Below are positions 1 to 64,000 of a DNA stretch of 64,000 nt, one piece after another; within the stretch, counting starts at the first letter, position 1; the number at the start of each line of letters is the position of its first letter. A model generated the notes under the pieces. It did not search any database. It was not told where the DNA came from and worked only from the letters and a program-made list of their open reading frames with translations. Location of the stretch: positions 159,647 through 223,646 of the IMG/VR virus record IMGVR_UViG_3300042326_002445. The stretch is one strand, 5' to 3'. Made by a program: the position numbers and the translations under genes.

Positions 1-2
1 TG

Positions 3-347
3 TCTAAAATAGACAGCCAGGCTGATTTCAGGACTGCACTATCTATCAGTTCTGCAATTGGAGACTTTTATCTTCGTTCACCATCATGCATAGATATTGT
101 AGAACTGAGAGAAAAATTTAGACACATTTACGAGCAGTACTTGCTTGACAAAAGTGGAATGGTGTGTAAGATACACGATACCTACTTGGCACGAAACGTG
201 TTTAGCGGTACCGTACAAGACATGAAAAAATCTCTCCCTGTCTATTCTGCTGCTTGGTCAAATTATCTGGAAGAAGAAATTTTCTTGAAGGATAAGCCTA
301 AGAAAAACAGTATCAATATTTTAGATGAAGAGATGGAAATTTTCTGA
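3..347 (+). CDS. hypothetical protein, 5'-partial
   Basis: Frame is open from base 3 to the TGA at 345-347; track ORF 141..347 is its 3' part. Confidence 0.6.
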   Translation, partial: SKIDSQADFRTALSISSAIGDFYLRSPSCIDIVELREKFRHIYEQYLLDKSGMVCKIHDTYLARNVFSGTVQDMKKSLPVYSAAWSNYLEEEIFLKDKPKKNSINILDEEMEIF

Positions 348-1278
348 TCTTCTTCAAAAAACAAAACACATAAGCTATCTTACTCAAATGAGAGTTTCGT
401 CATATGCTCTTGCATCGCTGACAGCTCTCATTTTTTCATTTGGAGTTTCTTGTTCATCTGAATATACTTGCCACGATGCATGGAGCGAACAGGCAGGCAG
501 TCGAAGAATTGTGGACTTGTCCGTTGCCATGCATCGTGGCGAGACGGTTTCTTTGAAAATTGATATCTACTTTGAAGTTGTAGTCTGTGAAATTAGAGAC
601 ATTGATAAAAAGCTTATATTGTCAAGTCTTGATCCTGATTTGATTGACAAAGAGATTGATCTATTGAGATCTTCTTTTGCTCCAATGAATGTTGATTTTT
701 TTGTAAATGAAGTTCACCCATTAGTCGAAAAGATTTGCGTCAATAATGCATCAGATATTGAAAAAGTGCTTTCTGAAAAAATCACTGAAGTAATGAATAG
801 GGACGATGAAGCTTCTTGCGATCAGAAAGCAATGAATAATAAAAGATCTTGTAGTATTTTCTTCCAATTTTCGATTGGAAAAAATTACGCAGGCTTGAGC
901 AAGATGCCCTATTGGGAAAATTGTCGTGGCATCCGAATCTGTGGGCCATCTATCCATGACTACTTGCTTGCACATGAAATGGGACATTATTTTGGCCTTC
1001 AACATACCTTCATGGAAGGAGGAGATAACATCCCAGACACTCCAAATGGACCCATTCTTGAATCAAACATTGGAACATTAGAGGATCCTAACTTTCACAA
1101 TATTATGACTTATTCTCCCAATGGGGTAGAAAGACATTTTACAAAAGATCAAATGGAATATATGAGAAAATGCATCCTTGGATTCAGGTATGATGAAATG
1201 TACATGTACATTGACACAAATTGGAAAAATAAAAAAGTGTCTGAAATGGTAGAAGATGCAATCTTTAATATTAAGTAA
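325..1278 (+). CDS. M43 (pappalysin/ulilysin-like) zinc metalloprotease, possible lipoprotein
   Basis: HEMGHYFGLQH zinc motif and NIMTY Met-turn; hydrophobic stretch ending FGVSC after an ATG at 388. Confidence 0.75.
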   Translation: MKRWKFSDLLQKTKHISYLTQMRVSSYALASLTALIFSFGVSCSSEYTCHDAWSEQAGSRRIVDLSVAMHRGETVSLKIDIYFEVVVCEIRDIDKKLILSSLDPDLIDKEIDLLRSSFAPMNVDFFVNEVHPLVEKICVNNASDIEKVLSEKITEVMNRDDEASCDQKAMNNKRSCSIFFQFSIGKNYAGLSKMPYWENCRGIRICGPSIHDYLLAHEMGHYFGLQHTFMEGGDNIPDTPNGPILESNIGTLEDPNFHNIMTYSPNGVERHFTKDQMEYMRKCILGFRYDEMYMYIDTNWKNKKVSEMVEDAIFNIK

Positions 1279-1963
1279 CAATAGGCTTTGTCTTTGCAAT
1301 AAACTCTATGCACGTATCCATGATAGATTTATGGTTTTCTTTGCTAAGACAAAATGCTCTTGAAGAGCTTGCAAACATACCAGCATTTTTAGTATCCATA
1401 AACATTATGATTTGATTGTTGTTTTTTTGAGAAGAATTTATAAGCGCTTTGATGTACTCCTGTGTTTCTGACTCGTTGAGTCCACGGCAGCAATTATCAA
1501 TTAGCAAGCAGCAATTTTGTATGGTAGAATCATGCAGGTCTGCAAGAGGTATTGCAGCGCTTGTTGCTATCTCTCCAAAATAAAGGTCTTGATCAACCAC
1601 ATTGTGTCTTTCTCCTGGGTAGTACAATATGGCATTTTTAATAACTTTTTCTATAGATATCTTAGATTGAATGGCAATTTTATTGGTTAATTTGGATGGC
1701 AAGCCAAAAGATATTGGTTGCATATCATAAAAATTGCCCTCTACACTTATGTGTCTATCCAGTGTTGATTTTAAAATGCCATTTTCCCCATGGAACAGAT
1801 TCATCTGCCATGCGTCGGACAGTAATTTTGATAAATAAGTTTTACCTGAATTGTGATCTCCATAAATAGCAAATTCGTTATATGGATTTCCGTCTGGTTT
1901 ACTTAAATTTATGAATATATTTTTACCGTCTCGGTCTTTAAATTCAATTTTACTTATCTTCAT
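1271..1963 (-). CDS. P-loop NTPase-like protein
   Basis: Walker A GDHNSGKT; Walker B-like LLIDN. Confidence 0.55.
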   Translation of the reverse strand: MKISKIEFKDRDGKNIFINLSKPDGNPYNEFAIYGDHNSGKTYLSKLLSDAWQMNLFHGENGILKSTLDRHISVEGNFYDMQPISFGLPSKLTNKIAIQSKISIEKVIKNAILYYPGERHNVVDQDLYFGEIATSAAIPLADLHDSTIQNCCLLIDNCCRGLNESETQEYIKALINSSQKNNNQIIMFMDTKNAGMFASSSRAFCLSKENHKSIMDTCIEFIAKTKPIVT

Positions 1964-2339
1964 GGACTATGTGATTGCTTGGAACTACAACAACCATCTT
2001 TTTGAGGCTGTGTGGTTCTTTTGTCGTCACAATTCTTGTTTTCATTCCACTATCATCTTGCTTTTGAGAAACACCGTCAACAATGTTTCCACAAAAGTTC
2101 ATCTTAACTCTGTTTAAGATGTCTTCTTTTTTATTTTGTACTTTGAAAACTTTTCTTATATTTGCTGGAAAGATGTTATGGCTTTTTTCACTCTTGTCTT
2201 TGATTACAAGTATGTAGCCTTTAGTAGGGCTTGGGGCTATAGCTTGAAAGATTCCGGTCACAAAGTTGCCAAGTTCTGTTAAACCAGATATGTGCTTGTC
2301 TTTAAAGCCGTTTTCCAAACCTTTAAGGTACCAATTCAT
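1950..2339 (-). CDS. hypothetical protein with MNWY N-terminal motif
   Basis: 129 aa ORF starting MNWYLKG, like ORFs 16437..16838 and 46503..47030. Confidence 0.7.
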   Translation of the reverse strand: MNWYLKGLENGFKDKHISGLTELGNFVTGIFQAIAPSPTKGYILVIKDKSEKSHNIFPANIRKVFKVQNKKEDILNRVKMNFCGNIVDGVSQKQDDSGMKTRIVTTKEPHSLKKMVVVVPSNHIVHEDK

Positions 2340-2399
2340 GATTAATCATTCTTTCTATATTTTGTCGGATATGAGTGTCCTCATGGATATATATACAAG

Positions 2400-2897
2400 A
2401 TGGAAGAATTTTTTCCTATGAAAAAAAGACTGACTGAAATTGCCGTAAATTTAATGAACGCGCATTTTTCATCCATGATCCAAATGGATGGGCAGAAAAA
2501 GCATTGCAGCGCTATAGTCTACGACGGAGATGTCATAGCTGTTGGCTTTAACAGATACAGAACAAGTCAAATAGCATTTGAGTTTGGATATCAGTATGGC
2601 GAATATCACGCAGAACTGGACGCCTTAATCCAAGTGCATCACTTTATTAGAGATTTGGAGTACGATAAACTTTCTCTTGTTAACTTTAGGATTAACAGGT
2701 TTGCCAATATAGGCATTTCTAGGCCATGCTGTAAGTGCATGAAATGGGCAGATGGAGTATTCGGAACAATGGTATATACAGATGCTCATGGAGGTTTGGT
2801 TATGGAAAATAAAATGTCAAAAGAGCATTCTGTAATTCTCGATTCAGTTCAGTTGAGAAGAGAGCTTGGATGGAAGGATGGTGTATGTCATGCTTAA
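2400..2897 (+). CDS. zinc-dependent cytidine/dCMP deaminase-fold protein
   Basis: HAE and PCCKC zinc-binding motifs. Confidence 0.8.
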   Translation: MEEFFPMKKRLTEIAVNLMNAHFSSMIQMDGQKKHCSAIVYDGDVIAVGFNRYRTSQIAFEFGYQYGEYHAELDALIQVHHFIRDLEYDKLSLVNFRINRFANIGISRPCCKCMKWADGVFGTMVYTDAHGGLVMENKMSKEHSVILDSVQLRRELGWKDGVCHA

Positions 2898-3678
2898 GGA
2901 AAGAAAAAACAAATACGCATCTATGGTGTTTTCTCGTTCTGGGATTTGCAGCGATTTTGTCTCATGCTTCTCCAATAAAGAAAGCAATATTCTTTTGGCG
3001 TGCAGTGGTGGCCCAGATAGCGCTGCTATGATGGGAATTTCGAGAGTTTTACTTAATAGAGGCCTTGTTAAAAAGGTTGAGGTCGTTCATGTAAACCACA
3101 ACCTTAGAGAAGAGGCTTTGAATGATGCTGAGATGTGCGAGTCTCAAGCAGACATGTTTGATTTGCCATTTTTTTACTATGATATTTATCCTGGGCTTTT
3201 TGAAAAAAACACATATGAAGCTGGTAGAGAATTAAGATACCAGATCCTTCAGCACCATGCCCTCAAACATCATAGCGATGTGATCATGACGGCGCATCAT
3301 GCAGACGACATTGCCGAAACCGTTATGATGCATTTGGCAAGAGGATGTGGCATCAACGGTCTTTGTGGTGTCAGAGAAAGAAACTCTTCATTTGGACATG
3401 TTGATGTTGTAAGACCACTACTTAAGGTCAGAAAGAAAAAATTAGAAGAATTGTGCAATAAGGCTAATGTCCCTTATTGTATTGATAAATCTAACTTCAA
3501 TACAGAAAAGTCAAGAGCATATGTTAGGCACTCTGTAATTCCAGTTCTTGAAAAATTAAACCCAGCTTTTGTTGAACATGTTGTTAAAACAGCAATGTTC
3601 ATGCAAGACATTGTCGAGAAAGAATCATATGGGAAAAACAATAGAACCAAAAAGCATACTTCCAGTATTGACGGCTAA
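2866..3678 (+). CDS. tilS: tRNA(Ile)-lysidine synthetase (alternative start 2890)
   Basis: SGGPDS PP-loop, HVNHNLR, TAHHADDIAET, LARG, VVRPLL, DKSN, RAYVRH motifs; lacks the long C-terminal domains. Confidence 0.9.
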   Translation: MDGRMVYVMLKERKNKYASMVFSRSGICSDFVSCFSNKESNILLACSGGPDSAAMMGISRVLLNRGLVKKVEVVHVNHNLREEALNDAEMCESQADMFDLPFFYYDIYPGLFEKNTYEAGRELRYQILQHHALKHHSDVIMTAHHADDIAETVMMHLARGCGINGLCGVRERNSSFGHVDVVRPLLKVRKKKLEELCNKANVPYCIDKSNFNTEKSRAYVRHSVIPVLEKLNPAFVEHVVKTAMFMQDIVEKESYGKNNRTKKHTSSIDG

Positions 3679-3691
3679 TCAGGAGCAGATT

Positions 3692-4741
3692 ATGCATAAT
3701 AAATTTGAGCCAGATGTAAAACTTGATTTTTGTGATGTACTAATTTTGCCAAAATCTACTTCTGTAAGTAGCAGAAAAGAAGTCAATCTTGAAGTTCCAT
3801 TGAACTTCAGAAAAGCCGGTTTTTCTTTACCATGCGTTCCTGTGTGTGCATCCAATATGGACGGAGTGGGAACCATTTCGATGGGCAACAAGTTGGCATC
3901 ATACAAAATGATAACAACTTTAACAAAGTATACAACAGCTGGCGTTTTTGAGAAAGAAGACTATAAAAAATCAGATTACGTTTTTGGAACGTTTGGGTTA
4001 GATGATTACAGCAAATCTCTTATCCTCAACGAAAATATAGAAAATTACTTTTCTACTATTTGCCTTGATGTCGCAAATGGTTATATGGGCAAATTTTTAG
4101 ATTTTGTTAGTCTCGTTAGGGAGCGTTGGCCGCACATTGGTATACTCGCTGGCAATGTTGTCACCCCAGAGGGAGTTATCGATACCGCTCGTGCTGGTGC
4201 TGACTTTGTCAAAGTTGGCATAGGAAGTGGCTCAGTGTGCACAACACGGCGCGTTGCTGGCATAGGTTATCCTCAACTTTCAGCTCTTTTAGATTGTCGG
4301 ATTGCTGCTGAGGAAAGTGAATGCGGCATAGTTAGTGACGGCGGATGTGTTCATCCAGGGGACGTGTCTAAGGCTTTTGCCGCTGGCGCTGAGATCGTTC
4401 TGCTTGGTGGGATGCTCGCTGGTCATGACGAGGGCGCAGACGATGCAGTGGTCATTGACGATGGAGAAAAGAGAAGATTTATTTTCTCAGGATCTTCTTC
4501 TTCACGTGCTTTAAAAAAGATAGGAAATAATTCTAAGTACAGAACTTCGGAAGGAAGAGTTGTGCTTATGGAAGCTAAGGGTTCAGTTGAAGAAACTGTA
4601 AATCACATTTTGGGAGGCTTGCGTTCAACTTGTTCTTACACAAACTGTTTTGATCTTAAAGATTTGTATATGAATTCGAAATTCATTCGTGTCAATAGAC
4701 AACTTAATGAGTACTTCGAACATCACACAATAGGTGTTTAA
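3692..4741 (+). CDS. guaC: GMP reductase
   Basis: [46 protein letters not shown]; AGGAG RBS at 3681-3685 before ATG 3692. Confidence 0.92.
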
Positions 4742-4841
4742 AGTGTCTACCTGTTTTGTGGTCACTCGTCTTACGCAAGGGATATATATAGGTGTGAAGC
4801 GTACTTTGTATGTCGCCTAAATTATCAAAAGGAGAAAAGAT

Positions 4842-5189
4842 ATGGAAGAAAGAGAAAAAGTAACGAATGGCGACATTGAGTTTGCCATGTTTTTAGCTGA
4901 TAGTGAAGACGTAAAAGAGCAGAAAAAAGAATTTCTTTTGCCAGGAAACATCTTTAAGATTTATGTTGAAACTTCTTATAACGATGATGAAGAGGGAGAA
5001 GAATTAGAAATCATTTACAATGTTTACACATGTGTAGATGGCATGTATTTTCCAATTGGCGTTTTCAAGAGTAAAAAAGAAGCTTTAAAATTTGCAAGAA
5101 ATTCATGCATTCAGCTCGAGAAGACGTTAAAGCAGAGAATGATTGATTGTGTCTCCAATCCCCCAAAGAAGGAAAAAGACTATGAATAA
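4842..5189 (+). CDS. acidic hypothetical protein
   Basis: 115 aa ORF with AGGAG RBS. Confidence 0.75.
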   Translation: MEEREKVTNGDIEFAMFLADSEDVKEQKKEFLLPGNIFKIYVETSYNDDEEGEELEIIYNVYTCVDGMYFPIGVFKSKKEALKFARNSCIQLEKTLKQRMIDCVSNPPKKEKDYE

Positions 5190-5346
5190 GACCGGAAGAA
5201 GAATGCTTAAAGTTAAGAAGAAGCGTAAGGAAAGAATCAAGGCAAAGCGCCAGCAGGCAATTACGCAGGCTCAGATGGAGAAAGAAGCAAGATCGCGTCG
5301 CCGCAAGGGGCTGACCAGTCAGTCTGGCAAGTCTGCGACAGGATGA
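5182..5346 (+). CDS. small very basic protein
   Basis: K/R-rich MNKTGRRMLKVKKKRKER; ATG overlaps the end of the previous gene. Confidence 0.6.
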   Translation: MNKTGRRMLKVKKKRKERIKAKRQQAITQAQMEKEARSRRRKGLTSQSGKSATG

Positions 5347-5795
5347 ATAGCTGATTGTGGTATAAACCATGCTTTTGGCCTCTCGTTATATGTCTTCATC
5401 TCATGAGCATATCTCTCTGAGCCTTTAAGCCAGCCAGCAATCCTGTATTTACAGCCGCTCCCGACTACAAGAACATATATCTTGTGGTCGGGATCGTCTT
5501 TTCTAAGTATTAAATCAAAATGATCTTCTCTTGCGGTTCTTACTTCGTATTTTTTAACGTCTGGAGATGACTTAAAAGTATTAGCTGTAAGCTTATCCTC
5601 AACGCCCAAAAACTTTTTAAAAGCGACTTCTCCTCTAGCTCCTAAAAGATGATAATCTAAGTTTTTTAAACTAGAAGCACCGTGCTTATCGTGGAGCCCA
5701 AGTTCTTTAACTCCTTCCATTCTTTTTTCAGCTATCTGACAAGCTTCTTGTAGGTCTTTTAGGTTCAAAACTACAGTATTTTCTTCTTTACCCAC
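5319..5795 (-). CDS. hypothetical protein, possible PD-(D/E)xK-like fold
   Basis: GEVAF...PDV..YEVRT pattern. Confidence 0.45.
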   Translation of the reverse strand: MGKEENTVVLNLKDLQEACQIAEKRMEGVKELGLHDKHGASSLKNLDYHLLGARGEVAFKKFLGVEDKLTANTFKSSPDVKKYEVRTAREDHFDLILRKDDPDHKIYVLVVGSGCKYRIAGWLKGSERYAHEMKTYNERPKAWFIPQSAIHPVADLPD

Positions 5796-5823
5796 TTGAC
5801 ACTCCTATCGTACACGCTATGAT
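5796..5823 (+). promoter_or_regulatory. sigma70-like promoter, predicted leaderless transcript
   Basis: TTGACA 5796-5801, 16-nt spacer, TATGAT 5818-5823; ATG at 5830 is 7 nt after the -10. Confidence 0.75.
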
Positions 5824-5829
5824 ACTGGC

Positions 5830-6063
5830 ATGAATCAGCTAGAGTCAATGCGTAAGATGTTATCGACAAAGTCTCAGGTCTGGGTGCGCTACAATCCAAA
5901 AGGAAGGGCTCCCCATCAGTCTAGGGCTAGGCTGCTTGAGCTACATGATTCTTATGCTTTGGTAAAACCAATCAAGCACGGAGGTCGTGTAGAAAAAGTG
6001 CCACTAAATACGATAAAGCTATGGCATAGTATGAATAATAAAATGAACAGTTTAAATGCGTAG
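5830..6063 (+). CDS. hypothetical protein
   Basis: 77 aa ORF directly behind the promoter. Confidence 0.7.
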   Translation: MNQLESMRKMLSTKSQVWVRYNPKGRAPHQSRARLLELHDSYALVKPIKHGGRVEKVPLNTIKLWHSMNNKMNSLNA

Positions 6064-6925
6064 AAACAAGCCTTGGATATTTTTAAACAAATCAGCTAAG
6101 TTATCTAACTCAAATTTTGAGTTAGGTTTTTGGCAAACTAATTTCATACAATTTACCCATATCTGTTTAGTTGATGAATCAACAGATAGCTTTAGCGAAA
6201 ATAACATTCATACAAGCATAGCAAGATTAGTTAATTCTAAAGATGCGAGTATGTTTAATTTTTTATGCTCCTTTCATTTTGGTGAATCTAAATTTCCACA
6301 AAATTCTTTTGAATTTTTTAAAATTAAAGATATTAAAAGAATTTGCGTTATAGTGAGTGACAAAATAAATGAAAGTCTTTACAGAGAAATATTGCTTGGG
6401 TTTTTTGACTTTATATTAGTTGATGAAGTAAGTGATCATTTTGGCGTAACTAATGTTATAAGAAACATTAATCCATTCGTAAAAATTTTTGTGTATAAGA
6501 ATTCAAGTTTAGATTTATTAGATCCAGTAAATAATAATTATAATATTATTGTGAATAGTTCATCAAAAAATGATGTAGTTTTAAAGAATCAAATTAAACA
6601 ACTTAATCTGAATGGGATTGAATGCGGTATAGAATGTTTAGAAAACTATCCAGTACACAAATCTTCAAATGGATGGATAGTCCTCCCGCAAATGAGAGAC
6701 AATAATGAGATTATAAGAAAATCAATTATTTTATATTCAAGTGGAGAAAAAGTGTTCGTTCCACAAGAAATATTTGATAATTTTCACTACGGGATACCTT
6801 ATAAATCTTTTAGAGAGATAAATGATTTGTCGATATATAATAAGTCAGATGACAAATGTGTTTTTGAATGTATTGCGCCATCAGATTTTGTAATAAAAAT
6901 ACTTTCTATTATTCATGGGAGTTAG
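6056..6925 (+). CDS. hypothetical protein, possibly a degenerate GT-B glycosyltransferase
   Basis: 289 aa; occupies the same position relative to 6915..7808 as the GT4 gene does relative to 42419..43231; no clear catalytic motifs. Confidence 0.4.
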   Translation: MRRNKPWIFLNKSAKLSNSNFELGFWQTNFIQFTHICLVDESTDSFSENNIHTSIARLVNSKDASMFNFLCSFHFGESKFPQNSFEFFKIKDIKRICVIVSDKINESLYREILLGFFDFILVDEVSDHFGVTNVIRNINPFVKIFVYKNSSLDLLDPVNNNYNIIVNSSSKNDVVLKNQIKQLNLNGIECGIECLENYPVHKSSNGWIVLPQMRDNNEIIRKSIILYSSGEKVFVPQEIFDNFHYGIPYKSFREINDLSIYNKSDDKCVFECIAPSDFVIKILSIIHGS

Positions 6926-7808
6926 TATGAGAGAGATAATTTGGTCAGTTTGTAGTGGAGACTCATGTTTGGCATTGCAGGGCTTTGTGCGTTCTTTAAG
7001 AGCTGCTGGTAATCAAAATGAATTTGTAGTATGGTCAGATTTTGAAATTGCAGGAGCTACAAGCATTCCAATCGATCAATCAATCAAGCTTGACTTTTTT
7101 GGAATGTGGAAGTTTGAATACCTTTCAAAACTTCACTCAATGCATCCAGATGCTCTTTTAGCATATTTTGGTCCTAATCATTATATGGTTTACAATTTTA
7201 CTAACTCTTTGAGTGAGTTGATGGGCGATGAACATTGTTTATCATTCTTAGAATCTAATTTGATGGGCGACAACTTGCAAAGACAAGAGTGGAATGAAAT
7301 AAATGTTCTTCAATTTTCTGACGCTGTAAGAAGCTTTGGCAATCTTTCTAATGATTGTTACAATCTAAACGCAAACCATTTTATGGTTCGTCCAAATTTT
7401 GTAAATGACTTTTACTCTATGACTAAGCTTGCTTCTGATCACTTAAGAAAAAGAAATATGAAAGTAAATGATGAACTTGTTCTTTCTGTCATAATGAATA
7501 CAAATATGCAAGATAAAAATAAGTATTTAATTTCAAATAATTCAGATACATACGGGATAGATGTGACTGGAGTGTTTACAGATAAACTTCCAGACGGCAC
7601 AGCATGGACATCGGAAGACTATTTTACTGGAGTAAAGTCTCAGGTCAATCCTAAACTTATATTCTGCCCTTTTAATAAGCACAATATAAAAAATATAGGT
7701 AGACAGCATCTTGGCAAGAGAATATCTAATATTGCTACTGGTCAGCCCGTAAATAAGGGCTGCGGAGCATGTCAGCGCTCAAAGCCTCCAGTCAAAGAGG
7801 TGCAGTGA
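6915..7808 (+). CDS. GT-A-like protein, paralog of 42419..43231, DxD absent, C-terminal GCGAC
   Basis: IIWSV...WKFEYL shared with the 42419 ORF; FGPNHY aligns with IDSDHY. Confidence 0.65.
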   Translation: MGVSMREIIWSVCSGDSCLALQGFVRSLRAAGNQNEFVVWSDFEIAGATSIPIDQSIKLDFFGMWKFEYLSKLHSMHPDALLAYFGPNHYMVYNFTNSLSELMGDEHCLSFLESNLMGDNLQRQEWNEINVLQFSDAVRSFGNLSNDCYNLNANHFMVRPNFVNDFYSMTKLASDHLRKRNMKVNDELVLSVIMNTNMQDKNKYLISNNSDTYGIDVTGVFTDKLPDGTAWTSEDYFTGVKSQVNPKLIFCPFNKHNIKNIGRQHLGKRISNIATGQPVNKGCGACQRSKPPVKEVQ

Positions 7809-7848
7809 TAAGAAAATTGGTATTATCTTGTAATAGGAGAATGACTAT

Positions 7849-8208
7849 ATGCTTATTAAAAGTTTTCTTACAATACAAAACCAATTAAGAATTTTACACT
7901 GGCAAACAACTTCATATGCCCAGCACAAGGCCCTTGGGTCTGCTTACGAAGACCTAGATGAACTTGTAGACGACTTTATTGAGATATTTGCTGGTGGCGA
8001 TAGGTCTATCTTGGAGGTAGGATCTTTTGAGTGTAAGTGTCACTCAATTGATTCCATATCTCCCTTAGACTTTATGAGTAGTGTAGAGAAGTTTGTTTCT
8101 GAAAGTCTTTCTGACGCTATCCCAGAGCATCGTTCCGATCTTCACAACATTAAAGATGAGATGCTGGCTGTGGTTAACAAAACTAAGTATTTGCTCAATT
8201 TAAAATAA
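7849..8208 (+). CDS. ferritin/Dps-like four-helix protein
   Basis: QLRILHWQTTSYAQHKALG..YE.L..LVD.FIE pattern of the phage Dps-like family. Confidence 0.7.
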   Translation: MLIKSFLTIQNQLRILHWQTTSYAQHKALGSAYEDLDELVDDFIEIFAGGDRSILEVGSFECKCHSIDSISPLDFMSSVEKFVSESLSDAIPEHRSDLHNIKDEMLAVVNKTKYLLNLK

Positions 8209-8306
8209 TTTATGTGCATAGAACGAGAAAACAACGAAAATTTACCAAGAGATTTTGCTATTCCGGTCATTGACAGCCACTCTTCGGATATAGATATAGA
8301 AGACTA

Positions 8307-8393
8307 GGACAGATGTCCGAGTGGTTGAAGGAGCAGCATTGGAAATGCTGTTTACGGGAAACCGTAACGTGGGTTCGAATCCCACTCTGTCCG
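8307..8393 (+). tRNA. tRNA-Ser (anticodon GGA)
   Basis: Acceptor GGACAGA/TCTGTCC, anticodon arm CAGCA-TTGGAAA-TGCTG, long variable arm, GTTCGAAT T-loop, G73; no encoded CCA. Confidence 0.95.
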
Positions 8394-8406
8394 CTATGGA
8401 GTTTCT

Positions 8407-8610
8407 ATGACCAGGAAAAGTACGATTTCTGCTTTATCAAAACTGGAAGTTCATTTGGTTGATAAAAGTGACTATCAAATTAATTCCGATGAACTTTATT
8501 TTTTGCCCATTCCAGATGAAATTATTAATAATTTAAAATGGAATGATGGAGATGAATTGAAAATGTCTATCAAAGATGGTAAAATTATATTAGTTAAAAA
8601 TAAGGTATAA
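8407..8610 (+). CDS. AbrB/MazE/SpoVT-family DNA-binding protein
   Basis: LPIPDEIINNLKWNDGDELKMSIKDGKIILVK. Confidence 0.75.
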   Translation: MTRKSTISALSKLEVHLVDKSDYQINSDELYFLPIPDEIINNLKWNDGDELKMSIKDGKIILVKNKV

Positions 8611-8634
8611 GTCTGCTGCTATAGAATTAATAGT

Positions 8635-8961
8635 ATGCGCAGGATTTTTAGTTTAATAAAAGATTTTGTAAAAACAGCATCAACGTCTCATTCTGTTTCT
8701 AGATTCCAATCAGCAGTTTTAAAATCTGGCAAATCTAGTTCCTCAAGAAAAAGCTTAGAGGTTAAGCTGCACTACAAGCGCTCATCTGAATTAGTGTCAG
8801 TAGACGTTGACGAATATACGAAGTCTGGGCATAAACATCGCAAGTATGAACTAGAAAACATATCGCCAAGCAATTTTTCTAGATTAGAAAAAATGATATC
8901 AAAAGGCCAATGGGGAATGTTTTTTGCGGTAGTTAACAAACACAGGGTTAAAGAAGACTAA
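8635..8961 (+). CDS. hypothetical protein
   Basis: 108 aa ORF; N-terminal FVKTAS. Confidence 0.7.
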   Translation: MRRIFSLIKDFVKTASTSHSVSRFQSAVLKSGKSSSSRKSLEVKLHYKRSSELVSVDVDEYTKSGHKHRKYELENISPSNFSRLEKMISKGQWGMFFAVVNKHRVKED

Positions 8962-11468
8962 ATCTCAGCAAATGCATCTGGACTAGTTCCCCTTGACAAG
9001 TTTCTTATGCCGGAAAGATGCTTAATGGCGTCCCATTTTTCTTTTCTTATTCTTGCTAGCTGTTCTTTAGCATCAGTAGAAGTAGATTCTGCTGCTTTCT
9101 TTTCTGCTTCCGATAGTGTTTGAATCTTTTCAGCTATTTTCTTCTTTTCTTGTAGTAAGTTATAGAATTTTCTGTCTAGAGTGTTATCCGCAATCATATA
9201 TGTCACATTGATTGATTTTCTTGAGCTTATTCTATAAAATCTTCCAAGAGACTGGTCGTCATCGCTTGGAGACCAATCAAAGTCATTGACAATTACGTCT
9301 GTAAGTATATTCGGAAAGTCTAATCCAGTTCCGCCTGCATCTATGCTTATTACTATTGCCATATATTGTGAGGTAGGGTTTTTAAATTCGTTGATTAGAT
9401 TCTGTCTTTCTGTTCTGTTCTGTCCACCGTATATGGCTGCTACTTGCTTATTCTGTCCAGGATACATAGCATCTAAATCTAGCTTCAAAAGTCTTTGTAT
9501 CTCTTTTAAAGAATCTGCGTGAGCTGTAAATATACCAACTTTATTACCTCTTTCCATGATAGAAATTGCATAAGCCACAGTATTTGGTACTTTGCTCATT
9601 GCAATTTTCTCTCTTATCTTACTCATTTCTTGAGCAGATGGTCTTTCTCTATTCCTAACACCCTGCATGATTTCATCAATTTCGTCTGAAGAAAGAGAAA
9701 TAGGACTTTCATTTACAGTCATTTCTGGTATGTTTGGATTAACTTCTTTTTTACTTCTTCTTATATATATTCCCTGATCTGTTAATAAGTCTCTGATCAT
9801 ATCAGCTTTTTGCATTTTCTCTTCTTCATCATCTGAAGACTCAAACCTTCTTTTGAATTCTCCGTATTCCATGTTGCCTAGTCCATGATTTACTGCCTGT
9901 AGCTGATTAAGAAGATCTCTTGGCTTGTTTGCCACGATTGTTGCAGAAGCTCCCCATACAAACGGTATATATTTAGTAACTTCTTGAACGTTAAATGTTC
10001 TGTGACTGTTTCTATGCTTTAGGAAACCGTTCAGGTTTTTATCTTCTGGGTTCCCATTTTTAACCATGTGTATTTCGTCCAATATGCATACGGTAAATTT
10101 CTTTTGTTTTGCATAATTTATTAAAGTTTCCGTTACAATTTCTCTTAATGGTTTTTTTGATCCGTCTGGACTGGAGAAAAGTGAATCTTCTTCAAAAAGC
10201 TGATATGGTAACACAGTCCATCGTGATGGTGCTTGCCAATTTTCAGATATGTCAGCATCGCTAGCTCCAGTAATTTTTTGTATTTCTACTACAAGTTGTG
10301 GCACAACTGCATTTTTTGTTATAATCAAGCAGCCAGGTCCGCTTGTTTTCATTCTTATATCTGCTGCGACTATGCATTGAATCGTTTTTCCTACACCAAC
10401 CTCATCTCCTAAAAGTGCACTTTGTCTGGAGTAAAGAAACTGTATCCCTTTTACTTGAGCAGGAAAAAACTTTTTATCTTCTTCTGGGATATTCAAATTT
10501 CTAAAAAACATGTTCTCGTACTGAGATATTAAATCTGTAAATTCTTTATTTGTTTTAAATCCATCTAGCTGTCCATCTACTCTAGTCTTTTTGATCTTTT
10601 TGCTTCTAATCAATTCATCAATGAGAGCACCCATTGCAGCTGTATTAAAATCATTTTTCTCAAGCATTTTTTGTAAATTTTTTAATTCTCTGAAGTCGCA
10701 TCTTAAATAATATATTGTTCTCATACTTGTATTTATTTGCGCAACTTTGTATTGAGTATCTATGTTGTTTGCAGTGTCTGCTTTCTTGGGAAATAAAAAT
10801 GTTATAACATCATCCATTTGTTTTGAAACGACAGAAGGGTCTCTGCTCCCCTGATTGACGGTGATTTTTAATAACCAATTTGGATTATCCGAAATTTCTG
10901 CCAACACCATTGGATTAACGTAGCCTTCTTTATCTTCTGGTGAGCCATTAAGCACAGGAGTTAATGGAGATGTTTCAAATCTGCTTGCTGCAAGAGCTTC
11001 CACAAATTGTCTCATTAGATTTTTAGTAACACTAGATATAACATATGTTGTGTCGCCAACTGGAGCAACTTTATTTTGGAATATTCTTTTTACTATACTG
11101 TAAAATATGGCGCTAAATTTGTCAGTATTTGTTCTCCTGTCTTGTGTTTTTATAGTAAGATCGCCAAATTTATCAAAAGATACAACTTTTATCATAGTAT
11201 CTTCATTATTTCTTACAGATTGAGGCACGTCAAATACAGTTGTGTCATGAGCATTTATACTTAATTCTGTTAGTATGTTTTCTATTGCCATTTTATATTG
11301 AAAATTAGACTGCATTGTCTTTCTAGACCCAAAAGACATTGTCATAATGAGAGGTATCTTTGCAGACGAAGCTTTATGGGCAAATCTACAAAATTCATTA
11401 GGAGTAATACCTATAAGGGTTACAAAAAGATTTCCTAATCTGTCGATATTAAATGTGTAAGTGCTCAT
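8958..11468 (-). CDS. SNF2-family (SF2) helicase/ATPase with a long uncharacterised N-terminus
   Basis: GDEVGVGKT, DEIH, SAT, IDAGGTGLDF, QSLGRFYRIS motifs. Confidence 0.9.
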   Translation of the reverse strand: MSTYTFNIDRLGNLFVTLIGITPNEFCRFAHKASSAKIPLIMTMSFGSRKTMQSNFQYKMAIENILTELSINAHDTTVFDVPQSVRNNEDTMIKVVSFDKFGDLTIKTQDRRTNTDKFSAIFYSIVKRIFQNKVAPVGDTTYVISSVTKNLMRQFVEALAASRFETSPLTPVLNGSPEDKEGYVNPMVLAEISDNPNWLLKITVNQGSRDPSVVSKQMDDVITFLFPKKADTANNIDTQYKVAQINTSMRTIYYLRCDFRELKNLQKMLEKNDFNTAAMGALIDELIRSKKIKKTRVDGQLDGFKTNKEFTDLISQYENMFFRNLNIPEEDKKFFPAQVKGIQFLYSRQSALLGDEVGVGKTIQCIVAADIRMKTSGPGCLIITKNAVVPQLVVEIQKITGASDADISENWQAPSRWTVLPYQLFEEDSLFSSPDGSKKPLREIVTETLINYAKQKKFTVCILDEIHMVKNGNPEDKNLNGFLKHRNSHRTFNVQEVTKYIPFVWGASATIVANKPRDLLNQLQAVNHGLGNMEYGEFKRRFESSDDEEEKMQKADMIRDLLTDQGIYIRRSKKEVNPNIPEMTVNESPISLSSDEIDEIMQGVRNRERPSAQEMSKIREKIAMSKVPNTVAYAISIMERGNKVGIFTAHADSLKEIQRLLKLDLDAMYPGQNKQVAAIYGGQNRTERQNLINEFKNPTSQYMAIVISIDAGGTGLDFPNILTDVIVNDFDWSPSDDDQSLGRFYRISSRKSINVTYMIADNTLDRKFYNLLQEKKKIAEKIQTLSEAEKKAAESTSTDAKEQLARIRKEKWDAIKHLSGIRNLSRGTSPDAFAEI

Positions 11469-11497
11469 TATTTATATTTTTCGAGGACTTTTGGTCC

Positions 11498-12256
11498 ATG
11501 ACCTCCATGTTTACTCTTTTAACAGCAAGTTATAATAATATTTCGTATCTTGAGCAGTGGATGCACAGTGTTTTATCTCAAGATTATAGACCTTTACGTG
11601 TTTCTTTCGTTGATGATTGCAGCAATGATGGGACTGACGTGAATTTTCATAAATATGCACAAAAATTAGCAAATCAAGACATACAAGTAGAATACGTAAA
11701 AAATAGCAAAAGACTTTTTTATGGAAATTGTCTAAAGATCGCTTATGACATGTCAAAGGGAGATTTTTTTGGCTGTTTAGACGCAGATGATGGCTTAACC
11801 TCAGACGCCGTCTCTTCCGTAATGGAACAATATTTAAAATATCCGCATATTGGTTACGTGTATACTCAGTTTAAAATGTGCGACATCAATCTTAATCCTA
11901 CGAAAAGAGGTTTTAGTTCATGTCCACCTATGGGTAGCAGTCTTTTAAATGAGGGCAAAAGGAATAAACATTGTTATAGTCATTTTAGAACTTTTTCTAA
12001 TAGGGTAGAAAGATTGGAAAAAATATGGGCAAAAGATATGAGGTGCGCTGTTGATAAATACATGGGATATCGTCTTGAGGAGCTCGCAGACGGCCTGTTT
12101 CTCGACAAAGAGTGTTATCTGTGGAGGACTGGCAGAAAAGACTCCATAGGACATACAGAGCCATCTAGGGCTCAGTGGACAAAGGTTATGATTGAAGCCC
12201 GTAAGAGACGCACTATGTGGAAATTAAGTCCAAGACCAATCATTCATATAAAATGA
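11498..12256 (+). CDS. GT2 glycosyltransferase
   Basis: TASYNN, FVDDCSND, LDADD. Confidence 0.85.
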   Translation: MTSMFTLLTASYNNISYLEQWMHSVLSQDYRPLRVSFVDDCSNDGTDVNFHKYAQKLANQDIQVEYVKNSKRLFYGNCLKIAYDMSKGDFFGCLDADDGLTSDAVSSVMEQYLKYPHIGYVYTQFKMCDINLNPTKRGFSSCPPMGSSLLNEGKRNKHCYSHFRTFSNRVERLEKIWAKDMRCAVDKYMGYRLEELADGLFLDKECYLWRTGRKDSIGHTEPSRAQWTKVMIEARKRRTMWKLSPRPIIHIK

Positions 12257-14613
12257 AAATATCTGTTGTCACTACACTTTTTAATTATAAATCATACATT
12301 GTAGACTGCATAAAAAGTGTAGTGACGCAAGATTTTTATGATTTAGAAATGATTGTTGTAGATGACGGATCAACTGACGGGGGTCCAGAGTGTGTTGAAA
12401 GAAAATTTGCAGAAGACTCAAGAGTAAAGCTGGTCCGTTTAAACAAAAATTATGGCTATTCAGTTGCCAAAAATGTTGGGATATCCATGTCTTCTGGAAG
12501 CTTTATATGCATGCTTGATGCAGACGACATGCTTATGCCCAGTTCGCTTTCAAAAAGATATAATAAGATTCTAGAAGGTTTCGACTTAGTGCATGGATGG
12601 GCTTACAACTTTCATAAAAATAAACGTTGGGAAAATGATTTAAGAAAAAAATGGATTGAAAATAAAAAACCAGTGTTTCAATGGAAGAATATCCACCCAC
12701 AATGCGTTCTTCTTAAAAAAGATTTGCATAATTCTATAGGCTTGTATGATGAAGATCTAAAATGCAAGAGTGACAGAGAAATGTGGGCTAGAATATTTAA
12801 CCACGGGTTTAAAATTGGTTTTATAGATGAACCTGTTGCTCTTTATAGGCAACATCCATCTCAGATGCATAAAAGCCCGTGGAAAATAAAGAATAATAAG
12901 CGTTTAGCAAGCGAGCTTTTGAGTCTTGTCGAAATAAGAAAGAGCGATATATCAGAATGCCAAATGCTATCTAATTATAATTGGAAAGATAAAATATTGA
13001 GCAAGCAAAAGTTAAATAATTCAGAAGCTGAGCCGATGGCTAGGGAAAATCCAGCATTGTTGTATGGAGAAGATTTTTTTTCTAAAAGAACTTCTAACAA
13101 GCATGATTGGGGCCTTGAGATGGGAAAGTATTTGTCAATGAAGTTGAATCTTTCGTCTGTTATAGATTGGGGATGTGGTATTGGATCTTTAATTTCTGGT
13201 GCAAAATTACAAGGTGTGGAAAAATTGCTTGGAGTAGAGGTTGGTTATGATGCGGCAAAGCCATATCTTGTTGAAAACGTAAAAGATAATATTGTGTACG
13301 GAAATGCTGCGCACAAATGCGATTTCGGCAAATTTGACGCAGCAGTATCTATAGAGGTAGCCGAACACTTATTGCCAGAACAGGCTGATGTTTTTTGTGA
13401 TAATTTAGCTAATAGCTCTTCAAGAATTATTGTTATTACTGCTGCAAGACCAGGACAAGAAGGTGTTTATCATTTTAATTGTCAACCAAAAGAATATTGG
13501 ATAAATAAGATACAAAAGCTTGGATTCACATACAGGCAAGATTTGTCGGATAAGATATCAAAGGGATGGAGAGAAAATGTCCCTGGGATTCCTTCGTATC
13601 TCACTCAAAATGTTATGGTATTTAAAATAGATTCTAAATGTCCAGATGATATAAAAAAAAAGAACATACATATAGGCAAATCAGCTGACATTATTAAAGT
13701 TAGTTTTGATCTTCCAGATAATGACTCTAGTGGCAAGCATAAATTTTTTCAAAGAGTAAGAGAGAATCTTCACTTTTTTAACTGCAAACCAGTTGGTTCT
13801 GCTGAAAAATCAGATATACATTTTTATATAAATAATCCAAGTAAAAAGTCTGTAGTTAACATTAAAAGATTAGATGGCGTATATTTTGATGGGACAAATA
13901 GTACAAAAGTAAAAAATTCTGGCATACTTAATTCTATGAAAATTGCAGATGGAATAGTATTTCAAAGTCAATACTGTAAGGATTACGGTTGTAAAATACT
14001 TAATTTTAATTCGCATAAACCTAATGCGGTTATATACAACGGTTGTGACCCGAGTGAATTTACGGTTGCTCCAAAAGAAATTGGATGTCCATATTTCTTA
14101 GCTTTATGTAAATGGCGTCGTCACAAAAGACTACGGGAATCTGTTGATGGCTTTATAAAAGCTAATATTGATGGTGTTAAACTTGTTGTGTGTGGACCCC
14201 CAGACTACAGAGTTGACCATCCTGGAGTTATATATGCTGGAGATTTGAACAGATCTGATTTAGCACGGTATATCGCTGGATGTATTGGTACAGTGCACCT
14301 TGCATGGATAGATTGGTGTCCCAATTCTGTTGTAGAAAGCATAGTCGCTGGAAAACAGGTAATACATACTAATTCTGGCGGAACATCAGAAATAGTAAAA
14401 AATAGGGGATATATGGTTTCTGATACTGTTTGGCATGGAGAGCAGGCGAGTCCTAAGAATCCACCGCAAATCAATTTAGACGAAATCGCATTGGCATACA
14501 TAAAGAGTTATCGCAATCCAATAATAAATTTTAATTATAATGATTTATTGATATCTAATTCAGTAAAGCAGTATATAGAATTTGGAATTTCCGTACTCAG
14601 GAGTAAAAAGTGA
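12253..14613 (+). CDS. three-domain fusion: GT2 + class I SAM methyltransferase + GT4
   Basis: VDDGSTD/LDADD (GT2); IDWGCGIG, SIEVAEHL (methyltransferase); CPNSVVESIVAGKQVIHTNSGG (GT4). Confidence 0.85.
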   Translation: MKISVVTTLFNYKSYIVDCIKSVVTQDFYDLEMIVVDDGSTDGGPECVERKFAEDSRVKLVRLNKNYGYSVAKNVGISMSSGSFICMLDADDMLMPSSLSKRYNKILEGFDLVHGWAYNFHKNKRWENDLRKKWIENKKPVFQWKNIHPQCVLLKKDLHNSIGLYDEDLKCKSDREMWARIFNHGFKIGFIDEPVALYRQHPSQMHKSPWKIKNNKRLASELLSLVEIRKSDISECQMLSNYNWKDKILSKQKLNNSEAEPMARENPALLYGEDFFSKRTSNKHDWGLEMGKYLSMKLNLSSVIDWGCGIGSLISGAKLQGVEKLLGVEVGYDAAKPYLVENVKDNIVYGNAAHKCDFGKFDAAVSIEVAEHLLPEQADVFCDNLANSSSRIIVITAARPGQEGVYHFNCQPKEYWINKIQKLGFTYRQDLSDKISKGWRENVPGIPSYLTQNVMVFKIDSKCPDDIKKKNIHIGKSADIIKVSFDLPDNDSSGKHKFFQRVRENLHFFNCKPVGSAEKSDIHFYINNPSKKSVVNIKRLDGVYFDGTNSTKVKNSGILNSMKIADGIVFQSQYCKDYGCKILNFNSHKPNAVIYNGCDPSEFTVAPKEIGCPYFLALCKWRRHKRLRESVDGFIKANIDGVKLVVCGPPDYRVDHPGVIYAGDLNRSDLARYIAGCIGTVHLAWIDWCPNSVVESIVAGKQVIHTNSGGTSEIVKNRGYMVSDTVWHGEQASPKNPPQINLDEIALAYIKSYRNPIINFNYNDLLISNSVKQYIEFGISVLRSKK

Positions 14614-15551
14614 TTAGTCATGTGATATTGCATTATAACAGACCTTGGCTTCTCAAAGCTCATATAGATTTAATTAGACATTTTTGTCCGTCTGTTTCTG
14701 AAATAATAATAGCTGATGATGGATCTGACAGTAGAGTTATTAACTATATAAGCAAGATAGGAGCAAATGATGTCTATGTGCAAAAGAATCACTTGCATGA
14801 ATGGGACAAAAGTTCTGCTTCTAATACTCTCATTAATAGTATTAAAAGATGCAAAAATAAATATATAAGTTTTTCCGAAGACGATTTTTTTGTTTGCCCA
14901 AGCGGGATAGATGACAGCTCTTTTTACAATAACGGAGAGTATCCCAGTGGAAAGATTTCAGGTGGTTGCGATCCGTTAGAAGATTGTCTATTTCTTTTCA
15001 AGAATCAAAGAGCAATCATAATTCAGCCTTCCAGAGATGCAAATGGATGGAAAGGAGTTCCATGTACTGGAAAAACCAGGGCAAATAAGTCTACTTGGTG
15101 CCAAATTGATCACGAAAAGAAGAAAAGATTTTATTATAGTAATTGGCCTTGGGTTATGCAGTATCAAGTGGCAAAGCACTTAGATATTCCAAGAGATTCT
15201 GGCATGTGGAGAGTCGAAAGTCATTTAAATAAGTGGATGACTAAGAATTTTGGAAATGGTAATTGGAATTGGTGTGCTCAAAAAAGAATGTTCATTCACG
15301 TTGGTCTGCCTTTTTCTAAAAAAGATATGAGATATTCAGATAATACTGAAAAGTCTATGATTAGAAATGAGCAGTCAAAAGCATTTGCCGACTCTATAGG
15401 TCATAAGCAAAATTTTGAAAATATTAATGATTTTAATAATATTTTTTTAGAAAAATGGCTTGAAAAGAAAAGCGAAATTTTAGTCCAATCTCTTTCAGAA
15501 AATGGCATAAAGAACACTTTTGAAAGGTTCGCAACCGAGGTTATGTCGTGA
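14610..15551 (+). CDS. GT2-like glycosyltransferase
   Basis: ILHYNRP, ADDGSD, SEDDF. Confidence 0.7.
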   Translation: MISHVILHYNRPWLLKAHIDLIRHFCPSVSEIIIADDGSDSRVINYISKIGANDVYVQKNHLHEWDKSSASNTLINSIKRCKNKYISFSEDDFFVCPSGIDDSSFYNNGEYPSGKISGGCDPLEDCLFLFKNQRAIIIQPSRDANGWKGVPCTGKTRANKSTWCQIDHEKKKRFYYSNWPWVMQYQVAKHLDIPRDSGMWRVESHLNKWMTKNFGNGNWNWCAQKRMFIHVGLPFSKKDMRYSDNTEKSMIRNEQSKAFADSIGHKQNFENINDFNNIFLEKWLEKKSEILVQSLSENGIKNTFERFATEVMS

Positions 15552-16447
15552 AGATAGATTATATTGTTTTACATTGGAATAGGCCTTATTTTGCAGAAAT
15601 TAATGTAAAATTGGCAAAGCTTTATTTCCCTTTCATTAGAAATTTTATACTTCTTGACGATGGCTCAGAACCAAATTGTATTGAAATTTTAAAGAAAGAA
15701 TTTACTGAAGTAATAACGAGTAAAAATAATAAAAATGAGTGGAAAAACGGCAGTGTTGGTTATTTGTTGGAAAATTTTTTTACACAATCAGATGCGGACT
15801 TTATAATATTTACAGAAGATGATTTTTTACCGTGTTTGAATTATTTTGATGATTCAGAAACAGAAAACACTCTAATATCTCCTGATGTCCTGTTTAAACA
15901 GTGTGTGGTTGCAGAGAATTTAGAAACACATATACACAACATAGGCAGTCCTTTTTTCTATTTAAATTTAGGAAAATCTAATTATGGATGGAAGTCTTTA
16001 GACGCATACGAGTACAATGATAATTTTTTAAGAGTAATTCCGCATAAAGAAAAAAGAATTTATAGCAATTGGCCTTGGATAATGGGTAAAAATGTGTTTA
16101 AAAAAGCTATGAAAAATTTGAAAGATGCACCCATTTGGCAAATAGAAAATATAATTGACGGTAACATGAAAAAAATATCTAGAGTTAAGCCTTTGTGTGT
16201 AAAGCAAAAAATGTTTATACATGCTGGCTTCATATGCACAACGAGAAAAGACGCATTTTCTCAAATAGGCAAATTTAATAAAAATAGACTCACTAGTGCT
16301 AGTAACTTTACTGGAGAGTCTCAGACTAGTCTAGATGCTTTGCGTAGTGAATATTTATCTAAATATTTTTCTGGAAAAAGAATAAGCATGGAAGATCTTT
16401 TTACAAAAGGACTTCATCATGCTTTGAAAAATTTTATCACTTCATAG
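15548..16447 (+). CDS. GT2-like glycosyltransferase, tandem paralog of 14610..15551
   Basis: VLHWNRP, LDDGSE, TEDDF, YSNWPW, MFIH.G shared with the upstream gene. Confidence 0.7.
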   Translation: MKIDYIVLHWNRPYFAEINVKLAKLYFPFIRNFILLDDGSEPNCIEILKKEFTEVITSKNNKNEWKNGSVGYLLENFFTQSDADFIIFTEDDFLPCLNYFDDSETENTLISPDVLFKQCVVAENLETHIHNIGSPFFYLNLGKSNYGWKSLDAYEYNDNFLRVIPHKEKRIYSNWPWIMGKNVFKKAMKNLKDAPIWQIENIIDGNMKKISRVKPLCVKQKMFIHAGFICTTRKDAFSQIGKFNKNRLTSASNFTGESQTSLDALRSEYLSKYFSGKRISMEDLFTKGLHHALKNFITS

Positions 16448-16838
16448 TAACTTCTGAGACAATACCGGCTAATGGAATTGGCTGACTGATTGGCTGCCAT
16501 CCAGATAGCATATTACTGTCTTTGGGCTTAGCGCCTATCTCAGCGTTTGTTGCTACAGTCACGTGAGGCTTTCTGCCGTCTTTAACATCGTATCCTTTTA
16601 CTCCAACTGCTATCACCTTTTCATCTTTTGCCCATTCAGTGGCAGTCAAATTTATAATTTGCCCAATTTCTTTTTTGTTTTTTGCTGGTCCCATATTTAT
16701 GGTCATATGATGTGCATAAATCTTCCAGCCTTTTGGGATAAACGTACTCATTCTTTCAACCAAAATTTGATGACTTGCTTGGTCTAGAATGATGCCCGTA
16801 TATGATATGTTTTGATTAGCTTTTTTATACCAATTCAT
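16437..16838 (-). CDS. 2H phosphoesterase with MNWYKKA N-terminal motif
   Basis: Two HxT motifs: HHMTI and PHVTV. Confidence 0.8.
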   Translation of the reverse strand: MNWYKKANQNISYTGIILDQASHQILVERMSTFIPKGWKIYAHHMTINMGPAKNKKEIGQIINLTATEWAKDEKVIAVGVKGYDVKDGRKPHVTVATNAEIGAKPKDSNMLSGWQPISQPIPLAGIVSEVTMK

Positions 16839-16916
16839 AATGTATAATTTTATTTTCCTATATGGATCATTCTTTCCTTTCTTATTGTCTCGAAGGATAC
16901 GATATATTTAGAGTAG

Positions 16917-16987
16917 TGCCCCGTGATGTAACGGTAGCATCGGAGCCTTTGAAGCTTTTTGTCTTGGTTCGAATCCAAGCGGGGCAG
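16917..16987 (+). tRNA. tRNA-Gln (anticodon TTG)
   Basis: Acceptor TGCCCCG/CGGGGCA, anticodon loop CTTTGAA, GTTCGAAT T-loop, U1-A72 and G73; no encoded CCA. Confidence 0.93.
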
Positions 16988-16992
16988 TTTTT

Positions 16993-17388
16993 ATGAATAA
17001 AAGCGATATTTCAAAAGTAGAATTTATTTTTCCAAAATTAATTCAAATATGGGAAAAAGCACCAGAGTCAAGGCCTGCATCTATGTCTGGCGTCAGATGT
17101 GCTCATGACCTATGGGATTGGTGTGATGAAAGACTAATGGATTTTGATGATCTTGAAACATATTTGAGTATGTTTATAATTGAAAAATTATCTAAATTTT
17201 TTGCTTTGTCTATTACCATTAAAAATGGAACTCAAGAAATAAAAAATGTAGATGAAAATATATCTGTTTCTGGTTTCAGCATTATTTCATCTCTATCTGA
17301 AATGATAAAAATTTCTGAGAATATGAATGAATTAAAGAATAGTTCTGTTGAGACTATTCGAAAGACAGTTCTTAAGGCTGCTCGCTAA
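16993..17388 (+). CDS. hypothetical protein
   Basis: 131 aa ORF. Confidence 0.7.
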   Translation: MNKSDISKVEFIFPKLIQIWEKAPESRPASMSGVRCAHDLWDWCDERLMDFDDLETYLSMFIIEKLSKFFALSITIKNGTQEIKNVDENISVSGFSIISSLSEMIKISENMNELKNSSVETIRKTVLKAAR

Positions 17389-17658
17389 TTATCGTAGCTT
17401 TAATACATAGACGCACATTTCAGCTCTTTTGCTGAATAATTCTATACTTTTTTTAATTTCTATACAATTAAGGTTTTCTATAAAATCTTTATTTTTAAGA
17501 GTATCGTCTATTAGCAAATTAAATTCTTTTACAGTTTTATCTTCTAAGTCTTGTTTTAAAGCTTCTTTCCATAAAGAAATATCCCAACCAAATATTTTGT
17601 TTACACCTAAAGCCTTGAGGGTGTCTAGGTTGTTCGATAAATGATTAGGTTCGCACAT
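17389..17658 (-). CDS. hypothetical protein
   Basis: 89 aa ORF; stop abuts the convergent gene. Confidence 0.55.
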   Translation of the reverse strand: MCEPNHLSNNLDTLKALGVNKIFGWDISLWKEALKQDLEDKTVKEFNLLIDDTLKNKDFIENLNCIEIKKSIELFSKRAEMCVYVLKLR

Positions 17659-18283
17659 GATTATGGAAAAACACCTACAGTTTAATTCAGAAAAATTTAA
17701 TAAATTCTTTTCTTCTCCTTTTGATTTTTCAAAACAAATTTCTCTTGAAAAGTATTTGATTACCTCATTAGGTCATGATTTTGTTACAGAAGAAGAAAGA
17801 TGTAAAGTGCTTTTAAAAACTTCATTTACAAAAAACGAAGCTATGGGGTATGCAAGCTATAGTGGCGGTCACCCTTCTCGAAAGTTTATAACAAAACTTA
17901 TGCAGATAATGAGATCGTTAGACACGGAAATTATCTTGTTTTGGATGAACTGCTTGCAGTCTGACGAATATCACAGAGCATTTTTGCAAAAGTGTTGGCG
18001 AGCAAGTGGGTGTAAGCTAAGCGAAAATTGGCAGACAAGAGCATTTCGCATTTGGGATTTTGTAAAAGTTAATAAATTTGTCGCAACCAATGCTGTCATA
18101 ATATTGCCTGATAAAAAGTCTTGTGAAGACCATAAAGACCTTGACGGAGCTATGAATAATTTTGGAATGGCTGGATCAAATTTTTTTGTAAGAAAAAATA
18201 GGTATAGTTTACCTTCTTTTTGTATGTGTTTAAACATTGATGTTTTGAATGAATGTATCATAGACATGAAAGACGGGATATAA
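17657..18283 (+). CDS. hypothetical protein
   Basis: 208 aa ORF. Confidence 0.75.
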   Translation: MIMEKHLQFNSEKFNKFFSSPFDFSKQISLEKYLITSLGHDFVTEEERCKVLLKTSFTKNEAMGYASYSGGHPSRKFITKLMQIMRSLDTEIILFWMNCLQSDEYHRAFLQKCWRASGCKLSENWQTRAFRIWDFVKVNKFVATNAVIILPDKKSCEDHKDLDGAMNNFGMAGSNFFVRKNRYSLPSFCMCLNIDVLNECIIDMKDGI

Positions 18284-18289
18284 TACAGT

Positions 18290-18883
18290 ATGAGCAATCA
18301 GAAAAAATCAAAGTCAAAAATTTCACAAAAGTCTAATAGCGTAAAAAATTTTAATAACTACCATTCTCATATGTGGAAAACTTATGCATCTAATGTTTCG
18401 ACTGGGAGTATTAATTCTTACCCATATAAGTGGGAAGACAAGTCGTTTGAGCCAGAAATTATTGATTTAGGCTTCGAAGGATGGACTTTTTCTCTTACGC
18501 ACAATGTTACTCAGACAAAGATTGAGGGAATAAAACATTTTGAAGCTAGTGGAATATCTATTGTTATTGCAGCTTCAATTTTAGATAGTAGCAAAAATGA
18601 TTGGTATAAAGTTTTTGTGTCCCTCAATACAGCAACTCCAAATGATTCAAATATAATTAATCAAGATGAAAATAATATAGATATAAAAGTTTCAATCAAG
18701 TCTAATGATGATGACTACAAAAATTGGTTTAAAAACTGGTCAATTAACCAAGACGGCATGTGCTTATCTTTTTCTTCAAAAGACAACATGTCTGTAATTG
18801 AAGAAATGTCTATAATAGGAAATATTATAGAAAAAATTAAGGGGAGACTAATCCTTGAAAAACTTTCGCAAAACAAATCTTAA
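18290..18883 (+). CDS. hypothetical protein
   Basis: 197 aa ORF. Confidence 0.75.
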   Translation: MSNQKKSKSKISQKSNSVKNFNNYHSHMWKTYASNVSTGSINSYPYKWEDKSFEPEIIDLGFEGWTFSLTHNVTQTKIEGIKHFEASGISIVIAASILDSSKNDWYKVFVSLNTATPNDSNIINQDENNIDIKVSIKSNDDDYKNWFKNWSINQDGMCLSFSSKDNMSVIEEMSIIGNIIEKIKGRLILEKLSQNKS

Positions 18884-19004
18884 AAACAATCAAGTACAAA
18901 TCGATAAATGTGCTTTTAAGATATGGCTTAGTGGTTTTGTTGTAGGCGTGATACTAACTTTTTCTTTTGTTAGTTTGGTTATGGTGCTTAATGCTTGGCA
19001 TTAA
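18855..19004 (+). CDS. small single-pass membrane protein (not in ORF track)
   Basis: TTG start after GGGGAG; 49 aa with IWLSGFVVGVILTFSFVSLVMVL. Confidence 0.5.
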   Translation: MKNFRKTNLKNNQVQIDKCAFKIWLSGFVVGVILTFSFVSLVMVLNAWH

Positions 19005-19379
19005 TTAGAAAGCTATTTGACGCATTTGCTCAAGTAAAGCTTTGCCTGATGTAAGCAATTCTATGTTTACATTTTTTTCTTTTGCTTTTGTCGCATTTTT
19101 TGGGTCTTTTACATATTCTATTGCTTCTTGAAATACATTTTTTAAAGCTATTAGTGCGTCGTTGTTATTAGACTGTTCTGCTTCTTCTATAAAACAATGC
19201 CAAGTGTTGTTGTGAGTTAATCCTCTAGGACCTGTATTACCACCTTGTATGTTTTTTATTGGGTTTACTTTAATAAAATTTTTATTAAGTATATCTACTA
19301 GGTCTTTACATTCTTGAGCTAGAACTGTAGACTGATTTTGTGAAATTTTATTAAAATGTTTGGTAACTATTTTAAGCAT
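19005..19379 (-). CDS. hypothetical protein
   Basis: 124 aa; N-terminal FNKISQ resembles YKISQ of ORF 46503..47030. Confidence 0.7.
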   Translation of the reverse strand: MLKIVTKHFNKISQNQSTVLAQECKDLVDILNKNFIKVNPIKNIQGGNTGPRGLTHNNTWHCFIEEAEQSNNNDALIALKNVFQEAIEYVKDPKNATKAKEKNVNIELLTSGKALLEQMRQIAF

Positions 19380-19397
19380 ATTGGTAATTACCGTTAT

Positions 19398-20015
19398 TTA
19401 TCTTATATTCCTATAGTCTTTAAATGTGTTTTCTATATCAGAATGATCTGCTCTTTGCCAAGCGAGGTGAGGCCTAAAGCCATAACACGGCATCTTTTTC
19501 TGCAAAAATGCTAAATGCAAATCTGCTGGCTTAGTAAATATCACGTTTTCACTAAAACGTTCCATAATCATTTCTAAGGCTGTTCTTTTGATGGCGTAGC
19601 AATGGGTCGTGTATGTCTTTCTAAGGCGATGTACGTGCCTGTTTATCATCATTATTGGATTATGTCTATGACTTCCACCTAGATAAAGCATTTGCCAATC
19701 TTTTGGCACCATAGGATAGTATTCCTGAAATCTTTTACCTACATTTCTATCGAATTCTACGTCATCTTCCATAATAAGTGCTGTTTTTATTGTCTTGTCT
19801 GCCAGTATCATCTCAAACACTTTTCTATGAGACATGCAGCAGCCAGCAGCTCCTGGTTTTAGTTCACCTATATTTGTCAGAGTGTGACCGTCAACTGCGT
19901 CTACAAAATGAACGTCTAATTGCAATTCTGAGAAGATTTGTGAGCATCTTTCTCTACGATCTGTTCGCCTCTGCAGATTAATGCAGTAAATTTTATTAAA
20001 ATCTCTTAGTAACAT
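19398..20015 (-). CDS. GT25 glycosyltransferase
   Basis: CINLQRRTDRR, DAVDG, GCCMSH, MEDD. Confidence 0.85.
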   Translation of the reverse strand: MLLRDFNKIYCINLQRRTDRRERCSQIFSELQLDVHFVDAVDGHTLTNIGELKPGAAGCCMSHRKVFEMILADKTIKTALIMEDDVEFDRNVGKRFQEYYPMVPKDWQMLYLGGSHRHNPIMMINRHVHRLRKTYTTHCYAIKRTALEMIMERFSENVIFTKPADLHLAFLQKKMPCYGFRPHLAWQRADHSDIENTFKDYRNIR

Positions 20016-20049
20016 ATATGATGTTTTGTCGAAAAAATATAACAATACT

Positions 20050-20793
20050 ATGGCTAAATATTTAATTAATTATGCAGCAACTGGAACAAATTGGGCACAA
20101 AACAATCCTAATGGTGGCTATTTTAATGCGCAAAAATTAAATAGCAAAACTGGATTAGAAGTCGCTGGATTTGATCATGTTATAAATTACGGGATCCATT
20201 CTTTATCAGAAGATTTTAAAAAAACGCATTCTAAGCATTTTCAATATACTAGAGGCGCTGGATATTGGGTATGGAAGCCTCAAGTAATAATAGACGCTCT
20301 AAGTAAAATAAAAAATGATGACATACTCATGTATTCTGATTCTGGATGTCATTTTATACACTCAATGAACCCAATTTTTGAGAAAATGGAAAATACATCT
20401 AAAAAATGCTTATGTTTTAATTTAGCTCAAAAAGAACATGAGTGGACAAAAAGAGATTGTTTCATTGCCATGGAGTGCGATCAGCCTGATATTGTTTACG
20501 GCAAACAAATTATGAGTACATTTTTCTTATGCAAAAAAAATGACTTTTCTACTTTCATTGCAAATGAATGGCAAAGATGGATAAGTGATTTCCATATGGT
20601 TGCAGACGAATTCGTATCTCCTAGTGTATCTCCTAATTATCCAGAATTTAAAGAACACAGGCATGATCAGTCAATTTTTAGTCTATTATGCAAAAAACAC
20701 AGAATTGATTTTATGGAAGACATTACAGAATGGGGCGATCCATCAGAAAGAAAAACTCCACAAATTGTTTCTCATACTAGGAAAAGAGATTGA
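20050..20793 (+). CDS. putative GT-A nucleotide-sugar transferase
   Basis: RGAGYWVWKP, YSDSG, EHRHDQSIFSLL. Confidence 0.6.
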   Translation: MAKYLINYAATGTNWAQNNPNGGYFNAQKLNSKTGLEVAGFDHVINYGIHSLSEDFKKTHSKHFQYTRGAGYWVWKPQVIIDALSKIKNDDILMYSDSGCHFIHSMNPIFEKMENTSKKCLCFNLAQKEHEWTKRDCFIAMECDQPDIVYGKQIMSTFFLCKKNDFSTFIANEWQRWISDFHMVADEFVSPSVSPNYPEFKEHRHDQSIFSLLCKKHRIDFMEDITEWGDPSERKTPQIVSHTRKRD

Positions 20794-21561
20794 ATGAAAA
20801 TAGATAAAGTAATACACGCATGTGATGATAAAGATTTTTATCTTGACTTTTGGCCTATAGTATCAAAAATATGGCGTCTCAAATTTAATGTAGAACCAAT
20901 ATTGTTGCATTTTGGCAACAAAAATCCAACACAAGAGTTTGGCACAGTCATTAAGATGCCAATAATAAAAGATGTGCCTGTAAATACATTGTGCCAAATA
21001 TCTAGGTATTGGATACCATCTACAGATCTGAGTGCGACTTGGATGACCTCTGATATAGACATGATTCCAATATCAAGGCATTATTTTACTGGTTGGTTAA
21101 ATGATGTACCAAATGACAAATGGGTGCATCTGAATTCTGACAAGGGAGAGTCTCATCCGTATATAGTTTATCTATGTTGCTATAATGTAGCAAAAGGGCA
21201 AACATTTAAAGACATATTAGAACTGCCTGATAGTTTTGAGGATTTTGTAAATTTAGGATTTTGGAAAGAAAATACTCATAATTATACTCCTCATGGACTA
21301 TCCGGTTCTCTTCCCCATTGGGGCGCTGATGAAATGTGGTCAAGTAGAAAGCTAAATCAATACTCAGACCAATCAAGAATAGTAAGAAAATTTAGAGATT
21401 GTGGACCTCATGAATGTCACAGAATAGATCGCATTAACTGGGGATGGAATGATTCTGGTGTTACTTCAGAAGACTACTATGACTGTCATGCTGCGCGCCC
21501 TTATGAAAAGCACAAGGGCTCTATAGATAGACTTGTGGAGCTAATACTTAAAAATGTTTGA
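20794..21561 (+). CDS. putative GT-A glycosyltransferase
   Basis: SDIDMIP DxD motif; W..DE; in the glycan operon. Confidence 0.55.
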   Translation: MKIDKVIHACDDKDFYLDFWPIVSKIWRLKFNVEPILLHFGNKNPTQEFGTVIKMPIIKDVPVNTLCQISRYWIPSTDLSATWMTSDIDMIPISRHYFTGWLNDVPNDKWVHLNSDKGESHPYIVYLCCYNVAKGQTFKDILELPDSFEDFVNLGFWKENTHNYTPHGLSGSLPHWGADEMWSSRKLNQYSDQSRIVRKFRDCGPHECHRIDRINWGWNDSGVTSEDYYDCHAARPYEKHKGSIDRLVELILKNV

Positions 21562-22303
21562 CTTCGATTTAAAGTATGAAGACTTTGTATGGGGAGATAA
21601 GTTTTCCCAACTATCTAATATAAAATTTTTAAAGATAGATGACGCTTTTAGTTTTATACAAAGCAATACATCTGATGTCAATATAGTAAGTCACAACGGA
21701 GACTACCCGATAGATGGTAAGTTTGAAAATTATCAAAACAATTTTCCAAGATGGTATGGACAAAATATTGTTACTGGTTGCAATAAGTTTAAGCCTATTC
21801 CCATAGGATTGGAAAATGATTATGTTGCTAACTCTGTTGAAAAAAAGCATATGCTTTTAAATTTATCTAATTCTTCCAAGTCTGTGCGGCCTAATAAAAT
21901 GCTATATATCAATCATAATATTGGCACTAACTCTCATGAAAGGCAAGCTCCATACAATATTTTCAGCAACAGCAGCTGGTGTACTGTTGAGCACTCTGGC
22001 GGCTTTTCTTATCAGAGTATTTATTATTCAAAAATACTAGACCATACTTTTATGCTTAGTCCGCCCGGCAATGGTATAGATTGTCACAGAACTTGGGAGA
22101 TATTATATTTAAGAAGAATTCCTGTTCTTAAAAAAGTTGGTAGATTGCAAGAGCTGTATTCAGAACTTCCAGTCGTTTTTATTGATGCTTATGATCAGTT
22201 AAATGAATCTTTTTTAAGACAAGAGTTAAACTCATTAAGTAATAAGACTTTTAATTTTGAAAAATTAAAGTTCTCTTATTGGAAAAGTTTGGTGCAATCG
22301 TGA
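21554..22303 (+). CDS. exostosin/GT47-like glycosyltransferase
   Basis: LSPPGNGIDCHRTWEILYLRRIPV. Confidence 0.7.
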   Translation: MFDFDLKYEDFVWGDKFSQLSNIKFLKIDDAFSFIQSNTSDVNIVSHNGDYPIDGKFENYQNNFPRWYGQNIVTGCNKFKPIPIGLENDYVANSVEKKHMLLNLSNSSKSVRPNKMLYINHNIGTNSHERQAPYNIFSNSSWCTVEHSGGFSYQSIYYSKILDHTFMLSPPGNGIDCHRTWEILYLRRIPVLKKVGRLQELYSELPVVFIDAYDQLNESFLRQELNSLSNKTFNFEKLKFSYWKSLVQS

Positions 22304-22926
22304 TCAACATTAACAATTTTAGTGAATTAAAAATTAATTTTTTGATGAATAATGGTGATCCTGGATTCCATGGGGATGTAAGAATGATCGAAACTATGGA
22401 TGACATAATTAAAAAATGCGATCATTTTATAGAGACTGGTACTAGATACGGTAACACTCTTTTCTTTGTATCTAGAAATTACAACATTAAATGTTGGTCA
22501 TGCGAAATAGGAGACATGACGCCGCAAAGCGTTTATAATCACGATAATGTTTATTTTCAACAAATTAAGTCTCCTGATTTTTTATATTTTTTAGAAAAAA
22601 AGCACTCACATATATGCGAAAAAACTTGTGTTTTTTATCTTGATGCTCATAGTGATACAGAATCAGTCTGGGAAGAAGAGCTTGCATTTATATTAAAGAA
22701 TTTTAGTAAATTTTATATTGTTATAGATGATTTCAATATTATGAATGATAGTTTTTCTCATAATGGTTATAGTTTAAGCGTAGCAAAATCAATAATAAAA
22801 AATAGAGCTAAAATATATGTACCAGATTACAGAGAACAAACATCTGAGTTTCATTCTCTTACGGGATGGATTTTGATAACCAACATAGATGAATCGTTCA
22901 GAAACGTAAAGGAGCTATATGAGTAG
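22279..22926 (+). CDS. class I SAM methyltransferase-like protein
   Basis: FIETGTRYGNT, FYLDAH, IVIDDF. Confidence 0.65.
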   Translation: MEKFGAIVININNFSELKINFLMNNGDPGFHGDVRMIETMDDIIKKCDHFIETGTRYGNTLFFVSRNYNIKCWSCEIGDMTPQSVYNHDNVYFQQIKSPDFLYFLEKKHSHICEKTCVFYLDAHSDTESVWEEELAFILKNFSKFYIVIDDFNIMNDSFSHNGYSLSVAKSIIKNRAKIYVPDYREQTSEFHSLTGWILITNIDESFRNVKELYE

Positions 22927-23500
22927 ACAATTAGGAAAAAAAGAAACTTTTGATTTTTGGTTTAATAACAGAGAGTTTGACGAACATGATCAGTTTGGCA
23001 GCAAATACTATGTTAATGAGTTTTACAGCAGAATAGTTTCAAAGCTAGACATACCTAAGAGTGGATTCATCGTAGTAGCTGGAACAAATAGAGCTGTTTC
23101 TTTTGAAATTTTGTGTGATATATTTGGAAAAGATAGGTGCATAGGGTTTGATTTGTATAATCCTAATGGTCACGAAAGAGTTGTAATAAAAGATTGCATG
23201 CTTTTGTCTAAAGAAGACGACATTCCCATAGCATTTGCGCACAACGATGTTGGAAGTCTTTCTCATACTCCAGATGTAAAAATACACGCCCACAAATGGT
23301 TAACTAAAAATATTGTACCTGGTGGTTACGTTATGGGGAACAATAACTTGAATAGAGCAAAATTTAAATTTGAAGAATTTATGAAAGAAAACGGTTTTGA
23401 AAATACTAATTTTTGTGAATTAGACAGCAGCAAATTTGACCTTTCTTCTTTTCCAATAGAGAGAATAGAGGGGTATATGCTTTCGAGAAAGAATTTTTAA
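22919..23500 (+). CDS. putative methyltransferase-fold protein
   Basis: CIGFDLY, IAFAHND, IVPGGYV. Confidence 0.5.
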   Translation: MSRQLGKKETFDFWFNNREFDEHDQFGSKYYVNEFYSRIVSKLDIPKSGFIVVAGTNRAVSFEILCDIFGKDRCIGFDLYNPNGHERVVIKDCMLLSKEDDIPIAFAHNDVGSLSHTPDVKIHAHKWLTKNIVPGGYVMGNNNLNRAKFKFEEFMKENGFENTNFCELDSSKFDLSSFPIERIEGYMLSRKNF

Positions 23501-23501
23501 C

Positions 23502-24131
23502 ATGAATGCCATAAACTTTGATAAGTCTATTATGCAGCTTGTTTCTTATCCAAGAACCGGTAGTCACTATGTTCGCATAGTAATAGAAGACATTACAAAA
23601 AGGCCTTGTGCTCCTACTTCTTTTTTGGGTTTTGATAAATTTGAACCATGGGGGTTTCACCTGCATGACAGAATTGTGGGAAATGGAGATGAGGGCATAA
23701 CTTCTGGATTTGATAAAGTAATATACTTATATAGGAATCCAGTAGATACCATTTATTCACACATAAAATATCAGAATGAGAGCGATTGGAGATCAATAGC
23801 AGAAGAGTATAAAAATCATCTCATGAGATGGCTTTACAATAATCACGATTGTAAAAAAATGATTTTTGTTAATTATGACATATTGCTAGATAAGCCGATA
23901 AAAGAATTTAAAAGAATTTTAGAATTTATGGATTTCTCAGTCAATGATGATGATTTGCAAAAATCTATAAGCAGAACAACAATATCTAGAGTTAGGGCAT
24001 TAACGGAAAAGTTAGATAATAAAGTAGTAAGTCAAGATCATTTTAATGGTCAGTACTTAATCGATAAGTCAATTTTTATTTCAGAAAATTCAGAAGAAAT
24101 AAATAAAATGTTTCAAGGCATTTATAAATAA
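23502..24131 (+). CDS. PAPS-dependent sulfotransferase
   Basis: 5'-PSB loop SYPRTGSHYVR and 3'-PB motif YRNPVDTIYS. Confidence 0.8.
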   Translation: MNAINFDKSIMQLVSYPRTGSHYVRIVIEDITKRPCAPTSFLGFDKFEPWGFHLHDRIVGNGDEGITSGFDKVIYLYRNPVDTIYSHIKYQNESDWRSIAEEYKNHLMRWLYNNHDCKKMIFVNYDILLDKPIKEFKRILEFMDFSVNDDDLQKSISRTTISRVRALTEKLDNKVVSQDHFNGQYLIDKSIFISENSEEINKMFQGIYK

Positions 24132-25097
24132 ATGAAAATATATAAAAAAATAAACTTTATTGACTACAATATATCTCATGCGGAAACATGGAAACACGCT
24201 AGTATAATGTGCGGTTGCAGAGTTCCTAAAGATTTGATGCACAATTATTATACACCTCCAAATAATATATGGTTAAAAAAATGTAATAATTTTTTTGAAG
24301 ATGAAGTAAATTCTGGAATATCTGTATTCACAGACCATGCAATTGTGGAAGTGAATAAATACAGATCGCAACATAAAGTTGCTTTAATTTTAGAACCCCC
24401 AATTGAGGCAAGGGGTATTTATGAAAAAGCCGTCAGTCTTCAGAATAAATTTGAGATTATATTTACTTTTCGAAAAAAATTAATAGAAAAAAATCCTGAA
24501 AAATTCAAATTCATGCCAGCTGATTTTGTTACATTAGAAGATGATGCGCATAAAATTCATACAAAAAATAAACTGATCTCTATGATATATTCTGGTATGA
24601 GAGGTCACAATAGAGATCTTAGGCATCAGGTTGGTAATATTTTGAGCGACAAAATTACATTATTTGGTGGAGGTAGTCCAAGCGGAGATGTGCCTTTAAA
24701 ATCTGATACTTTAAAAGACTATATGTTTTCTGTAGTAATAGAAAATTCAAAACCTTTTGACTACTATTTTACTGAAAAAATATTAGATTGTTTCATAACA
24801 GGTAATATCCCTATATATAATGGCTCTCCATCAATAGGAGATTTTTTTGACAAAAGGGGATTTCTCACATGGTCGTCTATAGACGAACTTGCAAATATTA
24901 TTGATTCTATTTCAGAAGATAAATATTATGAAATGCTGCCTTATGTAAAAATAAATTATGAATTAGCAAAAAAGTACGTTAGTGCTGATGACGTAATGAG
25001 TGATTTAATTTATGAAGCACTTCACAATAAAACGATAAATACTATGGAAAGATTTATATACAAAAATTGGAGTAATAATGAAAATAATCAATTATGA
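24132..25097 (+). CDS. GT10 (alpha-1,3/4-fucosyltransferase-like)
   Basis: YMFSVVIENS..YYFTEKILDCFITGNIPIY. Confidence 0.8.
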   Translation: MKIYKKINFIDYNISHAETWKHASIMCGCRVPKDLMHNYYTPPNNIWLKKCNNFFEDEVNSGISVFTDHAIVEVNKYRSQHKVALILEPPIEARGIYEKAVSLQNKFEIIFTFRKKLIEKNPEKFKFMPADFVTLEDDAHKIHTKNKLISMIYSGMRGHNRDLRHQVGNILSDKITLFGGGSPSGDVPLKSDTLKDYMFSVVIENSKPFDYYFTEKILDCFITGNIPIYNGSPSIGDFFDKRGFLTWSSIDELANIIDSISEDKYYEMLPYVKINYELAKKYVSADDVMSDLIYEALHNKTINTMERFIYKNWSNNENNQL

Positions 25098-25782
25098 TAC
25101 AAGCAAGTATGGATTTAGAGACTTAGTTCAATCAATATATGATGTTGATTTGTCTAATCTTGATACAGTTGATGCAAAAAAGAATTTAACTTTAGGTAAT
25201 GATACAAAAACTTCACTACATAAAGAGTTTTATAAAAAAATAGATGCTGGTTGGCCAGAATTTATGAACTTATATACTTCTTTTGTATCAGAAGTTGTGC
25301 ACCCTATGTTTGAGGATGACGTTCTTGTTTATCAAAAAACTCCAGGCATAAGGTTTTGCAGACCTGGAGCTAAGGCGGTATATAAGTGGCACTCAGATGG
25401 AGATGCTGACCATAAGCACCCTCTTGGAGAAGTGAATGTGTTTTTGCCTTTGAACAAATGCTTCGACACAAATTCTGTATGGTTTGAGACTATACCTGGC
25501 ATGGGAGATTGGCGTCCACTAGAAATGGATTATGGTCAATTGTTTATAGGTTATTGGAATCAGTGCAGGCATGGAAACAAAGAAAATTCTACGGGAAAAA
25601 CGAGAGTCAGTTTTGATTTTAGAGTTATTCCAGGTTTTGCTTACGATGAAAATTGTACATTGCAGAGTTGCACAACTAAGCAAAAATTTGTTATTGGAAG
25701 TTATTATGAAAAGATAAAAAGAGATCCGACACCATCTATGTATGACCCAGTGGAAAATGCAAAACTAGGAGCAGCATGCTAG
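25078..25782 (+). CDS. StrG-like Fe(II)/2-oxoglutarate oxygenase-fold protein
   Basis: WHSD HxD motif, HGN, TRVSFDFR. Confidence 0.65.
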   Translation: MKIINYDTSKYGFRDLVQSIYDVDLSNLDTVDAKKNLTLGNDTKTSLHKEFYKKIDAGWPEFMNLYTSFVSEVVHPMFEDDVLVYQKTPGIRFCRPGAKAVYKWHSDGDADHKHPLGEVNVFLPLNKCFDTNSVWFETIPGMGDWRPLEMDYGQLFIGYWNQCRHGNKENSTGKTRVSFDFRVIPGFAYDENCTLQSCTTKQKFVIGSYYEKIKRDPTPSMYDPVENAKLGAAC

Positions 25783-26441
25783 ACCCAAATCAGTACGAAG
25801 CCAGTCTTCTCAAGCATATGATGAATCGGTATGATTTGAATGATCCATGGGAAGTCGTTGATACTTTTGAAAATATTATTGCTAGTTACTCTGGAAGTAA
25901 ATATGCAGTATCAGTTGACAATTGTACTGATGCCATGTTTTTGTGTCTTAAGTATTTAAAGGCTGATGGAGTGATTGAAATACCCAAAAGAACATATGTA
26001 TCTGTTCCATGTACAATTATAAATGCTGGCTGCAAAGTTAAATTTATTGATATAGCGTGGAGTGGAGCCTACAAGCTTAATCCTTACAATGTTTACGATT
26101 CAGCAACAAGAATGAAAAGAAACATGTACGTAGAAGACTCTTATTATTGTTTGTCTTTTCATAGGAGAAAGCATATACCGATAGGCAAAGGCGGAATGAT
26201 ATTGACTAATAATAAAGATGCCTATGAATGGTTTAAGGTTGTCAGATACGAGGGAAGACACATGGACAGGTTATACAAAGATGATCATTTTGATCAAATT
26301 GGATGGAATATGTATATGACTCCAGAACAGGCGGCAAAGGGCATATATTTATTCGATAAACATGTAGTCGATGACAACCCAGATTTAGAAACTTCTGGTA
26401 TACATAAGGACCTATCAGAATATTCCATTTTCACAGCTTGA
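25776..26441 (+). CDS. DegT/DnrJ/EryC1/StrS-family sugar aminotransferase, short form
   Basis: AVSVDNCTDAMFLCL, LSFHRRKHIPIGKGGMILT, GWNMYM; only 221 aa. Confidence 0.75.
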   Translation: MLDPNQYEASLLKHMMNRYDLNDPWEVVDTFENIIASYSGSKYAVSVDNCTDAMFLCLKYLKADGVIEIPKRTYVSVPCTIINAGCKVKFIDIAWSGAYKLNPYNVYDSATRMKRNMYVEDSYYCLSFHRRKHIPIGKGGMILTNNKDAYEWFKVVRYEGRHMDRLYKDDHFDQIGWNMYMTPEQAAKGIYLFDKHVVDDNPDLETSGIHKDLSEYSIFTA

Positions 26442-27199
26442 GGTTTAATATGTTCTCTAAAAAAGATGTAATTAAAAAAATATTGTTGACTTGTAGTTCA
26501 GCAAAGGAAGGTCATGTTCCAAGTGCGCTTTCTATATTGGATATTTTATATGTTGTATATAGAGACTACGTATCCTTAGAAAAAGGAAGATTTGTACTAT
26601 CAAAAGGTCATGCATCAATAGGGCTTTACGCAATTCTTGATTATTTTAGCATGCTTGAGGAGCCTATTGAAAACTTTTGTAAGTTTGATTCAAAACTTGG
26701 AGGACATCCATCTTGCAGACTTAATCATGTTGAATGCTCGACTGGATCATTAGGGCATGGTATGCCATTCGCTCTTGGAATGGCAATGAGTGAGAAAATC
26801 AAAGGTTCTGATAAAAAAGTTTTTACTATTATTGGAGATGGGGAATCGAACGAAGGGACTATATGGGAAACAGCCCTTCTTGCTAGCCATCATAAAGTAA
26901 ATAATTTCTGTTGCATATTAGATCATAATCATTCTACCGACAGGGCTCTTGATATAGGCAACATGATTCAAAAATTTAAATCCTTTGGTTGGATGTGCAG
27001 TAAAGTGAACGGTCATGATTTGACAAACTTATCTAAAGTTCTTAAGAAATCAGATCCTGAAAAGCCGCACTTCATACTCGCTCATACGGTAAAAGGAAAA
27101 GGCATTAAATGCATGGAGAACAATCCAGAATGGCATCATAAGTCTCCAAGTCAAATAGATTGTGATAACATGATTAAGGAATTATATGAAAGCGTCTAA
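26438..27199 (+). CDS. transketolase, N-terminal (ThDP-binding) subunit
   Basis: GHVPSALS, LSKGHA, STGSLGHG, GDGESNEG, HTVKGKG, WHH. Confidence 0.9.
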   Translation: MRFNMFSKKDVIKKILLTCSSAKEGHVPSALSILDILYVVYRDYVSLEKGRFVLSKGHASIGLYAILDYFSMLEEPIENFCKFDSKLGGHPSCRLNHVECSTGSLGHGMPFALGMAMSEKIKGSDKKVFTIIGDGESNEGTIWETALLASHHKVNNFCCILDHNHSTDRALDIGNMIQKFKSFGWMCSKVNGHDLTNLSKVLKKSDPEKPHFILAHTVKGKGIKCMENNPEWHHKSPSQIDCDNMIKELYESV

Positions 27200-28031
27200 G
27201 AGTTTAATTATTAATACTAGAGAATATGGCATGTTTTCTAGTCTTCTGCAAATTATAGATAATTTAAAGTTTTGCGAGCTTAATAATATGAAGCCAATAT
27301 TAAATATTGGTGATAAATTTTTGTATCGCGATGGTCCAGAAAACCCTTGGAGTCATTATTTTAAGCCTATCAATGACGGAGTCGCAGAGGGAGAAGTTTA
27401 CGAAGTTTCTCAGTTAACAAAAACAGCTAACTTCTTTCTAGAAAATTATGTGATGACTCAGCCATCCATTCATGACTATAGGCTAAAATTGTGGAATATG
27501 ATTGCAGACAGAGACGATCTTCTGGCTCATCGCCAGGACATAAAAGCAATGCTTGATAAGTACGTTAAGCCATTGCCTGCAATTACAGATGAAGTAAAGA
27601 AATTTGCCAAAAAACATTTTAAGAAAGATAGTGTTCTCTCAGTTCACATCAGAAGTACGGATTATAAGTTTGTGAATCTTCCCTTGCTTATAGATAGAAT
27701 CAAAAAGATTCAGCAGCAAAACAATTACGACAAGATATTTGTAGCTTCAGATAGCTTAGAGGCTATTATGGGTATATACAACGCATTTCCTAATGTTTGT
27801 TACTATGAAACTAATTTAAGGTGCGAAAAAATTGATTCGCCCAAGCCCCTGTGCCACATTGTATTTGGTCAAGACAAAATAAGGCATGGGAGAGACGCTA
27901 TTGTAGAGTGCCTACTACTTTCTAAGGGTAAAGAAATAGTGTGTATTAATTCTAACGTTGCTGGAATGGCTTGCTATCTAAATCCAGAAATGAAAATACA
28001 TTTAATGCAAAGACAAGTGCATGGGGGATGA
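27186..28031 (+). CDS. NodZ/GT23-like O-fucosyltransferase
   Basis: GMFS, VHIRSTD, FVASDS, L.LSKG...CINSNV. Confidence 0.6.
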   Translation: MKASKSLIINTREYGMFSSLLQIIDNLKFCELNNMKPILNIGDKFLYRDGPENPWSHYFKPINDGVAEGEVYEVSQLTKTANFFLENYVMTQPSIHDYRLKLWNMIADRDDLLAHRQDIKAMLDKYVKPLPAITDEVKKFAKKHFKKDSVLSVHIRSTDYKFVNLPLLIDRIKKIQQQNNYDKIFVASDSLEAIMGIYNAFPNVCYYETNLRCEKIDSPKPLCHIVFGQDKIRHGRDAIVECLLLSKGKEIVCINSNVAGMACYLNPEMKIHLMQRQVHGG

Positions 28032-28662
28032 TAAATTGGAAATGAGTCAAATTGTAAGTATTTCAGAATCTATAAGAAAAAAATTTCCCACTAGATGGGA
28101 GTGTCAAACTCCAAGAGAATTTTTTTACATGTATCATTTAATAGATGAGTGCAACAATATTGATGGAGCTTTTGCAGAAATAGGTGCTTATCAGGGTTTT
28201 ACAAGTGAATTTATTTTCTTAATTAAGAAAAAAGAAAAACGTTTTTTTGTCTGTGATACGTTTACTGGCTTGCGAGACGTTGGAGAGCATGACCGTTATT
28301 TAGATATACCTAATGGTGGTTTAAGTGTTGGAGTTGAAGAATTCTGCAACATGAATGATTTTGTCAAAGAAGAATCAGTTGCATTAATAAATGGATATTT
28401 TCCAGATTCTGCAACAAGTGAAATGAATAATTCTACTTATTCATTTGTTCATATTGATACTGATACTCATGACTCTACAAAAAATAGTTTACATTATTTT
28501 TATCCAAAAATGGCTCACGGTGGAAAAATTTTAGTTCACGATTATAGAAATCATCAAGGAACAAAAGGTGTTGCAAAAGCGGTTGATGATTTTATGATTG
28601 ATAAAGAAGATTCGCTTATGACACACGAAGACAGTACTCAAGCAATTATAACGAAAATATAA
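28021..28662 (+). CDS. TylF/MycF-type sugar O-methyltransferase
   Basis: GAFAEIGAYQG, CDTFTG, GYFPDS, VHIDTD, GGKILVHDY, GVAKAVDDF. Confidence 0.85.
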   Translation: MGDDKLEMSQIVSISESIRKKFPTRWECQTPREFFYMYHLIDECNNIDGAFAEIGAYQGFTSEFIFLIKKKEKRFFVCDTFTGLRDVGEHDRYLDIPNGGLSVGVEEFCNMNDFVKEESVALINGYFPDSATSEMNNSTYSFVHIDTDTHDSTKNSLHYFYPKMAHGGKILVHDYRNHQGTKGVAKAVDDFMIDKEDSLMTHEDSTQAIITKI

Positions 28663-28663
28663 A

Positions 28664-29539
28664 ATGAGAAAACAATTTGTAAAATCAATGAAAGAAATAC
28701 TGTACGGAGATATTGATTCCGTACTGTTACTGGGAGACATTGGAGTCTTTGGTTTTAGAGAAGAATTAAAAAATCTATCCAATAGAGCATACAACATCGG
28801 GATACTGGAGCAAGCGACTATCAGCTTAGCTGCAGGCATGGCTCGTGGCGGCTTGATCCCTTTTGTCCACACCATAGCTCCCTTTATGGTTGAACGCGCA
28901 TTGGAGCAAATAAAGGTCGATTTTGGATATCAAGAATTAAACGGTAATTTCATAAGTGTTGGAGCATCCTATGACTATGCCGGATTGGGCTGCACTCATC
29001 ATTGTCCTGGAGACATTCAGGGGCTCATGAGTATCCCAAATATAAATATATTTACACCGGGTTCTTCTAAGGAATTTGATAATCTATTAAAATTTTATTA
29101 TAAAAATAATGGACCAAAATATTTCAGATTGAGTGAATACGAAAACAATCTTTCTTTTGAATGCGAACCGGGAAGGGCATGCATAGTAAAAGAAGGCAGT
29201 CTCGCAACTATTGTTTGCTATGGACCAATATGCGATTCTGTTATGAGTGCATGTGATAATTTGGATGTTTGCATTTTGTATTACAACTCTATTTTGCCAT
29301 TTGATTCAGAAACTTTGAGTAATAGTTTTAATGAAAAAATTATAATATGTGAGCCTTTTTATGCTGGTACAACAAATTATTTAATTACGAATGCTCTACA
29401 AGGCAAAAAATATAGCCTATTCAATATAGGCGTCCCAAGAAGATTTCTTCATAATTATGGCGATAAAAAACAACACGATCAACATTTGTCTTTAGATGTT
29501 GAGGGTATAAGAAAAAGGATCAAAGAATGCTTAGTTTGA
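28664..29539 (+). CDS. transketolase, C-terminal subunit
   Basis: NIGILEQATISLAAGMA, RALEQIKVD, GCTHH, GPKYFRL. Confidence 0.9.
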   Translation: MRKQFVKSMKEILYGDIDSVLLLGDIGVFGFREELKNLSNRAYNIGILEQATISLAAGMARGGLIPFVHTIAPFMVERALEQIKVDFGYQELNGNFISVGASYDYAGLGCTHHCPGDIQGLMSIPNINIFTPGSSKEFDNLLKFYYKNNGPKYFRLSEYENNLSFECEPGRACIVKEGSLATIVCYGPICDSVMSACDNLDVCILYYNSILPFDSETLSNSFNEKIIICEPFYAGTTNYLITNALQGKKYSLFNIGVPRRFLHNYGDKKQHDQHLSLDVEGIRKRIKECLV

Positions 29540-30558
29540 TAAAAGAAGAATGCAAAGATATTGTAAACAAAATTGATTTTTCTTCCTTAAAAGGAAAAAG
29601 AGTTCTTATCACTGGAGCATCTGGAATAGTTGGTGTCTACATGGTTGCATGTCTTAAGAATATTAGTAGGCAATATAATATAGATATTTTTTGCTGGATA
29701 AATAATGATGTAGACCCGGTGTTCGAAGATCTGTATGATGGGTGTGCGATTATAAAGGGTGATATATGCGATGATGGGCTGCTAGATTCAGTCTATAAAG
29801 ATTTGTGTGAAACTCTAAGTGGATTTGATCTTATAATACATGCTGCAGGGTATGCTCAACCCAATAAGTTTTTAGAAAATAAGATTAAAACTATACAGCT
29901 CAATACCACATCAACAGCAAAGCTATTCAAAATGTTGAATAAAGACGGTACTTTTGTATTTATGAGTACCAGTGAACTCTATAGTGGCATAGATCATGAT
30001 AACATATCTGAGGACGATATAGGAACATCGTCTACTAATCATCCTAGATCTTGTTATATTGAAGGAAAAAGATGTGGAGAAGCTATTTGCCATGCTTACT
30101 CGAAGGATCACAATATAAAAATTATGAGGCTTAGTTTAGCTTACGGTCCAGGCACAAAGCATAATGATCAAAGAGTGTTGAACTCATTATTTCAAAAAGC
30201 TTTTCAGACAGGTAAAATAAATCTATTAGATAGTGGGTCTTCAACCAGAACATACGGCTATATTTCAGACATCACTGAAATGATGTGGAACGTAATTTTG
30301 TTTGGTAAAGAATCAGTATATAATATGGCTGGAGACTCTAAGACTAGCATACGCGAATTGGCTGAAATAATAGGGAGTCTTACAGGCGTCCCAGTTACAA
30401 TACCTTCAAGTGACGACAATCAACTTTTAGGCACACCAAAAAATGTAAACTTAAGTTTAAATAGATATTTTAATGAATTTAATCACATCAATTTTGTACC
30501 CCTCCATGAAGGCTTAAGAAGAACAATGGAGTGGCAGAAAGGTCTATATGTCAAATAA
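29527..30558 (+). CDS. NAD-dependent nucleotide-sugar epimerase/dehydratase (SDR)
   Basis: ITGASGIVG, STSELY, CYIEGKR YxxxK. Confidence 0.85.
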   Translation: MLSLIKEECKDIVNKIDFSSLKGKRVLITGASGIVGVYMVACLKNISRQYNIDIFCWINNDVDPVFEDLYDGCAIIKGDICDDGLLDSVYKDLCETLSGFDLIIHAAGYAQPNKFLENKIKTIQLNTTSTAKLFKMLNKDGTFVFMSTSELYSGIDHDNISEDDIGTSSTNHPRSCYIEGKRCGEAICHAYSKDHNIKIMRLSLAYGPGTKHNDQRVLNSLFQKAFQTGKINLLDSGSSTRTYGYISDITEMMWNVILFGKESVYNMAGDSKTSIRELAEIIGSLTGVPVTIPSSDDNQLLGTPKNVNLSLNRYFNEFNHINFVPLHEGLRRTMEWQKGLYVK

Positions 30559-31465
30559 AATAAGCCCAGATCATTTTTCCAATATATTAGGTTTTAGCAT
30601 TGACACTACAGTTGCTAAAAAAATAGAGCAATTTGATCTTCAATATCAGGATCTGACAGAGCAAGAGATGAACGACTACCTAATTAGGGTCGTAGATGTA
30701 TTGACGGGAGATATCGTAAAAAGTGGAGCTCATAGAATAGATGATTGGGAAAAAGGCTGGGGTGAAAACTTAGATCTTTATAGGCAAACAAAAGATATAA
30801 ACTCTCTTGTGCCAAAATATCATTGTAAAAATAGATATGTAAGATGGATGGGAAAGATAGTCAATCCAATCACTCCAGCTTTCGATTATAAAATACATAT
30901 ATGCTTTATTGATGCAATCTTGCATCATTATTTAAAAGATGGATATACAAGTGTGTATGAATTTGGATGTGGTCCCGGATATCATCTTTTAAGGCTTCGT
31001 AATGATAGGCCAGATTTAGACCTTACTGGACTTGATTGGGCAAAGTCTTCACAAGACCTTATACGGGAAATCAGTACCTCTTTATCAAAGCCAATTAATG
31101 CACACAATCTGGATTTCTTTAAACCAGATTACAATTTTGATATTAATGAAAACAGTATCGCATACACTGTAGCTGCATTAGAACAAACGGGTAGCAACTA
31201 CATTAAATTCGTTGACTATTTACTTGATAAGAAGCCAGCTTTGTGTATAAATATGGAACCAATAGCTGAGCTTTTAGATGAAACTAAATTAATTGACAAT
31301 CTTTCTATAAAGTATTTTAGAAAAAGAAATTATTTACATGAATATTTAACTCATCTAGAATGGCTTGAGTCAATTGGTAAAATCAAAATAATTGATAAGA
31401 GAAGAATATATAGCGGTAGCTATTTTATTGAGGGTCATTCTCTAGTAGTTTGGAAACCAATTTAA
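30548..31465 (+). CDS. class I SAM methyltransferase
   Basis: YEFGCGPG, LTGLDW, YTVAALEQ. Confidence 0.75.
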   Translation: MSNKISPDHFSNILGFSIDTTVAKKIEQFDLQYQDLTEQEMNDYLIRVVDVLTGDIVKSGAHRIDDWEKGWGENLDLYRQTKDINSLVPKYHCKNRYVRWMGKIVNPITPAFDYKIHICFIDAILHHYLKDGYTSVYEFGCGPGYHLLRLRNDRPDLDLTGLDWAKSSQDLIREISTSLSKPINAHNLDFFKPDYNFDINENSIAYTVAALEQTGSNYIKFVDYLLDKKPALCINMEPIAELLDETKLIDNLSIKYFRKRNYLHEYLTHLEWLESIGKIKIIDKRRIYSGSYFIEGHSLVVWKPI

Positions 31466-32358
31466 CTCATAATATCTTGCATGATAATTTTGATTGGATT
31501 GTAAGAGTTAAGATAAAGATCTTTAGCATGATTAATGCTGTAGTCTTCTAAGCGTTTTTGGCTATTTATTATATCTTTTATCCTATCTATCTCTCTTCCA
31601 TCATATTCAATATATTCAAATGCATTAGGATAAAATTTTTCTATATCTCTATGCCCATTGTATATTGGTATTGTATTGCATAATATTGCATCTATAAATT
31701 TTTCACTTATGTTCCCACTTACGCAAGAGTTTTCAAGACATATGGAATATTTATATTCAGATAATCCTGAAATCTTATTCATCAAAGGTCCCCTGTATCG
31801 TTTATCGCTCAGGTTCCATCCTCTTCCATACATGTCAAATTCTATATCAGAATTTAAAAGTTTCGTTACTAGCTCTCTTCTTTTATTGTAATTTGTATAT
31901 GACCTATTGTCTACAGGCGCATTTGAAACAATAATGGAGAGTGTTTTTGTTTTATTAAATTGTGATGTTAATATTTTTTTAGTAGTTTCTGATGAAGGCT
32001 GAATTTCTCCACTGCCATCTGGATTTGCATCATAAAGTCTGTGAGTTCCAAGAAGAGGCGACCATATTGTTCTTCCGTTTTCGTATTTATTTGTTTCATA
32101 TGTAACAATCTTTTTGCAATAAGAAAGCATGTTTTTATCAAAATTTTCAGACCAATAAGGCTCTATTACAATTCCATAAGTTTTATCTTTTTCAATTCTG
32201 TATGATGGATTGTGCACATAGTTCATTATTACTAAATGAGTATAGTCGTCTTGATGAGTTAAAACATCGCTGTAGCTACCATCGTGGTTCCATATATCGT
32301 TGATAAAACGATATATGTTATAGTCACTATTCCAGTAGCCAGCAAATTTTATTTTCAT
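31462..32358 (-). CDS. GT10 fucosyltransferase-like
   Basis: YKYSICLENS..SGNISEKFIDAILCNTIPIY. Confidence 0.75.
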   Translation of the reverse strand: MKIKFAGYWNSDYNIYRFINDIWNHDGSYSDVLTHQDDYTHLVIMNYVHNPSYRIEKDKTYGIVIEPYWSENFDKNMLSYCKKIVTYETNKYENGRTIWSPLLGTHRLYDANPDGSGEIQPSSETTKKILTSQFNKTKTLSIIVSNAPVDNRSYTNYNKRRELVTKLLNSDIEFDMYGRGWNLSDKRYRGPLMNKISGLSEYKYSICLENSCVSGNISEKFIDAILCNTIPIYNGHRDIEKFYPNAFEYIEYDGREIDRIKDIINSQKRLEDYSINHAKDLYLNSYNPIKIIMQDIMS

Positions 32359-32990
32359 TCTTTTCCTTGTATCTCACTAACATATGTTCCGTTTTGCGAT
32401 CCTTGTGTCATTATTCCAGGCTCATACCAATACACAATAGTATTAAGTTTTATAAATCTATAATTTAAATCAAAATCTATTGGCAAGTGAGCTTTTCCAT
32501 TTTTCATGTCTTCATATACTTTTTGTGCAGCTTTTGGATGGACTATCATGCTATCTGTGCATTTTGTCTTCCACCTATTTGGACATTTTACAAAACCTTC
32601 GCCTTCTGTGCGTATCCCACATCCAGTACCAAAAAAACAAAATTCCCAGTCTTCTGGTATATTATTAAAATTATATACAAAATTATCTAATGTTTCTGGG
32701 TTAAATATTACGTCATCTTCTAGTATCATTGAAGCCTGTCCGCTGTCTGCAATCTTTTTAAATGTTCTAAATTGCTTATGTATGAGAGACTTATTTCCTT
32801 TGTTTATCTCTACAGCAGGAAAGTCTTCTGGAAGTATTGCTCTTTTTTCAGGTATGCTTGAAAATTCTATTTCACTGCTTTCTGACGTTACTACTTCCAA
32901 ATCTTCTAAAAACTTACATTGCATTAACAAGCCTGTGACTTTTAAGAATCTTTCAGTAAAACCTTTTTTGTGCATTAAAAAAACTTTCAT
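32355..32990 (-). CDS. GT25-like glycosyltransferase
   Basis: SLIHKQ, MILEDD, LPIDFDL, QGS. Confidence 0.65.
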   Translation of the reverse strand: MKVFLMHKKGFTERFLKVTGLLMQCKFLEDLEVVTSESSEIEFSSIPEKRAILPEDFPAVEINKGNKSLIHKQFRTFKKIADSGQASMILEDDVIFNPETLDNFVYNFNNIPEDWEFCFFGTGCGIRTEGEGFVKCPNRWKTKCTDSMIVHPKAAQKVYEDMKNGKAHLPIDFDLNYRFIKLNTIVYWYEPGIMTQGSQNGTYVSEIQGKE

Positions 32991-33111
32991 TATACTCTCC
33001 TTGATATTTTATAATGATTATATTATATTTTACGGCATTACTGATTTAAATACTGTTTGTTTTACTGCGCATTTAATAAAATATGACGAAATAGGTATGG
33101 GTGACTAAATT

Positions 33112-33945
33112 ATGCTTTTATCAATATTGGTTCCAGGCAAAAATGACAACTTTAGATACAATGGTTCAAAAACCATTGAATTTAATATTAATCAAACTTT
33201 AGATAATATAGAATATTCTGGGTTTAAAGATGTAGAACTCGTATTGTGCGATTGGGGTAGTGAGAAGAAAATAGTAGATGAAATAGTTAAAAGAAAACAT
33301 AAGAATTTTAAATGTGTTTATGTTCCCCCAGATATAGCACAAAAATATAATGGTCAGGCAAATTATTCTATAGTGCATCCAATTAACACTGCATTTAGGC
33401 ATAGCTCTGGTAAATATGTATGCTTCTGGGATTCTGATTGCTTTGTGCTTCAAGATAGCTTTGTAAAGCTTTATGAGTTTGTTCTTCAAATGGAAGCTAC
33501 TCAAGACATGCAATTTTATTGGGGTTCTAGATATCATATACCGTATGAATCCTATAATGATTTAAGAAGTCATAAAGAATTAGTTGCAAAAATAAATAAT
33601 GGTATGCAAGTTATGCATGATAAAATAGCTGGAGGAGGTAAATTTATGGGAGCCTCTATATCATTGTTAATGAACAGAATTTTATGGGAGGATAGTACTG
33701 GATGGTATGAAAATCTTCCGTATTGGGGATGGCAGGATATTGAGTTCCACCATCGCTTGATGAAGAGATACAGCTATGGCGGCGATCTGGAAGATTGGGG
33801 CATGAGTTTTTTTCACATGCTTCAGCCTGCCAGTAAAGACGGCACAAAAAATAAGCACTTGATGAATCCCTCAATAAACGCAACATTCTTTAAAGCTAAT
33901 CCTCCAAGTTGGGGTTTAGCAAATGAGAAATTGGAAATAATGTAA
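33112..33945 (+). CDS. GT2-like glycosyltransferase, tandem copy 1
   Basis: LCDWGS, WDSD DxD, WGWQDIEF. Confidence 0.7.
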   Translation: MLLSILVPGKNDNFRYNGSKTIEFNINQTLDNIEYSGFKDVELVLCDWGSEKKIVDEIVKRKHKNFKCVYVPPDIAQKYNGQANYSIVHPINTAFRHSSGKYVCFWDSDCFVLQDSFVKLYEFVLQMEATQDMQFYWGSRYHIPYESYNDLRSHKELVAKINNGMQVMHDKIAGGGKFMGASISLLMNRILWEDSTGWYENLPYWGWQDIEFHHRLMKRYSYGGDLEDWGMSFFHMLQPASKDGTKNKHLMNPSINATFFKANPPSWGLANEKLEIM

Positions 33946-34297
33946 TGATATTATCCATATTAATCCCTGGTAAAAATGATGATTTTCGATGCAATGGTAC
34001 AAAAACAATAGAATTTAATTTGAATCAAGTTTTGGATAATCTTGAATTTTTTAACTTTCCAGATTTAGAGTTAGTGCTTTGTGATTGGGGAAGTAAAAAG
34101 AAAATAGTAGGATCAATATTGGAAAGAAAACACAAAAACTTTAAATGCGTTTATGTCAGACCAAGCGTTGCTAAAAAATATAATGGTAAGGCGAATTATT
34201 CTATAGTACATCCAATTAATACTGCATTTAGGCATAGCTCTGGTAAATATGTATGCTTCTGGGATTCTGATTGCTTTGTGCTTCAAGATAGCTTTGT
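33388..34297 (+). repeat. 77-nt perfect direct repeat (33388-33464 and 34221-34297) between the tandem GT paralogs
   Basis: actgcatttagg...gatagctttgt is identical in both copies, 833 nt apart; a second identical tract of about 38 nt lies at the 3' ends. Confidence 0.9.
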
Positions 34298-34784
34298 CAA
34301 GCTATACGAGTTTGTTCATCAAATGAATATAAATTCTGATAAAAAATTTTACTGGGGATCTAGATGGCATATATCTTATGATGAATATACGTATCTATCT
34401 TCTCACAAAGATTTATTAGAAAAAATAAACAATGGTCTTCAGCCATCAAGAAAAGACTCATTTGACTATGGTCAAAATTTTATGGGTGGTTCTATATCGC
34501 TCTTGATGGACAGGTCAATATGGGAAGAAAGTACAGGTTGGTATGAGAAATTGCCCTATTGGGGATGGCAGGACATTGAGTTTCACAGAAGATTGTTGAC
34601 CAAATATGTTCAGGGTGAAGATCTTGTTTCGCATGGAATGGTATTTTATCATTTAAATCAACCAGAAAAAATGGATAAATTACAAAATAAACACAAATTT
34701 AATGAGCAAATAAATGCAAAATCTTTTAAAGCTAATCCTCCAAGTTGGGGTTTAGCAAATGAAAAATTGGAGATAATAGAATGA
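33945..34784 (+). CDS. GT2-like glycosyltransferase, tandem copy 2
   Basis: Same motifs; clear paralog of 33112..33945. Confidence 0.7.
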   Translation: MILSILIPGKNDDFRCNGTKTIEFNLNQVLDNLEFFNFPDLELVLCDWGSKKKIVGSILERKHKNFKCVYVRPSVAKKYNGKANYSIVHPINTAFRHSSGKYVCFWDSDCFVLQDSFVKLYEFVHQMNINSDKKFYWGSRWHISYDEYTYLSSHKDLLEKINNGLQPSRKDSFDYGQNFMGGSISLLMDRSIWEESTGWYEKLPYWGWQDIEFHRRLLTKYVQGEDLVSHGMVFYHLNQPEKMDKLQNKHKFNEQINAKSFKANPPSWGLANEKLEIIE

Positions 34785-35527
34785 GCGTTTTAGTGAATTA
34801 TACAGGAAGGCTTGGTAACAATATTCTGCAATATTGCATGGCAAGTTATTTATCCTATAAGTTTGACCTTTCTTTGCATAAATCTTTAGATTTAAATGAA
34901 GACTTTGAAATCAATCAGAAAGAAGGCGGAAGATCATTCGAAAATCATATTGAAGTAAATGATGATAATTTACAAGAAATACTCGCCAGAAAAAGTATAG
35001 ATTCTGGCATAAGAGTTAACGGCTGGTTTTCAAGCAAATATGTTTTTGAAAATGAAGAAATAATTTCTTATTACAAAAAGTGCATTGTCCCAAAAAAGAT
35101 AGACAATCCAACAGATTTATTTGTGCATGTCCGACTTGGAGACATCGACAAACAATTTAATCTGCCATATAAATACTACAAATATCAAATTTCTAAAATT
35201 GATTATAATGATTGTTTTTTAACTAGTGATAGCATAAGTCATCGCATAGTTAAAGATTTGCAAAAAAGATTCAAAAATATTCAGTTGTTTACTGGATGTA
35301 GTCCAAGTTTTACTATTAGGTACGGCGCTAATTGTGATAAGCTTGTCTTAAGTTCTGGTACTTTTAGTCTTTGTATGGCACTTTTTAATAGAGGTGCTCC
35401 AAATGTTTATTGCATAGATAATTATTCAATGGAAAAATATTTTAAAATAAAGCAATGGGATGGTGGGGGATTCTCTGCTTTTATTGGCAAGTCTAATTTT
35501 AATTTTTACAATGAGAGTAAAGCATGA
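34781..35527 (+). CDS. GT11-like (alpha-1,2-fucosyltransferase-like)
   Basis: GRLGNNILQY, HVRLGD, LSSGTFS. Confidence 0.7.
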   Translation: MSVLVNYTGRLGNNILQYCMASYLSYKFDLSLHKSLDLNEDFEINQKEGGRSFENHIEVNDDNLQEILARKSIDSGIRVNGWFSSKYVFENEEIISYYKKCIVPKKIDNPTDLFVHVRLGDIDKQFNLPYKYYKYQISKIDYNDCFLTSDSISHRIVKDLQKRFKNIQLFTGCSPSFTIRYGANCDKLVLSSGTFSLCMALFNRGAPNVYCIDNYSMEKYFKIKQWDGGGFSAFIGKSNFNFYNESKA

Positions 35528-36429
35528 ATACATTAATTACTGGCGGAAAAGGGTTACTTGGTAGCGCTCTTGATTTTGGCTTTAAGCCAAGCAAAGATGA
35601 GGTTGATTGCCTAAAATATGATCAACTTTCTAACTATATCAAGAATAACAATATTGACTCTGTTGTTCATGCAGCTGCAAGAGTCGGCGGCGTAAAAGCA
35701 AATACAGATTTTGTTTATGACTTCTTTTCTGAAAATATTATGATGAGCACTAATGTAATGAATGCTTGTAAAGAGTTTTCATTTAAAAAAGCAATATTCA
35801 TAGTTTCAACATGCGCCTTTCCAACATCGGCTCCATTGCCACTAAAAGAAGAGTATCTTCATACTGGAGAACCACATCATACAAACTTTGGCTATGCTTA
35901 TGCAAAGAGAATGCTTGAAGTTGGATCAAGGGCCTTGCGACAGCAGTATAAGATAAATAGCTCTTGCGTCATACCATGCAATCTATACGGACAAGACGAT
36001 AATTATAATCTGCAAAGTGGTCACGTAATCCCAAGCCTTATACATAAGTGCTGGATAGCAAAAAGCACAAATACAATATTAGAAATTTGGGGTTCAGGTA
36101 AAGCAGAGAGAGAATTTATATACATCAAAGATTTTGCCAATATTGTTGATGAGATAATGAATAAAGACATTAATGTTGCTGAAACAATGATAGTATCTCC
36201 TGGTCTAACTTACACTATAGAGGAAATAGTTTATCATATTATAAAAATACTTAAGTTTGAAGGAAACGTATTTTTTGATAAAAATAAACCCGAAGGCATA
36301 ATGAAGAAAAATTCAGATAACTCTACCTTCAAGAAACATTTCTCTGACTTTAAATTTACAGATTTAGACACTGGGCTTAACGCTACAATTGAATATTTCA
36401 TAAAAAATTATGAATCTTTGAGAAAATAA
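35524..36429 (+). CDS. fcl: GDP-L-fucose synthase
   Basis: HAAARVGGVKAN, STCAFP, HHTNFGYAYAKR, PCNLYG, HVIPSL, WGSGKAEREFIY, KPEG. Confidence 0.92.
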   Translation: MNTLITGGKGLLGSALDFGFKPSKDEVDCLKYDQLSNYIKNNNIDSVVHAAARVGGVKANTDFVYDFFSENIMMSTNVMNACKEFSFKKAIFIVSTCAFPTSAPLPLKEEYLHTGEPHHTNFGYAYAKRMLEVGSRALRQQYKINSSCVIPCNLYGQDDNYNLQSGHVIPSLIHKCWIAKSTNTILEIWGSGKAEREFIYIKDFANIVDEIMNKDINVAETMIVSPGLTYTIEEIVYHIIKILKFEGNVFFDKNKPEGIMKKNSDNSTFKKHFSDFKFTDLDTGLNATIEYFIKNYESLRK

Positions 36430-36433
36430 AATT

Positions 36434-37375
36434 ATGAAAGTACTTGTAACTGGTGGTGCTGGATTCATTGGATCTAATTTAGTAGACCGATTAGTTTATG
36501 ATGGTCACGATGTCACGGTGATTGATAACGAATCATCGGATGCCCATGATCAGTTCTATTGGAATCCCGCTGCCAAGAACTACAAGTATGACATCAATGA
36601 CTACACGATGGTTCGTAAACTGTATGAAGGCGTGGACACGGTTTTCCACCTTGCTGCTGAAGCCCGTATTCAGCCATGCATTGTTGATCCACTGAAGGCG
36701 GTGGAAGCCAATATGCTAGGAACCGCTACTGTATTGCAGTGCGCTCGTGTATGCGATGTCAAGCGTGTCATTTATTCATCTACTTCTTCTGCTTATGGTG
36801 TGAAAAATACACCTCCCCTTCACGAGGATATGCCAAATGACTGCCTGAATCCGTATTCGGTTTCAAAAGTAGGTGGTGAAGAATTATGCAAAATGTATTC
36901 AAAATTATATGGTTTAGAAACTATTATTTTTAGGTATTTTAACGTTTACGGAGAGCGTCAGCCGTTGAGGGGTCAGTATGCTCCAGTGATAGGAATATTC
37001 TTGCGTCAAAGAGCATCCGGGCAGCCTATGACTATTGTAGGAGACGGCAATCAGAGAAGGGATTTTACACATGTTAGCGATGTTGTTGAAGCTAATATTT
37101 TAGCGTCGAAATTTACAGCGCCTGAATATAATATTTCAGATTTTGGCAGTTGCAGTATTTATACAAATTGGCTATGGGGTCAAATATATAACATAGGAAC
37201 TGGAAGAAACCATTCAATCAATGAAATAGCTAACCTAATGGGTGGTGAGACAAAAAACATACCTCCAAGATTGGGAGAATCTCGTGTCACTTTGGCTAAT
37301 GCAGAAAAAGCAAAAAAGCATTTCGGATGGATCCCAAAAGTTAGTCTTGAAAATTGGATAGAAATGAGTAAATAA
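36434..37375 (+). CDS. NAD-dependent nucleotide-sugar epimerase
   Basis: VTGGAGFIGS, FHLAA, SSTSSAYG, PYSVSK, RYFNVYG, RDFTHVSDVV. Confidence 0.9.
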   Translation: MKVLVTGGAGFIGSNLVDRLVYDGHDVTVIDNESSDAHDQFYWNPAAKNYKYDINDYTMVRKLYEGVDTVFHLAAEARIQPCIVDPLKAVEANMLGTATVLQCARVCDVKRVIYSSTSSAYGVKNTPPLHEDMPNDCLNPYSVSKVGGEELCKMYSKLYGLETIIFRYFNVYGERQPLRGQYAPVIGIFLRQRASGQPMTIVGDGNQRRDFTHVSDVVEANILASKFTAPEYNISDFGSCSIYTNWLWGQIYNIGTGRNHSINEIANLMGGETKNIPPRLGESRVTLANAEKAKKHFGWIPKVSLENWIEMSK

Positions 37376-37377
37376 AT

Positions 37378-38076
37378 ATGAATGAAGAAAGATATGAACA
37401 TCCACAAATAAAGTTTATGAAAAATATAGATCCAAACTTATCAAGTTTGGAGCAATTTAACTTAATTAGGTCGTATCCTTGGGGCTGTGAACAACCTCAG
37501 GTAGACGTGTTTTGCGAATTGTTAAAAACAATAGATCACGACCATCCAAGCATGATTGAGCTTGGAAGTGCAGGTGTAGGCGGTTCTTTTTATTCAGTTC
37601 TTTTTGAAAAATGGTTTGATAAAAAATGCACTATTATCAATAACGATCCAAGACTTGAAATATTGCAAGAAATAAAAACATATTGGAAAAATCAGCATTT
37701 GACAAACGCAATACTTTGTCATGGATATGTTGGAACGCCAAAGCATTATCAAGCAAGCCCAGATTTTGAAGCAGAAAAAGTACCAAGATTAACGGTAAAG
37801 CAAATGATGGAAGATAACAACATTGTTAATCTTGATATCTTGCATGCAGATATACAGGGTTCTGAAATTTCCCTATGCGAAGAATTAGTAAGTCATAATA
37901 TAATAAAAAAAATACGTTACTATTTTATTAGCACTCATTCAGGAGAAAATCTTAATACTTATGATTTATGTTTAAATGTTTTTAATAATAGTATGAAATG
38001 TAAGTTTCATTTTTCGGATCCGCTTAAGGGTGGCTGGGGAGATGGACTGATAGTGGTAGAGAATATTGAATTTTAA
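37378..38076 (+). CDS. FkbM-like methyltransferase
   Basis: IELGS, LDILHADIQGSE, FISTHS. Confidence 0.7.
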   Translation: MNEERYEHPQIKFMKNIDPNLSSLEQFNLIRSYPWGCEQPQVDVFCELLKTIDHDHPSMIELGSAGVGGSFYSVLFEKWFDKKCTIINNDPRLEILQEIKTYWKNQHLTNAILCHGYVGTPKHYQASPDFEAEKVPRLTVKQMMEDNNIVNLDILHADIQGSEISLCEELVSHNIIKKIRYYFISTHSGENLNTYDLCLNVFNNSMKCKFHFSDPLKGGWGDGLIVVENIEF

Positions 38077-38093
38077 TTTAAGGTAATTATTTT

Positions 38094-38705
38094 ATGAAAC
38101 AAGAAATATTAGATTTATGGTATAAAAATAACGATGTACATGATTTTTTGCATAGACATAAACTTTCTAACGAAAGTTTAATAGTGGATGTGGGATCATA
38201 CAAGGGCAGCTGGCTGCATCATATGAACAAGCTTTACGGATGCAGATGCATCGGGGTGGAACCAGTGGCAGAATTTGTAAAAGAGTCTGTGAAATTAGAA
38301 TTCAATAACGATTGTCAAATTCATCATTTTGGATTAACTACTGACGATTTGTTAGAAGATTATATAAATATTGATGAAGATGCTTCTTCCATGTTTAAAA
38401 TACAAGGATTAGAAACAGGAAGAAAAATTGATCTTAAAAATGCAAAAGACTTTTTTTTATCAATAGGCGACCGCATAGATGTATTGCAAATTAATTGTGA
38501 AGGAATGGAATACAGCTTAATACCATTTATGATTGATAACGATCTATTTAAAAACGTAAATTTTGTTCAAATACAGTTTCATGACATATCTGAATCTAGC
38601 AATAGAGCCATGCATCATTGCATAGATATAATAGAAAAAAATGGGTTTAAAACTAAGTTTGAATACCCTTTTGTGTGGTACGGTGCAGAAAAGGTGAGCA
38701 AATGA
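38094..38705 (+). CDS. FkbM-family methyltransferase
   Basis: VDVGSYKG, GVEP, QINCEGMEY, QIQFH. Confidence 0.8.
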   Translation: MKQEILDLWYKNNDVHDFLHRHKLSNESLIVDVGSYKGSWLHHMNKLYGCRCIGVEPVAEFVKESVKLEFNNDCQIHHFGLTTDDLLEDYINIDEDASSMFKIQGLETGRKIDLKNAKDFFLSIGDRIDVLQINCEGMEYSLIPFMIDNDLFKNVNFVQIQFHDISESSNRAMHHCIDIIEKNGFKTKFEYPFVWYGAEKVSK

Positions 38706-39202
38706 TATCTTATTCGCAATCAGGCCAAGATTTATACGCATTTGAAAAATCTAATCAAAAGACGAACGGTTTTTATATTGAGATAGGAGCATTTCATCCC
38801 ATAGAAAATAGTAATTCTTATATGCTGGAAGAGCTTGGCTGGAAAGGTATTAGTTTTGAAATTAGCGATATTACAGATTTATGGTATAGTAAAAGAAAAA
38901 ATAAGCTTATAGTTTGTGATGCAACTAGTTTTGATTTTTTAAATTGTTTTAATCAAAATAACGTGCCTAATCAAATTGATTATCTTTCTTTAGACATAGA
39001 TGGTGAAACATTAAATTGCCTTAAAAAACTGCCATTAAGTCAATTTCGTTTTAAATCAATTACTATTGAACATGACGAATATCATAGGGGCAGTAGCATG
39101 AAAAATGAGATAAGAGATATACTTTTAGGCAATGGGTATTCATTGGATAGACCAGATGTGTCTAGCAATAATCTGATATACGAAGACTGGTGGACGGGTT
39201 AA
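38702..39202 (+). CDS. FkbM-family methyltransferase
   Basis: SQSGQD, YIEIGA, IDYLSLDIDG, TIEHD, YEDWW. Confidence 0.8.
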   Translation: MISYSQSGQDLYAFEKSNQKTNGFYIEIGAFHPIENSNSYMLEELGWKGISFEISDITDLWYSKRKNKLIVCDATSFDFLNCFNQNNVPNQIDYLSLDIDGETLNCLKKLPLSQFRFKSITIEHDEYHRGSSMKNEIRDILLGNGYSLDRPDVSSNNLIYEDWWTG

Positions 39203-39978
39203 GCGAATTGCCAATTAGCAGGAAATAGATCTTTAGTGCAATCTGATTGAGATGGATGTCTGTCTTGATGTGGCCATTTTTTTCCAAACCAGTTTTTAGG
39301 ACATATGACTACGTCTGGCTTGCCTAGCCATGCAGCCCACCAGCTAAAGGTACTGTTTGCCATTATGATGTGCTTGCAATTACTCATCAAGTACATGGAT
39401 GGCAAAGGTGCCATATCTACAAATGTGAAATCATGACCTCTAAGGTTGTTTTGACACCAATTTAAATCATCAGAAAAAACTAGAATAGAGCCTTTTTCAC
39501 TTATCCTTGAAAGGCAATGATTGTAATATTCTCCATTAAATTCTGGATATATATCTGGATACTTTAAATAATCAGTTCTTCTGATGTGCAAGGCAGTGGC
39601 AGTATCTCCATTAAAAAATCTTTTATATTTTCCACCATCGTGATTTTTGGCGGTATCCACCACGCTATGCTCAAAAGAAAAGCATTTCCTTACTTCATCT
39701 TCTGCAAAAGAGAAATATCTTTCTGATTGAAAATATCCATCAAGATGCGTATCGTTTTTTATGCCTTCAAAAGATGAGTCATAAGAAAACATGTTTTCAT
39801 TAAATTTATGTACTGCTTTTCTGTTTGCTTGATTTAGGCCTTTTAACTTAAATCCTCTTATATGAGAATTGTCTCCTATATAGTGTGCAGATGTACCATT
39901 TCTTTTTGCTGCACACATGGCTGCAGCAATCTGAAACATATTATTTCCAGTTCTTCCATATAGTTCTACTGTAATCAT
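39199..39978 (-). CDS. GT11 alpha-1,2-fucosyltransferase
   Basis: GRTGNNMFQ, GYFQSERYF, HIRRTDY, FSDD, ANSTFSWWAAWL. Confidence 0.88.
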   Translation of the reverse strand: MITVELYGRTGNNMFQIAAAMCAAKRNGTSAHYIGDNSHIRGFKLKGLNQANRKAVHKFNENMFSYDSSFEGIKNDTHLDGYFQSERYFSFAEDEVRKCFSFEHSVVDTAKNHDGGKYKRFFNGDTATALHIRRTDYLKYPDIYPEFNGEYYNHCLSRISEKGSILVFSDDLNWCQNNLRGHDFTFVDMAPLPSMYLMSNCKHIIMANSTFSWWAAWLGKPDVVICPKNWFGKKWPHQDRHPSQSDCTKDLFPANWQFA

Positions 39979-40760
39979 TTAAATATCTTCTCCACTATTT
40001 GATGTATACCGTCTATTGATTTAAAGTTTAAAGATTGAGCTATTTCTAGGTTCTTCAATACAGCATGCTTTCTGCTTTCGTATTCAGCTTCAAAGTTAAA
40101 TGAATTTTTTATTGGCATAAAGTCTTTTAGCCATATAATTCCAGATTTGTCAAATACATCAAAAACTTTTTTTGTTCCCCAATATATTGGAATAGTTCCT
40201 GTCAAAAAACAGTCTAATATTTTTTCTGTAAAATATGTATCCACACAGCTATTCTCCATAGCGACAGAAAATCTATAATCTTTAAGAGCATCTATCTTTG
40301 ATTCCACTGATCTCTCTCTTCCGTGACCAAAAAGATCAGCTATTGAAGACATTTCACCTGCAACTTCTTGCCTGTATTGATGTCCTTGGCACATCACTTT
40401 TGAAGATGCTATCATGCTGATATCCTTACTTTTTGGATATATTTTTTGGTCTATTAAATCTATCCAAGCTGGCACACACGGATGGATCTGAATAACATTA
40501 TTTTTTGTGATTAGTTTATTGCAATGAGTAATTACTGCATCGTAATTAACTTTTCTATGCTCTACTGCGTTGTATATATCTGGTTCTATTGCTCGTGGCT
40601 CTAAAAGCCATAGTGCTTTTTTGCATGGCTTATTAAAACTGTTTATTCTATTAACAGAAACTATCAGGTCCGCATTATCAATATCAGAGCTAATCCAATT
40701 ATGGTGCGAAAGAGCTTCAAGCTTGTAATCCCAGTCTATAAATACTTTGTATTTTTTCAT
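39975..40760 (-). CDS. GT10 fucosyltransferase-like
   Basis: YRFSVAMENS..TYFTEKILDCFLTGTIPIYWG. Confidence 0.8.
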   Translation of the reverse strand: MKKYKVFIDWDYKLEALSHHNWISSDIDNADLIVSVNRINSFNKPCKKALWLLEPRAIEPDIYNAVEHRKVNYDAVITHCNKLITKNNVIQIHPCVPAWIDLIDQKIYPKSKDISMIASSKVMCQGHQYRQEVAGEMSSIADLFGHGRERSVESKIDALKDYRFSVAMENSCVDTYFTEKILDCFLTGTIPIYWGTKKVFDVFDKSGIIWLKDFMPIKNSFNFEAEYESRKHAVLKNLEIAQSLNFKSIDGIHQIVEKIFK

Positions 40761-41371
40761 TTTAAAAAGTCATATTTTCTATGACCGCCCTCTATGTCTG
40801 AGTAGCCTTCTCTTTGCCAAGCAAGATGGTGACAAAATCCATAGCATGATATTCTTTTTTGTATTTTGTGCAAATGTACATCCGCTGGTAGGTTAAAGAT
40901 ATTGCTATCAGAAAATTGTTCCATTAAAACATTAACTGCATTTTGATTTATTGCATAGCAATGAGTGGTGAATGTCTTCCTAAGTTTGTGTACGTACTCA
41001 TTTATCTTTTTAGGCGGCTCATTGTGAGACCCCCCAAAGAAAAGTAAATTCCAATCTTCTGGCACATGTTTGTAGTATTGTGAAAAAAGATTTTTAAAGT
41101 TTGGATGAAATTCAATATCATCTTCAAGAACTAGTACTTTTTGCAAACTTTTATCATCAAACATTTTTTGATATATTTTTTTATGAGAAAGGCAGCAGCC
41201 TGCAGCTCCTTTCTTGAGCCCCTTAGTATCGGATATGGTATCGCCATCAATAGCTTCTATAAATTCAACGTTCAGTCCGTGTGTGCGGAATATTCTTTCG
41301 CATTCTGAACGACGATCTTTTCTTCTTTGCAAATTAATGCAGTATATTTTATTAAAATCTGATATGTGCAT
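40757..41371 (-). CDS. GT25 glycosyltransferase, paralog of 19398..20015
   Basis: DFNKIYCINLQRR, GAAGCCLSH, LEDD, TTHCYAI shared. Confidence 0.85.
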   Translation of the reverse strand: MHISDFNKIYCINLQRRKDRRSECERIFRTHGLNVEFIEAIDGDTISDTKGLKKGAAGCCLSHKKIYQKMFDDKSLQKVLVLEDDIEFHPNFKNLFSQYYKHVPEDWNLLFFGGSHNEPPKKINEYVHKLRKTFTTHCYAINQNAVNVLMEQFSDSNIFNLPADVHLHKIQKRISCYGFCHHLAWQREGYSDIEGGHRKYDFLK

Positions 41372-41374
41372 ATT

Positions 41375-42295
41375 TTATATTTTATGAGATTCTGCTGCTA
41401 TCCTATTGAGTACGGATTGTTTTTGTAACTGTAAAAAGTCTTCAAACATTCTTACCAGCTTTAACTTTTCCTCATTATTTAAATGAATAAAATATTTTTG
41501 TATTTTTAAACCTTTATTCCTTACTGGTAGCGGAGTCACTTTTTCATTACTTGGATGCCATAAATGGAACATTTCTATACGTGGATTGTCACATCCTACA
41601 AACTTTTTAAATAATTCAATTTTATCCACAAAGAACTGATCTTCTATTGAGTATGCCCAGAAGTAATATGGATCAAATCCACCAACTTTATTAAATAGCT
41701 CTCTTTTAATAACTATAGATCCTCCTGGAGCTCCTGGCCTTCCAGTATGAAAAGAGTTAGGTCTTACAATTGCTTGTTCTACACTTATATGATTAGAAAA
41801 TATCTCATTTGAGATCTGTTCATTTAAATAATTTACTCTTCTACCAGCAAATGACTGGACTATATCTTTTCCATTTAAGTTATCTCTTAACTGCTTCCAG
41901 AAATGCTTTGGCATCCATAGGTCAACGTCATGAAAATGTATGTATTTTGAATCATGTAAAAAACTTCCAATATTCATTGATAAGCATTTATTGAACAAGT
42001 CTTTGTTTTTGTTCATGAAAATATAGTCTATGTCATGTTGTATGCACATGTCTATTGCTTCTGGATTATTTGAGTGTTCAACAACAACCATTCTATGAGA
42101 ATTTTCACTCTCTTGTCTACATTCATTAAAGCATTTTATAAATTGAGCAAGATGCTTGTTTCTTCCACATACGGGAACAACTGTAAGAAAATCGTAGTAA
42201 GATCTTGGAACAGACCTATATCTTGCGTTTTCTAAACGTTCAATAATATTGCTTTTATTGCCAATAAAATTGTCTAATAAAAACTGCATGTTCAT
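41375..42295 (-). CDS. GT2/GT7-like glycosyltransferase
   Basis: HDVD DxD, GGFDP...IED, FHLWH. Confidence 0.7.
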   Translation of the reverse strand: MNMQFLLDNFIGNKSNIIERLENARYRSVPRSYYDFLTVVPVCGRNKHLAQFIKCFNECRQESENSHRMVVVEHSNNPEAIDMCIQHDIDYIFMNKNKDLFNKCLSMNIGSFLHDSKYIHFHDVDLWMPKHFWKQLRDNLNGKDIVQSFAGRRVNYLNEQISNEIFSNHISVEQAIVRPNSFHTGRPGAPGGSIVIKRELFNKVGGFDPYYFWAYSIEDQFFVDKIELFKKFVGCDNPRIEMFHLWHPSNEKVTPLPVRNKGLKIQKYFIHLNNEEKLKLVRMFEDFLQLQKQSVLNRIAAESHKI

Positions 42296-42315
42296 GTTTT
42301 ATTTATCGTCATTAT

Positions 42316-42343
42316 AAAAATAACCGCTGTCTTGCGACAGCGG
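42316..42343 (-). terminator. intrinsic terminator
   Basis: Minus strand CCGCTGTC-GCAA-GACAGCGG followed by TTATTTTT. Confidence 0.8.
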
Positions 42344-42418
42344 ATAAAAAGGGGTAATGGGGCGAAAATTGGCAAGGTGTTACGCCCATAGCACCTTGAT
42401 TAGTGGAGTAGGGAAGAA

Positions 42419-43231
42419 TTAGACGTATCGTCTGTCTGGATTCTTCTTCATGATCTCTTTGCCCATTTTGACGAGAGCGTTTTTGCTTCTCATCGCATGC
42501 ACGATAGCTGGATCAACAACCGACTCCTTATGAGTCATGTATTCAACAAATTTCCAAGGCATACCTTCAGGTATGTTGTCTTTTAATGCTCCAGTCCATT
42601 CACTTGCCCATATGTCCATGTAGTTTTTATGCATTCTTTTTTCGTAATCAAGACTGAACATATGAGACAATACCCCTATAGGGACCTCCTCTGGTAAATT
42701 AAGTCCTAATTTTGCTTGATATTGTCTGAAATTATTCACTACATATTTTGCGTGTTTGGCGAACTCTTTTTTACAAATCCAGAAACCACCATTTGTGTTG
42801 TACACCACTTTTTGAGACACTCCAAACTGTCTCCAAAGGTTGACCATATTTTCATTCTTCACGCTCCACCAGTCAGACCTTAGTGTTGTTGGGTCATTGA
42901 GCGGACTTTCCAGAAAGCTGTGCCAAACATCATTACCTATAATTTCTGAAAAATCTAGGATTGGTTTTCTGACAAAATAATGATCACTATCTATAAATAC
43001 TAGCAGATCGTAATCCATTTCTGCGACCTTGACAAGATACTCAAATTTCCAATATTGAGTTTGATCCATTTGTATCTCTTTTATCATAGCTCTTGTTTTG
43101 CAGCCATGAAGAGGCTCATCGCAGTAAACCACAATGTCATGTTCAATGCCGCAGTTCCTCATGCTTTGCACAAGAGATTGTAGCATATACCTATATTCAC
43201 CCCAAGCAACAGACCAAATCAATGTTTTCAT
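42419..43231 (-). CDS. GT-A nucleotide-diphospho-sugar transferase-like
   Basis: FIDSDH DxD, NGGFWI, PEE; paralog of 6915..7808. Confidence 0.65.
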   Translation of the reverse strand: MKTLIWSVAWGEYRYMLQSLVQSMRNCGIEHDIVVYCDEPLHGCKTRAMIKEIQMDQTQYWKFEYLVKVAEMDYDLLVFIDSDHYFVRKPILDFSEIIGNDVWHSFLESPLNDPTTLRSDWWSVKNENMVNLWRQFGVSQKVVYNTNGGFWICKKEFAKHAKYVVNNFRQYQAKLGLNLPEEVPIGVLSHMFSLDYEKRMHKNYMDIWASEWTGALKDNIPEGMPWKFVEYMTHKESVVDPAIVHAMRSKNALVKMGKEIMKKNPDRRYV

Positions 43232-44283
43232 GATTTTACCTCTATGTTTTGACCAGCAAGGTTTAAAAGATTATCCCATTTAGCAATATATTTATTCTTG
43301 TCACACCATATATCTTTGGCGTACTCACTAGCCTTTTTGCCCATAGTCTTTCTAGTATGCGTGTCACACATATGCCTTGCTGCGTCCTTAGCCTGATCAA
43401 GATTGTCCCATAAGAATCCGCATTCATTTTCTATGATCATGTTTGGAAAGTTCCATTTGCGTGGAGCTATTACTGGTGCTCCAGTAAGCTGGCTTTCCAT
43501 AATTGCCCTACTTTGATTTTCTACAAATTTAAAATTGCAGTTGTACAGAAATACGTCAAGGTCTACGAACCACTCATGAGTTGGCATAGCGTTAGTTGCG
43601 TACAGTCTCCATTTATCATTGAATTCATACCAGCTGTAAATGGAAGATAATGAGTCAGACCATCCTAGTATTGAATACTCACAGTTTAGCCCTTCGCAAA
43701 CTTGGTCATAAAAAATAGGAAAGTTATCGCCAAATTTCATTACGTCATCTCTGGAAACTTTTCCAAACACTGTTTTATTTCTTAAGGGTCTGTCTATATA
43801 CTTCCACATATCAGCTTCAAAGTAATTTTCTAATACAAATGTTTTTTGAAGACGATTTTGATTTGCTACTTCTTTATGCATCACAGACCTATGAAAGGGT
43901 GATGTGTATAGTACAACGTCTACTTGATTTTTCTTTATGGCGCTCAATTCCTCTGGAGTATGCCACATCATATCATTAGACCACATGAATTTTAGACCAG
44001 ATTCTTTTATGAAATTTATTCTTTGAAAATCAGCAAAAACACGGAAATTGCAATTGGAGTAGGCAAAACCTGTTAATTTTTTTGGCAAGCTTGACATCAT
44101 GCAATATTTTATGCCAAGTTTATCTAAAAAGTCTGTATTATGCTTTTCTCTCAGTCTAAATTCATCATTGGGAATACATGTAATATTATGAGTATCTTTT
44201 AATAAAACGAGCAATTCTTTCAGTCTTGTGTCTGCTCCACCAAGATCTGATATCCATTGAAATACATATAGGTTTTCTTTCAT
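43228..44283 (-). CDS. GT4 (GT-B) glycosyltransferase
   Basis: LGGADTRL, ENQSRAIMESQLTGAPVIAP, ENECGFL. Confidence 0.75.
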   Translation of the reverse strand: MKENLYVFQWISDLGGADTRLKELLVLLKDTHNITCIPNDEFRLREKHNTDFLDKLGIKYCMMSSLPKKLTGFAYSNCNFRVFADFQRINFIKESGLKFMWSNDMMWHTPEELSAIKKNQVDVVLYTSPFHRSVMHKEVANQNRLQKTFVLENYFEADMWKYIDRPLRNKTVFGKVSRDDVMKFGDNFPIFYDQVCEGLNCEYSILGWSDSLSSIYSWYEFNDKWRLYATNAMPTHEWFVDLDVFLYNCNFKFVENQSRAIMESQLTGAPVIAPRKWNFPNMIIENECGFLWDNLDQAKDAARHMCDTHTRKTMGKKASEYAKDIWCDKNKYIAKWDNLLNLAGQNIEVKS

Positions 44284-44336
44284 GTATCATTTATCGGTTA
44301 AAAAGTAAATCTGCTGATTAGACGAAGAACTATTAT

Positions 44337-44999
44337 ATGGAAAATACAGTAACATTTACAACTACAGCGATGGCTAGACCGGAGATACTTGAACAAACAT
44401 ATTATAATTTTCAAATATGCTTGAATATAAACATGAAAGATTTTGATTTACGAATAAATGTTGACCCATTGCCAAAAATAAATAAAGTTGATGAAGTAGT
44501 AAATGTAGCAAAGAAATTCTTTAAAAATGTTGACTATAACATATCAAAAGATGCCAATTTTCCTAGCGCAATCAAGTGGTGTTGGATGGACTTGCACACT
44601 AAATACACTTTTCACTTGGAAGACGATTGGGAGTTAACAAGGGGTATACCGCTCTATGAATTAGTAAAAATGCTTGAGAGCAATAAAGATATTAATCAAG
44701 TTTTACTAAGACCGTATCTTGAAACACATAAAGTAAGTTTAGTTCCTGGATTAATAAGAAGTGATGTCGCAATGTATTTAAGTAGGCATATGTTGCTTAA
44801 TAAAAATCCAGAAAAACAAATTCATTCAAATGAGCATACAGGAAAAGACGGAGATCCTGGCTTTGACGCCAATAAAGTCATAGTATATCCAGAAGATGTG
44901 TGCCTAAGGGACATCGGAAGAGTTTGGATGAAATCTCAATCTGTAATCAGGCCTGGCCCAGACTTCGTAAAATGGGAAAAGAAAAAAGATATTTACTGA
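44337..44999 (+). CDS. GT2-like glycosyltransferase
   Basis: TAMARP, INVD, FHLEDDW. Confidence 0.6.
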   Translation: MENTVTFTTTAMARPEILEQTYYNFQICLNINMKDFDLRINVDPLPKINKVDEVVNVAKKFFKNVDYNISKDANFPSAIKWCWMDLHTKYTFHLEDDWELTRGIPLYELVKMLESNKDINQVLLRPYLETHKVSLVPGLIRSDVAMYLSRHMLLNKNPEKQIHSNEHTGKDGDPGFDANKVIVYPEDVCLRDIGRVWMKSQSVIRPGPDFVKWEKKKDIY

Positions 45000-46003
45000 G
45001 CCATTTCGGGTGTAGCTACATTTTCCTTATGACCAGAAAACTGAATATTGACAATATCAGTATTGTCTCTAATAACGTCATCTAAAAATCTCTGCATCTC
45101 ATAAAGACTTGAGAATTCAACAAGTTTATTTTCAAACTTTAGTTTAAAAGTTCCAACAGCTTGCAGTATATCGCATTTATTAATGACTAGATCTGTGCAT
45201 CCAGATATCTTAATTGACTCCATAAGCTTGTCAACGTTTAGCCAATTCACCATTCTTTTTCTTCCGGTAGTAGATCCAAATTCTTCTCCTATTGTGATTA
45301 TCTTATTTAAAGTTTCATCATCCCAAAGAGATTCTGGGAATAGGGGGTCAACTCCGCTTTTAGTGTCATAAATTTTAGCAACACCAATCAGTCTGCGTAT
45401 TTTTTGAGGAGAGAAGCCAAGCGAGCAAGCACCATATGGCATAGTGGTACTACTTGTGACAAACGGATAGCAGCCATGGTCTATGTCGAGCCAAACACTC
45501 TGTGCCCCTTCGCAAAGTACCTTTCCCTCTAATTTTCCATCCCATAAGTACTCGCTCGGAAATAAGTCTTTTGCCCTGATCCCCTTGCGAAGCATTTTAT
45601 CTGCATAGCATGGAGCAATTCCCTGTCCAGTTGTTCCCAATCCTTTTTTTAAGTTATTTACATCAAACTGAATGTGTTCTTCAGTTATAATATGCGCATT
45701 AGGAGATACTTTTACTAAAGAAGTGTCAAAACCAGATGCCTTTAAGTATTCAATTTCTTCAAAAAACTTTTTCACATTTACTACACAACCTGGGCCTATA
45801 ATGCACTTTTTACCTTTAAAAATACCAGAAGGTATCATGTGTGTTTTGTATTTTTTGTCATTTAAATATACTGTATGTCCAGCATTTGGCCCACCATTCC
45901 ATCTGCAAACATAGTCATACTTTTCAGCAAGTGCGTTTGCAATTTTTCCCTTACCTTCATCGCCCCAAGAAAGTCCGTAAATAACATCAACAAATTTGAT
46001 CAT
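44993..46003 (-). CDS. purA: adenylosuccinate synthetase, short form
   Basis: WGDEGKG, RWNGGPNAGHT, IPSG, GTTGQGIAPCY, EGAQ, PFVTSS, TTGR. Confidence 0.93.
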   Translation of the reverse strand: MIKFVDVIYGLSWGDEGKGKIANALAEKYDYVCRWNGGPNAGHTVYLNDKKYKTHMIPSGIFKGKKCIIGPGCVVNVKKFFEEIEYLKASGFDTSLVKVSPNAHIITEEHIQFDVNNLKKGLGTTGQGIAPCYADKMLRKGIRAKDLFPSEYLWDGKLEGKVLCEGAQSVWLDIDHGCYPFVTSSTTMPYGACSLGFSPQKIRRLIGVAKIYDTKSGVDPLFPESLWDDETLNKIITIGEEFGSTTGRKRMVNWLNVDKLMESIKISGCTDLVINKCDILQAVGTFKLKFENKLVEFSSLYEMQRFLDDVIRDNTDIVNIQFSGHKENVATPEMAQ

Positions 46004-46144
46004 CTGATACCTTTCTTAAAAAGTTTATAAATAAATTTAAAAGACATGTGTCCAATTGCGAAAGCAACCGCAAGAACTGTTAGCATTGTCCAAGTATTTT
46101 CACTCATATATTTTCTACTTTTACTTTCTTTATTATCGACTTAA

Positions 46145-46227
46145 TGCGAGCGGAGGGATTCGAACCTTCGTAGACAAATGTCAGCAGATTTACAGTCTGC
46201 CCTCGTTGACCGCTTGAGTACACTCGC
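46145..46227 (-). tRNA. tRNA-Tyr (anticodon GTA)
   Basis: GCGAGTG/CGCTCGC acceptor, GCAGA-CTGTAAA-TCTGC, long variable arm, G1-C72 and A73 (bacterial type). Confidence 0.95.
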
Positions 46228-46230
46228 AAA

Positions 46231-46302
46231 AGCCACCTGTGGGATTTGAACCCACAACCTCTGCTTTACAAAAGCAAGGCTCTACCGTTGAGCTAAAGTG
46301 GC
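46231..46302 (-). tRNA. tRNA-Thr (anticodon TGT)
   Basis: GCCACTT/AGGTGGC acceptor, TTGCT-TTTGTAA-AGCAG, TTCAAAT T-loop. Confidence 0.92.
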
Positions 46303-46309
46303 ATTCAAA

Positions 46310-46382
46310 CTCCTCCGACTGGACTCGAACCAGTGACCCGGGAGTTAACAGCTCCCTGCTCTACCAACTGAGCTACAGAGGA
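46310..46382 (-). tRNA. tRNA-Asn (anticodon GTT)
   Basis: TCCTCTG/CGGAGGA acceptor, GGGAG-CTGTTAA-CTCCC, G73. Confidence 0.95.
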
Positions 46383-46386
46383 ATAA

Positions 46387-46476
46387 CGGATAGAGAGGGA
46401 TTCGAACCCCCGGATGACTTCTTGAGCCATCGGCGGTTTAGTAAACCGCAGCCTTAAACCACTCGGCCATCTATCC
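46387..46476 (-). tRNA. tRNA-Ser body with anticodon ACT (A34)
   Basis: GGATAGA/TCTATCC acceptor, GCGGT-TTACTAA-ACCGC anticodon arm, long variable arm, G73. Confidence 0.88.
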
Positions 46477-46502
46477 ATGAATTTTATATCGGCACTGGAT
46501 CT

Positions 46503-47030
46503 TCACATGCCTGGTGGATTATAGGTTTGTTCGTATTCTTTTTTTGCAATCCTGTAATAAGCGCCTTCGCCCTCTTTTACAAGATAGTCTCCTGGCTTAA
46601 GAACCATGTCTTCTCCCCAAGAAGCTTTAAAGGTAATTGGTTCTGTTCCTAAATATTCAGCTACCATTCTAGGAGATTGTTCTGGAGTTACATCTTCCCC
46701 CATATTACCTTCATACATCTTTGAAAACTTTGAGGACTTTATAACATATTTTTCCGAACTTGGGCCACTCATTATGACATCGCCATCTTTAGCGGTGTTT
46801 TCTGTTTCTTTTCCGTCAGAAGTCATTGTCACTACTCTTAAATCTTCCTTATCATTTACTCCATAACTCATTGGAGGCATGCTTTCTATATTGCCGCCAA
46901 TGATTTTAAAGAAAGAGTATCTTCTTGCTTGTTTGTGAGTAGGTAGAAATTTCAAGCTTGATGCTACGTCTTCAATCCCATGCGAATTTCTACCTTGATC
47001 TTCTGATTGCGATATTTTGTACCAGTTCAT
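46503..47030 (-). CDS. PGDYG-like domain protein with MNWYKISQ N-terminal motif
   Basis: ASWGEDMVLKPGDYLV...YRIAKKEYEQTY. Confidence 0.65.
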   Translation of the reverse strand: MNWYKISQSEDQGRNSHGIEDVASSLKFLPTHKQARRYSFFKIIGGNIESMPPMSYGVNDKEDLRVVTMTSDGKETENTAKDGDVIMSGPSSEKYVIKSSKFSKMYEGNMGEDVTPEQSPRMVAEYLGTEPITFKASWGEDMVLKPGDYLVKEGEGAYYRIAKKEYEQTYNPPGM

Positions 47031-47131
47031 TTTTTCTCCTATTGTGTAAAATTATTTACAAAAATAACTACTCCTGTACCTTGCTTGTATTTTATACGTT
47101 ATATATTTCCGAAATAATGCTTGGAGGATTC

Positions 47132-47335
47132 ATGAAGAATTTTAAAATCTACTATACAGTTGCCACTATCACCAGTTTAATATTGCTTACTTTAAAAGTA
47201 TTTAACTTTTGCGAAATAGGATGGTCTTGGATTTTGTTGCCAGTTGCCGCACCGCTATTACTTCTTATTGCAGCAGCTGCCTTTGCGATTTGCATAGCAA
47301 TTTGCATGGCTTGTTTGTTTTTGCTTTTGAAATAG
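47132..47335 (+). CDS. small membrane protein
   Basis: GGAGG RBS; LTLKV...WSWILLP and a long hydrophobic helix. Confidence 0.75.
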   Translation: MKNFKIYYTVATITSLILLTLKVFNFCEIGWSWILLPVAAPLLLLIAAAAFAICIAICMACLFLLLK

Positions 47336-47377
47336 TATATCGGCAGGATATGTTTGATATTTATAGAATTTAAAATT

Positions 47378-47869
47378 ATGAAATTTAAATTTAACAAGAT
47401 AGATTGGTTGCAAGTGGGGATTAACACTGGTTGGCTAAAAAAAGCTGACGTAAGTGCAGAAGATCAAGAGTTAATATCTCAAATATCGAATGCTCCACCT
47501 TACAGCGCAAAGCAGCCTTCTGATGCTCTCATAAGAGATGCATATCTTGTCCTTCAAGACGCAATAGATAGACTGTTGCATATATCCAATCAGTTTTACC
47601 AATTTTCAGATAGTGTCAGAGATTCAGAAGATGACGTGCTGGCGTTGACTAATTTTTTAGAAGAAGACTATACGCATGTAATGCAAGAATATCCAAATAA
47701 GCCAGTTCGTTTTGCCCAAGAGATGATTAATGTTGCGAATCAGGCACTCAGTCACCTTGATATGCTTACGGATGCCATGAAGCGCCAAAACTTAAAAACA
47801 AGTTCTTTGATTAATGATATTCGTAAAGATCTCATATTTGGTCGTAGAATTTTAGAAAGCATTACTTAA
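47378..47869 (+). CDS. hypothetical helical protein with N-terminal W-x2-hydrophobic-G-x3-GW motif
   Basis: DWLQVGINTGWLKKA. Confidence 0.7.
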   Translation: MKFKFNKIDWLQVGINTGWLKKADVSAEDQELISQISNAPPYSAKQPSDALIRDAYLVLQDAIDRLLHISNQFYQFSDSVRDSEDDVLALTNFLEEDYTHVMQEYPNKPVRFAQEMINVANQALSHLDMLTDAMKRQNLKTSSLINDIRKDLIFGRRILESIT

Positions 47870-48496
47870 TTATTTAAGATATCCAGCAAGTGCTTTATGG
47901 ATCTTGTCTGGAATTCTCTTATGAGTGTGAACTCTAAAATTATCAGGCATCAATGACAGTATATATTTGCTTGCCATTGGGTCTCTTCTAAAAGCCCAAA
48001 ACTTTTGTTCTTCTTCCATTATCCAATGCGAATATATGTATACATTTGCTCTTCTAGCATAACCATGAAGGTTTATTGGTAGCTTAAACTTTTTAGCTAT
48101 TCTGCAGGCCTTTATCTCGCAGTCTCTTTCCATTTCTCTCACGATATTAAATGCGTTTTCAAGTCTTTTCTTTTGTATCTTTTCTCTAGAAAACCACTTG
48201 TCTACATATATTAATGCAGAGTCTGATTTCTTATATATTTTAGACTTTTCAAGCCATTGTAAAAAATGGCCGTATTCATGAACTAAAGCCTCAAGCCACA
48301 GATTGTTCTTTTTTGCTACTCTAATTACTCTTTCTTGTTCAGAGAAGTAAGCACTGCTTGTATAGCCTCCGCAGTGCACCGTATATCCCTGACCCCATAT
48401 TAGAGTCATTTTGTATTCTTGCAAATGTTTTTTAACGTGCTTAATAAATCTTTTTACGGACTTATATCTTGCTAAGTGCTCACTTGTTTTTAGCAT
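47870..48496 (-). CDS. HExxH zinc metallopeptidase-like protein
   Basis: LVHEYGHFLQ with a downstream Glu (ERDCE). Confidence 0.65.
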   Translation of the reverse strand: MLKTSEHLARYKSVKRFIKHVKKHLQEYKMTLIWGQGYTVHCGGYTSSAYFSEQERVIRVAKKNNLWLEALVHEYGHFLQWLEKSKIYKKSDSALIYVDKWFSREKIQKKRLENAFNIVREMERDCEIKACRIAKKFKLPINLHGYARRANVYIYSHWIMEEEQKFWAFRRDPMASKYILSLMPDNFRVHTHKRIPDKIHKALAGYLK

Positions 48497-48626
48497 ACAA
48501 ACTCCTCCCTGCTTATATGTCGATTAAAGCGTGCCCGAAGCAGCTGTTATTATTTCTCTTTTAAGCAATCTTTCACCTTGAGGAGGAATATGTAAAAACA
48601 TCGATAAATTAAAAAATAGAGTTTTT

Positions 48627-49022
48627 ATGGAAAAAGAATCTTTAGAAAAATCGGCAGACCTAAGACAATGGCTCAAAGAAAAATGGGTGGATATATCTCG
48701 TACAGATAAAAGCGGCAAACACCCACCATGCGGTAGGTCGGATTCATCTAAGGGGGCCTACCCAAAATGTCGGCCCTCCAAGAAAGTATCCAAGAAGACC
48801 CCCACAACATCCCGTGGAATGTCAAAAAAGACTAAAAGCAAGGCTGTCAGACAAAAAAGAGATGCTGAAAAGTCTCCAAGAGTGGACAAAAAGCCTCATA
48901 TGACATCTCATCATGATTTAAAAAATAAAAAATCTTCCTCTGAAATCCGTATGACCAAAGAGGCTTGGTTTGAGATAGGCTTAAAAGCGGGGTGGATCAA
49001 TGTCAAAGACAGCTCAAATTAG
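48627..49022 (+). CDS. basic hypothetical protein
   Basis: WLKEKWVDISR..KHPPCGR...YPKCRP; ends with EAWFEIGLKAGWI. Confidence 0.75.
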   Translation: MEKESLEKSADLRQWLKEKWVDISRTDKSGKHPPCGRSDSSKGAYPKCRPSKKVSKKTPTTSRGMSKKTKSKAVRQKRDAEKSPRVDKKPHMTSHHDLKNKKSSSEIRMTKEAWFEIGLKAGWINVKDSSN

Positions 49023-49087
49023 CGAAGGCACTTGCAACTTAAAAGAAAAACTTAAATTTTTCTTTTGGTTTTGGACTGGCTGGATGC

Positions 49088-49115
49088 TTGCACTTATATC
49101 ATGCACTAGTATAAT
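49088..49115 (+). promoter_or_regulatory. sigma70-like promoter, predicted leaderless transcript
   Basis: TTGCAC 49088-49093, 16 nt, TATAAT 49110-49115; ATG 49122 at +7. Confidence 0.75.
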
Positions 49116-49121
49116 GCGTTA

Positions 49122-49352
49122 ATGTTCGCCATAAAAGTTGTCGGATATGACATTGACGGGGAGCCTCTTTTGCTTGCCGATGGCATTGGCGGTGAAGGGC
49201 GTAAAATTCTTGTTTTTTCATCTAAAGAATCTGCAGACAAAACATGCAAAGAGATGAATGTCATCAGTGGTCGCATGAAGACTACTGGTGGTTACGAAGT
49301 CATTAAGATTAAAAAAGAGTGGATTGAAGGCATGTCAGTCGAGCATCTGTAA
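49122..49352 (+). CDS. hypothetical protein
   Basis: 76 aa ORF; no RBS. Confidence 0.7.
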   Translation: MFAIKVVGYDIDGEPLLLADGIGGEGRKILVFSSKESADKTCKEMNVISGRMKTTGGYEVIKIKKEWIEGMSVEHL

Positions 49353-49388
49353 TCTTCGTATAAAAGTAAAAAAAGTTTCCGACAGCAC

Positions 49389-49416
49389 TTGACAAGGCTG
49401 TGCGCGCATGTATAGT
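49389..49416 (+). promoter_or_regulatory. sigma70-like promoter
   Basis: TTGACA 49389-49394, 16 nt, TG-TATAGT 49411-49416. Confidence 0.7.
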
Positions 49417-49553
49417 ACATGCACAAGGCGATTGCTTCCGTATACGCAAACGCTTTGTCTGCAGGCACTTACAAAAACTCTTTCATCAACTGAATCTGTT
49501 GTTTCAGTGATGCGAAGGAACAGTACTTGCTGAATTCTAGGAGAGTAAGCCAG

Positions 49554-50180
49554 ATGATCAACTTTATCGCCACTCAAGAGCACAAGACTACTACCGCAAG
49601 CAAGTCTATGACCCTCTACGAGATGTACGAGTACATCAGAGCGCACAGAGTAGAGCTTGCCTCAATGAAAAAGCAGGCCGCAAATACTCGAATTGAGCTT
49701 GAGCACATCGTTGCAGACATGACTTACAAGATTGCTTCTGTTGAAAGTGCTAAGAAGGCAAATAGACTGAGATCTGCTCTTGATGAGATGATCAAGAACA
49801 TTAGGGCAATTGAGGCATGCTCAAAAGAGATCGTAAGTCTTGAAGATCAGGCAAAATCTAAAAATTCTCAAAAGGACATCAGAAAGCCTTTCAGGGAATG
49901 TGTTGAGAACTTTGTTAAGCTTAAGGGTTCAGAGCCTTTTGAGCCCACCGAAGTAGCAAGGTTTGTTGCAGAGTCAAGAAATCAGCCTTTGACTAATTCT
50001 TTGCGAGTGTTTACTCACCGCATCATCAAAGACTTTGTGCTTGAAAAAAAGATCGTGCAGCTTGCTCATGGGCTTTATGAAAGCTCAAATGCTCCCACTC
50101 TCTTTTGTGAAGGATCTGTGATTATCGACAGTGCACAGATTACAGAGTCTTCTGTAGACCCAAAAGCAAATTGCGCATAA
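49554..50180 (+). CDS. coiled-coil protein with a possible C-terminal winged helix
   Basis: AGGAGA RBS; heptad-rich middle; KIVQLAHGLY wing-like end. Confidence 0.65.
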   Translation: MINFIATQEHKTTTASKSMTLYEMYEYIRAHRVELASMKKQAANTRIELEHIVADMTYKIASVESAKKANRLRSALDEMIKNIRAIEACSKEIVSLEDQAKSKNSQKDIRKPFRECVENFVKLKGSEPFEPTEVARFVAESRNQPLTNSLRVFTHRIIKDFVLEKKIVQLAHGLYESSNAPTLFCEGSVIIDSAQITESSVDPKANCA

Positions 50181-50229
50181 AATAGCAATATCGCCTTCTG
50201 TCTTTTTCTTATGTTGCCGATATAGGGGG

Positions 50230-50526
50230 ATGGACAACATAGAAAAAACAGAAGGCGATATTATTTCTATCTTCAATCAGATAGATTACATTTTGCAAAA
50301 CTTAGATGTAGAGCCACTACCTGGGCATGTGATTGCTACTTTATGTCAATCTAGGCGCTATATCAATTCACTTGAGCATGACTTGCAGTTTCTTGCCAGT
50401 GAAGAAAAATGGGTTTTGCAAAACGAATTCATAAATCAATTAAAAAATGAGAATTTAGATCTTAGACGACAAATGGACAATAACAATGAACCAGAAGTGT
50501 CCGACAATTTGAATAGTGAAATTTAA
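50230..50526 (+). CDS. hypothetical coiled-coil protein
   Basis: 98 aa ORF with GGGGG RBS. Confidence 0.65.
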   Translation: MDNIEKTEGDIISIFNQIDYILQNLDVEPLPGHVIATLCQSRRYINSLEHDLQFLASEEKWVLQNEFINQLKNENLDLRRQMDNNNEPEVSDNLNSEI

Positions 50527-50534
50527 CATCCAAG

Positions 50535-50882
50535 ATGGAGAAAAAAATAATGTCAGAAAATATTGTAAAACTTGATACTGATAATTTTGACAAAGAAATT
50601 TATCAGAGTGATACTCCTTGTTTTGTTCAGTTCAGCACGCCGTGGTGTGCTCCGTGCAGAACCTTTGCGCCTATCATGGCTTCTTTATCTGAGCAGTTTA
50701 ATGGCAAGTGCAAATTTGGAAAAATCGATGCAGAAGAAAATATGGAACTAGCATATAAGTTTAATATTTCTTCTGTTCCAACTATGCTAATATTTAAAAA
50801 AGATCAAGTGGTTGAGCGAATAAATGGACTGGTTCCTAGAGATAATCTAGTATCAAAAATAGAAAACGTTTTACAATCATAA
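50535..50882 (+). CDS. trxA: thioredoxin
   Basis: FSTPWCAPCR active site; SVPT cis-Pro loop. Confidence 0.9.
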   Translation: MEKKIMSENIVKLDTDNFDKEIYQSDTPCFVQFSTPWCAPCRTFAPIMASLSEQFNGKCKFGKIDAEENMELAYKFNISSVPTMLIFKKDQVVERINGLVPRDNLVSKIENVLQS

Positions 50883-50898
50883 GTAAGATTGGATAAAA

Positions 50899-51894
50899 AT
50901 GCAAAAAACAGCGATTATCACAGGCGTCAATGGTCAGGATGGATCTTACCTTTCAGAGCTACTGCTATCGAAAGGTTACAGAGTAATAGGGCTGAAGAGA
51001 AGAACTTCAACTATTAATACATCTAGAGTAGATCATTTGATGTCTCACCCAGATTTTATATTGCGTTATTATGACTTGCAAGATGGACCATGCATAACTC
51101 ACCTTCTTGGCTCATGTCATGTTGATGAACTTTACAATCTGGCTGCACAGTCTCATGTGGGGGTGTCTTTTGAAATTCCAGAATACACATCATACGGGAT
51201 ATGCCAAGGAACCTTAAAGATACTTGAGGCAATACGCGCATCAAGTCCTCATACAAAGTTCTACCAAGCATCTTCTTCTGAAATGTTTGGAGACAGTACT
51301 GATTATGATGACAATCAGGCTTTTAATGAGAATAGTAAAATGTTACCTGTATCCCCATATGCATGCTCAAAGCTGCATGCGCATCACATGACTCGTGTTT
51401 ACAGAAATGCATACGGTATGCATGCGTCTTCCGGCATACTGTTTAATCATGAAAGCCCTCGTCGTGGTGAAACTTTTGTAACACGCAAAATCACAATTGC
51501 TGCTGCAAAGATTAAGCTTGGCATGCAAAGAAAGTTGAGTCTAGGCAATCTTGATGCTAAAAGAGATTGGGGTCATGCAGCAGATTATGTTGAAGCCATG
51601 TGGCTTATGCTTCAGCACGATTTTGGCGATGACTACGTGATCGCTACGAATGAAACTTACACTGTACGTGACTTCTTGAAGGTAGTTTTTGATCACGCTG
51701 GACTAGGAAGCTATGAGCAATATGTAGTAATAGACCAAAGACTTTTCCGTCCAAATGAAGTTCCTTTCTTAAAAGGAAATCCCGCAAAGGCAAAGTCAGT
51801 TTTGGGATGGAAGCCGAAGTACAACATGGAATCGCTAGCAATCAGCATGTTTGATGAAGACATGAAAAATTTAACAGAAAAGGTTTTAAGATGA
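50899..51894 (+). CDS. gmd: GDP-mannose 4,6-dehydratase
   Basis: ITGVNGQDGSYL, YNLAAQSHV, YQASSSEMFG, SPYACSK, NHESPRRGETFVTRKI, LGNLDAKRDWGHA. Confidence 0.95.
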   Translation: MQKTAIITGVNGQDGSYLSELLLSKGYRVIGLKRRTSTINTSRVDHLMSHPDFILRYYDLQDGPCITHLLGSCHVDELYNLAAQSHVGVSFEIPEYTSYGICQGTLKILEAIRASSPHTKFYQASSSEMFGDSTDYDDNQAFNENSKMLPVSPYACSKLHAHHMTRVYRNAYGMHASSGILFNHESPRRGETFVTRKITIAAAKIKLGMQRKLSLGNLDAKRDWGHAADYVEAMWLMLQHDFGDDYVIATNETYTVRDFLKVVFDHAGLGSYEQYVVIDQRLFRPNEVPFLKGNPAKAKSVLGWKPKYNMESLAISMFDEDMKNLTEKVLR

Positions 51895-52298
51895 GTAAGA
51901 AAAAAGATAATTCGAAAAAAGTTAATGGGAAGAAGCATGCAAAGAAAGAGGTTAAGAAGAAGGAAAAGAAGACTTCAAAGACAGCACAATCTAAGCCTAT
52001 GAAACCTCAGTTTGTATGGCCAAAAGAACATGAAGTAAAAGACAATAAGCCATGCAATGTCTCTGAGGAAAAGAAGGAAGAAACTTTGATGCCCGAAGAA
52101 GCTGGTTTTGCTTCATTTGAGGAACCCAAGCTGAATGGTGATGAAACTCCATTTATATTTACAAGTCACGTTTCGGTTGGAACATCTGCAAACTTTGATG
52201 AAATTAAAAGCAAGACATCTGAAATTGTTGAAAAAACAAAGAAAGACATCAAGGGCATGTGGAAAACTTTCATACGAAGGATGAAAGGGCTGGCTTGA
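51891..52298 (+). CDS. K/E-rich hypothetical protein
   Basis: 135 aa; ATGA overlap with gmd. Confidence 0.7.
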   Translation: MSKKKDNSKKVNGKKHAKKEVKKKEKKTSKTAQSKPMKPQFVWPKEHEVKDNKPCNVSEEKKEETLMPEEAGFASFEEPKLNGDETPFIFTSHVSVGTSANFDEIKSKTSEIVEKTKKDIKGMWKTFIRRMKGLA

Positions 52299-52322
52299 TT
52301 AAAGTTTTTGCAGGTGTATAAT
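52295..52322 (+). promoter_or_regulatory. sigma70-like promoter with extended -10, near-leaderless
   Basis: TTGATT 52295-52300, 16 nt, TG-TATAAT 52317-52322; ATG at 52331. Confidence 0.6.
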
Positions 52323-52330
52323 AGCCTGTT

Positions 52331-52525
52331 ATGATTCTTAAAGCATACTTTCTTCCAGTTGCAGCAGCTTTCTGCGTTTTTGCAGTAACTGCTGCAATTT
52401 TTATTCACAGCAAATTAAAAAATAAAAAAGTAACTAGAAAAAGTTATTCTGGAAATTCTTTGTCTTCTCAAATGCTTGACGACATTAAAAAAATAGAGAA
52501 GATTCTCTATGATAGTCAGGGATGA
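52331..52525 (+). CDS. small membrane-anchored protein
   Basis: N-terminal hydrophobic helix followed by basic residues. Confidence 0.65.
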   Translation: MILKAYFLPVAAAFCVFAVTAAIFIHSKLKNKKVTRKSYSGNSLSSQMLDDIKKIEKILYDSQG

Positions 52526-52549
52526 TTTGAGAAATCTTTTGATTACCTG

Positions 52550-52578
52550 TTGACAAGTATAGACAACATCTCTATACT
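52550..52578 (+). promoter_or_regulatory. sigma70 promoter of csrA
   Basis: TTGACA 52550-52555, 17 nt, TATACT 52573-52578. Confidence 0.8.
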
Positions 52579-52621
52579 ACAAGAGAAGTCACGTGACTCA
52601 AACATCAAGCCAAGGAAGGTT

Positions 52622-52813
52622 ATGCAAAAAGAAAAAAACGAAAAGAAGGTTTTAGTTGTTTCTCGAAAAGTAGGAGAGATTGTGGTGATTGGCGACAGCG
52701 CCAGCCCTCTTGGAGAGATTGAAGTTGTTCGAATTGACGGGGGTAAGGTAAGAATTGCATTGAGGTTTCCTGAAGACATCAGGATCAACCGTAAAGAGAT
52801 TGCGTTAGCGTAA
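52622..52813 (+). CDS. csrA: carbon storage regulator CsrA/RsmA-family RNA-binding protein
   Basis: VLVVSRKVGEIVVIG...EVVRIDGGKVRIAL.FPEDIRINRKEI. Confidence 0.85.
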   Translation: MQKEKNEKKVLVVSRKVGEIVVIGDSASPLGEIEVVRIDGGKVRIALRFPEDIRINRKEIALA

Positions 52814-52837
52814 TAAGTTTTTTCATTTAGATTTTTG

Positions 52838-52868
52838 AAGGCTGCACATGAATATGTGCGGCCTTTTT
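52838..52868 (+). terminator. intrinsic terminator after csrA
   Basis: AAGGCTGCACAT-GAAT-ATGTGCGGCCTT plus T tract. Confidence 0.8.
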
Positions 52869-52913
52869 ATCTTTTTAGAACAGTGTTGGATATAGGTGTA
52901 TAGGAGATACTTC

Positions 52914-53543
52914 ATGGGAGCAAATGATCCTGTAGCCACATACCTTATCATTGAGCATTCTGGTGAAAAATACTATTCATACCGTGAAAGTAAGGAACAC
53001 TTTGCTGTTGCGGAAGAATCGAGAAGAGCCTCTGGGCTTAAAAGGCTTTCAGAAACTCTTTTAGATGAAGACTGTGATCTTTCACATCTTCCCGCCAATA
53101 CGTACATTGTGATTAATCTTGATTCTCAAAATGCTTGCATTGCTTCAAGAGAAGAAGTACTTATGAAAGATTTTTGGGGTGAAAAGTGTGAAGATTTTGA
53201 GGGCAAGTGTGCTGGATGTATCGCATGGCAGATTTTTGAGTCTACGGGCACTGTCCCCTTGTCAGATGAAGTTTCTGACAAAGTGAAAATGAATAAGAAT
53301 AATGGAAAGCTTGCCACATGGGACTACAGAGTTGTTAGATCAGTTTGTCCTACGAGTGGCGAAGAAAGCTTTGCAATTTATGAAGTCTACTATGACAAAT
53401 GCGGCAGACCAGAGAGTCGCACCGCAGATCCTGTCGCTGCATTTGGCAATAATTTGAAAGAATTGAAGAAAGACATGAAATACATGAAAAAGGCACTGAA
53501 AGAGCCTGTATTGGACGATTCAATCTTTAACGAGGAAAAATAA
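52914..53543 (+). CDS. hypothetical multi-module protein
   Basis: AGGAG RBS; DFWGEKC...CAGCIAW segment and WDYRV...YEVYYD...PVL segment. Confidence 0.7.
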   Translation: MGANDPVATYLIIEHSGEKYYSYRESKEHFAVAEESRRASGLKRLSETLLDEDCDLSHLPANTYIVINLDSQNACIASREEVLMKDFWGEKCEDFEGKCAGCIAWQIFESTGTVPLSDEVSDKVKMNKNNGKLATWDYRVVRSVCPTSGEESFAIYEVYYDKCGRPESRTADPVAAFGNNLKELKKDMKYMKKALKEPVLDDSIFNEEK

Positions 53544-53544
53544 A

Positions 53545-54009
53545 ATGGCTTTAAACTTTGGAACATTCGGAACTTCTAGACTTTACGGAACTGGTAATTT
53601 TTTACATCAGTCAAACGCAGAAGGCTCTACCTATCTAGACTTTGCGTATACACTTCCGCTTTCTTTTACTCCATCTTTTGAGCACCCAGTTCCAACTGAT
53701 GAAGGAATCTATCAGCCCACTGTAGGACATTCATATCCTAATGTGCTTTTTACTGGATTCGCTGACGGTTTTTGGGTGCACAGAGTTTTTCTTGAAGGAC
53801 GATTGGTAAAAACATTTACACTTGTTGATCAGCAGTTTGCAATACCAATACAGTTTGATTTTGTTGAAAGCGTGTGCTTGCAGACATCTACAGAATTAGA
53901 TGGAGGTGATATAGACGGAAAATGTCCCGATGTTCCAGGCCCTGCCAGTATTGTTACCTTGTGCGCAGGTCTAGCACTAATTATGGGTAAGCGCAGTAGA
54001 CGTTTTTAA
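53545..54009 (+). CDS. protein with a PEP-CTERM-like C-terminal sorting signal
   Basis: VPGPASIVTLCAGLALIMGKRSRRF: Pro-x-Pro motif, TM helix, Arg cluster at the C-terminus. Confidence 0.7.
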   Translation: MALNFGTFGTSRLYGTGNFLHQSNAEGSTYLDFAYTLPLSFTPSFEHPVPTDEGIYQPTVGHSYPNVLFTGFADGFWVHRVFLEGRLVKTFTLVDQQFAIPIQFDFVESVCLQTSTELDGGDIDGKCPDVPGPASIVTLCAGLALIMGKRSRRF

Positions 54010-54063
54010 TTAAACGCACCTTTCTGCTGTCACACACTGTGCGTAAAAAGTCGATAATTGAAT

Positions 54064-54189
54064 ATGGACCCGATACTGCAATTAGCAATTATTCTTGTTT
54101 GTGGCGCACTCGGAACTGTAATTATAATTAATGAAGTGCCAAGAAACGTAATAAAAGCAAAAAGAAAAAGTAAGGTAAAAAGCAAATGA
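54064..54189 (+). CDS. small membrane protein (not in ORF track)
   Basis: 41 aa MDPILQLAIILVCGALGTVIII plus basic tail; stop overlaps the next ATG. Confidence 0.55.
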   Translation: MDPILQLAIILVCGALGTVIIINEVPRNVIKAKRKSKVKSK

Positions 54190-54533
54190 AAGTAGTTATA
54201 GCTGGGTCGAGAGGTATTAACGACAAAAATGTCGTTAATCAGGCTATTAAAGACTCTGGTTTTAAAATCACAGAAATACTTTGTGGCTGTGCAAAGGGAG
54301 TGGACAGTCTAGGTAGAGATTACGGTCTGCAAAATAATATTCCAGTTGCTGAATTTCCAGCAAACTGGACTAAGTACGGAAATGCAGCTGGCATTATGAG
54401 AAATATCGTTATGTCTAAAAAGTGCGATGCTCTCATTGCTATTTGGGACGGCCACTCAAGAGGCACGAAGCACATGATTGAGTGTGTTGAAAAACTAAAA
54501 CTTCCTAGTTATGTAAAAATAATCGAAACATAA
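54186..54533 (+). CDS. YspA-related SLOG family protein
   Basis: IAGSR, GCAKGVDSLG, ANW.KYG.AAG..RN..M, IAIWDG.SRGTKHMI. Confidence 0.85.
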   Translation: MKVVIAGSRGINDKNVVNQAIKDSGFKITEILCGCAKGVDSLGRDYGLQNNIPVAEFPANWTKYGNAAGIMRNIVMSKKCDALIAIWDGHSRGTKHMIECVEKLKLPSYVKIIET

Positions 54534-54615
54534 TTTTTCATATTGTGGCACTGAAACAGTGATGCATGGATACTTAAATATGCACAATCAAATTGCGAAA
54601 GAAAGGAAGTGCATC

Positions 54616-54810
54616 ATGGAAAAAGTTTCAACACATTTCGTTGCCAATTTTTCGACTGAAGAAATTCCTCAAAGTGTAATCGGTCTTTGGAGAAACTGGA
54701 TTTTTTGTGGTTCTATAAGCCCGATTTTAGATTATGGTCACGAAAAAGATATAGCAAAGGCACTGGAAAAAAGTGCGAATGACGAAAACAAAATTTCAAG
54801 GAGAAAATAA
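54616..54810 (+). CDS. hypothetical protein (start uncertain; track start 54559)
   Basis: AAGGAAG before ATG 54616. Confidence 0.5.
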   Translation: MEKVSTHFVANFSTEEIPQSVIGLWRNWIFCGSISPILDYGHEKDIAKALEKSANDENKISRRK

Positions 54811-54977
54811 TGAACACAACTAAAAATGAAAACTCATCAGAAACTGAAGTAGCTCGCCTCAATTCCATCATATCTGAGGCACTGAATAAGCTTGAAAAAG
54901 CACCAAGCAACCTTTTTACAACTTCAAGGCACGCAATATTTATTTATGAATTAGAAGAGATTTTGAGAAAAGCGTAA
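54810..54977 (+). CDS. small hypothetical protein (not in ORF track)
   Basis: AGGAG RBS; TAATG coupling; 55 aa. Confidence 0.6.
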   Translation: MNTTKNENSSETEVARLNSIISEALNKLEKAPSNLFTTSRHAIFIYELEEILRKA

Positions 54978-54981
54978 TGAA

Positions 54982-55128
54982 ATGAAGTACATCAAAAGTC
55001 TGTTGGAAGCTAAAAAGGTAAGACCAATAGAAGTTGTTATGTCTGTCACGGACATAGCAATTGACGGATTTTTAACTATGTGTATTTTAGCTATCATATT
55101 GGCACTTATTAGTTGGACTTTCAAATAA
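54982..55128 (+). CDS. small membrane protein (not in ORF track)
   Basis: 48 aa with a C-terminal hydrophobic helix. Confidence 0.5.
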   Translation: MKYIKSLLEAKKVRPIEVVMSVTDIAIDGFLTMCILAIILALISWTFK

Positions 55129-55194
55129 TAACGTATTTTATGAAATGAAGATTGCATTGATCACGAATGTATTGTTTAATAACTGGTCAAAAAC

Positions 55195-55758
55195 ATGATA
55201 AATGCAAAAGAGACACGTAATATCATAGATCATTATGCATACTGGAAAGACGACGCTATTAGAGCTGATCTTAATGACAAGCGTTTTGATTATTCAGTTG
55301 TCTGCTGCAACATTGGGAATGATTTTAATATTGCAACCGTTATTCGTAACGCTAATGCGTTTTTGGCGAAAGAAGTAGTCATTTATGGAAACAAAAAGTA
55401 CGACAGGCGTGGGACCGTTGGAACTCATAACTACACTAATTTTCGTCATGTTAAGTCTGTTGACGATCTATCTGCTTACTTTTGCTCATTGGGCGGATTA
55501 CATGGTTGCAAAAAGATCAAAATAGTCGGTATAGACAATGTTGAGAATTCAGAAAACATAAACGATTTTTTATTTGAACCCTCAGTTTACTATGTTCTGA
55601 TTTTTGGCCAAGAGCAGATAGGTATACCTCAAGAGGTGCTTGAAGTGTGCGATAATGTCCTATACATTCCTCAGTATGGATCAGTTCGGAGCATCAATGT
55701 TGGCTCCGCAAGCGCAATCGCCATGAACGCATACTGCGCCGCCTGCGCCATCGTGTAA
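55195..55758 (+). CDS. SpoU/TrmH-family (SPOUT) RNA 2'-O-methyltransferase
   Basis: NIATVIRNANAF, IFGQEQIGI, YIPQYGSVRSINVGSASAIAM. Confidence 0.88.
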   Translation: MINAKETRNIIDHYAYWKDDAIRADLNDKRFDYSVVCCNIGNDFNIATVIRNANAFLAKEVVIYGNKKYDRRGTVGTHNYTNFRHVKSVDDLSAYFCSLGGLHGCKKIKIVGIDNVENSENINDFLFEPSVYYVLIFGQEQIGIPQEVLEVCDNVLYIPQYGSVRSINVGSASAIAMNAYCAACAIV

Positions 55759-55782
55759 TCTACAAAAAGTACAGTACGGGGC

Positions 55783-55811
55783 TTGACAAAGCCCGCCTCC
55801 TGCACTACCTT
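55783..55811 (+). promoter_or_regulatory. sigma70-like promoter, predicted leaderless; -35 embedded in an inverted repeat
   Basis: TTGACA 55783-55788, 17 nt, TACCTT 55806-55811; ATG 55818 at +7; GGGCTT-GAC-AAAGCCC. Confidence 0.75.
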
Positions 55812-55817
55812 GTAGTC

Positions 55818-56078
55818 ATGTCAATGGCACAAGTAATGGAGCGCATGTCCTCCAAAGGCTACAGGTTTGCGGTTGGGATGATGACGCCAACTGCTATTCA
55901 ATTACTTTTCCCTAATTTTAATCCTTGCACTGGGCCGACGATGGTTCCCATGTGGGTGCGAGAAGAAAAAGACGGGTATGTGTTCTGCGTGCTTGGCTCT
56001 GAGCCCACAGAGAATCATCCTGAAAAGAAATTGCCACGTAGTTACTTTCTTAATCTCAACATTTTGCCCAAGCAATGA
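55818..56078 (+). CDS. hypothetical protein
   Basis: 86 aa; no RBS. Confidence 0.7.
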   Translation: MSMAQVMERMSSKGYRFAVGMMTPTAIQLLFPNFNPCTGPTMVPMWVREEKDGYVFCVLGSEPTENHPEKKLPRSYFLNLNILPKQ

Positions 56079-56557
56079 GAAAACCATATACTGAGCAAGA
56101 ATGGATTGTAAGAGGCAGAGAGCTTCTTTCAAGCAAATCCATTCAAAGTGCTGACGGCTGTATCTTATGGAATGGCTATGTCCACAAGACTTGTGGATAT
56201 GGCGTTCAAAAATTCATGGGAATGCCACGAGATGTTCGTCGTGTTGCTCTTATCTGCGCTGGTATGCAGCACAAAAAAGGAGTAGTAATTCCGTCATGCG
56301 GCAATAGACTGTGCATTAATCCTGAACATTTGTCACTTGTGAATCGACAGGTGTGGCGCGAAAAAAGATTTCCAACTGTTTTCCCTATTGGGGCAGGAGA
56401 GAAAAATGGTCGTGCAAGGCTTAATGAAAGTCTTGTTCGCAAGATGAGAAAAGACCGTGATGTCGGCAAGAAAGTCTCTGAACTTTCTGAAGAGTACGGG
56501 GTTTCAGAAAGCACTGTGCGAGAAATCCTAAGTAAAAATCTTTGGAAGCATTGCTAG
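56075..56557 (+). CDS. His-Me finger (HNH-type) protein with a C-terminal HTH, likely catalytically degenerate
   Basis: CILWNG..GYG, CGNRLCINPEHL, GEKNGRARL...VS.STVR.I. Confidence 0.75.
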   Translation: MRKPYTEQEWIVRGRELLSSKSIQSADGCILWNGYVHKTCGYGVQKFMGMPRDVRRVALICAGMQHKKGVVIPSCGNRLCINPEHLSLVNRQVWREKRFPTVFPIGAGEKNGRARLNESLVRKMRKDRDVGKKVSELSEEYGVSESTVREILSKNLWKHC

Positions 56558-56569
56558 CAGGAGTAGATC

Positions 56570-57328
56570 ATGGAAGAACCTGATTTTGGCATCGAAGTCA
56601 CCACTTCTCCCTTTGATGGAATGCACGATGGTGATAAGATTTCCGATTGGATGGATCGTCGCGAGGACGGAGCCAGCATCAAGGAACTGTTGGAGGTGAT
56701 CTCTGACAGAACCTTTACGGCAATGGATTCTTATAGGAAAGAAAATAACCAAGATATGCCTCCACACGCGACTGCTTTCTACAGTGGTGGAGTTGCTTTT
56801 ATTTCTCCCAATAAGCTTGGTTGCATTGAAGAAAAAGACTTATTTTTTGAAGCCACTTCTCAGATCATCTATAAGGTCGCAGAAGACTTTGAAGATCAGC
56901 CGATTGTTGTTACTTTTGCATCAACAGCATGGTCTTGCTTTATGCGCAAGGAGCATGCGGAAGACTTGGATAAAATGTGTGCAGAAAAGAAAATTCCTAT
57001 CAGTTCTCAAGAATTGAAGAGCGCGCTTGTGGAGCAAGTTGTTAGAGATCATGGCTCCATGGAACAGGTCCCAGCAGATCATCCGTTCGTTTTGAAAATG
57101 GAAGTCATGGTTTTTACTTTTCATTTTCTTTCAATGGACGGGCCTATCTGTATCAGTCAATTTCGTCCCGTTAATCAGGGTGACGCAAGAATGATTGAAG
57201 ATTGTCATTTGCCGTTTTTCAACATCTTTCGTGTCGATAAGCACTTTGGGCACAATCGCGTAAACTTTGATGTGAGCAATTACGAGCCTGTCAACTTCAA
57301 GGATTCGGAGTTTTCAAATCAGGATTAA
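56570..57328 (+). CDS. hypothetical protein
   Basis: 252 aa; AGGAG RBS. Confidence 0.8.
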   Translation: MEEPDFGIEVTTSPFDGMHDGDKISDWMDRREDGASIKELLEVISDRTFTAMDSYRKENNQDMPPHATAFYSGGVAFISPNKLGCIEEKDLFFEATSQIIYKVAEDFEDQPIVVTFASTAWSCFMRKEHAEDLDKMCAEKKIPISSQELKSALVEQVVRDHGSMEQVPADHPFVLKMEVMVFTFHFLSMDGPICISQFRPVNQGDARMIEDCHLPFFNIFRVDKHFGHNRVNFDVSNYEPVNFKDSEFSNQD

Positions 57329-57330
57329 AA

Positions 57331-57657
57331 ATGCAGACGGAAAACAAAACTGTCAAGAAGAAGTCTCTTCCTCACTACGGCAAGAAGCTACCATTTGGTA
57401 TTTTTTCATTTAGAGTTTGCGTTTCCAAGGACAGGAAAGATGATCTAACCTCAGCAATCGGCGTGATGCATCATCACATTCGTGATGCATTTAGGTCTAT
57501 GACAGAAGAAGACGGTAATGTTTGTGCCGAGTTCCGATGTCAGGGAGCCTATCGAAGAAAAGCCATCATTAATCATTTTGCTGAAACGCTTCTTGATTTT
57601 GTTGTTCAACACTCCACGGACGGCATCCACTTTGGTGCTGCTGAAAGAAATGTCTAG
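57331..57657 (+). CDS. hypothetical protein
   Basis: 108 aa. Confidence 0.7.
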   Translation: MQTENKTVKKKSLPHYGKKLPFGIFSFRVCVSKDRKDDLTSAIGVMHHHIRDAFRSMTEEDGNVCAEFRCQGAYRRKAIINHFAETLLDFVVQHSTDGIHFGAAERNV

Positions 57658-58243
57658 TCAAACATGGCTGATTGGTTGCACTCACTTTGGACATGAAGCC
57701 ATGTACGGCTTCAGGCGATTCAATGGAGAGAAAGTGCGCCCTTTTTCAAGCGCAGCAGAAGGCGATGCAAAGATGGTGGAGAACTGGAACTCTGCCGTTA
57801 AGCCAGGAGACAAGGTGTATGTGCTTGGCGATGTTGCGTTCAAGCCAAAAGACATGGAGATTCTTTCAACTCTTCATGGCTCTAAGGTTCTCATCAAGGG
57901 TAACCACGACACCATGGACCTGTCCGTCTACAGGAAGTATTTTTACGACATTCGTGCCACTCATCAACTTGCTGATGAAGTGCTGTCGCACATCCCACTG
58001 CACCCAGGGTCTCTTTACAGGCACCGGAGCAAGACAAACTGGGTTAACATCCACGCACATCTTCACGCAGAAGCGGTACTGGAGAACTATGATGGCTCCC
58101 CAGACGACATTATGAGACCACATGTTTCAGAGGACTTAAGATATTTCTCTGTATGTGTAGAGAGAATTGGCTATACTCCGATATCTCTTGAAGAAGTGCG
58201 AGACAGGATTAAAAAGAGAGGCATAGTTGAAAAGAAGAACTGA
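57650..58243 (+). CDS. calcineurin-like metallophosphoesterase
   Basis: GCTHFGH, LGDV, KGNHD, LSHIP, HAHLH. Confidence 0.85.
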   Translation: MSSQTWLIGCTHFGHEAMYGFRRFNGEKVRPFSSAAEGDAKMVENWNSAVKPGDKVYVLGDVAFKPKDMEILSTLHGSKVLIKGNHDTMDLSVYRKYFYDIRATHQLADEVLSHIPLHPGSLYRHRSKTNWVNIHAHLHAEAVLENYDGSPDDIMRPHVSEDLRYFSVCVERIGYTPISLEEVRDRIKKRGIVEKKN

Positions 58244-58532
58244 TAGTTCCGAGCGCATGCACCTCATGGAAACTGGTATCCGTGAGAGAATGGAACTTGA
58301 TCAAGGTTATTCATTTAACCAGTTGATGTTTGCTGCTTCGGAGCACATTCCAGAAGGCATCAATTCAACAGAACTGAGCAAAGTAATTGACGACATGATG
58401 GCTCGCAGCATCATTATTGCAACGAGCAAAGGTGGTAAGAGTCGTTTCTTACCGTTTTTTCACGAAGAAGCAACTTACTTCATCAATCCTTTTGGAGAAC
58501 TGATGAACAAAGCAAAGGAAGCAAATGGGTAA
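58227..58532 (+). CDS. winged-helix-like hypothetical protein
   Basis: Three helices plus beta hairpin pattern; ends TYFINPFGELMNKAK. Confidence 0.55.
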   Translation: MKRRTDSSERMHLMETGIRERMELDQGYSFNQLMFAASEHIPEGINSTELSKVIDDMMARSIIIATSKGGKSRFLPFFHEEATYFINPFGELMNKAKEANG

Positions 58533-58788
58533 TTCTTTGAGTCGTTTGGAAGAAGACATCATTTGTGCTATCTCTCAGACAAGTAAGATTGATTACGATA
58601 CGCTGCAGAGATGTTTAATGAAAAAGCACAAAAGTTTGCTCAAGAGAGAGTTTGAGTACTCTGTCAACAACCTTGTCAGAGAAAATTACGTTGAAAAAAC
58701 ATGTGTAAGAGATGCTCTGGGCAAGGTGTCATGCATTGATTTTTCTCTCACGCCTTTTTACGATCTGCTGAGAGCGGCAAAAAACTGA
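58525..58788 (+). CDS. winged-helix-like hypothetical protein
   Basis: VNNLVRENYVEK...FSLTPFYDLLRAAK. Confidence 0.55.
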   Translation: MGNSLSRLEEDIICAISQTSKIDYDTLQRCLMKKHKSLLKREFEYSVNNLVRENYVEKTCVRDALGKVSCIDFSLTPFYDLLRAAKN

Positions 58789-58975
58789 AGTTTGCGGTCA
58801 CTCTGCCACTGGTCGGGATACTGATAGATAAGTATGCACCACGACCTGTTCATTTGGTTTTTTGTTATCGGACTCCCATCTGCAATTGCATTCTTGGGAT
58901 ACGCATACGCCAATGAAGTCTGGCCGTTTGATCCCAAAGTTCACTACAGCAACGATTGCTTGAGAAAGAGCAGCA

Positions 58976-59125
58976 ATGTCTACTCCAAAAGAAAAATCTG
59001 AGTACATCACTCTGTCGATTCCAGTTTCTGCCATCAAGTGCATTGTTCTTGCTGGCTTCACGGCATGGGGAGTTTGGATTCTCTTCCAGATGGTGAAAAT
59101 CATCCCCACGATCCCTTCGAAATAA
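58976..59125 (+). CDS. small membrane protein (not in ORF track)
   Basis: 49 aa MSTPKEKSEY...IVLAGFTAWGVWILFQMV. Confidence 0.55.
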   Translation: MSTPKEKSEYITLSIPVSAIKCIVLAGFTAWGVWILFQMVKIIPTIPSK

Positions 59126-59138
59126 AGGGGATTTTTCC

Positions 59139-59438
59139 GTGAATAAATCCAGTCCTTCAAGACTAGAGATTCAGGAAATGGCGATTGTTTTTTTGCGCAA
59201 AGGCAAATTGACCCTTGGCGAGATGTACGGTCTTTTTGAGGCTTATTACCGCACAAGTCACACCTCAAGAAGCAGTGAGTATTTTGCGGGAAGAATTATC
59301 AATGGTCTTAGTGCACTAGAAAAAAAGGGTGTTATTTTAGAAAGTCGCGCAGACAACCCGCATAATCCAACCTATGTCATCAACCCGATGTGGGAGATTT
59401 TAGACAAGGCTCGCACCGAAGCAGGCATCAAATCATGA
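59139..59438 (+). CDS. winged-helix-like hypothetical protein
   Basis: GLSALEKKGVI...TYVINPMWEILDKAR. Confidence 0.55.
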   Translation: MNKSSPSRLEIQEMAIVFLRKGKLTLGEMYGLFEAYYRTSHTSRSSEYFAGRIINGLSALEKKGVILESRADNPHNPTYVINPMWEILDKARTEAGIKS

Positions 59439-59842
59439 ATAGTGCCTCTTATACAGTTTTAGATGAATTGTACAGAATTTCTAAACTGCTTGATACAGAT
59501 GCGGGGGCTGTGGAGTTTGCCGTCTTACGTGAAGGCATCTCCAATCAGATTGAAGACATTGAAAGCGATGTTCTTGACTTTAAGAGAAAAGTCTTGAGCG
59601 ACTGCGATGATGTCTACGGCATCGTTGCCGGAATAGAGAAGATCAGGATGTGCTCATCTGCTCGTGACAGCATTATGTCTGTTGTTGAAAAAGCGCAGAA
59701 AGACCTTTATTCATGCATCTCTATACTTGATGATGCTGTCAGGAGCATAAACCGAGCAAGAAGTGCTGACTCTGCAAAGAGAGCTTCTTCTTATCTCTAC
59801 GACGCACACCAGTGTCTTTCAGAGGCACTTAGGCTCCTTTAA
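59435..59842 (+). CDS. helical hypothetical protein
   Basis: ATGA overlap with the upstream gene. Confidence 0.7.
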   Translation: MNSASYTVLDELYRISKLLDTDAGAVEFAVLREGISNQIEDIESDVLDFKRKVLSDCDDVYGIVAGIEKIRMCSSARDSIMSVVEKAQKDLYSCISILDDAVRSINRARSADSAKRASSYLYDAHQCLSEALRLL

Positions 59843-59864
59843 TGAATGAGGCGGGAGTATAAAA

Positions 59865-60374
59865 ATGGATAGCGATTCACGATCAGAAAAAGAGCAAATT
59901 GATTCTTTGGTCAAAGCGCTTTCCGAAAATGGAAAAGACGGCAAATCTATTGATGATTGTTTGCAAGAAGAAAAAGAAAACTTCAAGCAGAGTGCGGAAG
60001 ACTTTTGGAACAGACTTTCTAACGATGATCGTTTAAGGGCGTTCTATGAAGTCTGCAAGAGAATCCATGAAGGAGACCTTGTGCACCGTGGCTCTTACAG
60101 ATACGTTCTGTATCAGATATTTGGATTTGGTCCAGATGCGTACTTTGCAGGATTAGAGTGTGGATACATCGACATCCACAACTCCATCATGCCACCTGAA
60201 GACATAAAAAAAACAGAGAGCATTATTTCTGCCATGATGGAGGCAAGAGATGAGGCAAGACGCGAAGTGTGTGAGTTGAAGTCTCACAACTTTGAGGGAA
60301 AGATCTCTCCTCAAAGTTATGCAGCAATGAGGAAGTGGGACTGCTTCCCTGACGAATCACAGGGCCAGAAATAG
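59865..60374 (+). CDS. hypothetical protein with an RDEARREV...WDCF module
   Basis: 169 aa. Confidence 0.75.
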   Translation: MDSDSRSEKEQIDSLVKALSENGKDGKSIDDCLQEEKENFKQSAEDFWNRLSNDDRLRAFYEVCKRIHEGDLVHRGSYRYVLYQIFGFGPDAYFAGLECGYIDIHNSIMPPEDIKKTESIISAMMEARDEARREVCELKSHNFEGKISPQSYAAMRKWDCFPDESQGQK

Positions 60375-60470
60375 CGTCCTGTAATCGGTTCAGTACTTTT
60401 TTGAAATCTTGCCGTTTTCTGTGCTCTGAATCTTCAGATGTTGGACCTGTATCTATACGAGGCCACAACC

Positions 60471-60683
60471 ATGAATACTTGCAAAGCAATCGAACAGTTC
60501 ATGAAAGAAAACGGCTTTTTCATTTCAAGAAAAGGCAAACACTTAGTTTGGAAGAATCGTGATGGAGCAACTGTGGTGACAAGCAAAACTCCATCAGACC
60601 ACAGAACATTGAAAAACATAGAGTCATTAGTCAGAAAAATTAGACGGACAAACAGTTTGGCTAGTTTAAAAAATGCGGCATAA
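60471..60683 (+). CDS. HicA-like (dsRBD-fold) protein
   Basis: FMKENGF...KGKHLVWK...VVTSKTPSD, the HicA G-x-H pattern. Confidence 0.6.
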   Translation: MNTCKAIEQFMKENGFFISRKGKHLVWKNRDGATVVTSKTPSDHRTLKNIESLVRKIRRTNSLASLKNAA

Positions 60684-60724
60684 ATTTTCATTTTAAAAAG
60701 TGTCGGAAAAGTAGCATACACCTC

Positions 60725-60752
60725 TTGACAGCCCCCAACGGTTGCGTAAACT
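60725..60752 (+). promoter_or_regulatory. sigma70-like promoter, predicted leaderless transcript
   Basis: TTGACA 60725-60730, 16 nt, TAAACT 60747-60752; ATG 60759 at +7. Confidence 0.75.
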
Positions 60753-60758
60753 ACCTCT

Positions 60759-61049
60759 ATGACACTTGCCACTTCTACGAAAAAGCCATCGAAGCACCAC
60801 TACTTCATCCATTACAAGAAGGGTGACTACATCTCCACCAGAGATCTGCTGGAGGAGCGTTACGAAAGCGCCGTGTACGGATCAGGCATGTTCATCCAGA
60901 CGGGAGCATTCGACATCCACCTGTACTGCACTTCACAGAAGTTCAGAAACATCAAGCGGCTTCTCCATCGGAATGTCGTGAACAAGCTTGGGTCGCCCAT
61001 TAGTTTCAACTACACCCGCCAGACTGCTGCCGAATACAACAAGAGATAA
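60759..61049 (+). CDS. hypothetical protein, paralog of 63465..63734
   Basis: KKP.K.HY...Y..GDY...GSG....FD.H.YCT shared. Confidence 0.75.
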   Translation: MTLATSTKKPSKHHYFIHYKKGDYISTRDLLEERYESAVYGSGMFIQTGAFDIHLYCTSQKFRNIKRLLHRNVVNKLGSPISFNYTRQTAAEYNKR

Positions 61050-61070
61050 TTCTGAAACAAGGAAACCACC

Positions 61071-61901
61071 ATGCCTGCCAAAAAGAAAAACAAGATCAAT
61101 CCCATTCTTGCAAAGTTCTTTAAAGATGCTGTTCACAGCGACAACTTCTTAAAATTGATAGCCAAAAATTTTGCAGAGATTGATTTCTCCTATTACTCCA
61201 ACAAGCTGGATGAGCCTTTTGTGTTTTGCCTTCTGGACCTTGTGAACTGCAAGGACAAGAAGATGAAGGAGATCGCATACAATGTTGCTCAGCAATCGCT
61301 GTCGAAGCGGTGCATCGACAAGGCTCTTGCGTCCAAAGATTGCCGTCTCATGTGTATGGCTATCGAAAATGCTCGTCTGACAAAGGAGCAGGAACTCATT
61401 TGCATGACCTGCGAGTATGAGGATGTGCGGGGAACTGCTGCAGACAGTTGTCACGCGAGCAAGACGGTTTTGGGGCTTGCGCTTCAGGACGCTTCCCGGA
61501 GGGTCCGCATGGAGGCAGTAAGTAACTCCGAGATGCTCAATTACAGTGATTTGGCTGTTCAGGCTCTTAGCAGTCGTTCTCCAGATATTCGCACATCCAT
61601 CACAAAATACGCCTGTTGGAGCAAGACGGTGTGCGGTGCTGATGTTCACAAGGCTGCATTGGTCAGCAAATGGACCGATGTCCGCATTGAGATCGCTGAA
61701 AGTTCCGTGTACCTCACGGAGGGTCAGTGGCATACTCTTCTGGAAGACCCCAACAAAAATGTTCGCAAGGCAGCGCGTAAGCACCCGAACGCAAAGAAGT
61801 GGAAAGATCCTCTTCGCGCTCTTCTCCGCAAGGCTCGTGCTGCGCGCAAGGCGGGCAAAGTGGTCATCGAATCCCCCGCAGCAGAACCCATTGCCGACTG
61901 A
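61071..61901 (+). CDS. HEAT/LRV-like repeat protein
   Basis: Recurrent LxDxxxxVRxxA units (ALQDASRRVRMEA, LLEDPNKNVRKAA). Confidence 0.75.
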   Translation: MPAKKKNKINPILAKFFKDAVHSDNFLKLIAKNFAEIDFSYYSNKLDEPFVFCLLDLVNCKDKKMKEIAYNVAQQSLSKRCIDKALASKDCRLMCMAIENARLTKEQELICMTCEYEDVRGTAADSCHASKTVLGLALQDASRRVRMEAVSNSEMLNYSDLAVQALSSRSPDIRTSITKYACWSKTVCGADVHKAALVSKWTDVRIEIAESSVYLTEGQWHTLLEDPNKNVRKAARKHPNAKKWKDPLRALLRKARAARKAGKVVIESPAAEPIAD

Positions 61902-61909
61902 GGAGTCCC

Positions 61910-62131
61910 ATGGATTTCGACATGAACAGACCGACATCTTCCACCCGTGCAGATTTCATTCGTGATCTGCGAGAAATTGCTGCCGAAGCAAAAAATGGCG
62001 CAGATTTGGAAGACTGCCGTAAGCGAGCAGAAGAAGTTCTATGGAAATTGGCGAGGCTTGGCATCTACCCACATCCAACACACACCGAGTGGTTTCAGCC
62101 AATCTCCAAAGCATTGGGCTGGGATGATTAA
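61910..62131 (+). CDS. hypothetical protein
   Basis: GAGGAG RBS before ATG 61910. Confidence 0.7.
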   Translation: MDFDMNRPTSSTRADFIRDLREIAAEAKNGADLEDCRKRAEEVLWKLARLGIYPHPTHTEWFQPISKALGWDD

Positions 62132-62169
62132 ACATAAATATTCTTTTGAAGTGAAAGGAATCACGCAAG

Positions 62170-62547
62170 ATGGCACTTGAACCAAAGCCACAGGAAATAA
62201 GGCTGAGACACATCAACGAGTCACTTTCTGAGGCAATCAGATATTTTGATCCAGACAGATGGTATGAACATCGTCTTCTGATGCTTCAAATGAAGGACAT
62301 GATTGACGAACTCGTGTCTCAACGCGACGATGCGAGGGAGCAGGAAGAGCGCTTTTCCGATGATGCCCTGCGCCTGATGGAGGAGCGCAATCAGGCGCTG
62401 AAGGAGCGTGACGAGGCAAGACGAGAAGTTGCCCAGTCGCAAGCGCAGTACAACTCCCTCATGTTTGACAATTCTCGTTTACACGATCCTCATGCCATTG
62501 CTGAGTCAAGGGGCTGGGACTGCTTCAAGAAAGATGACGGTAAGTGA
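62170..62547 (+). CDS. coiled-coil protein with an RDEARREV...GWDCF module
   Basis: 125 aa; shares its module with 59865..60374. Confidence 0.75.
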   Translation: MALEPKPQEIRLRHINESLSEAIRYFDPDRWYEHRLLMLQMKDMIDELVSQRDDAREQEERFSDDALRLMEERNQALKERDEARREVAQSQAQYNSLMFDNSRLHDPHAIAESRGWDCFKKDDGK

Positions 62548-62687
62548 AGATAAGTCCCCAAACTCTTGATCTATTGGATTTGTTGTGGCTCAACTTCATG
62601 ATTCTGACCTTTATTGCTTTTCTGTGTGTCGGCATTGCCATCGGCATGACAGAGATTGAGATACACGAAATGAGGAATTTCAAGTGA
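62544..62687 (+). CDS. small membrane protein (not in ORF track)
   Basis: GTGA coupling at both ends; hydrophobic FMILTFIAFLCVGIAIG. Confidence 0.55.
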   Translation: MKISPQTLDLLDLLWLNFMILTFIAFLCVGIAIGMTEIEIHEMRNFK

Positions 62688-63058
62688 GCAAGAAGTATCG
62701 CAAGGCGACAAATGACATTGTGGAAGGCGCGTTTACTGCTTCTCACTCCCGTAGCGAACGAATGCTGTCAAAGTGCATGAGAGATCCGCATCCCTTGATC
62801 CGTTTTGCGGCGGCAGGAAATCCAAACGCCACGGCAAAAATACTCCGATTGGCAATGGCAGATCCGTGTCCAGAAGTTCGTGGAGCAGCCGCTTCCAATG
62901 GAAGGATCAGCCGTTCTCTGTGGAATGAAGCTGCCATTGACTCCAGCAAGCTTGTTCGCTCCGAAGCAGCAGCAAACGCCAAGGCAATCAGGAGTGGATG
63001 GAATGATCCACTTCACTCCTTGCTCTACAGTGCTAAAAAGAAAAAATTGAAGAAGTAA
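62684..63058 (+). CDS. LRV/HEAT repeat protein
   Basis: DPHPLIRFAAAGNPNAT, DPCPEVRGAAASN, DSSKLVRSEAAAN. Confidence 0.8.
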   Translation: MSKKYRKATNDIVEGAFTASHSRSERMLSKCMRDPHPLIRFAAAGNPNATAKILRLAMADPCPEVRGAAASNGRISRSLWNEAAIDSSKLVRSEAAANAKAIRSGWNDPLHSLLYSAKKKKLKK

Positions 63059-63101
63059 TCTTTATCTTTTATGTAATCTATGTCAAAGTAGCGTACTATA
63101 C

Positions 63102-63130
63102 TTGACGGCGCTAGCCTCTTGTGCTACCAT
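63102..63130 (+). promoter_or_regulatory. sigma70-like promoter, near-leaderless
   Basis: TTGACG 63102-63107, 17 nt, TACCAT 63125-63130; ATG at 63140. Confidence 0.7.
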
Positions 63131-63139
63131 ACGATGAGC

Positions 63140-63445
63140 ATGGCTAAGAACAGTACTCCTGAAGAACTCCTGAAAGACTTAGGCAGTAAGAATGGTTATG
63201 TCCGCTGTGCTGCTGCGGAGCATCCCAATGCTACTCCCGAAGTCCTGCTGAAGGCAATCGAAGACAGGTCTGTTCGTGTGCGCCGCCATGCTGCCCGGAA
63301 TCCCAATGCCACTCCCGAAGTACTCCTGAAGGCAATTGGAGACAAGGATTGGTCCGTTTGCAGCGCTGCTCAAGAGAGTTTACAAAACGATCCCCTTCTT
63401 CAACTCCAAGTCTCTGCTCTGAAGGCACAGAAAGCCGCCTCTTAA
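63140..63445 (+). CDS. 26-aa leucine-rich-variant (LRV) repeat protein
   Basis: PNATPEVLLKAI repeated at a 78-nt period. Confidence 0.85.
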   Translation: MAKNSTPEELLKDLGSKNGYVRCAAAEHPNATPEVLLKAIEDRSVRVRRHAARNPNATPEVLLKAIGDKDWSVCSAAQESLQNDPLLQLQVSALKAQKAAS

Positions 63446-63464
63446 GAAAATTAAGGAAAACAAA

Positions 63465-63734
63465 ATGACTAATAAAATCAAGACCAAGAAGCCGATCAAG
63501 TACCACTACATTTTCTTTTACAGCCGTGGAGATTATTTTGATATTTCTCATGCACTTGAAGATTTTTACCAGCCATATTTTTGCGGGAGTGGCTGTGGAG
63601 GGAGTGGATTTGATGTCCACTTTTACTGCACCGCCAAGGAATACAAGCGCATTGTAGCGTTTGCCCGTCGCAATTATGGCAAGATCAAGAGCGTCATTCG
63701 TTATACCGATGAAGCCTTTAATGGAGATAGCTGA
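63465..63734 (+). CDS. hypothetical protein, paralog of 60759..61049
   Basis: AAGGA RBS; shared HY/GDY/GSG/FD.H.YCT motifs. Confidence 0.75.
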   Translation: MTNKIKTKKPIKYHYIFFYSRGDYFDISHALEDFYQPYFCGSGCGGSGFDVHFYCTAKEYKRIVAFARRNYGKIKSVIRYTDEAFNGDS

Positions 63735-63735
63735 C

Positions 63736-64000
63736 ATGGCTACTTATACTCCTGAAGAACTCCTGAAAGACCTAGACAGCAATGATCGCGTTGTCCGCTA
63801 TTGTGCTGCCGGGAATCCCAATGCCTCTCCCGAAGTCCTGTTGAAGGCAATGGAAGACGATTATAAGGAAGTTCGCTGGAAGGCTGCCGATAATCCTAAT
63901 GCCACTCCCGAAGTCCTGATGAAGGCAATGAAAGACAAGGAATACAGTGTCCGCTATGCTGCTGCCGGGAATCCCAATGCCACTCCCGAAATTTTGCTTA
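63736..64000 (+). CDS. 26-aa LRV repeat protein, 3'-partial (not in ORF track)
   Basis: MATYTPEELLKDL...NPNASPEVLLKAM...NPNATPEVLMKAM...NPNATPEILL; frame open to the window end. Confidence 0.85.
   Translation, partial: MATYTPEELLKDLDSNDRVVRYCAAGNPNASPEVLLKAMEDDYKEVRWKAADNPNATPEVLMKAMKDKEYSVRYAAAGNPNATPEILL

What the first reader, a model, noticed from the sequence alone, without database searches (positions are those of the whole stretch)
52550..52868. Stand-alone phage csrA transcription unit: possible translation takeover with leaderless mRNAs
Seen: a near-consensus promoter, csrA and its own terminator. Known: CsrA binds GGA motifs at or near SD sequences and blocks initiation. Inference: phage CsrA could silence SD-led host mRNAs while leaderless phage early mRNAs are immune. 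Together with the HicA-like gene, SPOUT methylase, TilS and tRNAs, this would be a coordinated translation-remodelling system. Caveat: many phage genes here, including csrA itself, have GGA-containing SDs.
Basis: inference. Interest (0 to 1): 0.7.

Follow-up and report, generated by a model that had tools for sequence, protein, structure and literature searches.

The report
Self-contained csrA gene in huge lake phage
A huge freshwater phage carries a real, well-conserved copy of the bacterial translation regulator CsrA with its own promoter and terminator. This kind of phage gene is already known, and the proposed "leaderless mRNA takeover" mechanism is not backed by the genome.

Summary
Window 52550-52876 holds a TTGACA-17-TATACT promoter, a 63-aa CsrA gene (52622-52813; Pfam CsrA 40.6 bits against a cut-off of 27) and a strong terminator (-20.1 kcal/mol, z -6.3). 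Promoter, SD block and terminator are kept in three related phage lineages. The gene sits at the same position in a more distant lineage (60% aa identity). dN/dS is about 0.06.

The protein keeps the CsrA RNA-binding residues and models as the intertwined homodimer. It has a Lys-rich N-terminal extension and a 4-aa loop insertion, and ends just after beta5. Its closest cellular relatives are orphan CsrA paralogs of Planctomycetota that are not linked to fliW. Its own SD GGA lies in the loop of a small hairpin in all six lineages, with two different stems, so it probably represses its own translation.

- About half of the phage's genes have GGA in their ribosome-binding site.
- Promoter-to-ATG spacings typical of leaderless mRNAs are not enriched.
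- The "system" partners are scattered over 58 kb, and the HicA match is below threshold.

Phage csrA genes are already catalogued, and one has been knocked down. This is a new member of a known kind. Host and targets remain unknown.

The parts
52550..52578 (+). Sigma-70-type promoter: -35 TTGACA (52550-52555), 17-nt spacer, -10 TATACT (52573-52578). The predicted transcription start is near 52585-52586.
   Evidence: 11/12 match. It is kept as TTGAC(A/T)-17-TA(T/C)(A/G)CT in L007, L108 and L110 while the spacer diverges. The start site is inferred, not measured.
52587..52598 (+). Small hairpin at the 5' end of the predicted transcript (AGUC-ACGU-GACU). It is probably an mRNA-stabilising 5' stem-loop.
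   Evidence: Minimum-energy fold. L007 has a 7-bp stem of different sequence at the same place (GAAAGCA/UGCUUUC), and L014 has UGCUG.../CAGCA. The function is inferred.
52608..52621 (+). Shine-Dalgarno hairpin AGCC[AAGGAA]GGUU. It presents GGA (52614-52616) in its loop and ends 1 nt before the start codon. It is a candidate CsrA self-binding (autoregulatory) site.
   Evidence: Folds. The same criterion is met in all six lineages with two different stems, AGCC/GGUU and GCAA/UUGC. Only 5% of all GGAs in the genome, and 1 of 80 SD GGAs, sit in such a hairpin. Binding itself was not tested.
52622..52813 (+). csrA coding sequence: 63 aa, followed by a second in-frame TAA at 52814-52816.
   Evidence: Pfam PF02599, 40.6 bits against 27. 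PDB CsrA/RsmE matches at E 5e-5. dN/dS 0.06 against L007. The homodimer model scores 0.54 against a best control of 0.01.
52837..52876 (+). Intrinsic terminator: 13-bp stem, GAAU loop, then UUUUUAUCUUUUU.
   Evidence: -20.1 kcal/mol, z -6.3. Conserved with one compensatory change and wobble changes in L007, L108 and L110. Absent in L014.

Best explanation
This is a functional CsrA-family RNA-binding translational regulator. A clade of very large freshwater phages has carried it for a long time.

In this lineage it is packaged as a moron-like cassette. A host-type sigma-70 promoter drives a roughly 37-nt leader with a 5' stabilising hairpin. A strong terminator ends the transcript, so host RNA polymerase can express it independently of neighbouring genes.

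The protein forms the usual intertwined dimer and recognises GGA in hairpin loops. Its own ribosome-binding site is such a hairpin, so it most likely represses its own translation and holds itself at a set level.

Its main targets are probably a limited set of host mRNAs, and perhaps some phage mRNAs, that carry GGA in loops at or near the ribosome-binding site. It would reprogramme host post-transcriptional control rather than shut translation down globally.

It ends right after beta5 and is nearest to CsrA paralogs not linked to fliW. It is therefore predicted to escape FliW-type antagonism.

Shown here: identity, conserved residues, selection, cassette anatomy and conservation, and the GGA hairpin. 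Inferred: dimer function, autoregulation, targets, timing and escape from antagonists.
For: Family membership.

Residues invariant across the subfamily include the equivalents of E. coli L2, R6, G9, E10, V30, R44 and E46 (numbering).

The homodimer model scores 0.54 against a best control of 0.01. In the tool's calibration that mark was reached by 20 of 30 solved homodimers and 1 of 23 monomers. The counts hold only roughly here because my own alignment was used.

dN/dS is 0.06 at saturating dS.

The gene keeps its position (thioredoxin, GDP-mannose-dehydratase-like gene, small ORFs, csrA..., YAcAr) in lineages at 70% and 60% aa identity, on contigs up to 406 kb.

Promoter and terminator are conserved.

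The GGA-in-loop SD hairpin occurs with two stem versions.

The closest cellular relatives are insertion-type CsrAs of Planctomycetota that lie apart from the fliW-csrA pair in the same genomes.

Literature: knock-down of a phage csrA reduces plaque size (PMC11879866). The plasmid CsrA homologue RsmQ takes global regulatory control of its host and switches it from motile to sessile behaviour (PMC9928087). Phage and host CsrA presence correlate (PMC8450108).
Against: No RNA-binding, expression or timing data exist. No RNA run was listed for this stretch.

Only one conserved GGA site lies in the leader, whereas well-studied CsrA targets usually have two or more. The small hairpins are not more stable than shuffled sequence (z -0.3 to -1.8). 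They could simply be a translation-damping structure.

The host is unknown. The nearest bacterial CsrAs come from genomes of 62-70% GC, while the phage is 34.7% GC.

The homodimer pass may reflect the model's memory of solved CsrA dimers.

I found no capsid, terminase or sheath Pfam hit in the held 223 kb. The viral status rests on the IMG/VR classification and on phage-like content.
Confidence: 0.62

Rival explanations
1. The phage CsrA globally blocks SD-led host mRNAs, leaderless phage early mRNAs escape, and it acts as one coordinated translation-remodelling system with HicA, SpoU, TilS and the tRNAs.
For: A few leaderless-looking arrangements exist:
- TTGACA-16-TATGAT, 6 nt, then ATG at 5830.
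- TTGACA-16-TAAACT, 6 nt, then ATG at 60759.
- TTGATT-16-TATAAT, 8 nt, then ATG at 52331.

The TilS-like gene, the SpoU methylase and six tRNAs are really in the window.
Against: Leaderless spacing is not enriched genome-wide: 3 observed against 3.0 expected. The 52331 promoter is not conserved in L007.

51% of phage genes have GGA in the RBS window, and 41% have an SD against 9% in controls.

The genes are dispersed over 58 kb, and the HicA match is sub-threshold.

From established knowledge, CsrA binds specific GGA contexts, not SDs in general.
Confidence: 0.07
2. A carbon-flux regulator for the phage's glycan programme. CsrA shuts down host storage or gluconeogenic mRNAs, its classical role, so that sugar phosphates feed the phage's sugar-nucleotide and glycan genes.
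For: csrA lies two small genes downstream of a GDP-mannose-4,6-dehydratase-like gene in every lineage examined.

Window 20-44 kb encodes a sulfotransferase, a GT10 fucosyltransferase, GT2 and GT1 enzymes and several epimerases/dehydratases.
Against: Linkage alone is weak evidence. No operon link exists, because csrA has its own promoter and terminator. The host and its CsrA regulon are unknown. No target site was identified.
Confidence: 0.12
3. A regulator of the phage's own timing. It represses a subset of phage mRNAs, for example delaying middle or late proteins, and does not act on host transcripts.
For: Half of the phage genes carry GGA in the RBS.

In L007, L108 and L110 the start region of the gene just downstream folds into an 11-bp hairpin. 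Its SD (CGGAG) lies in the loop.
Against: That downstream hairpin is degraded in the window's own lineage.

Only 1 of 80 other phage SD GGAs sits in a loop.

The three densest 200-nt clusters of ANGGA on the + strand are not clearly above chance. The two I read (window 2739 and 56550) look like ordinary coding sequence.
Confidence: 0.12
4. A defence suppressor. It represses host immune mRNAs such as cas operons, as proposed for phage RsmA homologues.
For: RsmA binds cas mRNAs and represses CRISPR-Cas in Serratia, and those authors proposed that phage homologues exploit this (PMC8450108). A host-type promoter fits early expression.
Against: Nothing in this window bears on it, and the host and its defences are unknown.
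Confidence: 0.07

Closest known systems
Bacterial CsrA/RsmA/RsmE (E. coli CsrA, Pseudomonas RsmE; PDB 1y00, 2jpp)
   Same: The same Pfam family. The beta1 and beta5 RNA-binding residues are conserved (R6, G9, E10, R44, E46, I47 equivalents). It has a predicted intertwined dimer and a GGA at its own SD, as in self-repressing E. coli csrA (the E. coli point is from my own knowledge).
   Different: About 35% identity only. It has a 9-aa Lys-rich N-terminal extension and a 4-aa insertion (S-P-L-G) between beta2 and beta3. The chain ends 3 residues after the I47 equivalent, so the C-terminal helix and tail are nearly absent. No Csr/Rsm sponge RNA was detected in the window.
Orphan (non-fliW-linked) insertion-type CsrA paralogs of Planctomycetota (e.g. 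Phycisphaerales MAG proteins MBC7835441.1, MDP6692934.1)
   Same: They share the P-x-x-P-[LMI]-G insertion and reach up to 56% identity, the highest of any cellular relatives found.
   Different: The bacterial ones start directly at beta1 and carry 15-60-aa C-terminal tails. They lie in genomes of 62-70% GC. Many are tandem CsrA-CsrA fusions. The phage proteins are single-domain and tail-less, in DNA of 35% GC.
Previously reported phage CsrA homologues (Bcep22-like phages such as JC1 gp47, P. aeruginosa phage RsmM type, E. coli phage PTXU04 gp28, PHROG 9500)
   Same: A small CsrA gene carried by a phage and often described as a moron. Knock-down of PTXU04 gp28 reduces plaque size (PMC11879866). 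They are catalogued in about 1.2% of phage genomes (PMC7366521) and in IMG/VR (PMC8450108).
   Different: Those are mostly close to gammaproteobacterial CsrA and sit in phages of 40-100 kb. This one is in a phage of about 400 kb from lake water, belongs to a different CsrA subfamily, and finds only Bacillus phage Dartukuta (34% identity) in the phage collection searched.
Plasmid-borne RsmQ of pQBR103
   Same: A CsrA homologue on a mobile element that takes over host translational regulation (PMC9928087). This is the best functional precedent.
   Different: It is on a plasmid, not a phage. It works in a host with a resident Gac-Rsm system and sponge RNAs. Here the host system is unknown.

Membership tests
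CsrA/RsmA family (PF02599) | Profile match above the curated threshold | tested here: met
   40.6 bits against a gathering score of 27, E 2.5e-10, profile positions 2-48 of 53. PDB CsrA/RsmE chains match at E 5e-5.
CsrA/RsmA family (PF02599) | Conserved RNA-binding residues in beta1 and beta5 (E. coli L4, R6, R7, V40, V42, R44, I47) | tested here: met
   The equivalents are V13, R15, K16, I53, I55, R57 and I60. The R6, G9, E10, R44 and E46 equivalents are invariant in the 17-sequence subfamily alignment. The list of critical residues is from established knowledge.
CsrA/RsmA family (PF02599) | Intertwined homodimer | tested here: met
   Model score 0.54 against a best control of 0.01. In the tool's calibration the mark was reached by 20 of 30 solved homodimers and 1 of 23 single chains; the counts are only rough because my own alignment was used. 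About 168 contacts span residues 7-59. This is a prediction and may come from memory of solved CsrA dimers.
CsrA/RsmA family (PF02599) | Binds GGA motifs in RNA hairpin loops | not testable with these tools
   There is only indirect support. Its own SD GGA is in a hairpin loop in six lineages with two stem versions, against a 5% background.
CsrA/RsmA family (PF02599) | C-terminal alpha-helix after beta5 | tested here: inconclusive
   The chain ends 3-4 residues after the I47 equivalent, so at most about one helical turn is possible. A 49-aa truncated CsrA chain exists in PDB entry 5z38. The core can therefore exist without the tail.
FliW-partnered CsrA (Bacillus/Thermotoga type) | fliW gene adjacent or present, and a C-terminal extension for FliW control | tested here: not met
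   No FliW match in the held 223 kb, which is 55% of the genome. There is no C-terminal extension. In Planctomycetota the fliW-linked csrA is the other paralog, the one without the insertion.
Csr/Rsm system with sponge sRNA (CsrB/RsmZ type) | A GGA-rich decoy RNA | tested here: not met
   Rfam at gathering thresholds finds only six tRNAs in the window. The top ANGGA clusters genome-wide are not clearly above chance, and the two I read are in coding sequence. Only 55% of the genome is held.
Phage moron (self-contained promoter-gene-terminator cassette) | Own promoter and own terminator flanking a gene not needed for the phage core functions | tested here: met
   However, it is absent as a cassette in lineage L014, and dispensability was not tested.
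   41% carry an SD against 9% in controls. 80 of 156 genes have an RBS GGA. Leaderless spacing gives 3 observed against 3.0 expected.

The most novel reading that the evidence does not exclude
A widespread clade of roughly 400-kb freshwater phages has domesticated an orphan, tail-less CsrA that host antagonists (FliW or decoy RNAs) cannot switch off. The phage expresses it from a host-type promoter on entry and limits it only through a GGA hairpin on its own ribosome-binding site. It uses the protein to seize the host's post-transcriptional network. One possible purpose is to redirect carbon into the phage's large fucose/sulfate glycan programme.
Probability: 0.2. Interest if true: 0.55.

Novelty: new member of a known kind. 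Interest (0 to 1): 0.3.

Why it matters
Phage-borne CsrA genes are catalogued but almost unstudied. There is one knock-down phenotype and no known target. This copy is a clean case for study.

- It is strongly conserved across a widespread lake phage clade.
- It sits in a compact cassette with a plausible self-binding site, which gives a ready-made test RNA.
- It is a minimal, tail-less member of a CsrA subfamily that has itself not been characterised.

If it proves blind to host antagonists, it would show how a virus can lock a global bacterial regulator in the 'on' state. As it stands, it is an ordinary though well-documented addition to a known class.

Tried and rejected
1. RNA evidence. 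No RNA run was listed for the csrA unit, so transcript ends and timing could not be checked. The DNA runs are all lake water.

2. Host identification:
- The GDP-mannose-dehydratase-like gene hits many phyla at about 55% identity. Planctomycetota are frequent among them, but the signal is not decisive.
- UvrD hits only the phage clade (55-79%) and then bacteria at about 35%.
- CsrA itself points to Planctomycetota, but those genomes are 62-70% GC against 34.7% for the phage.
- The host is left open.

3. The family alignment was too divergent for a genome-contig scan.

4. Phage targets. The densest ANGGA clusters that I read are ordinary coding sequence.

5. A phage-specific promoter motif. 7-mer enrichment in intergenic regions gave nothing.

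6. PurZ/Z-genome idea for the 335-aa adenylosuccinate-synthetase-like gene. Rejected, because it is far closer to PurA (E 2e-65) than to PurZ (E 1e-19 to 4e-11).

7. Jug gut phages as the identity of this phage. Rejected, because the samples are lake water.

8. Viral hallmarks. There is no Terminase_6N, Phage_sheath_1 or HK97 capsid Pfam hit in the held 223 kb. The record is 55% complete.

9. The neighbourhoods of the Planctomycetota orphan csrA genes were too noisy to read from ORF lists.

Full report
WHAT IS THERE

The window is the last 64 kb of a 223,646-bp IMG/VR virus record. CheckV rates the record 55% complete, so the genome is about 400 kb. It has 34.7% GC and the standard genetic code. 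Identical sequence occurs in 24 listed lake-water DNA runs.

At 52550-52578 lies TTGACA-17-TATACT, an 11/12 match. A 63-aa ORF follows, from ATG 52622 to tandem TAA TAA stops at 52811-52816. A 13-bp-stem terminator with a T-run lies at 52837-52876 (-20.1 kcal/mol, z -6.3).

The ORF is a CsrA:
- Pfam PF02599 gives 40.6 bits against a gathering score of 27.
- PHROG 9500, 'CsrA-like regulator', matches.
- PDB CsrA/RsmE chains match at E 5e-5.

Promoter-like sites in general are at chance level here: 25 found against 23.7 expected in 10 kb. Sites of 11/12 or better are rarer, with 16 on both strands of the whole record. One placed correctly in a 96-nt gap has a chance of about 0.003. Its conservation, described next, argues that it is real.

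CONSERVATION

The protein database holds only the phage's own clade as close relatives: P0001 (identical, 39 contigs), and P0002, P0003 and P0004 at 70-75% identity.

In L007, L108 and L110 the following are retained while the intervening sequence diverges:
- the -35 TTGAC(A/T);
- the -10 TA(T/C)(A/G)CT;
- a 5' hairpin of different sequence;
- the block AGCCAAGGAAGGTTATG;
- the terminator hairpin, with one compensatory change and several wobble changes.

A more distant lineage (P0006, 60% identity, on a 280-kb contig) has csrA at the same syntenic place. The order is DUF5872, thioredoxin, GDP-mannose-dehydratase-like gene, small ORF(s), csrA..., YAcAr. That lineage has no recognisable promoter or terminator of its own.

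dN/dS between the window and L007 is 0.06, with dS saturated. The gene is therefore old in this clade and under strong constraint. The cassette packaging is a feature of one sub-clade.

THE PROTEIN

Alignment to solved CsrA/RsmE and to 16 relatives shows that the beta1 and beta5 RNA-binding residues are preserved. In E. coli numbering these are the L4, R6, R7, V40, V42, R44 and I47 equivalents. The R6, G9, E10, R44 and E46 equivalents are invariant in the subfamily.

There are three departures from canonical CsrA:
- a 6-9-aa N-terminal extension, MQKEKNEKK in the window;
- a 4-aa insertion between beta2 and beta3;
- a chain that stops 3-4 residues after the I47 equivalent.

A two-copy model passes the tool's mark, with a score of 0.54 against a best control of 0.01. 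In the tool's calibration the mark was reached by 20 of 30 solved homodimers and 1 of 23 single chains. These counts hold only roughly because my own alignment was used. The interface runs through residues 7-59, as in the intertwined CsrA dimer. This shows likeness to solved CsrA dimers; it does not show that the protein binds itself.

RELATIVES

An exhaustive HMMER search found 233 relatives at E up to 0.001. Most share the insertion, and many are tandem CsrA-CsrA fusions. The named ones come from Phycisphaerales MAGs.

In 201 sampled Planctomycetota genomes, 61 have a match, with a best identity of 56%. In the five best genomes, fliW lies next to a different csrA that lacks the insertion. 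The insertion-type paralog lies elsewhere.

The phage gene thus belongs to an uncharacterised 'orphan' CsrA subfamily. Those bacterial loci are 62-70% GC, so they are not evidence for the host. Other attempts to find the host gave no answer.

A LIKELY SELF-BINDING SITE

The SD GGA of csrA sits in the loop of a short hairpin that ends at the start codon:
- AGCC[AAGGAA]GGUU in the window, with one more pair in L007, L108 and L110;
- GCAA[AGGA]UUGC in L014;
- AGCAA[GGGA]UUGCU in L016.

By the same criterion, only 5% of all GGAs in the genome and 1 of 80 SD GGAs of other phage genes are so placed.

GGA in a loop that overlaps the SD is the textbook CsrA site. E. coli csrA represses its own translation in this way (both points are from my own knowledge). 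I therefore infer negative autoregulation.

Two caveats apply. There is only one conserved site. The hairpins are weak and not better than shuffled sequence.

I called 156 genes with a crude caller.
- 41% of first start codons have an SD-like motif at -18..-4, against 9% at internal in-frame start codons. The motif peaks at -14..-9.
- 80 genes have GGA in that window.

For first ATGs of ORFs of at least 45 aa that follow a good -10/-35 pair, spacings of 5-8 nt occur 3 times. The other spacings predict 3.0.

The individual candidates are at 5830, 52331 and 60759. The one beside csrA (52331) loses its -10 in L007.

The proposed partners are real in part:
- TilS-like PP-loop protein, E 1e-45;
- SpoU methylase, E 4e-22;
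- six tRNAs in the window and seven in the record.

They are dispersed, however, and the HicA-like match is below threshold. No tRNA-Ile(CAU) for TilS is in the held sequence. No FliW and no sponge RNA were found.

WHAT IS KNOWN

- Phage csrA genes were surveyed in 2020: 30 of 2517 phage genomes, including phages of hosts without csrA (PMC7366521).
- They were surveyed again in 2021, including IMG/VR, with a phage-host correlation and an anti-CRISPR proposal (PMC8450108).
- In JC1 the protein may be virion-associated (PMC9144972).
- Knock-down of PTXU04 gp28 gives small plaques (PMC11879866).
- The plasmid homologue RsmQ takes global regulatory control of its host (PMC9928087).

The kind is therefore known. 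What is new here is the setting (a roughly 400-kb lake phage clade), the subfamily, the minimal architecture and the candidate autoregulatory hairpin.

VERDICT

Noticed in passing
window 20000-44300 and 50899-51894: A large glycan-biosynthesis island. It holds a sulfotransferase (23502-24131), a GT10 fucosyltransferase-like gene (24132-25097), a GT2 (33112-33945), GT1-like genes, several NAD epimerases/dehydratases and a transketolase-like protein. A GDP-mannose-4,6-dehydratase-like gene lies just upstream of csrA. Together they suggest that the phage makes a fucosylated or sulfated glycan.
   Followed up: partly
genome G000:C1:371-84881 and 127234-152899 (outside the window): About 110 kb is taken up by consecutive giant ORFs on one strand, for example 5596, 3965, 3947, 3286 and 2808 aa. 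A neighbouring 1228-aa ORF in the same run has a Laminin_G_3 lectin-like domain; the others tested have no Pfam match.
   Followed up: partly
L014:7572-7700 (relative's locus, upstream of its csrA): A consensus promoter (TTGACA-17-TATCAT) is followed by a highly structured GC-rich element of about 90 nt (-54.7 kcal/mol for 153 nt, z -6.3). It has no Rfam family and is absent from the window.
   Followed up: partly
proteins P0005, P0008, P0009 and others: Many relatives are tandem CsrA-CsrA fusions (138-255 aa, two matched stretches), some with an extra C-terminal domain. Named examples are from Phycisphaerales. They may be single-chain pseudo-dimers.
   Followed up: no
window 44993-46003 (-): A 335-aa adenylosuccinate-synthetase-like protein with an internal deletion. 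It is much closer to bacterial PurA (E 2e-65) than to PurZ of Z-genome phages (E 1e-19 or weaker), so there is no evidence for a 2-aminoadenine genome.
   Followed up: yes
window 5796-5848: A divergent promoter pair. TTGACA-16-TATGAT lies 6 nt before the ATG of a 77-aa ORF (+ strand), a leaderless-looking arrangement. It faces TTGACT-18-TATCAT, which drives a 158-aa ORF with an AGGAG SD (- strand). The layout resembles a genetic switch. Neither protein has a Pfam match.
   Followed up: partly
window 46386-46477 (-): A 92-nt tRNA called Ser with anticodon ACU, which is unusual because of A at position 34. It is the first gene of a four-tRNA cluster (Ser, Asn, Thr, Tyr) and scores 53.6 bits in Rfam.
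   Followed up: no
window 54186-54533: A YAcAr/SLOG-family protein (PF10686, E 4e-12) is conserved near csrA in all lineages examined. Its role is unknown.
   Followed up: no
L007:6256-6296, L108, L110 (start of the gene downstream of csrA): In three relatives the start codon of the downstream 214-aa gene is buried in an 11-bp hairpin (CATGGATAT/ATATCCATG). Its SD (CGGAG) lies in the loop. The stem is degraded in the window's own lineage.
   Followed up: partly
window 60471-60683 and 60759-61049: A 70-aa ORF has a sub-threshold HicA_toxin match (21.5 bits against 27). It is followed by a 96-aa ORF behind a TTGACA-16-TAAACT promoter 6 nt from its ATG. This may be a degenerate hicAB-like pair.
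   Followed up: partly

What the first reader, a model, noticed from the sequence alone, without database searches (positions are those of the whole stretch)
62684..64000. Expanding family of 26-aa LRV repeat proteins with a constant scaffold and hypervariable face
Seen: the NPNATPEVLLKA scaffold is near-identical at DNA level across two genes, while the positions around VR vary in every unit (GYVRCAAAEH, VRVRRHAARN, RVVRYCAAGN, KEVRWKAADN, YSVRYAAAGN). Known: HEAT-like solenoids bind partners through such variable positions. Inference: a recombination-driven repertoire of binders, possibly anti-defence proteins.
Basis: partly seen in the sequence, partly recalled or inferred. Interest (0 to 1): 0.62.

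Follow-up and report, generated by a model that had tools for sequence, protein, structure and literature searches.

The report
Phage family of LRV/HEAT-like binder proteins
The end of this window carries part of a six-gene cluster from a very large lake-water phage that encodes small helical-repeat (LRV/HEAT-like) proteins with a near-constant 26-residue scaffold and five variable surface positions per repeat, which look like natural counterparts of the engineered "alphaRep" binder proteins; their targets are unknown.

Summary
Window 61071-64000 holds four genes for 26-residue LRV/HEAT-like repeat proteins. Related contigs show that the gene cut by the window end is 178 aa and that two more family genes follow. 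The host genome is a partial (about 55%) huge phage from lake-water metagenomes.

- **Variable positions:** Across 55 distinct units from five related phages, positions 3, 4, 7, 8 and 11 carry 12-17 different residues. The rest of the unit is almost invariant.
- **DNA-level scaffold:** Scaffold codons are shared far beyond codon bias (0.73 against 0.36 expected).
- **Replacement rate:** Amino-acid replacement at the five positions (0.49) exceeds the synonymous rate of the conserved codons between them (0.21).
- **Fold:** A pLDDT-97 model is an alpha-solenoid. Its best sequence and fold matches are artificial alphaRep binders, whose randomised binding positions are the same five, and 1LRV.
- **Shuffling between lineages:** Gene number, unit number and cap combinations differ between related phages, and exact repeats reach 58 nt.
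- **No variation within the phage:** The genes are identical in four other contigs and in contigs of four runs from 2020-2023. No reverse transcriptase was found.

The result is a new phage-borne member of a known repeat class. A binder role is likely. An anti-defence role is untested.

The parts
60725..60752 (+). sigma-70-like promoter match (TTGACA-16-TAAACT) a few bases upstream of the small 96-aa gene
   Evidence: L003 7586-7613; window = L003 + 53139. This is a consensus match only.
60759..61049 (+). s96, a small basic protein and paralogue of s89, directly upstream of the 276-aa repeat gene
   Evidence: 39% identity to s89, E 2e-17. No Pfam or PHROG family.
61071..61901 (+). g276, a divergent LRV/HEAT-like family member with degenerate units and the family's C-terminal (K/N)DPL..LL motif
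   Evidence: Family profile E 2.5e-10 at G001 40691-40903, equal to window 61320-61532. Weak Pfam HEAT hit. Unit anchors shown.
62684..63058 (+). g124, a divergent member with three 26-aa units; basic, pI 10.4
   Evidence: Pfam HEAT 29.6 bits. Profile E 9e-19. Units at residues 39/65/91. pI.
63102..63130 (+). promoter-like site TTGACG-17-TACCAT, ending 9 nt before the ATG of g108
   Evidence: L003 9963-9991. This is a consensus match only.
63140..63445 (+). g108 (101 aa from the ATG that homologues use): N-cap, two canonical units, C-cap
   Evidence: Pfam LRV 32.9 bits and HEAT 30.2 bits. Homologues start at the same motif.
63465..63734 (+). s89, a conserved small phage protein with a ferredoxin-like fold that sits next to LRV genes in six of the eight loci checked
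   Evidence: No specific PDB match.
63736..64000 (+). first 88 codons of a 178-aa LRV gene (N-cap, five units, C-cap in the full gene), cut by the contig end; GGAG lies 9 nt upstream of the ATG
   Evidence: The full gene is L003:10597-11133. AF2 model pLDDT 97.
63971..64000 (+). first 30 nt of a 58-nt exact direct repeat (units 3 and 5 of the 178-aa gene); this is where the contig breaks
   Evidence: L003 10832/10988. Logan contigs also end at L003 10861.

Best explanation
These are small cytoplasmic alpha-solenoid proteins of the LRV/HEAT-like class. Each is built as an N-cap (half a unit), 2-5 internal 26-residue helix-turn-helix units (up to 11 in relatives), and a conserved C-cap.

Shown:
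- The buried residues of each unit (V5, A9, A10, the NPNATPE turn and helix B) are almost constant.
- Five positions of helix A (3, 4, 7, 8, 11, spaced i, i+1, i+4, i+5, i+8) vary freely and are rich in Tyr, Trp, Ser, Gly, Arg and acidic residues.
- The family grows and changes by duplication of genes and units, and by exchange of units and caps across the DNA-identical scaffold segments.
- Amino-acid replacement at the five positions is faster than the local synonymous rate after duplication. Between orthologues the residues are then largely conserved.

Inferred:
- The variable residues line up along the solenoid into one continuous recognition surface.
- Each paralogue binds its own protein target through that surface, as engineered alphaRep proteins do.
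- The cluster is therefore a fixed, lineage-specific set of binders, not a population-level variable repertoire.
- The targets are most likely host proteins handled early in infection.
For: - **Repeat class:** Pfam LRV and HEAT score above their cut-offs.
- **Fold:** The AF2 model has pLDDT 97 and pTM 0.89, with helix A at unit positions 3-11 and helix B at 17-23.
- **Closest solved structures:** The best sequence matches are alphaRep binders (E 5.6e-13). The best fold matches are alphaRep (TM 0.67-0.70) and 1LRV.
- **Same five positions as alphaRep:** The HMMER alignment puts our positions 3, 4, 7, 8 and 11 on alphaRep positions 18, 19, 22, 23 and 26. Those are the randomised positions of the concave face that contacts targets in crystal complexes. 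The preference for small residues at alphaRep position 23 recurs at our position 8, where Ala plus Gly make up 44%.
- **Variability:** Entropy is 3.15-3.5 bits at the five positions and below 1 bit at most scaffold positions, over 55 units.
- **Codon sharing:** 0.73 observed against 0.36 expected.
- **Replacement rate:** pN at the hypervariable positions is 0.49 against pS 0.21 at the interleaved conserved codons; bootstrap difference 0.28 (0.17-0.37).
- **Functional genes:** Orthologue dN/dS is 0.2-0.3 for the scaffold and 0.25-0.9 for the hypervariable positions.
- **Mosaicism and copy number:** Related phages carry 1-6 genes with 2-11 units, and exact repeats reach 58 nt.
- **Localisation:** No signal peptide or extra domain is evident in the sequences.
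Against: - No target is known and no binding has been shown.
- No RNA run holds the locus, so expression is unproven.
Surface exposure therefore rests on helix periodicity and on equivalence to alphaRep, not on a computed accessibility.
- The pN/pS comparison uses non-independent pairs of short, recombining units. Saturation at the variable codons makes the ratio approximate.
- A variable surface on a constant scaffold is common to most repeat-protein families, so it does not by itself prove specific binding.
Confidence: 0.55

Rival explanations
1. The proteins are specifically anti-defence or host-takeover inhibitors, each neutralising a host immunity protein.
For: They are small, lie in a block of short accessory genes carrying sigma-70-like promoter matches, and their number varies between related phages. 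Their variable residues diverge faster than synonymous sites after duplication. Both features are typical of conflict genes.
Against: There are no informative hits in PADLOC or PHROGs. I found no paper linking phage HEAT or LRV proteins to anti-defence. The variable residues are conserved between orthologues and invariant over years in the lake. The host is unknown.
Confidence: 0.15
2. They are adaptors or chaperones for the phage's own proteins, for example assembly or folding of its giant proteins, and not host-directed.
For: The genome encodes many giant ORFs of up to 5,596 aa. A single-copy relative, P0038, heads an operon that reaches a T4 gp13-like neck gene in another phage. Conservation of the variable residues between orthologues fits co-evolving internal partners.
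Against: The cluster lies far from the giant ORFs, among small accessory genes. Gene and unit number change freely between close relatives, which is unusual for core assembly factors.
Confidence: 0.15
3. They are code-like nucleic-acid binders (TALE, PUF or PPR style), with one unit reading one base through the variable residues.
For: The repeats are near-identical modular units with a few specificity positions. g124 and g276 are basic, with pI 10.4 and 9.2.
Against: The canonical members are acidic to neutral, with pI 5.3-8.7. Five positions with 12-17 residue types each is far more diversity than a four-letter code needs. The closest structures are protein binders.
Confidence: 0.05
4. The variable positions are produced by a programmed mechanism such as a diversity-generating retroelement or phase-variable shuffling.
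For: Variation is concentrated at a few codons within otherwise identical DNA.
Against: No reverse transcriptase was found in the 223-kb contig, although the genome is only about 55% complete. There were no variants, indels or joints in contigs of four runs, and 0-1 mismatches in four IMG/VR contigs. Orthologues keep their variable residues.
Confidence: 0.02
5. The apparent family is an assembly artefact or a set of decaying pseudogenes.
For: Repeats break short-read assemblies here. One relative, L044, carries a 76-nt out-of-frame deletion between scaffold repeats.
Against: The same architecture was assembled independently in four other samples, and with the same 178-aa layout in a diverged phage. 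All frames are open. Scaffold dN/dS is 0.2-0.3. The model has pLDDT 97.
Confidence: 0.03

Closest known systems
alphaRep artificial binders and the natural thermostable HEAT-like repeat family they were designed from (PDB 3LTJ, 4JW2, 6FSQ and others; PMC3754942)
   Same: Both are helix-turn-helix alpha-solenoids with an N-cap and a C-cap and a variable number of units. The ...xxVRxxAAx... helix motif is the same, and the same five variable positions occur (alphaRep 18, 19, 22, 23, 26 = here 3, 4, 7, 8, 11). Small residues are favoured at the fourth of these. These are the best sequence and fold matches.
   Different: The unit here is 26 residues, not 31: the ALGxIG-DERA turn is replaced by an NPNATPE turn, so the sixth alphaRep variable position has no counterpart. 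These proteins are natural, phage-encoded and in a multigene cluster. Binding has not been shown. TM is only about 0.7 (rmsd 3.5-3.8 A), so the curvature probably differs.
Leucine-rich repeat variant (LRV), Pfam PF01816; Azotobacter vinelandii protein 1LRV
   Same: The Pfam model of 26 positions is matched almost end to end, above its cut-off. 1LRV is a fold match (E 2.7e-5, TM 0.67).
   Different: There is no Fe-S cluster domain. The model has two DSSP alpha-helices per unit, whereas 1LRV is described (from my own knowledge) as alternating alpha- and 3-10 helices in 24-residue repeats. The rmsd of 5.7 A is worse than for alphaRep.
Expanded repeat-protein gene families of large viruses (ankyrin-repeat families of poxviruses, giant viruses and some phages). 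This is an analogy from general knowledge and was not tested here.
   Same: A large virus carries tandem paralogues of a small repeat scaffold, with lineage-specific copy number and variable surfaces.
   Different: The fold and repeat class are different. Those families often carry an extra effector motif such as an F-box; none is seen here.
TAL effector repeats, lamprey VLRs and DGR variable proteins (systems with a constant scaffold and concentrated variability)
   Same: DNA-level near-identity of repeat scaffolds with variation confined to a few codons, and unit-number change by recombination.
   Different: There is no evidence of nucleic-acid reading, somatic assembly or retro-mutagenesis. 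The genes are stable within the population.

Membership tests
Pfam LRV (PF01816) | Whole-protein score above the curated cut-off of 21.6 bits | tested here: met
   g108 scores 32.9 bits and the 88-aa fragment of the cut gene 29.0 bits. g124 (11.1 bits) and the 366-aa gene (20.3 bits) fall below it, and g276 has no LRV hit at E up to 1; all three are recognised only by the family's own profile.
Pfam HEAT (PF02985) | Whole-protein score above the curated cut-off of 23.5 bits | tested here: met
   29.6, 30.2 and 31.6 bits for g124, g108 and the cut gene. g276 scores 18.8 bits and does not meet it.
LRV fold (1LRV) | Right-handed solenoid of short two-helix repeats that superposes on 1LRV | tested here: met
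   Foldseek E 2.7e-5, TMq 0.67, 175 columns. The model has 13 helices with a strict 26-residue period.
LRV protein of A. vinelandii type | N-terminal 4Fe-4S cluster domain | tested here: not met
   The proteins consist only of caps and units. There is no Cys-rich N-terminal domain.
alphaRep-like HEAT repeats | 31-residue unit with variable positions 18, 19, 22, 23, 26 and 30 on the concave face | tested here: inconclusive
   Five of the six positions correspond and are the most variable here. The unit is 26 residues, and position 30 has no counterpart.
alphaRep-like HEAT repeats | Binds protein targets through the variable face | not testable with these tools
   No target is known. The one complex job, against the neighbouring small protein, gave no verdict.
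DGR variable protein | Nearby reverse transcriptase and template repeat, with adenine-directed variation in the population | tested here: not met
   No RVT_1 in the 223 kb. No variants in four runs or four contigs. The genome is incomplete, so an RT elsewhere is not excluded.
Known anti-phage defence or anti-defence families | A match to a curated model | tested here: not met
   PADLOC gave only a generic HEAT-ARM stretch (E 6.6e-7 to part of a 1,972-position model). PHROGs gave only unknown-function families at E >= 4e-4.

The most novel reading that the evidence does not exclude
Huge freshwater phages keep a natural equivalent of a synthetic binder library. Capped 26-residue modules have DNA-identical scaffolds that act as recombination handles. 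This lets units, caps and whole genes be duplicated and swapped between paralogues, while positive selection retunes five surface residues per unit. Each phage lineage thereby gains its own panel of inhibitors of host proteins, possibly defence proteins. The panel is then held stable.
Probability: 0.2. Interest if true: 0.7.

Novelty: new member of a known kind. Interest (0 to 1): 0.45.

Why it matters
If these proteins are binders, the cluster is a compact, naturally evolved panel of specific protein binders. It is built on a scaffold shorter than any engineered alpha-solenoid library, and its specificity positions match those that protein engineers chose independently. That gives phage biologists a tractable set of candidate host-takeover or anti-defence factors in uncultured megaphages. 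It gives protein engineers a 26-residue natural scaffold with a ready catalogue of tolerated surface residues. It is also a clean example of gene-family growth by unit shuffling in a phage genome. On its own, without targets, it remains an ordinary repeat-protein family in an unusual genome.

Tried and rejected
- **Complex prediction:** The 178-aa LRV protein was tested against the neighbouring s89 protein. The result was no verdict (score 0.01), which is evidence neither way.
- **s89 function:** No Pfam, PHROG, NCBIfam or PADLOC family matched. The Atlas gave only viral hypothetical clusters below 0.9. The fold is a generic ferredoxin-like beta-alpha-beta-beta-alpha-beta with no PDB match at E <= 0.001.
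- **s89 as an obligate partner:** It is adjacent to LRV genes in L003, L007, L008, L043, L044 and L045, but not in L046 or L047. L007 has one s89 for five LRV genes. I make no binding claim.
- **DGR idea:** No reverse transcriptase was found.
- **Population shuffling:** None was seen. Only Logan contigs were available, at depth of about 5, with no raw reads.
- **RNA evidence:** No RNA run holds the locus.
- **Host inference:** The DNA polymerase has no close isolate relative. A pattern scan of GTDB genomes gave a single distant Acidimicrobiales hit at 27%. The scan relied on one peptide pattern, so absence from cells is weakly supported.
- **Isolated phages:** Only Moorella phage MTATph1 matched, at 33%.
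- **Literature:** No paper pairs LRV with phage, and none reports phage HEAT proteins as anti-defence.
- **Three small ORFs at 58227-59438:** I suspected they were paralogues. The one pair I compared (58525-58785 against 59139-59435) gave no alignment.
- **Phycobilisome-lyase reading:** CpcF and NblB hits were rejected, at 16-20 bits against cut-offs of 220-300.
- **Big representative protein search:** Not run. The family is not in doubt, and that library carries no names or context.

Full report
**Where the window lies.** The window is the last 64 kb of a 223,646-bp linear IMG/VR virus contig that CheckV rates about 55% complete. The contig is a phage. It encodes a DnaB-like helicase, a DNA polymerase, several helicases, and ORFs of up to 5,596 aa. 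G+C is about 0.33 over most of the contig and climbs to 0.47 in the last 5 kb. The same DNA is held by at least 24 lake-water metagenome runs dated 2020-2024.

**Check of the observation.**
- Pfam places them in LRV (32.9 and 29.0 bits, cut-off 21.6) and HEAT (about 30 bits, cut-off 23.5).
- Two more ORFs in the window, 62684-63058 and 61071-61901, are divergent members. A profile built from the family recognises them (E 9e-19 and 2.5e-10).
- The DNA alignment of the units shows a near-identical 3' two-thirds and a divergent 5' third.
- This is not codon bias. Same-residue scaffold positions use the same codon in 73% of unit pairs, against 36% expected from neighbouring genes. Codon choices are position-specific, for example the locally rare CCC for Pro.

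**Extending past the contig end.** Four other IMG/VR contigs carry the same phage with 0-1 mismatches over 10.8 kb and run on past the window end.
- They show that the cut gene is 178 aa: an N-cap, five units and a C-cap.
- It is followed by a Phage_L5_gp82-family gene, a 126-aa LRV gene and a 366-aa divergent LRV gene.
- All six family genes lie within about 5.3 kb. None lies elsewhere in the 83.9-kb or 223-kb contigs.
- The window ends 30 nt into a 58-nt exact repeat between units 3 and 5 of the 178-aa gene. Logan contigs break at the same base, so the contig end is a repeat-induced assembly break.

**Anatomy of the unit.** I collected 55 distinct units from the window phage and four related phages.
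- The consensus is xxXXVRXXAAXNPNATPEVLLKAIxD.
- Positions 3, 4, 7, 8 and 11 have 12-17 residue types each (3.15-3.5 bits).
- Most other positions are below 1 bit.
- The variable positions are rich in Tyr (12%), Glu, Gly, Ser, Asp, Ala and Arg, with Trp and Cys at about 4% each.

**Structure.** AlphaFold2 on the 178-aa protein gives pLDDT 97 and pTM 0.89, with thirteen helices.
- Helix A covers unit positions 3-11 and helix B covers 17-23.
- The five variable positions are spaced i, i+1, i+4, i+5, i+8, which is one face of helix A. V5, A9 and A10 lie on the other face.

**Closest solved structures.** By sequence, the nearest solved proteins are artificial alphaRep binders (E 5.6e-13). By fold, they are alphaRep (TM 0.67-0.70) and then 1LRV.
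- The residue-level alignment maps our five positions onto alphaRep positions 18, 19, 22, 23 and 26.
- Those positions were randomised in the alphaRep library because they vary in the natural template family. They form the concave face that contacts targets in crystal complexes (PMC3754942).
[quoted passage not shown] Here the equivalent position 8 is Ala or Gly in 44% of units.

**Selection.**
- Among the ten canonical units of the window phage, scaffold codons have pS 0.33 and pN 0.08, while the five variable codons have pN 0.68.
- I then took nearest-neighbour unit pairs chosen only on codons 12-26. The conserved codons interleaved with the variable ones (5, 6, 9, 10) have pS 0.21, not different from the distal scaffold at 0.17. 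The variable codons have pN 0.49.
- The bootstrap difference is 0.28 (95% interval 0.17-0.37). The variable half of the unit is therefore not simply older DNA; amino-acid replacement there has outrun the local silent rate.
- Caveats: the pairs share units, the units recombine, and the variable codons are near saturation.
- Between orthologues in related phages the picture is different. The variable positions have dN/dS of about 0.25-0.9 and are mostly unchanged, and the scaffold has 0.2-0.3. Each paralogue appears to keep its own surface once it is established.

**Recombination and copy number.**
- Related phages carry one to six family genes with two to eleven units each.
- The orthologue of the 178-aa gene in L008 has three units and a different cap type.
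- Two L007 genes share their last two units and cap at 95-97% DNA identity while their other units differ.
- Two adjacent L010 genes share an identical unit.
- N-cap and C-cap types combine freely.
- Exact repeats of 20-58 nt lie within and between genes. One 39-nt repeat spans the stop codon and 3' flank of two genes, which shows whole-gene duplication.
- In one pair of near-identical contigs, a 76-nt deletion lies exactly between two scaffold repeats. Because it is out of frame, it may be an assembly error.

**Stability within the population.** Contigs of four lake runs (2020-2023) laid on 5.7 kb spanning the cluster show no differing letters in the long, near-identical pieces listed, no indels and no joints. 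The only two other letters listed come from single low-depth contigs of run X22. The four IMG/VR contigs are identical in these genes. No reverse transcriptase is present in the 223 kb. The phage as a whole is clonal in these samples, so this rules out rapid programmed variation. It does not rule out diversification on longer time scales.

**Surroundings.**
- An 89-aa protein (63465-63734) and its 96-aa paralogue (60759-61049) each sit next to an LRV gene.
- s89 homologues are 60-70% identical across many freshwater contigs. They follow an LRV gene in six of the eight loci examined.
- Its model is a ferredoxin-like fold with no informative match.
- Promoter-like sites lie just upstream of s96 and of g108.
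- The wider neighbourhood is a block of short accessory genes that recurs in related contigs: a Metallophos phosphoesterase, two proteins ending in a shared ...WDCF motif, and a weak HicA-like ORF.

**Distribution.**
- Word-based protein searches found 18 and 37 relatives. All come from metagenome assemblies or runs (one cluster is also held by NCBI, without a name), mostly as single-member clusters, and are named at best 'HEAT repeat protein'.
- IMG/VR gave 23 loci. Of those I opened, some carry the repeats fused to a longer unrelated N-terminal region.
- INPHARED gave one weak hit.
- A pattern scan of GTDB genomes gave one distant hit.

**Verdict.**
- **Variable binding face:** the interpretation as solenoid binders with a variable face is well supported by homology and geometry, but binding is unproven.
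- **Recombination-driven repertoire:** true between lineages and not within the population.
- **Anti-defence role:** untested.
- **Classification:** a new phage-borne member of the known LRV/HEAT-like class. It resembles the natural families behind alphaRep and differs mainly in its 26-residue unit, its multigene cluster and its DNA-level scaffold identity.

The reads tool was given 5,701 letters.

Noticed in passing
window 1-64000; G001 (L003, L048, L049); L007, L008: The phage genome is compositionally two-part. G+C is about 0.31-0.39 over at least 215 kb. It then rises through 0.43-0.47 at 56-64 kb and stays at 0.47-0.66 for at least 40 kb beyond the window. Related phages show the same step, and several independent contigs cross it. 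I did not find the cause.
   Followed up: partly
G000:C1 371-152899 (upstream of the window): There is a run of giant ORFs: 3286, 1776, 2808, 1849, 5596, 2587, 3965, 1936, 3947 and 2671 aa, all on the + strand. The mid-sized ORFs between them that I scanned had no PHROG match.
   Followed up: no
window 11453-39202 and 50899-51894: A long block of back-to-back 200-340-aa ORFs, of which the few scanned are sugar-modification enzymes: a GT2 plus GT1 798-aa protein, a fucosyltransferase-like GT10, an NAD-dependent epimerase and a GDP-mannose 4,6-dehydratase.
   Followed up: partly
window 44993-46003 (-) and 3569-4741 (+): A short (336 aa) adenylosuccinate-synthetase-like protein scores below the NCBIfam cut-offs for both PurA (293 against 402) and PurZ (99 against 300). 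The window also holds an IMPDH/GMP-reductase-family gene. Whether the phage alters its purines is open.
   Followed up: partly
window 59865-60374 and 62170-62547; L043:4402-4674: Two paralogous proteins share a C-terminal ...RDEARREV...WDCF motif (E 3e-5). A third copy lies next to s89 in a related contig. Function is unknown.
   Followed up: partly
window 60438-60683 (+): An 81-aa ORF has a weak HicA-toxin-like match (E 3.7e-4, 21 bits, below the cut-off of 27). I looked for no partner antitoxin.
   Followed up: no
L003:11248-11685 (just beyond the window end): A Phage_L5_gp82-family gene (PF25735, E 5.5e-30) sits between two LRV genes. The only cellular hit of the LRV pattern scan was an Acidimicrobiales MAG. 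Both are faint hints of an actinobacterial connection.
   Followed up: no
window 63102-63140 and 60725-60759: The -10 hexamers of two promoter-like sites end only 9 and 6 nt before the start codons of g108 and s96, which would give leaderless or nearly leaderless mRNAs. These are consensus matches only.
   Followed up: no
L043:3308-3943 vs L044:2945-3503: Two contigs whose flanks are 98.7-100% identical upstream (about 96% downstream) differ by a 76-nt deletion between two scaffold repeats of an LRV gene, which truncates the gene in L044. It is either real unit loss with a frameshift or a repeat-induced assembly error.
   Followed up: partly
L003:13219-13278: A short tandem duplication with a 23-nt period (ACCCCCCGTATTTTAGAGTCTAG...) lies directly downstream of the 366-aa LRV gene.
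   Followed up: no
L038 (G005, complete 149-kb phage with terminal repeats), L039, L026: Other freshwater phages carry the same repeat type fused to an N-terminal region with no Pfam hit: about 250 residues in L038 and L039 (596-600 aa proteins, about 12 units), and 273 aa in L026. G005 has two such genes at separate loci.
   Followed up: partly
window 325-1278 (+) and 8958-11468 (-): An M43/reprolysin-like metallopeptidase and an 836-aa SNF2-family helicase.
   Followed up: no
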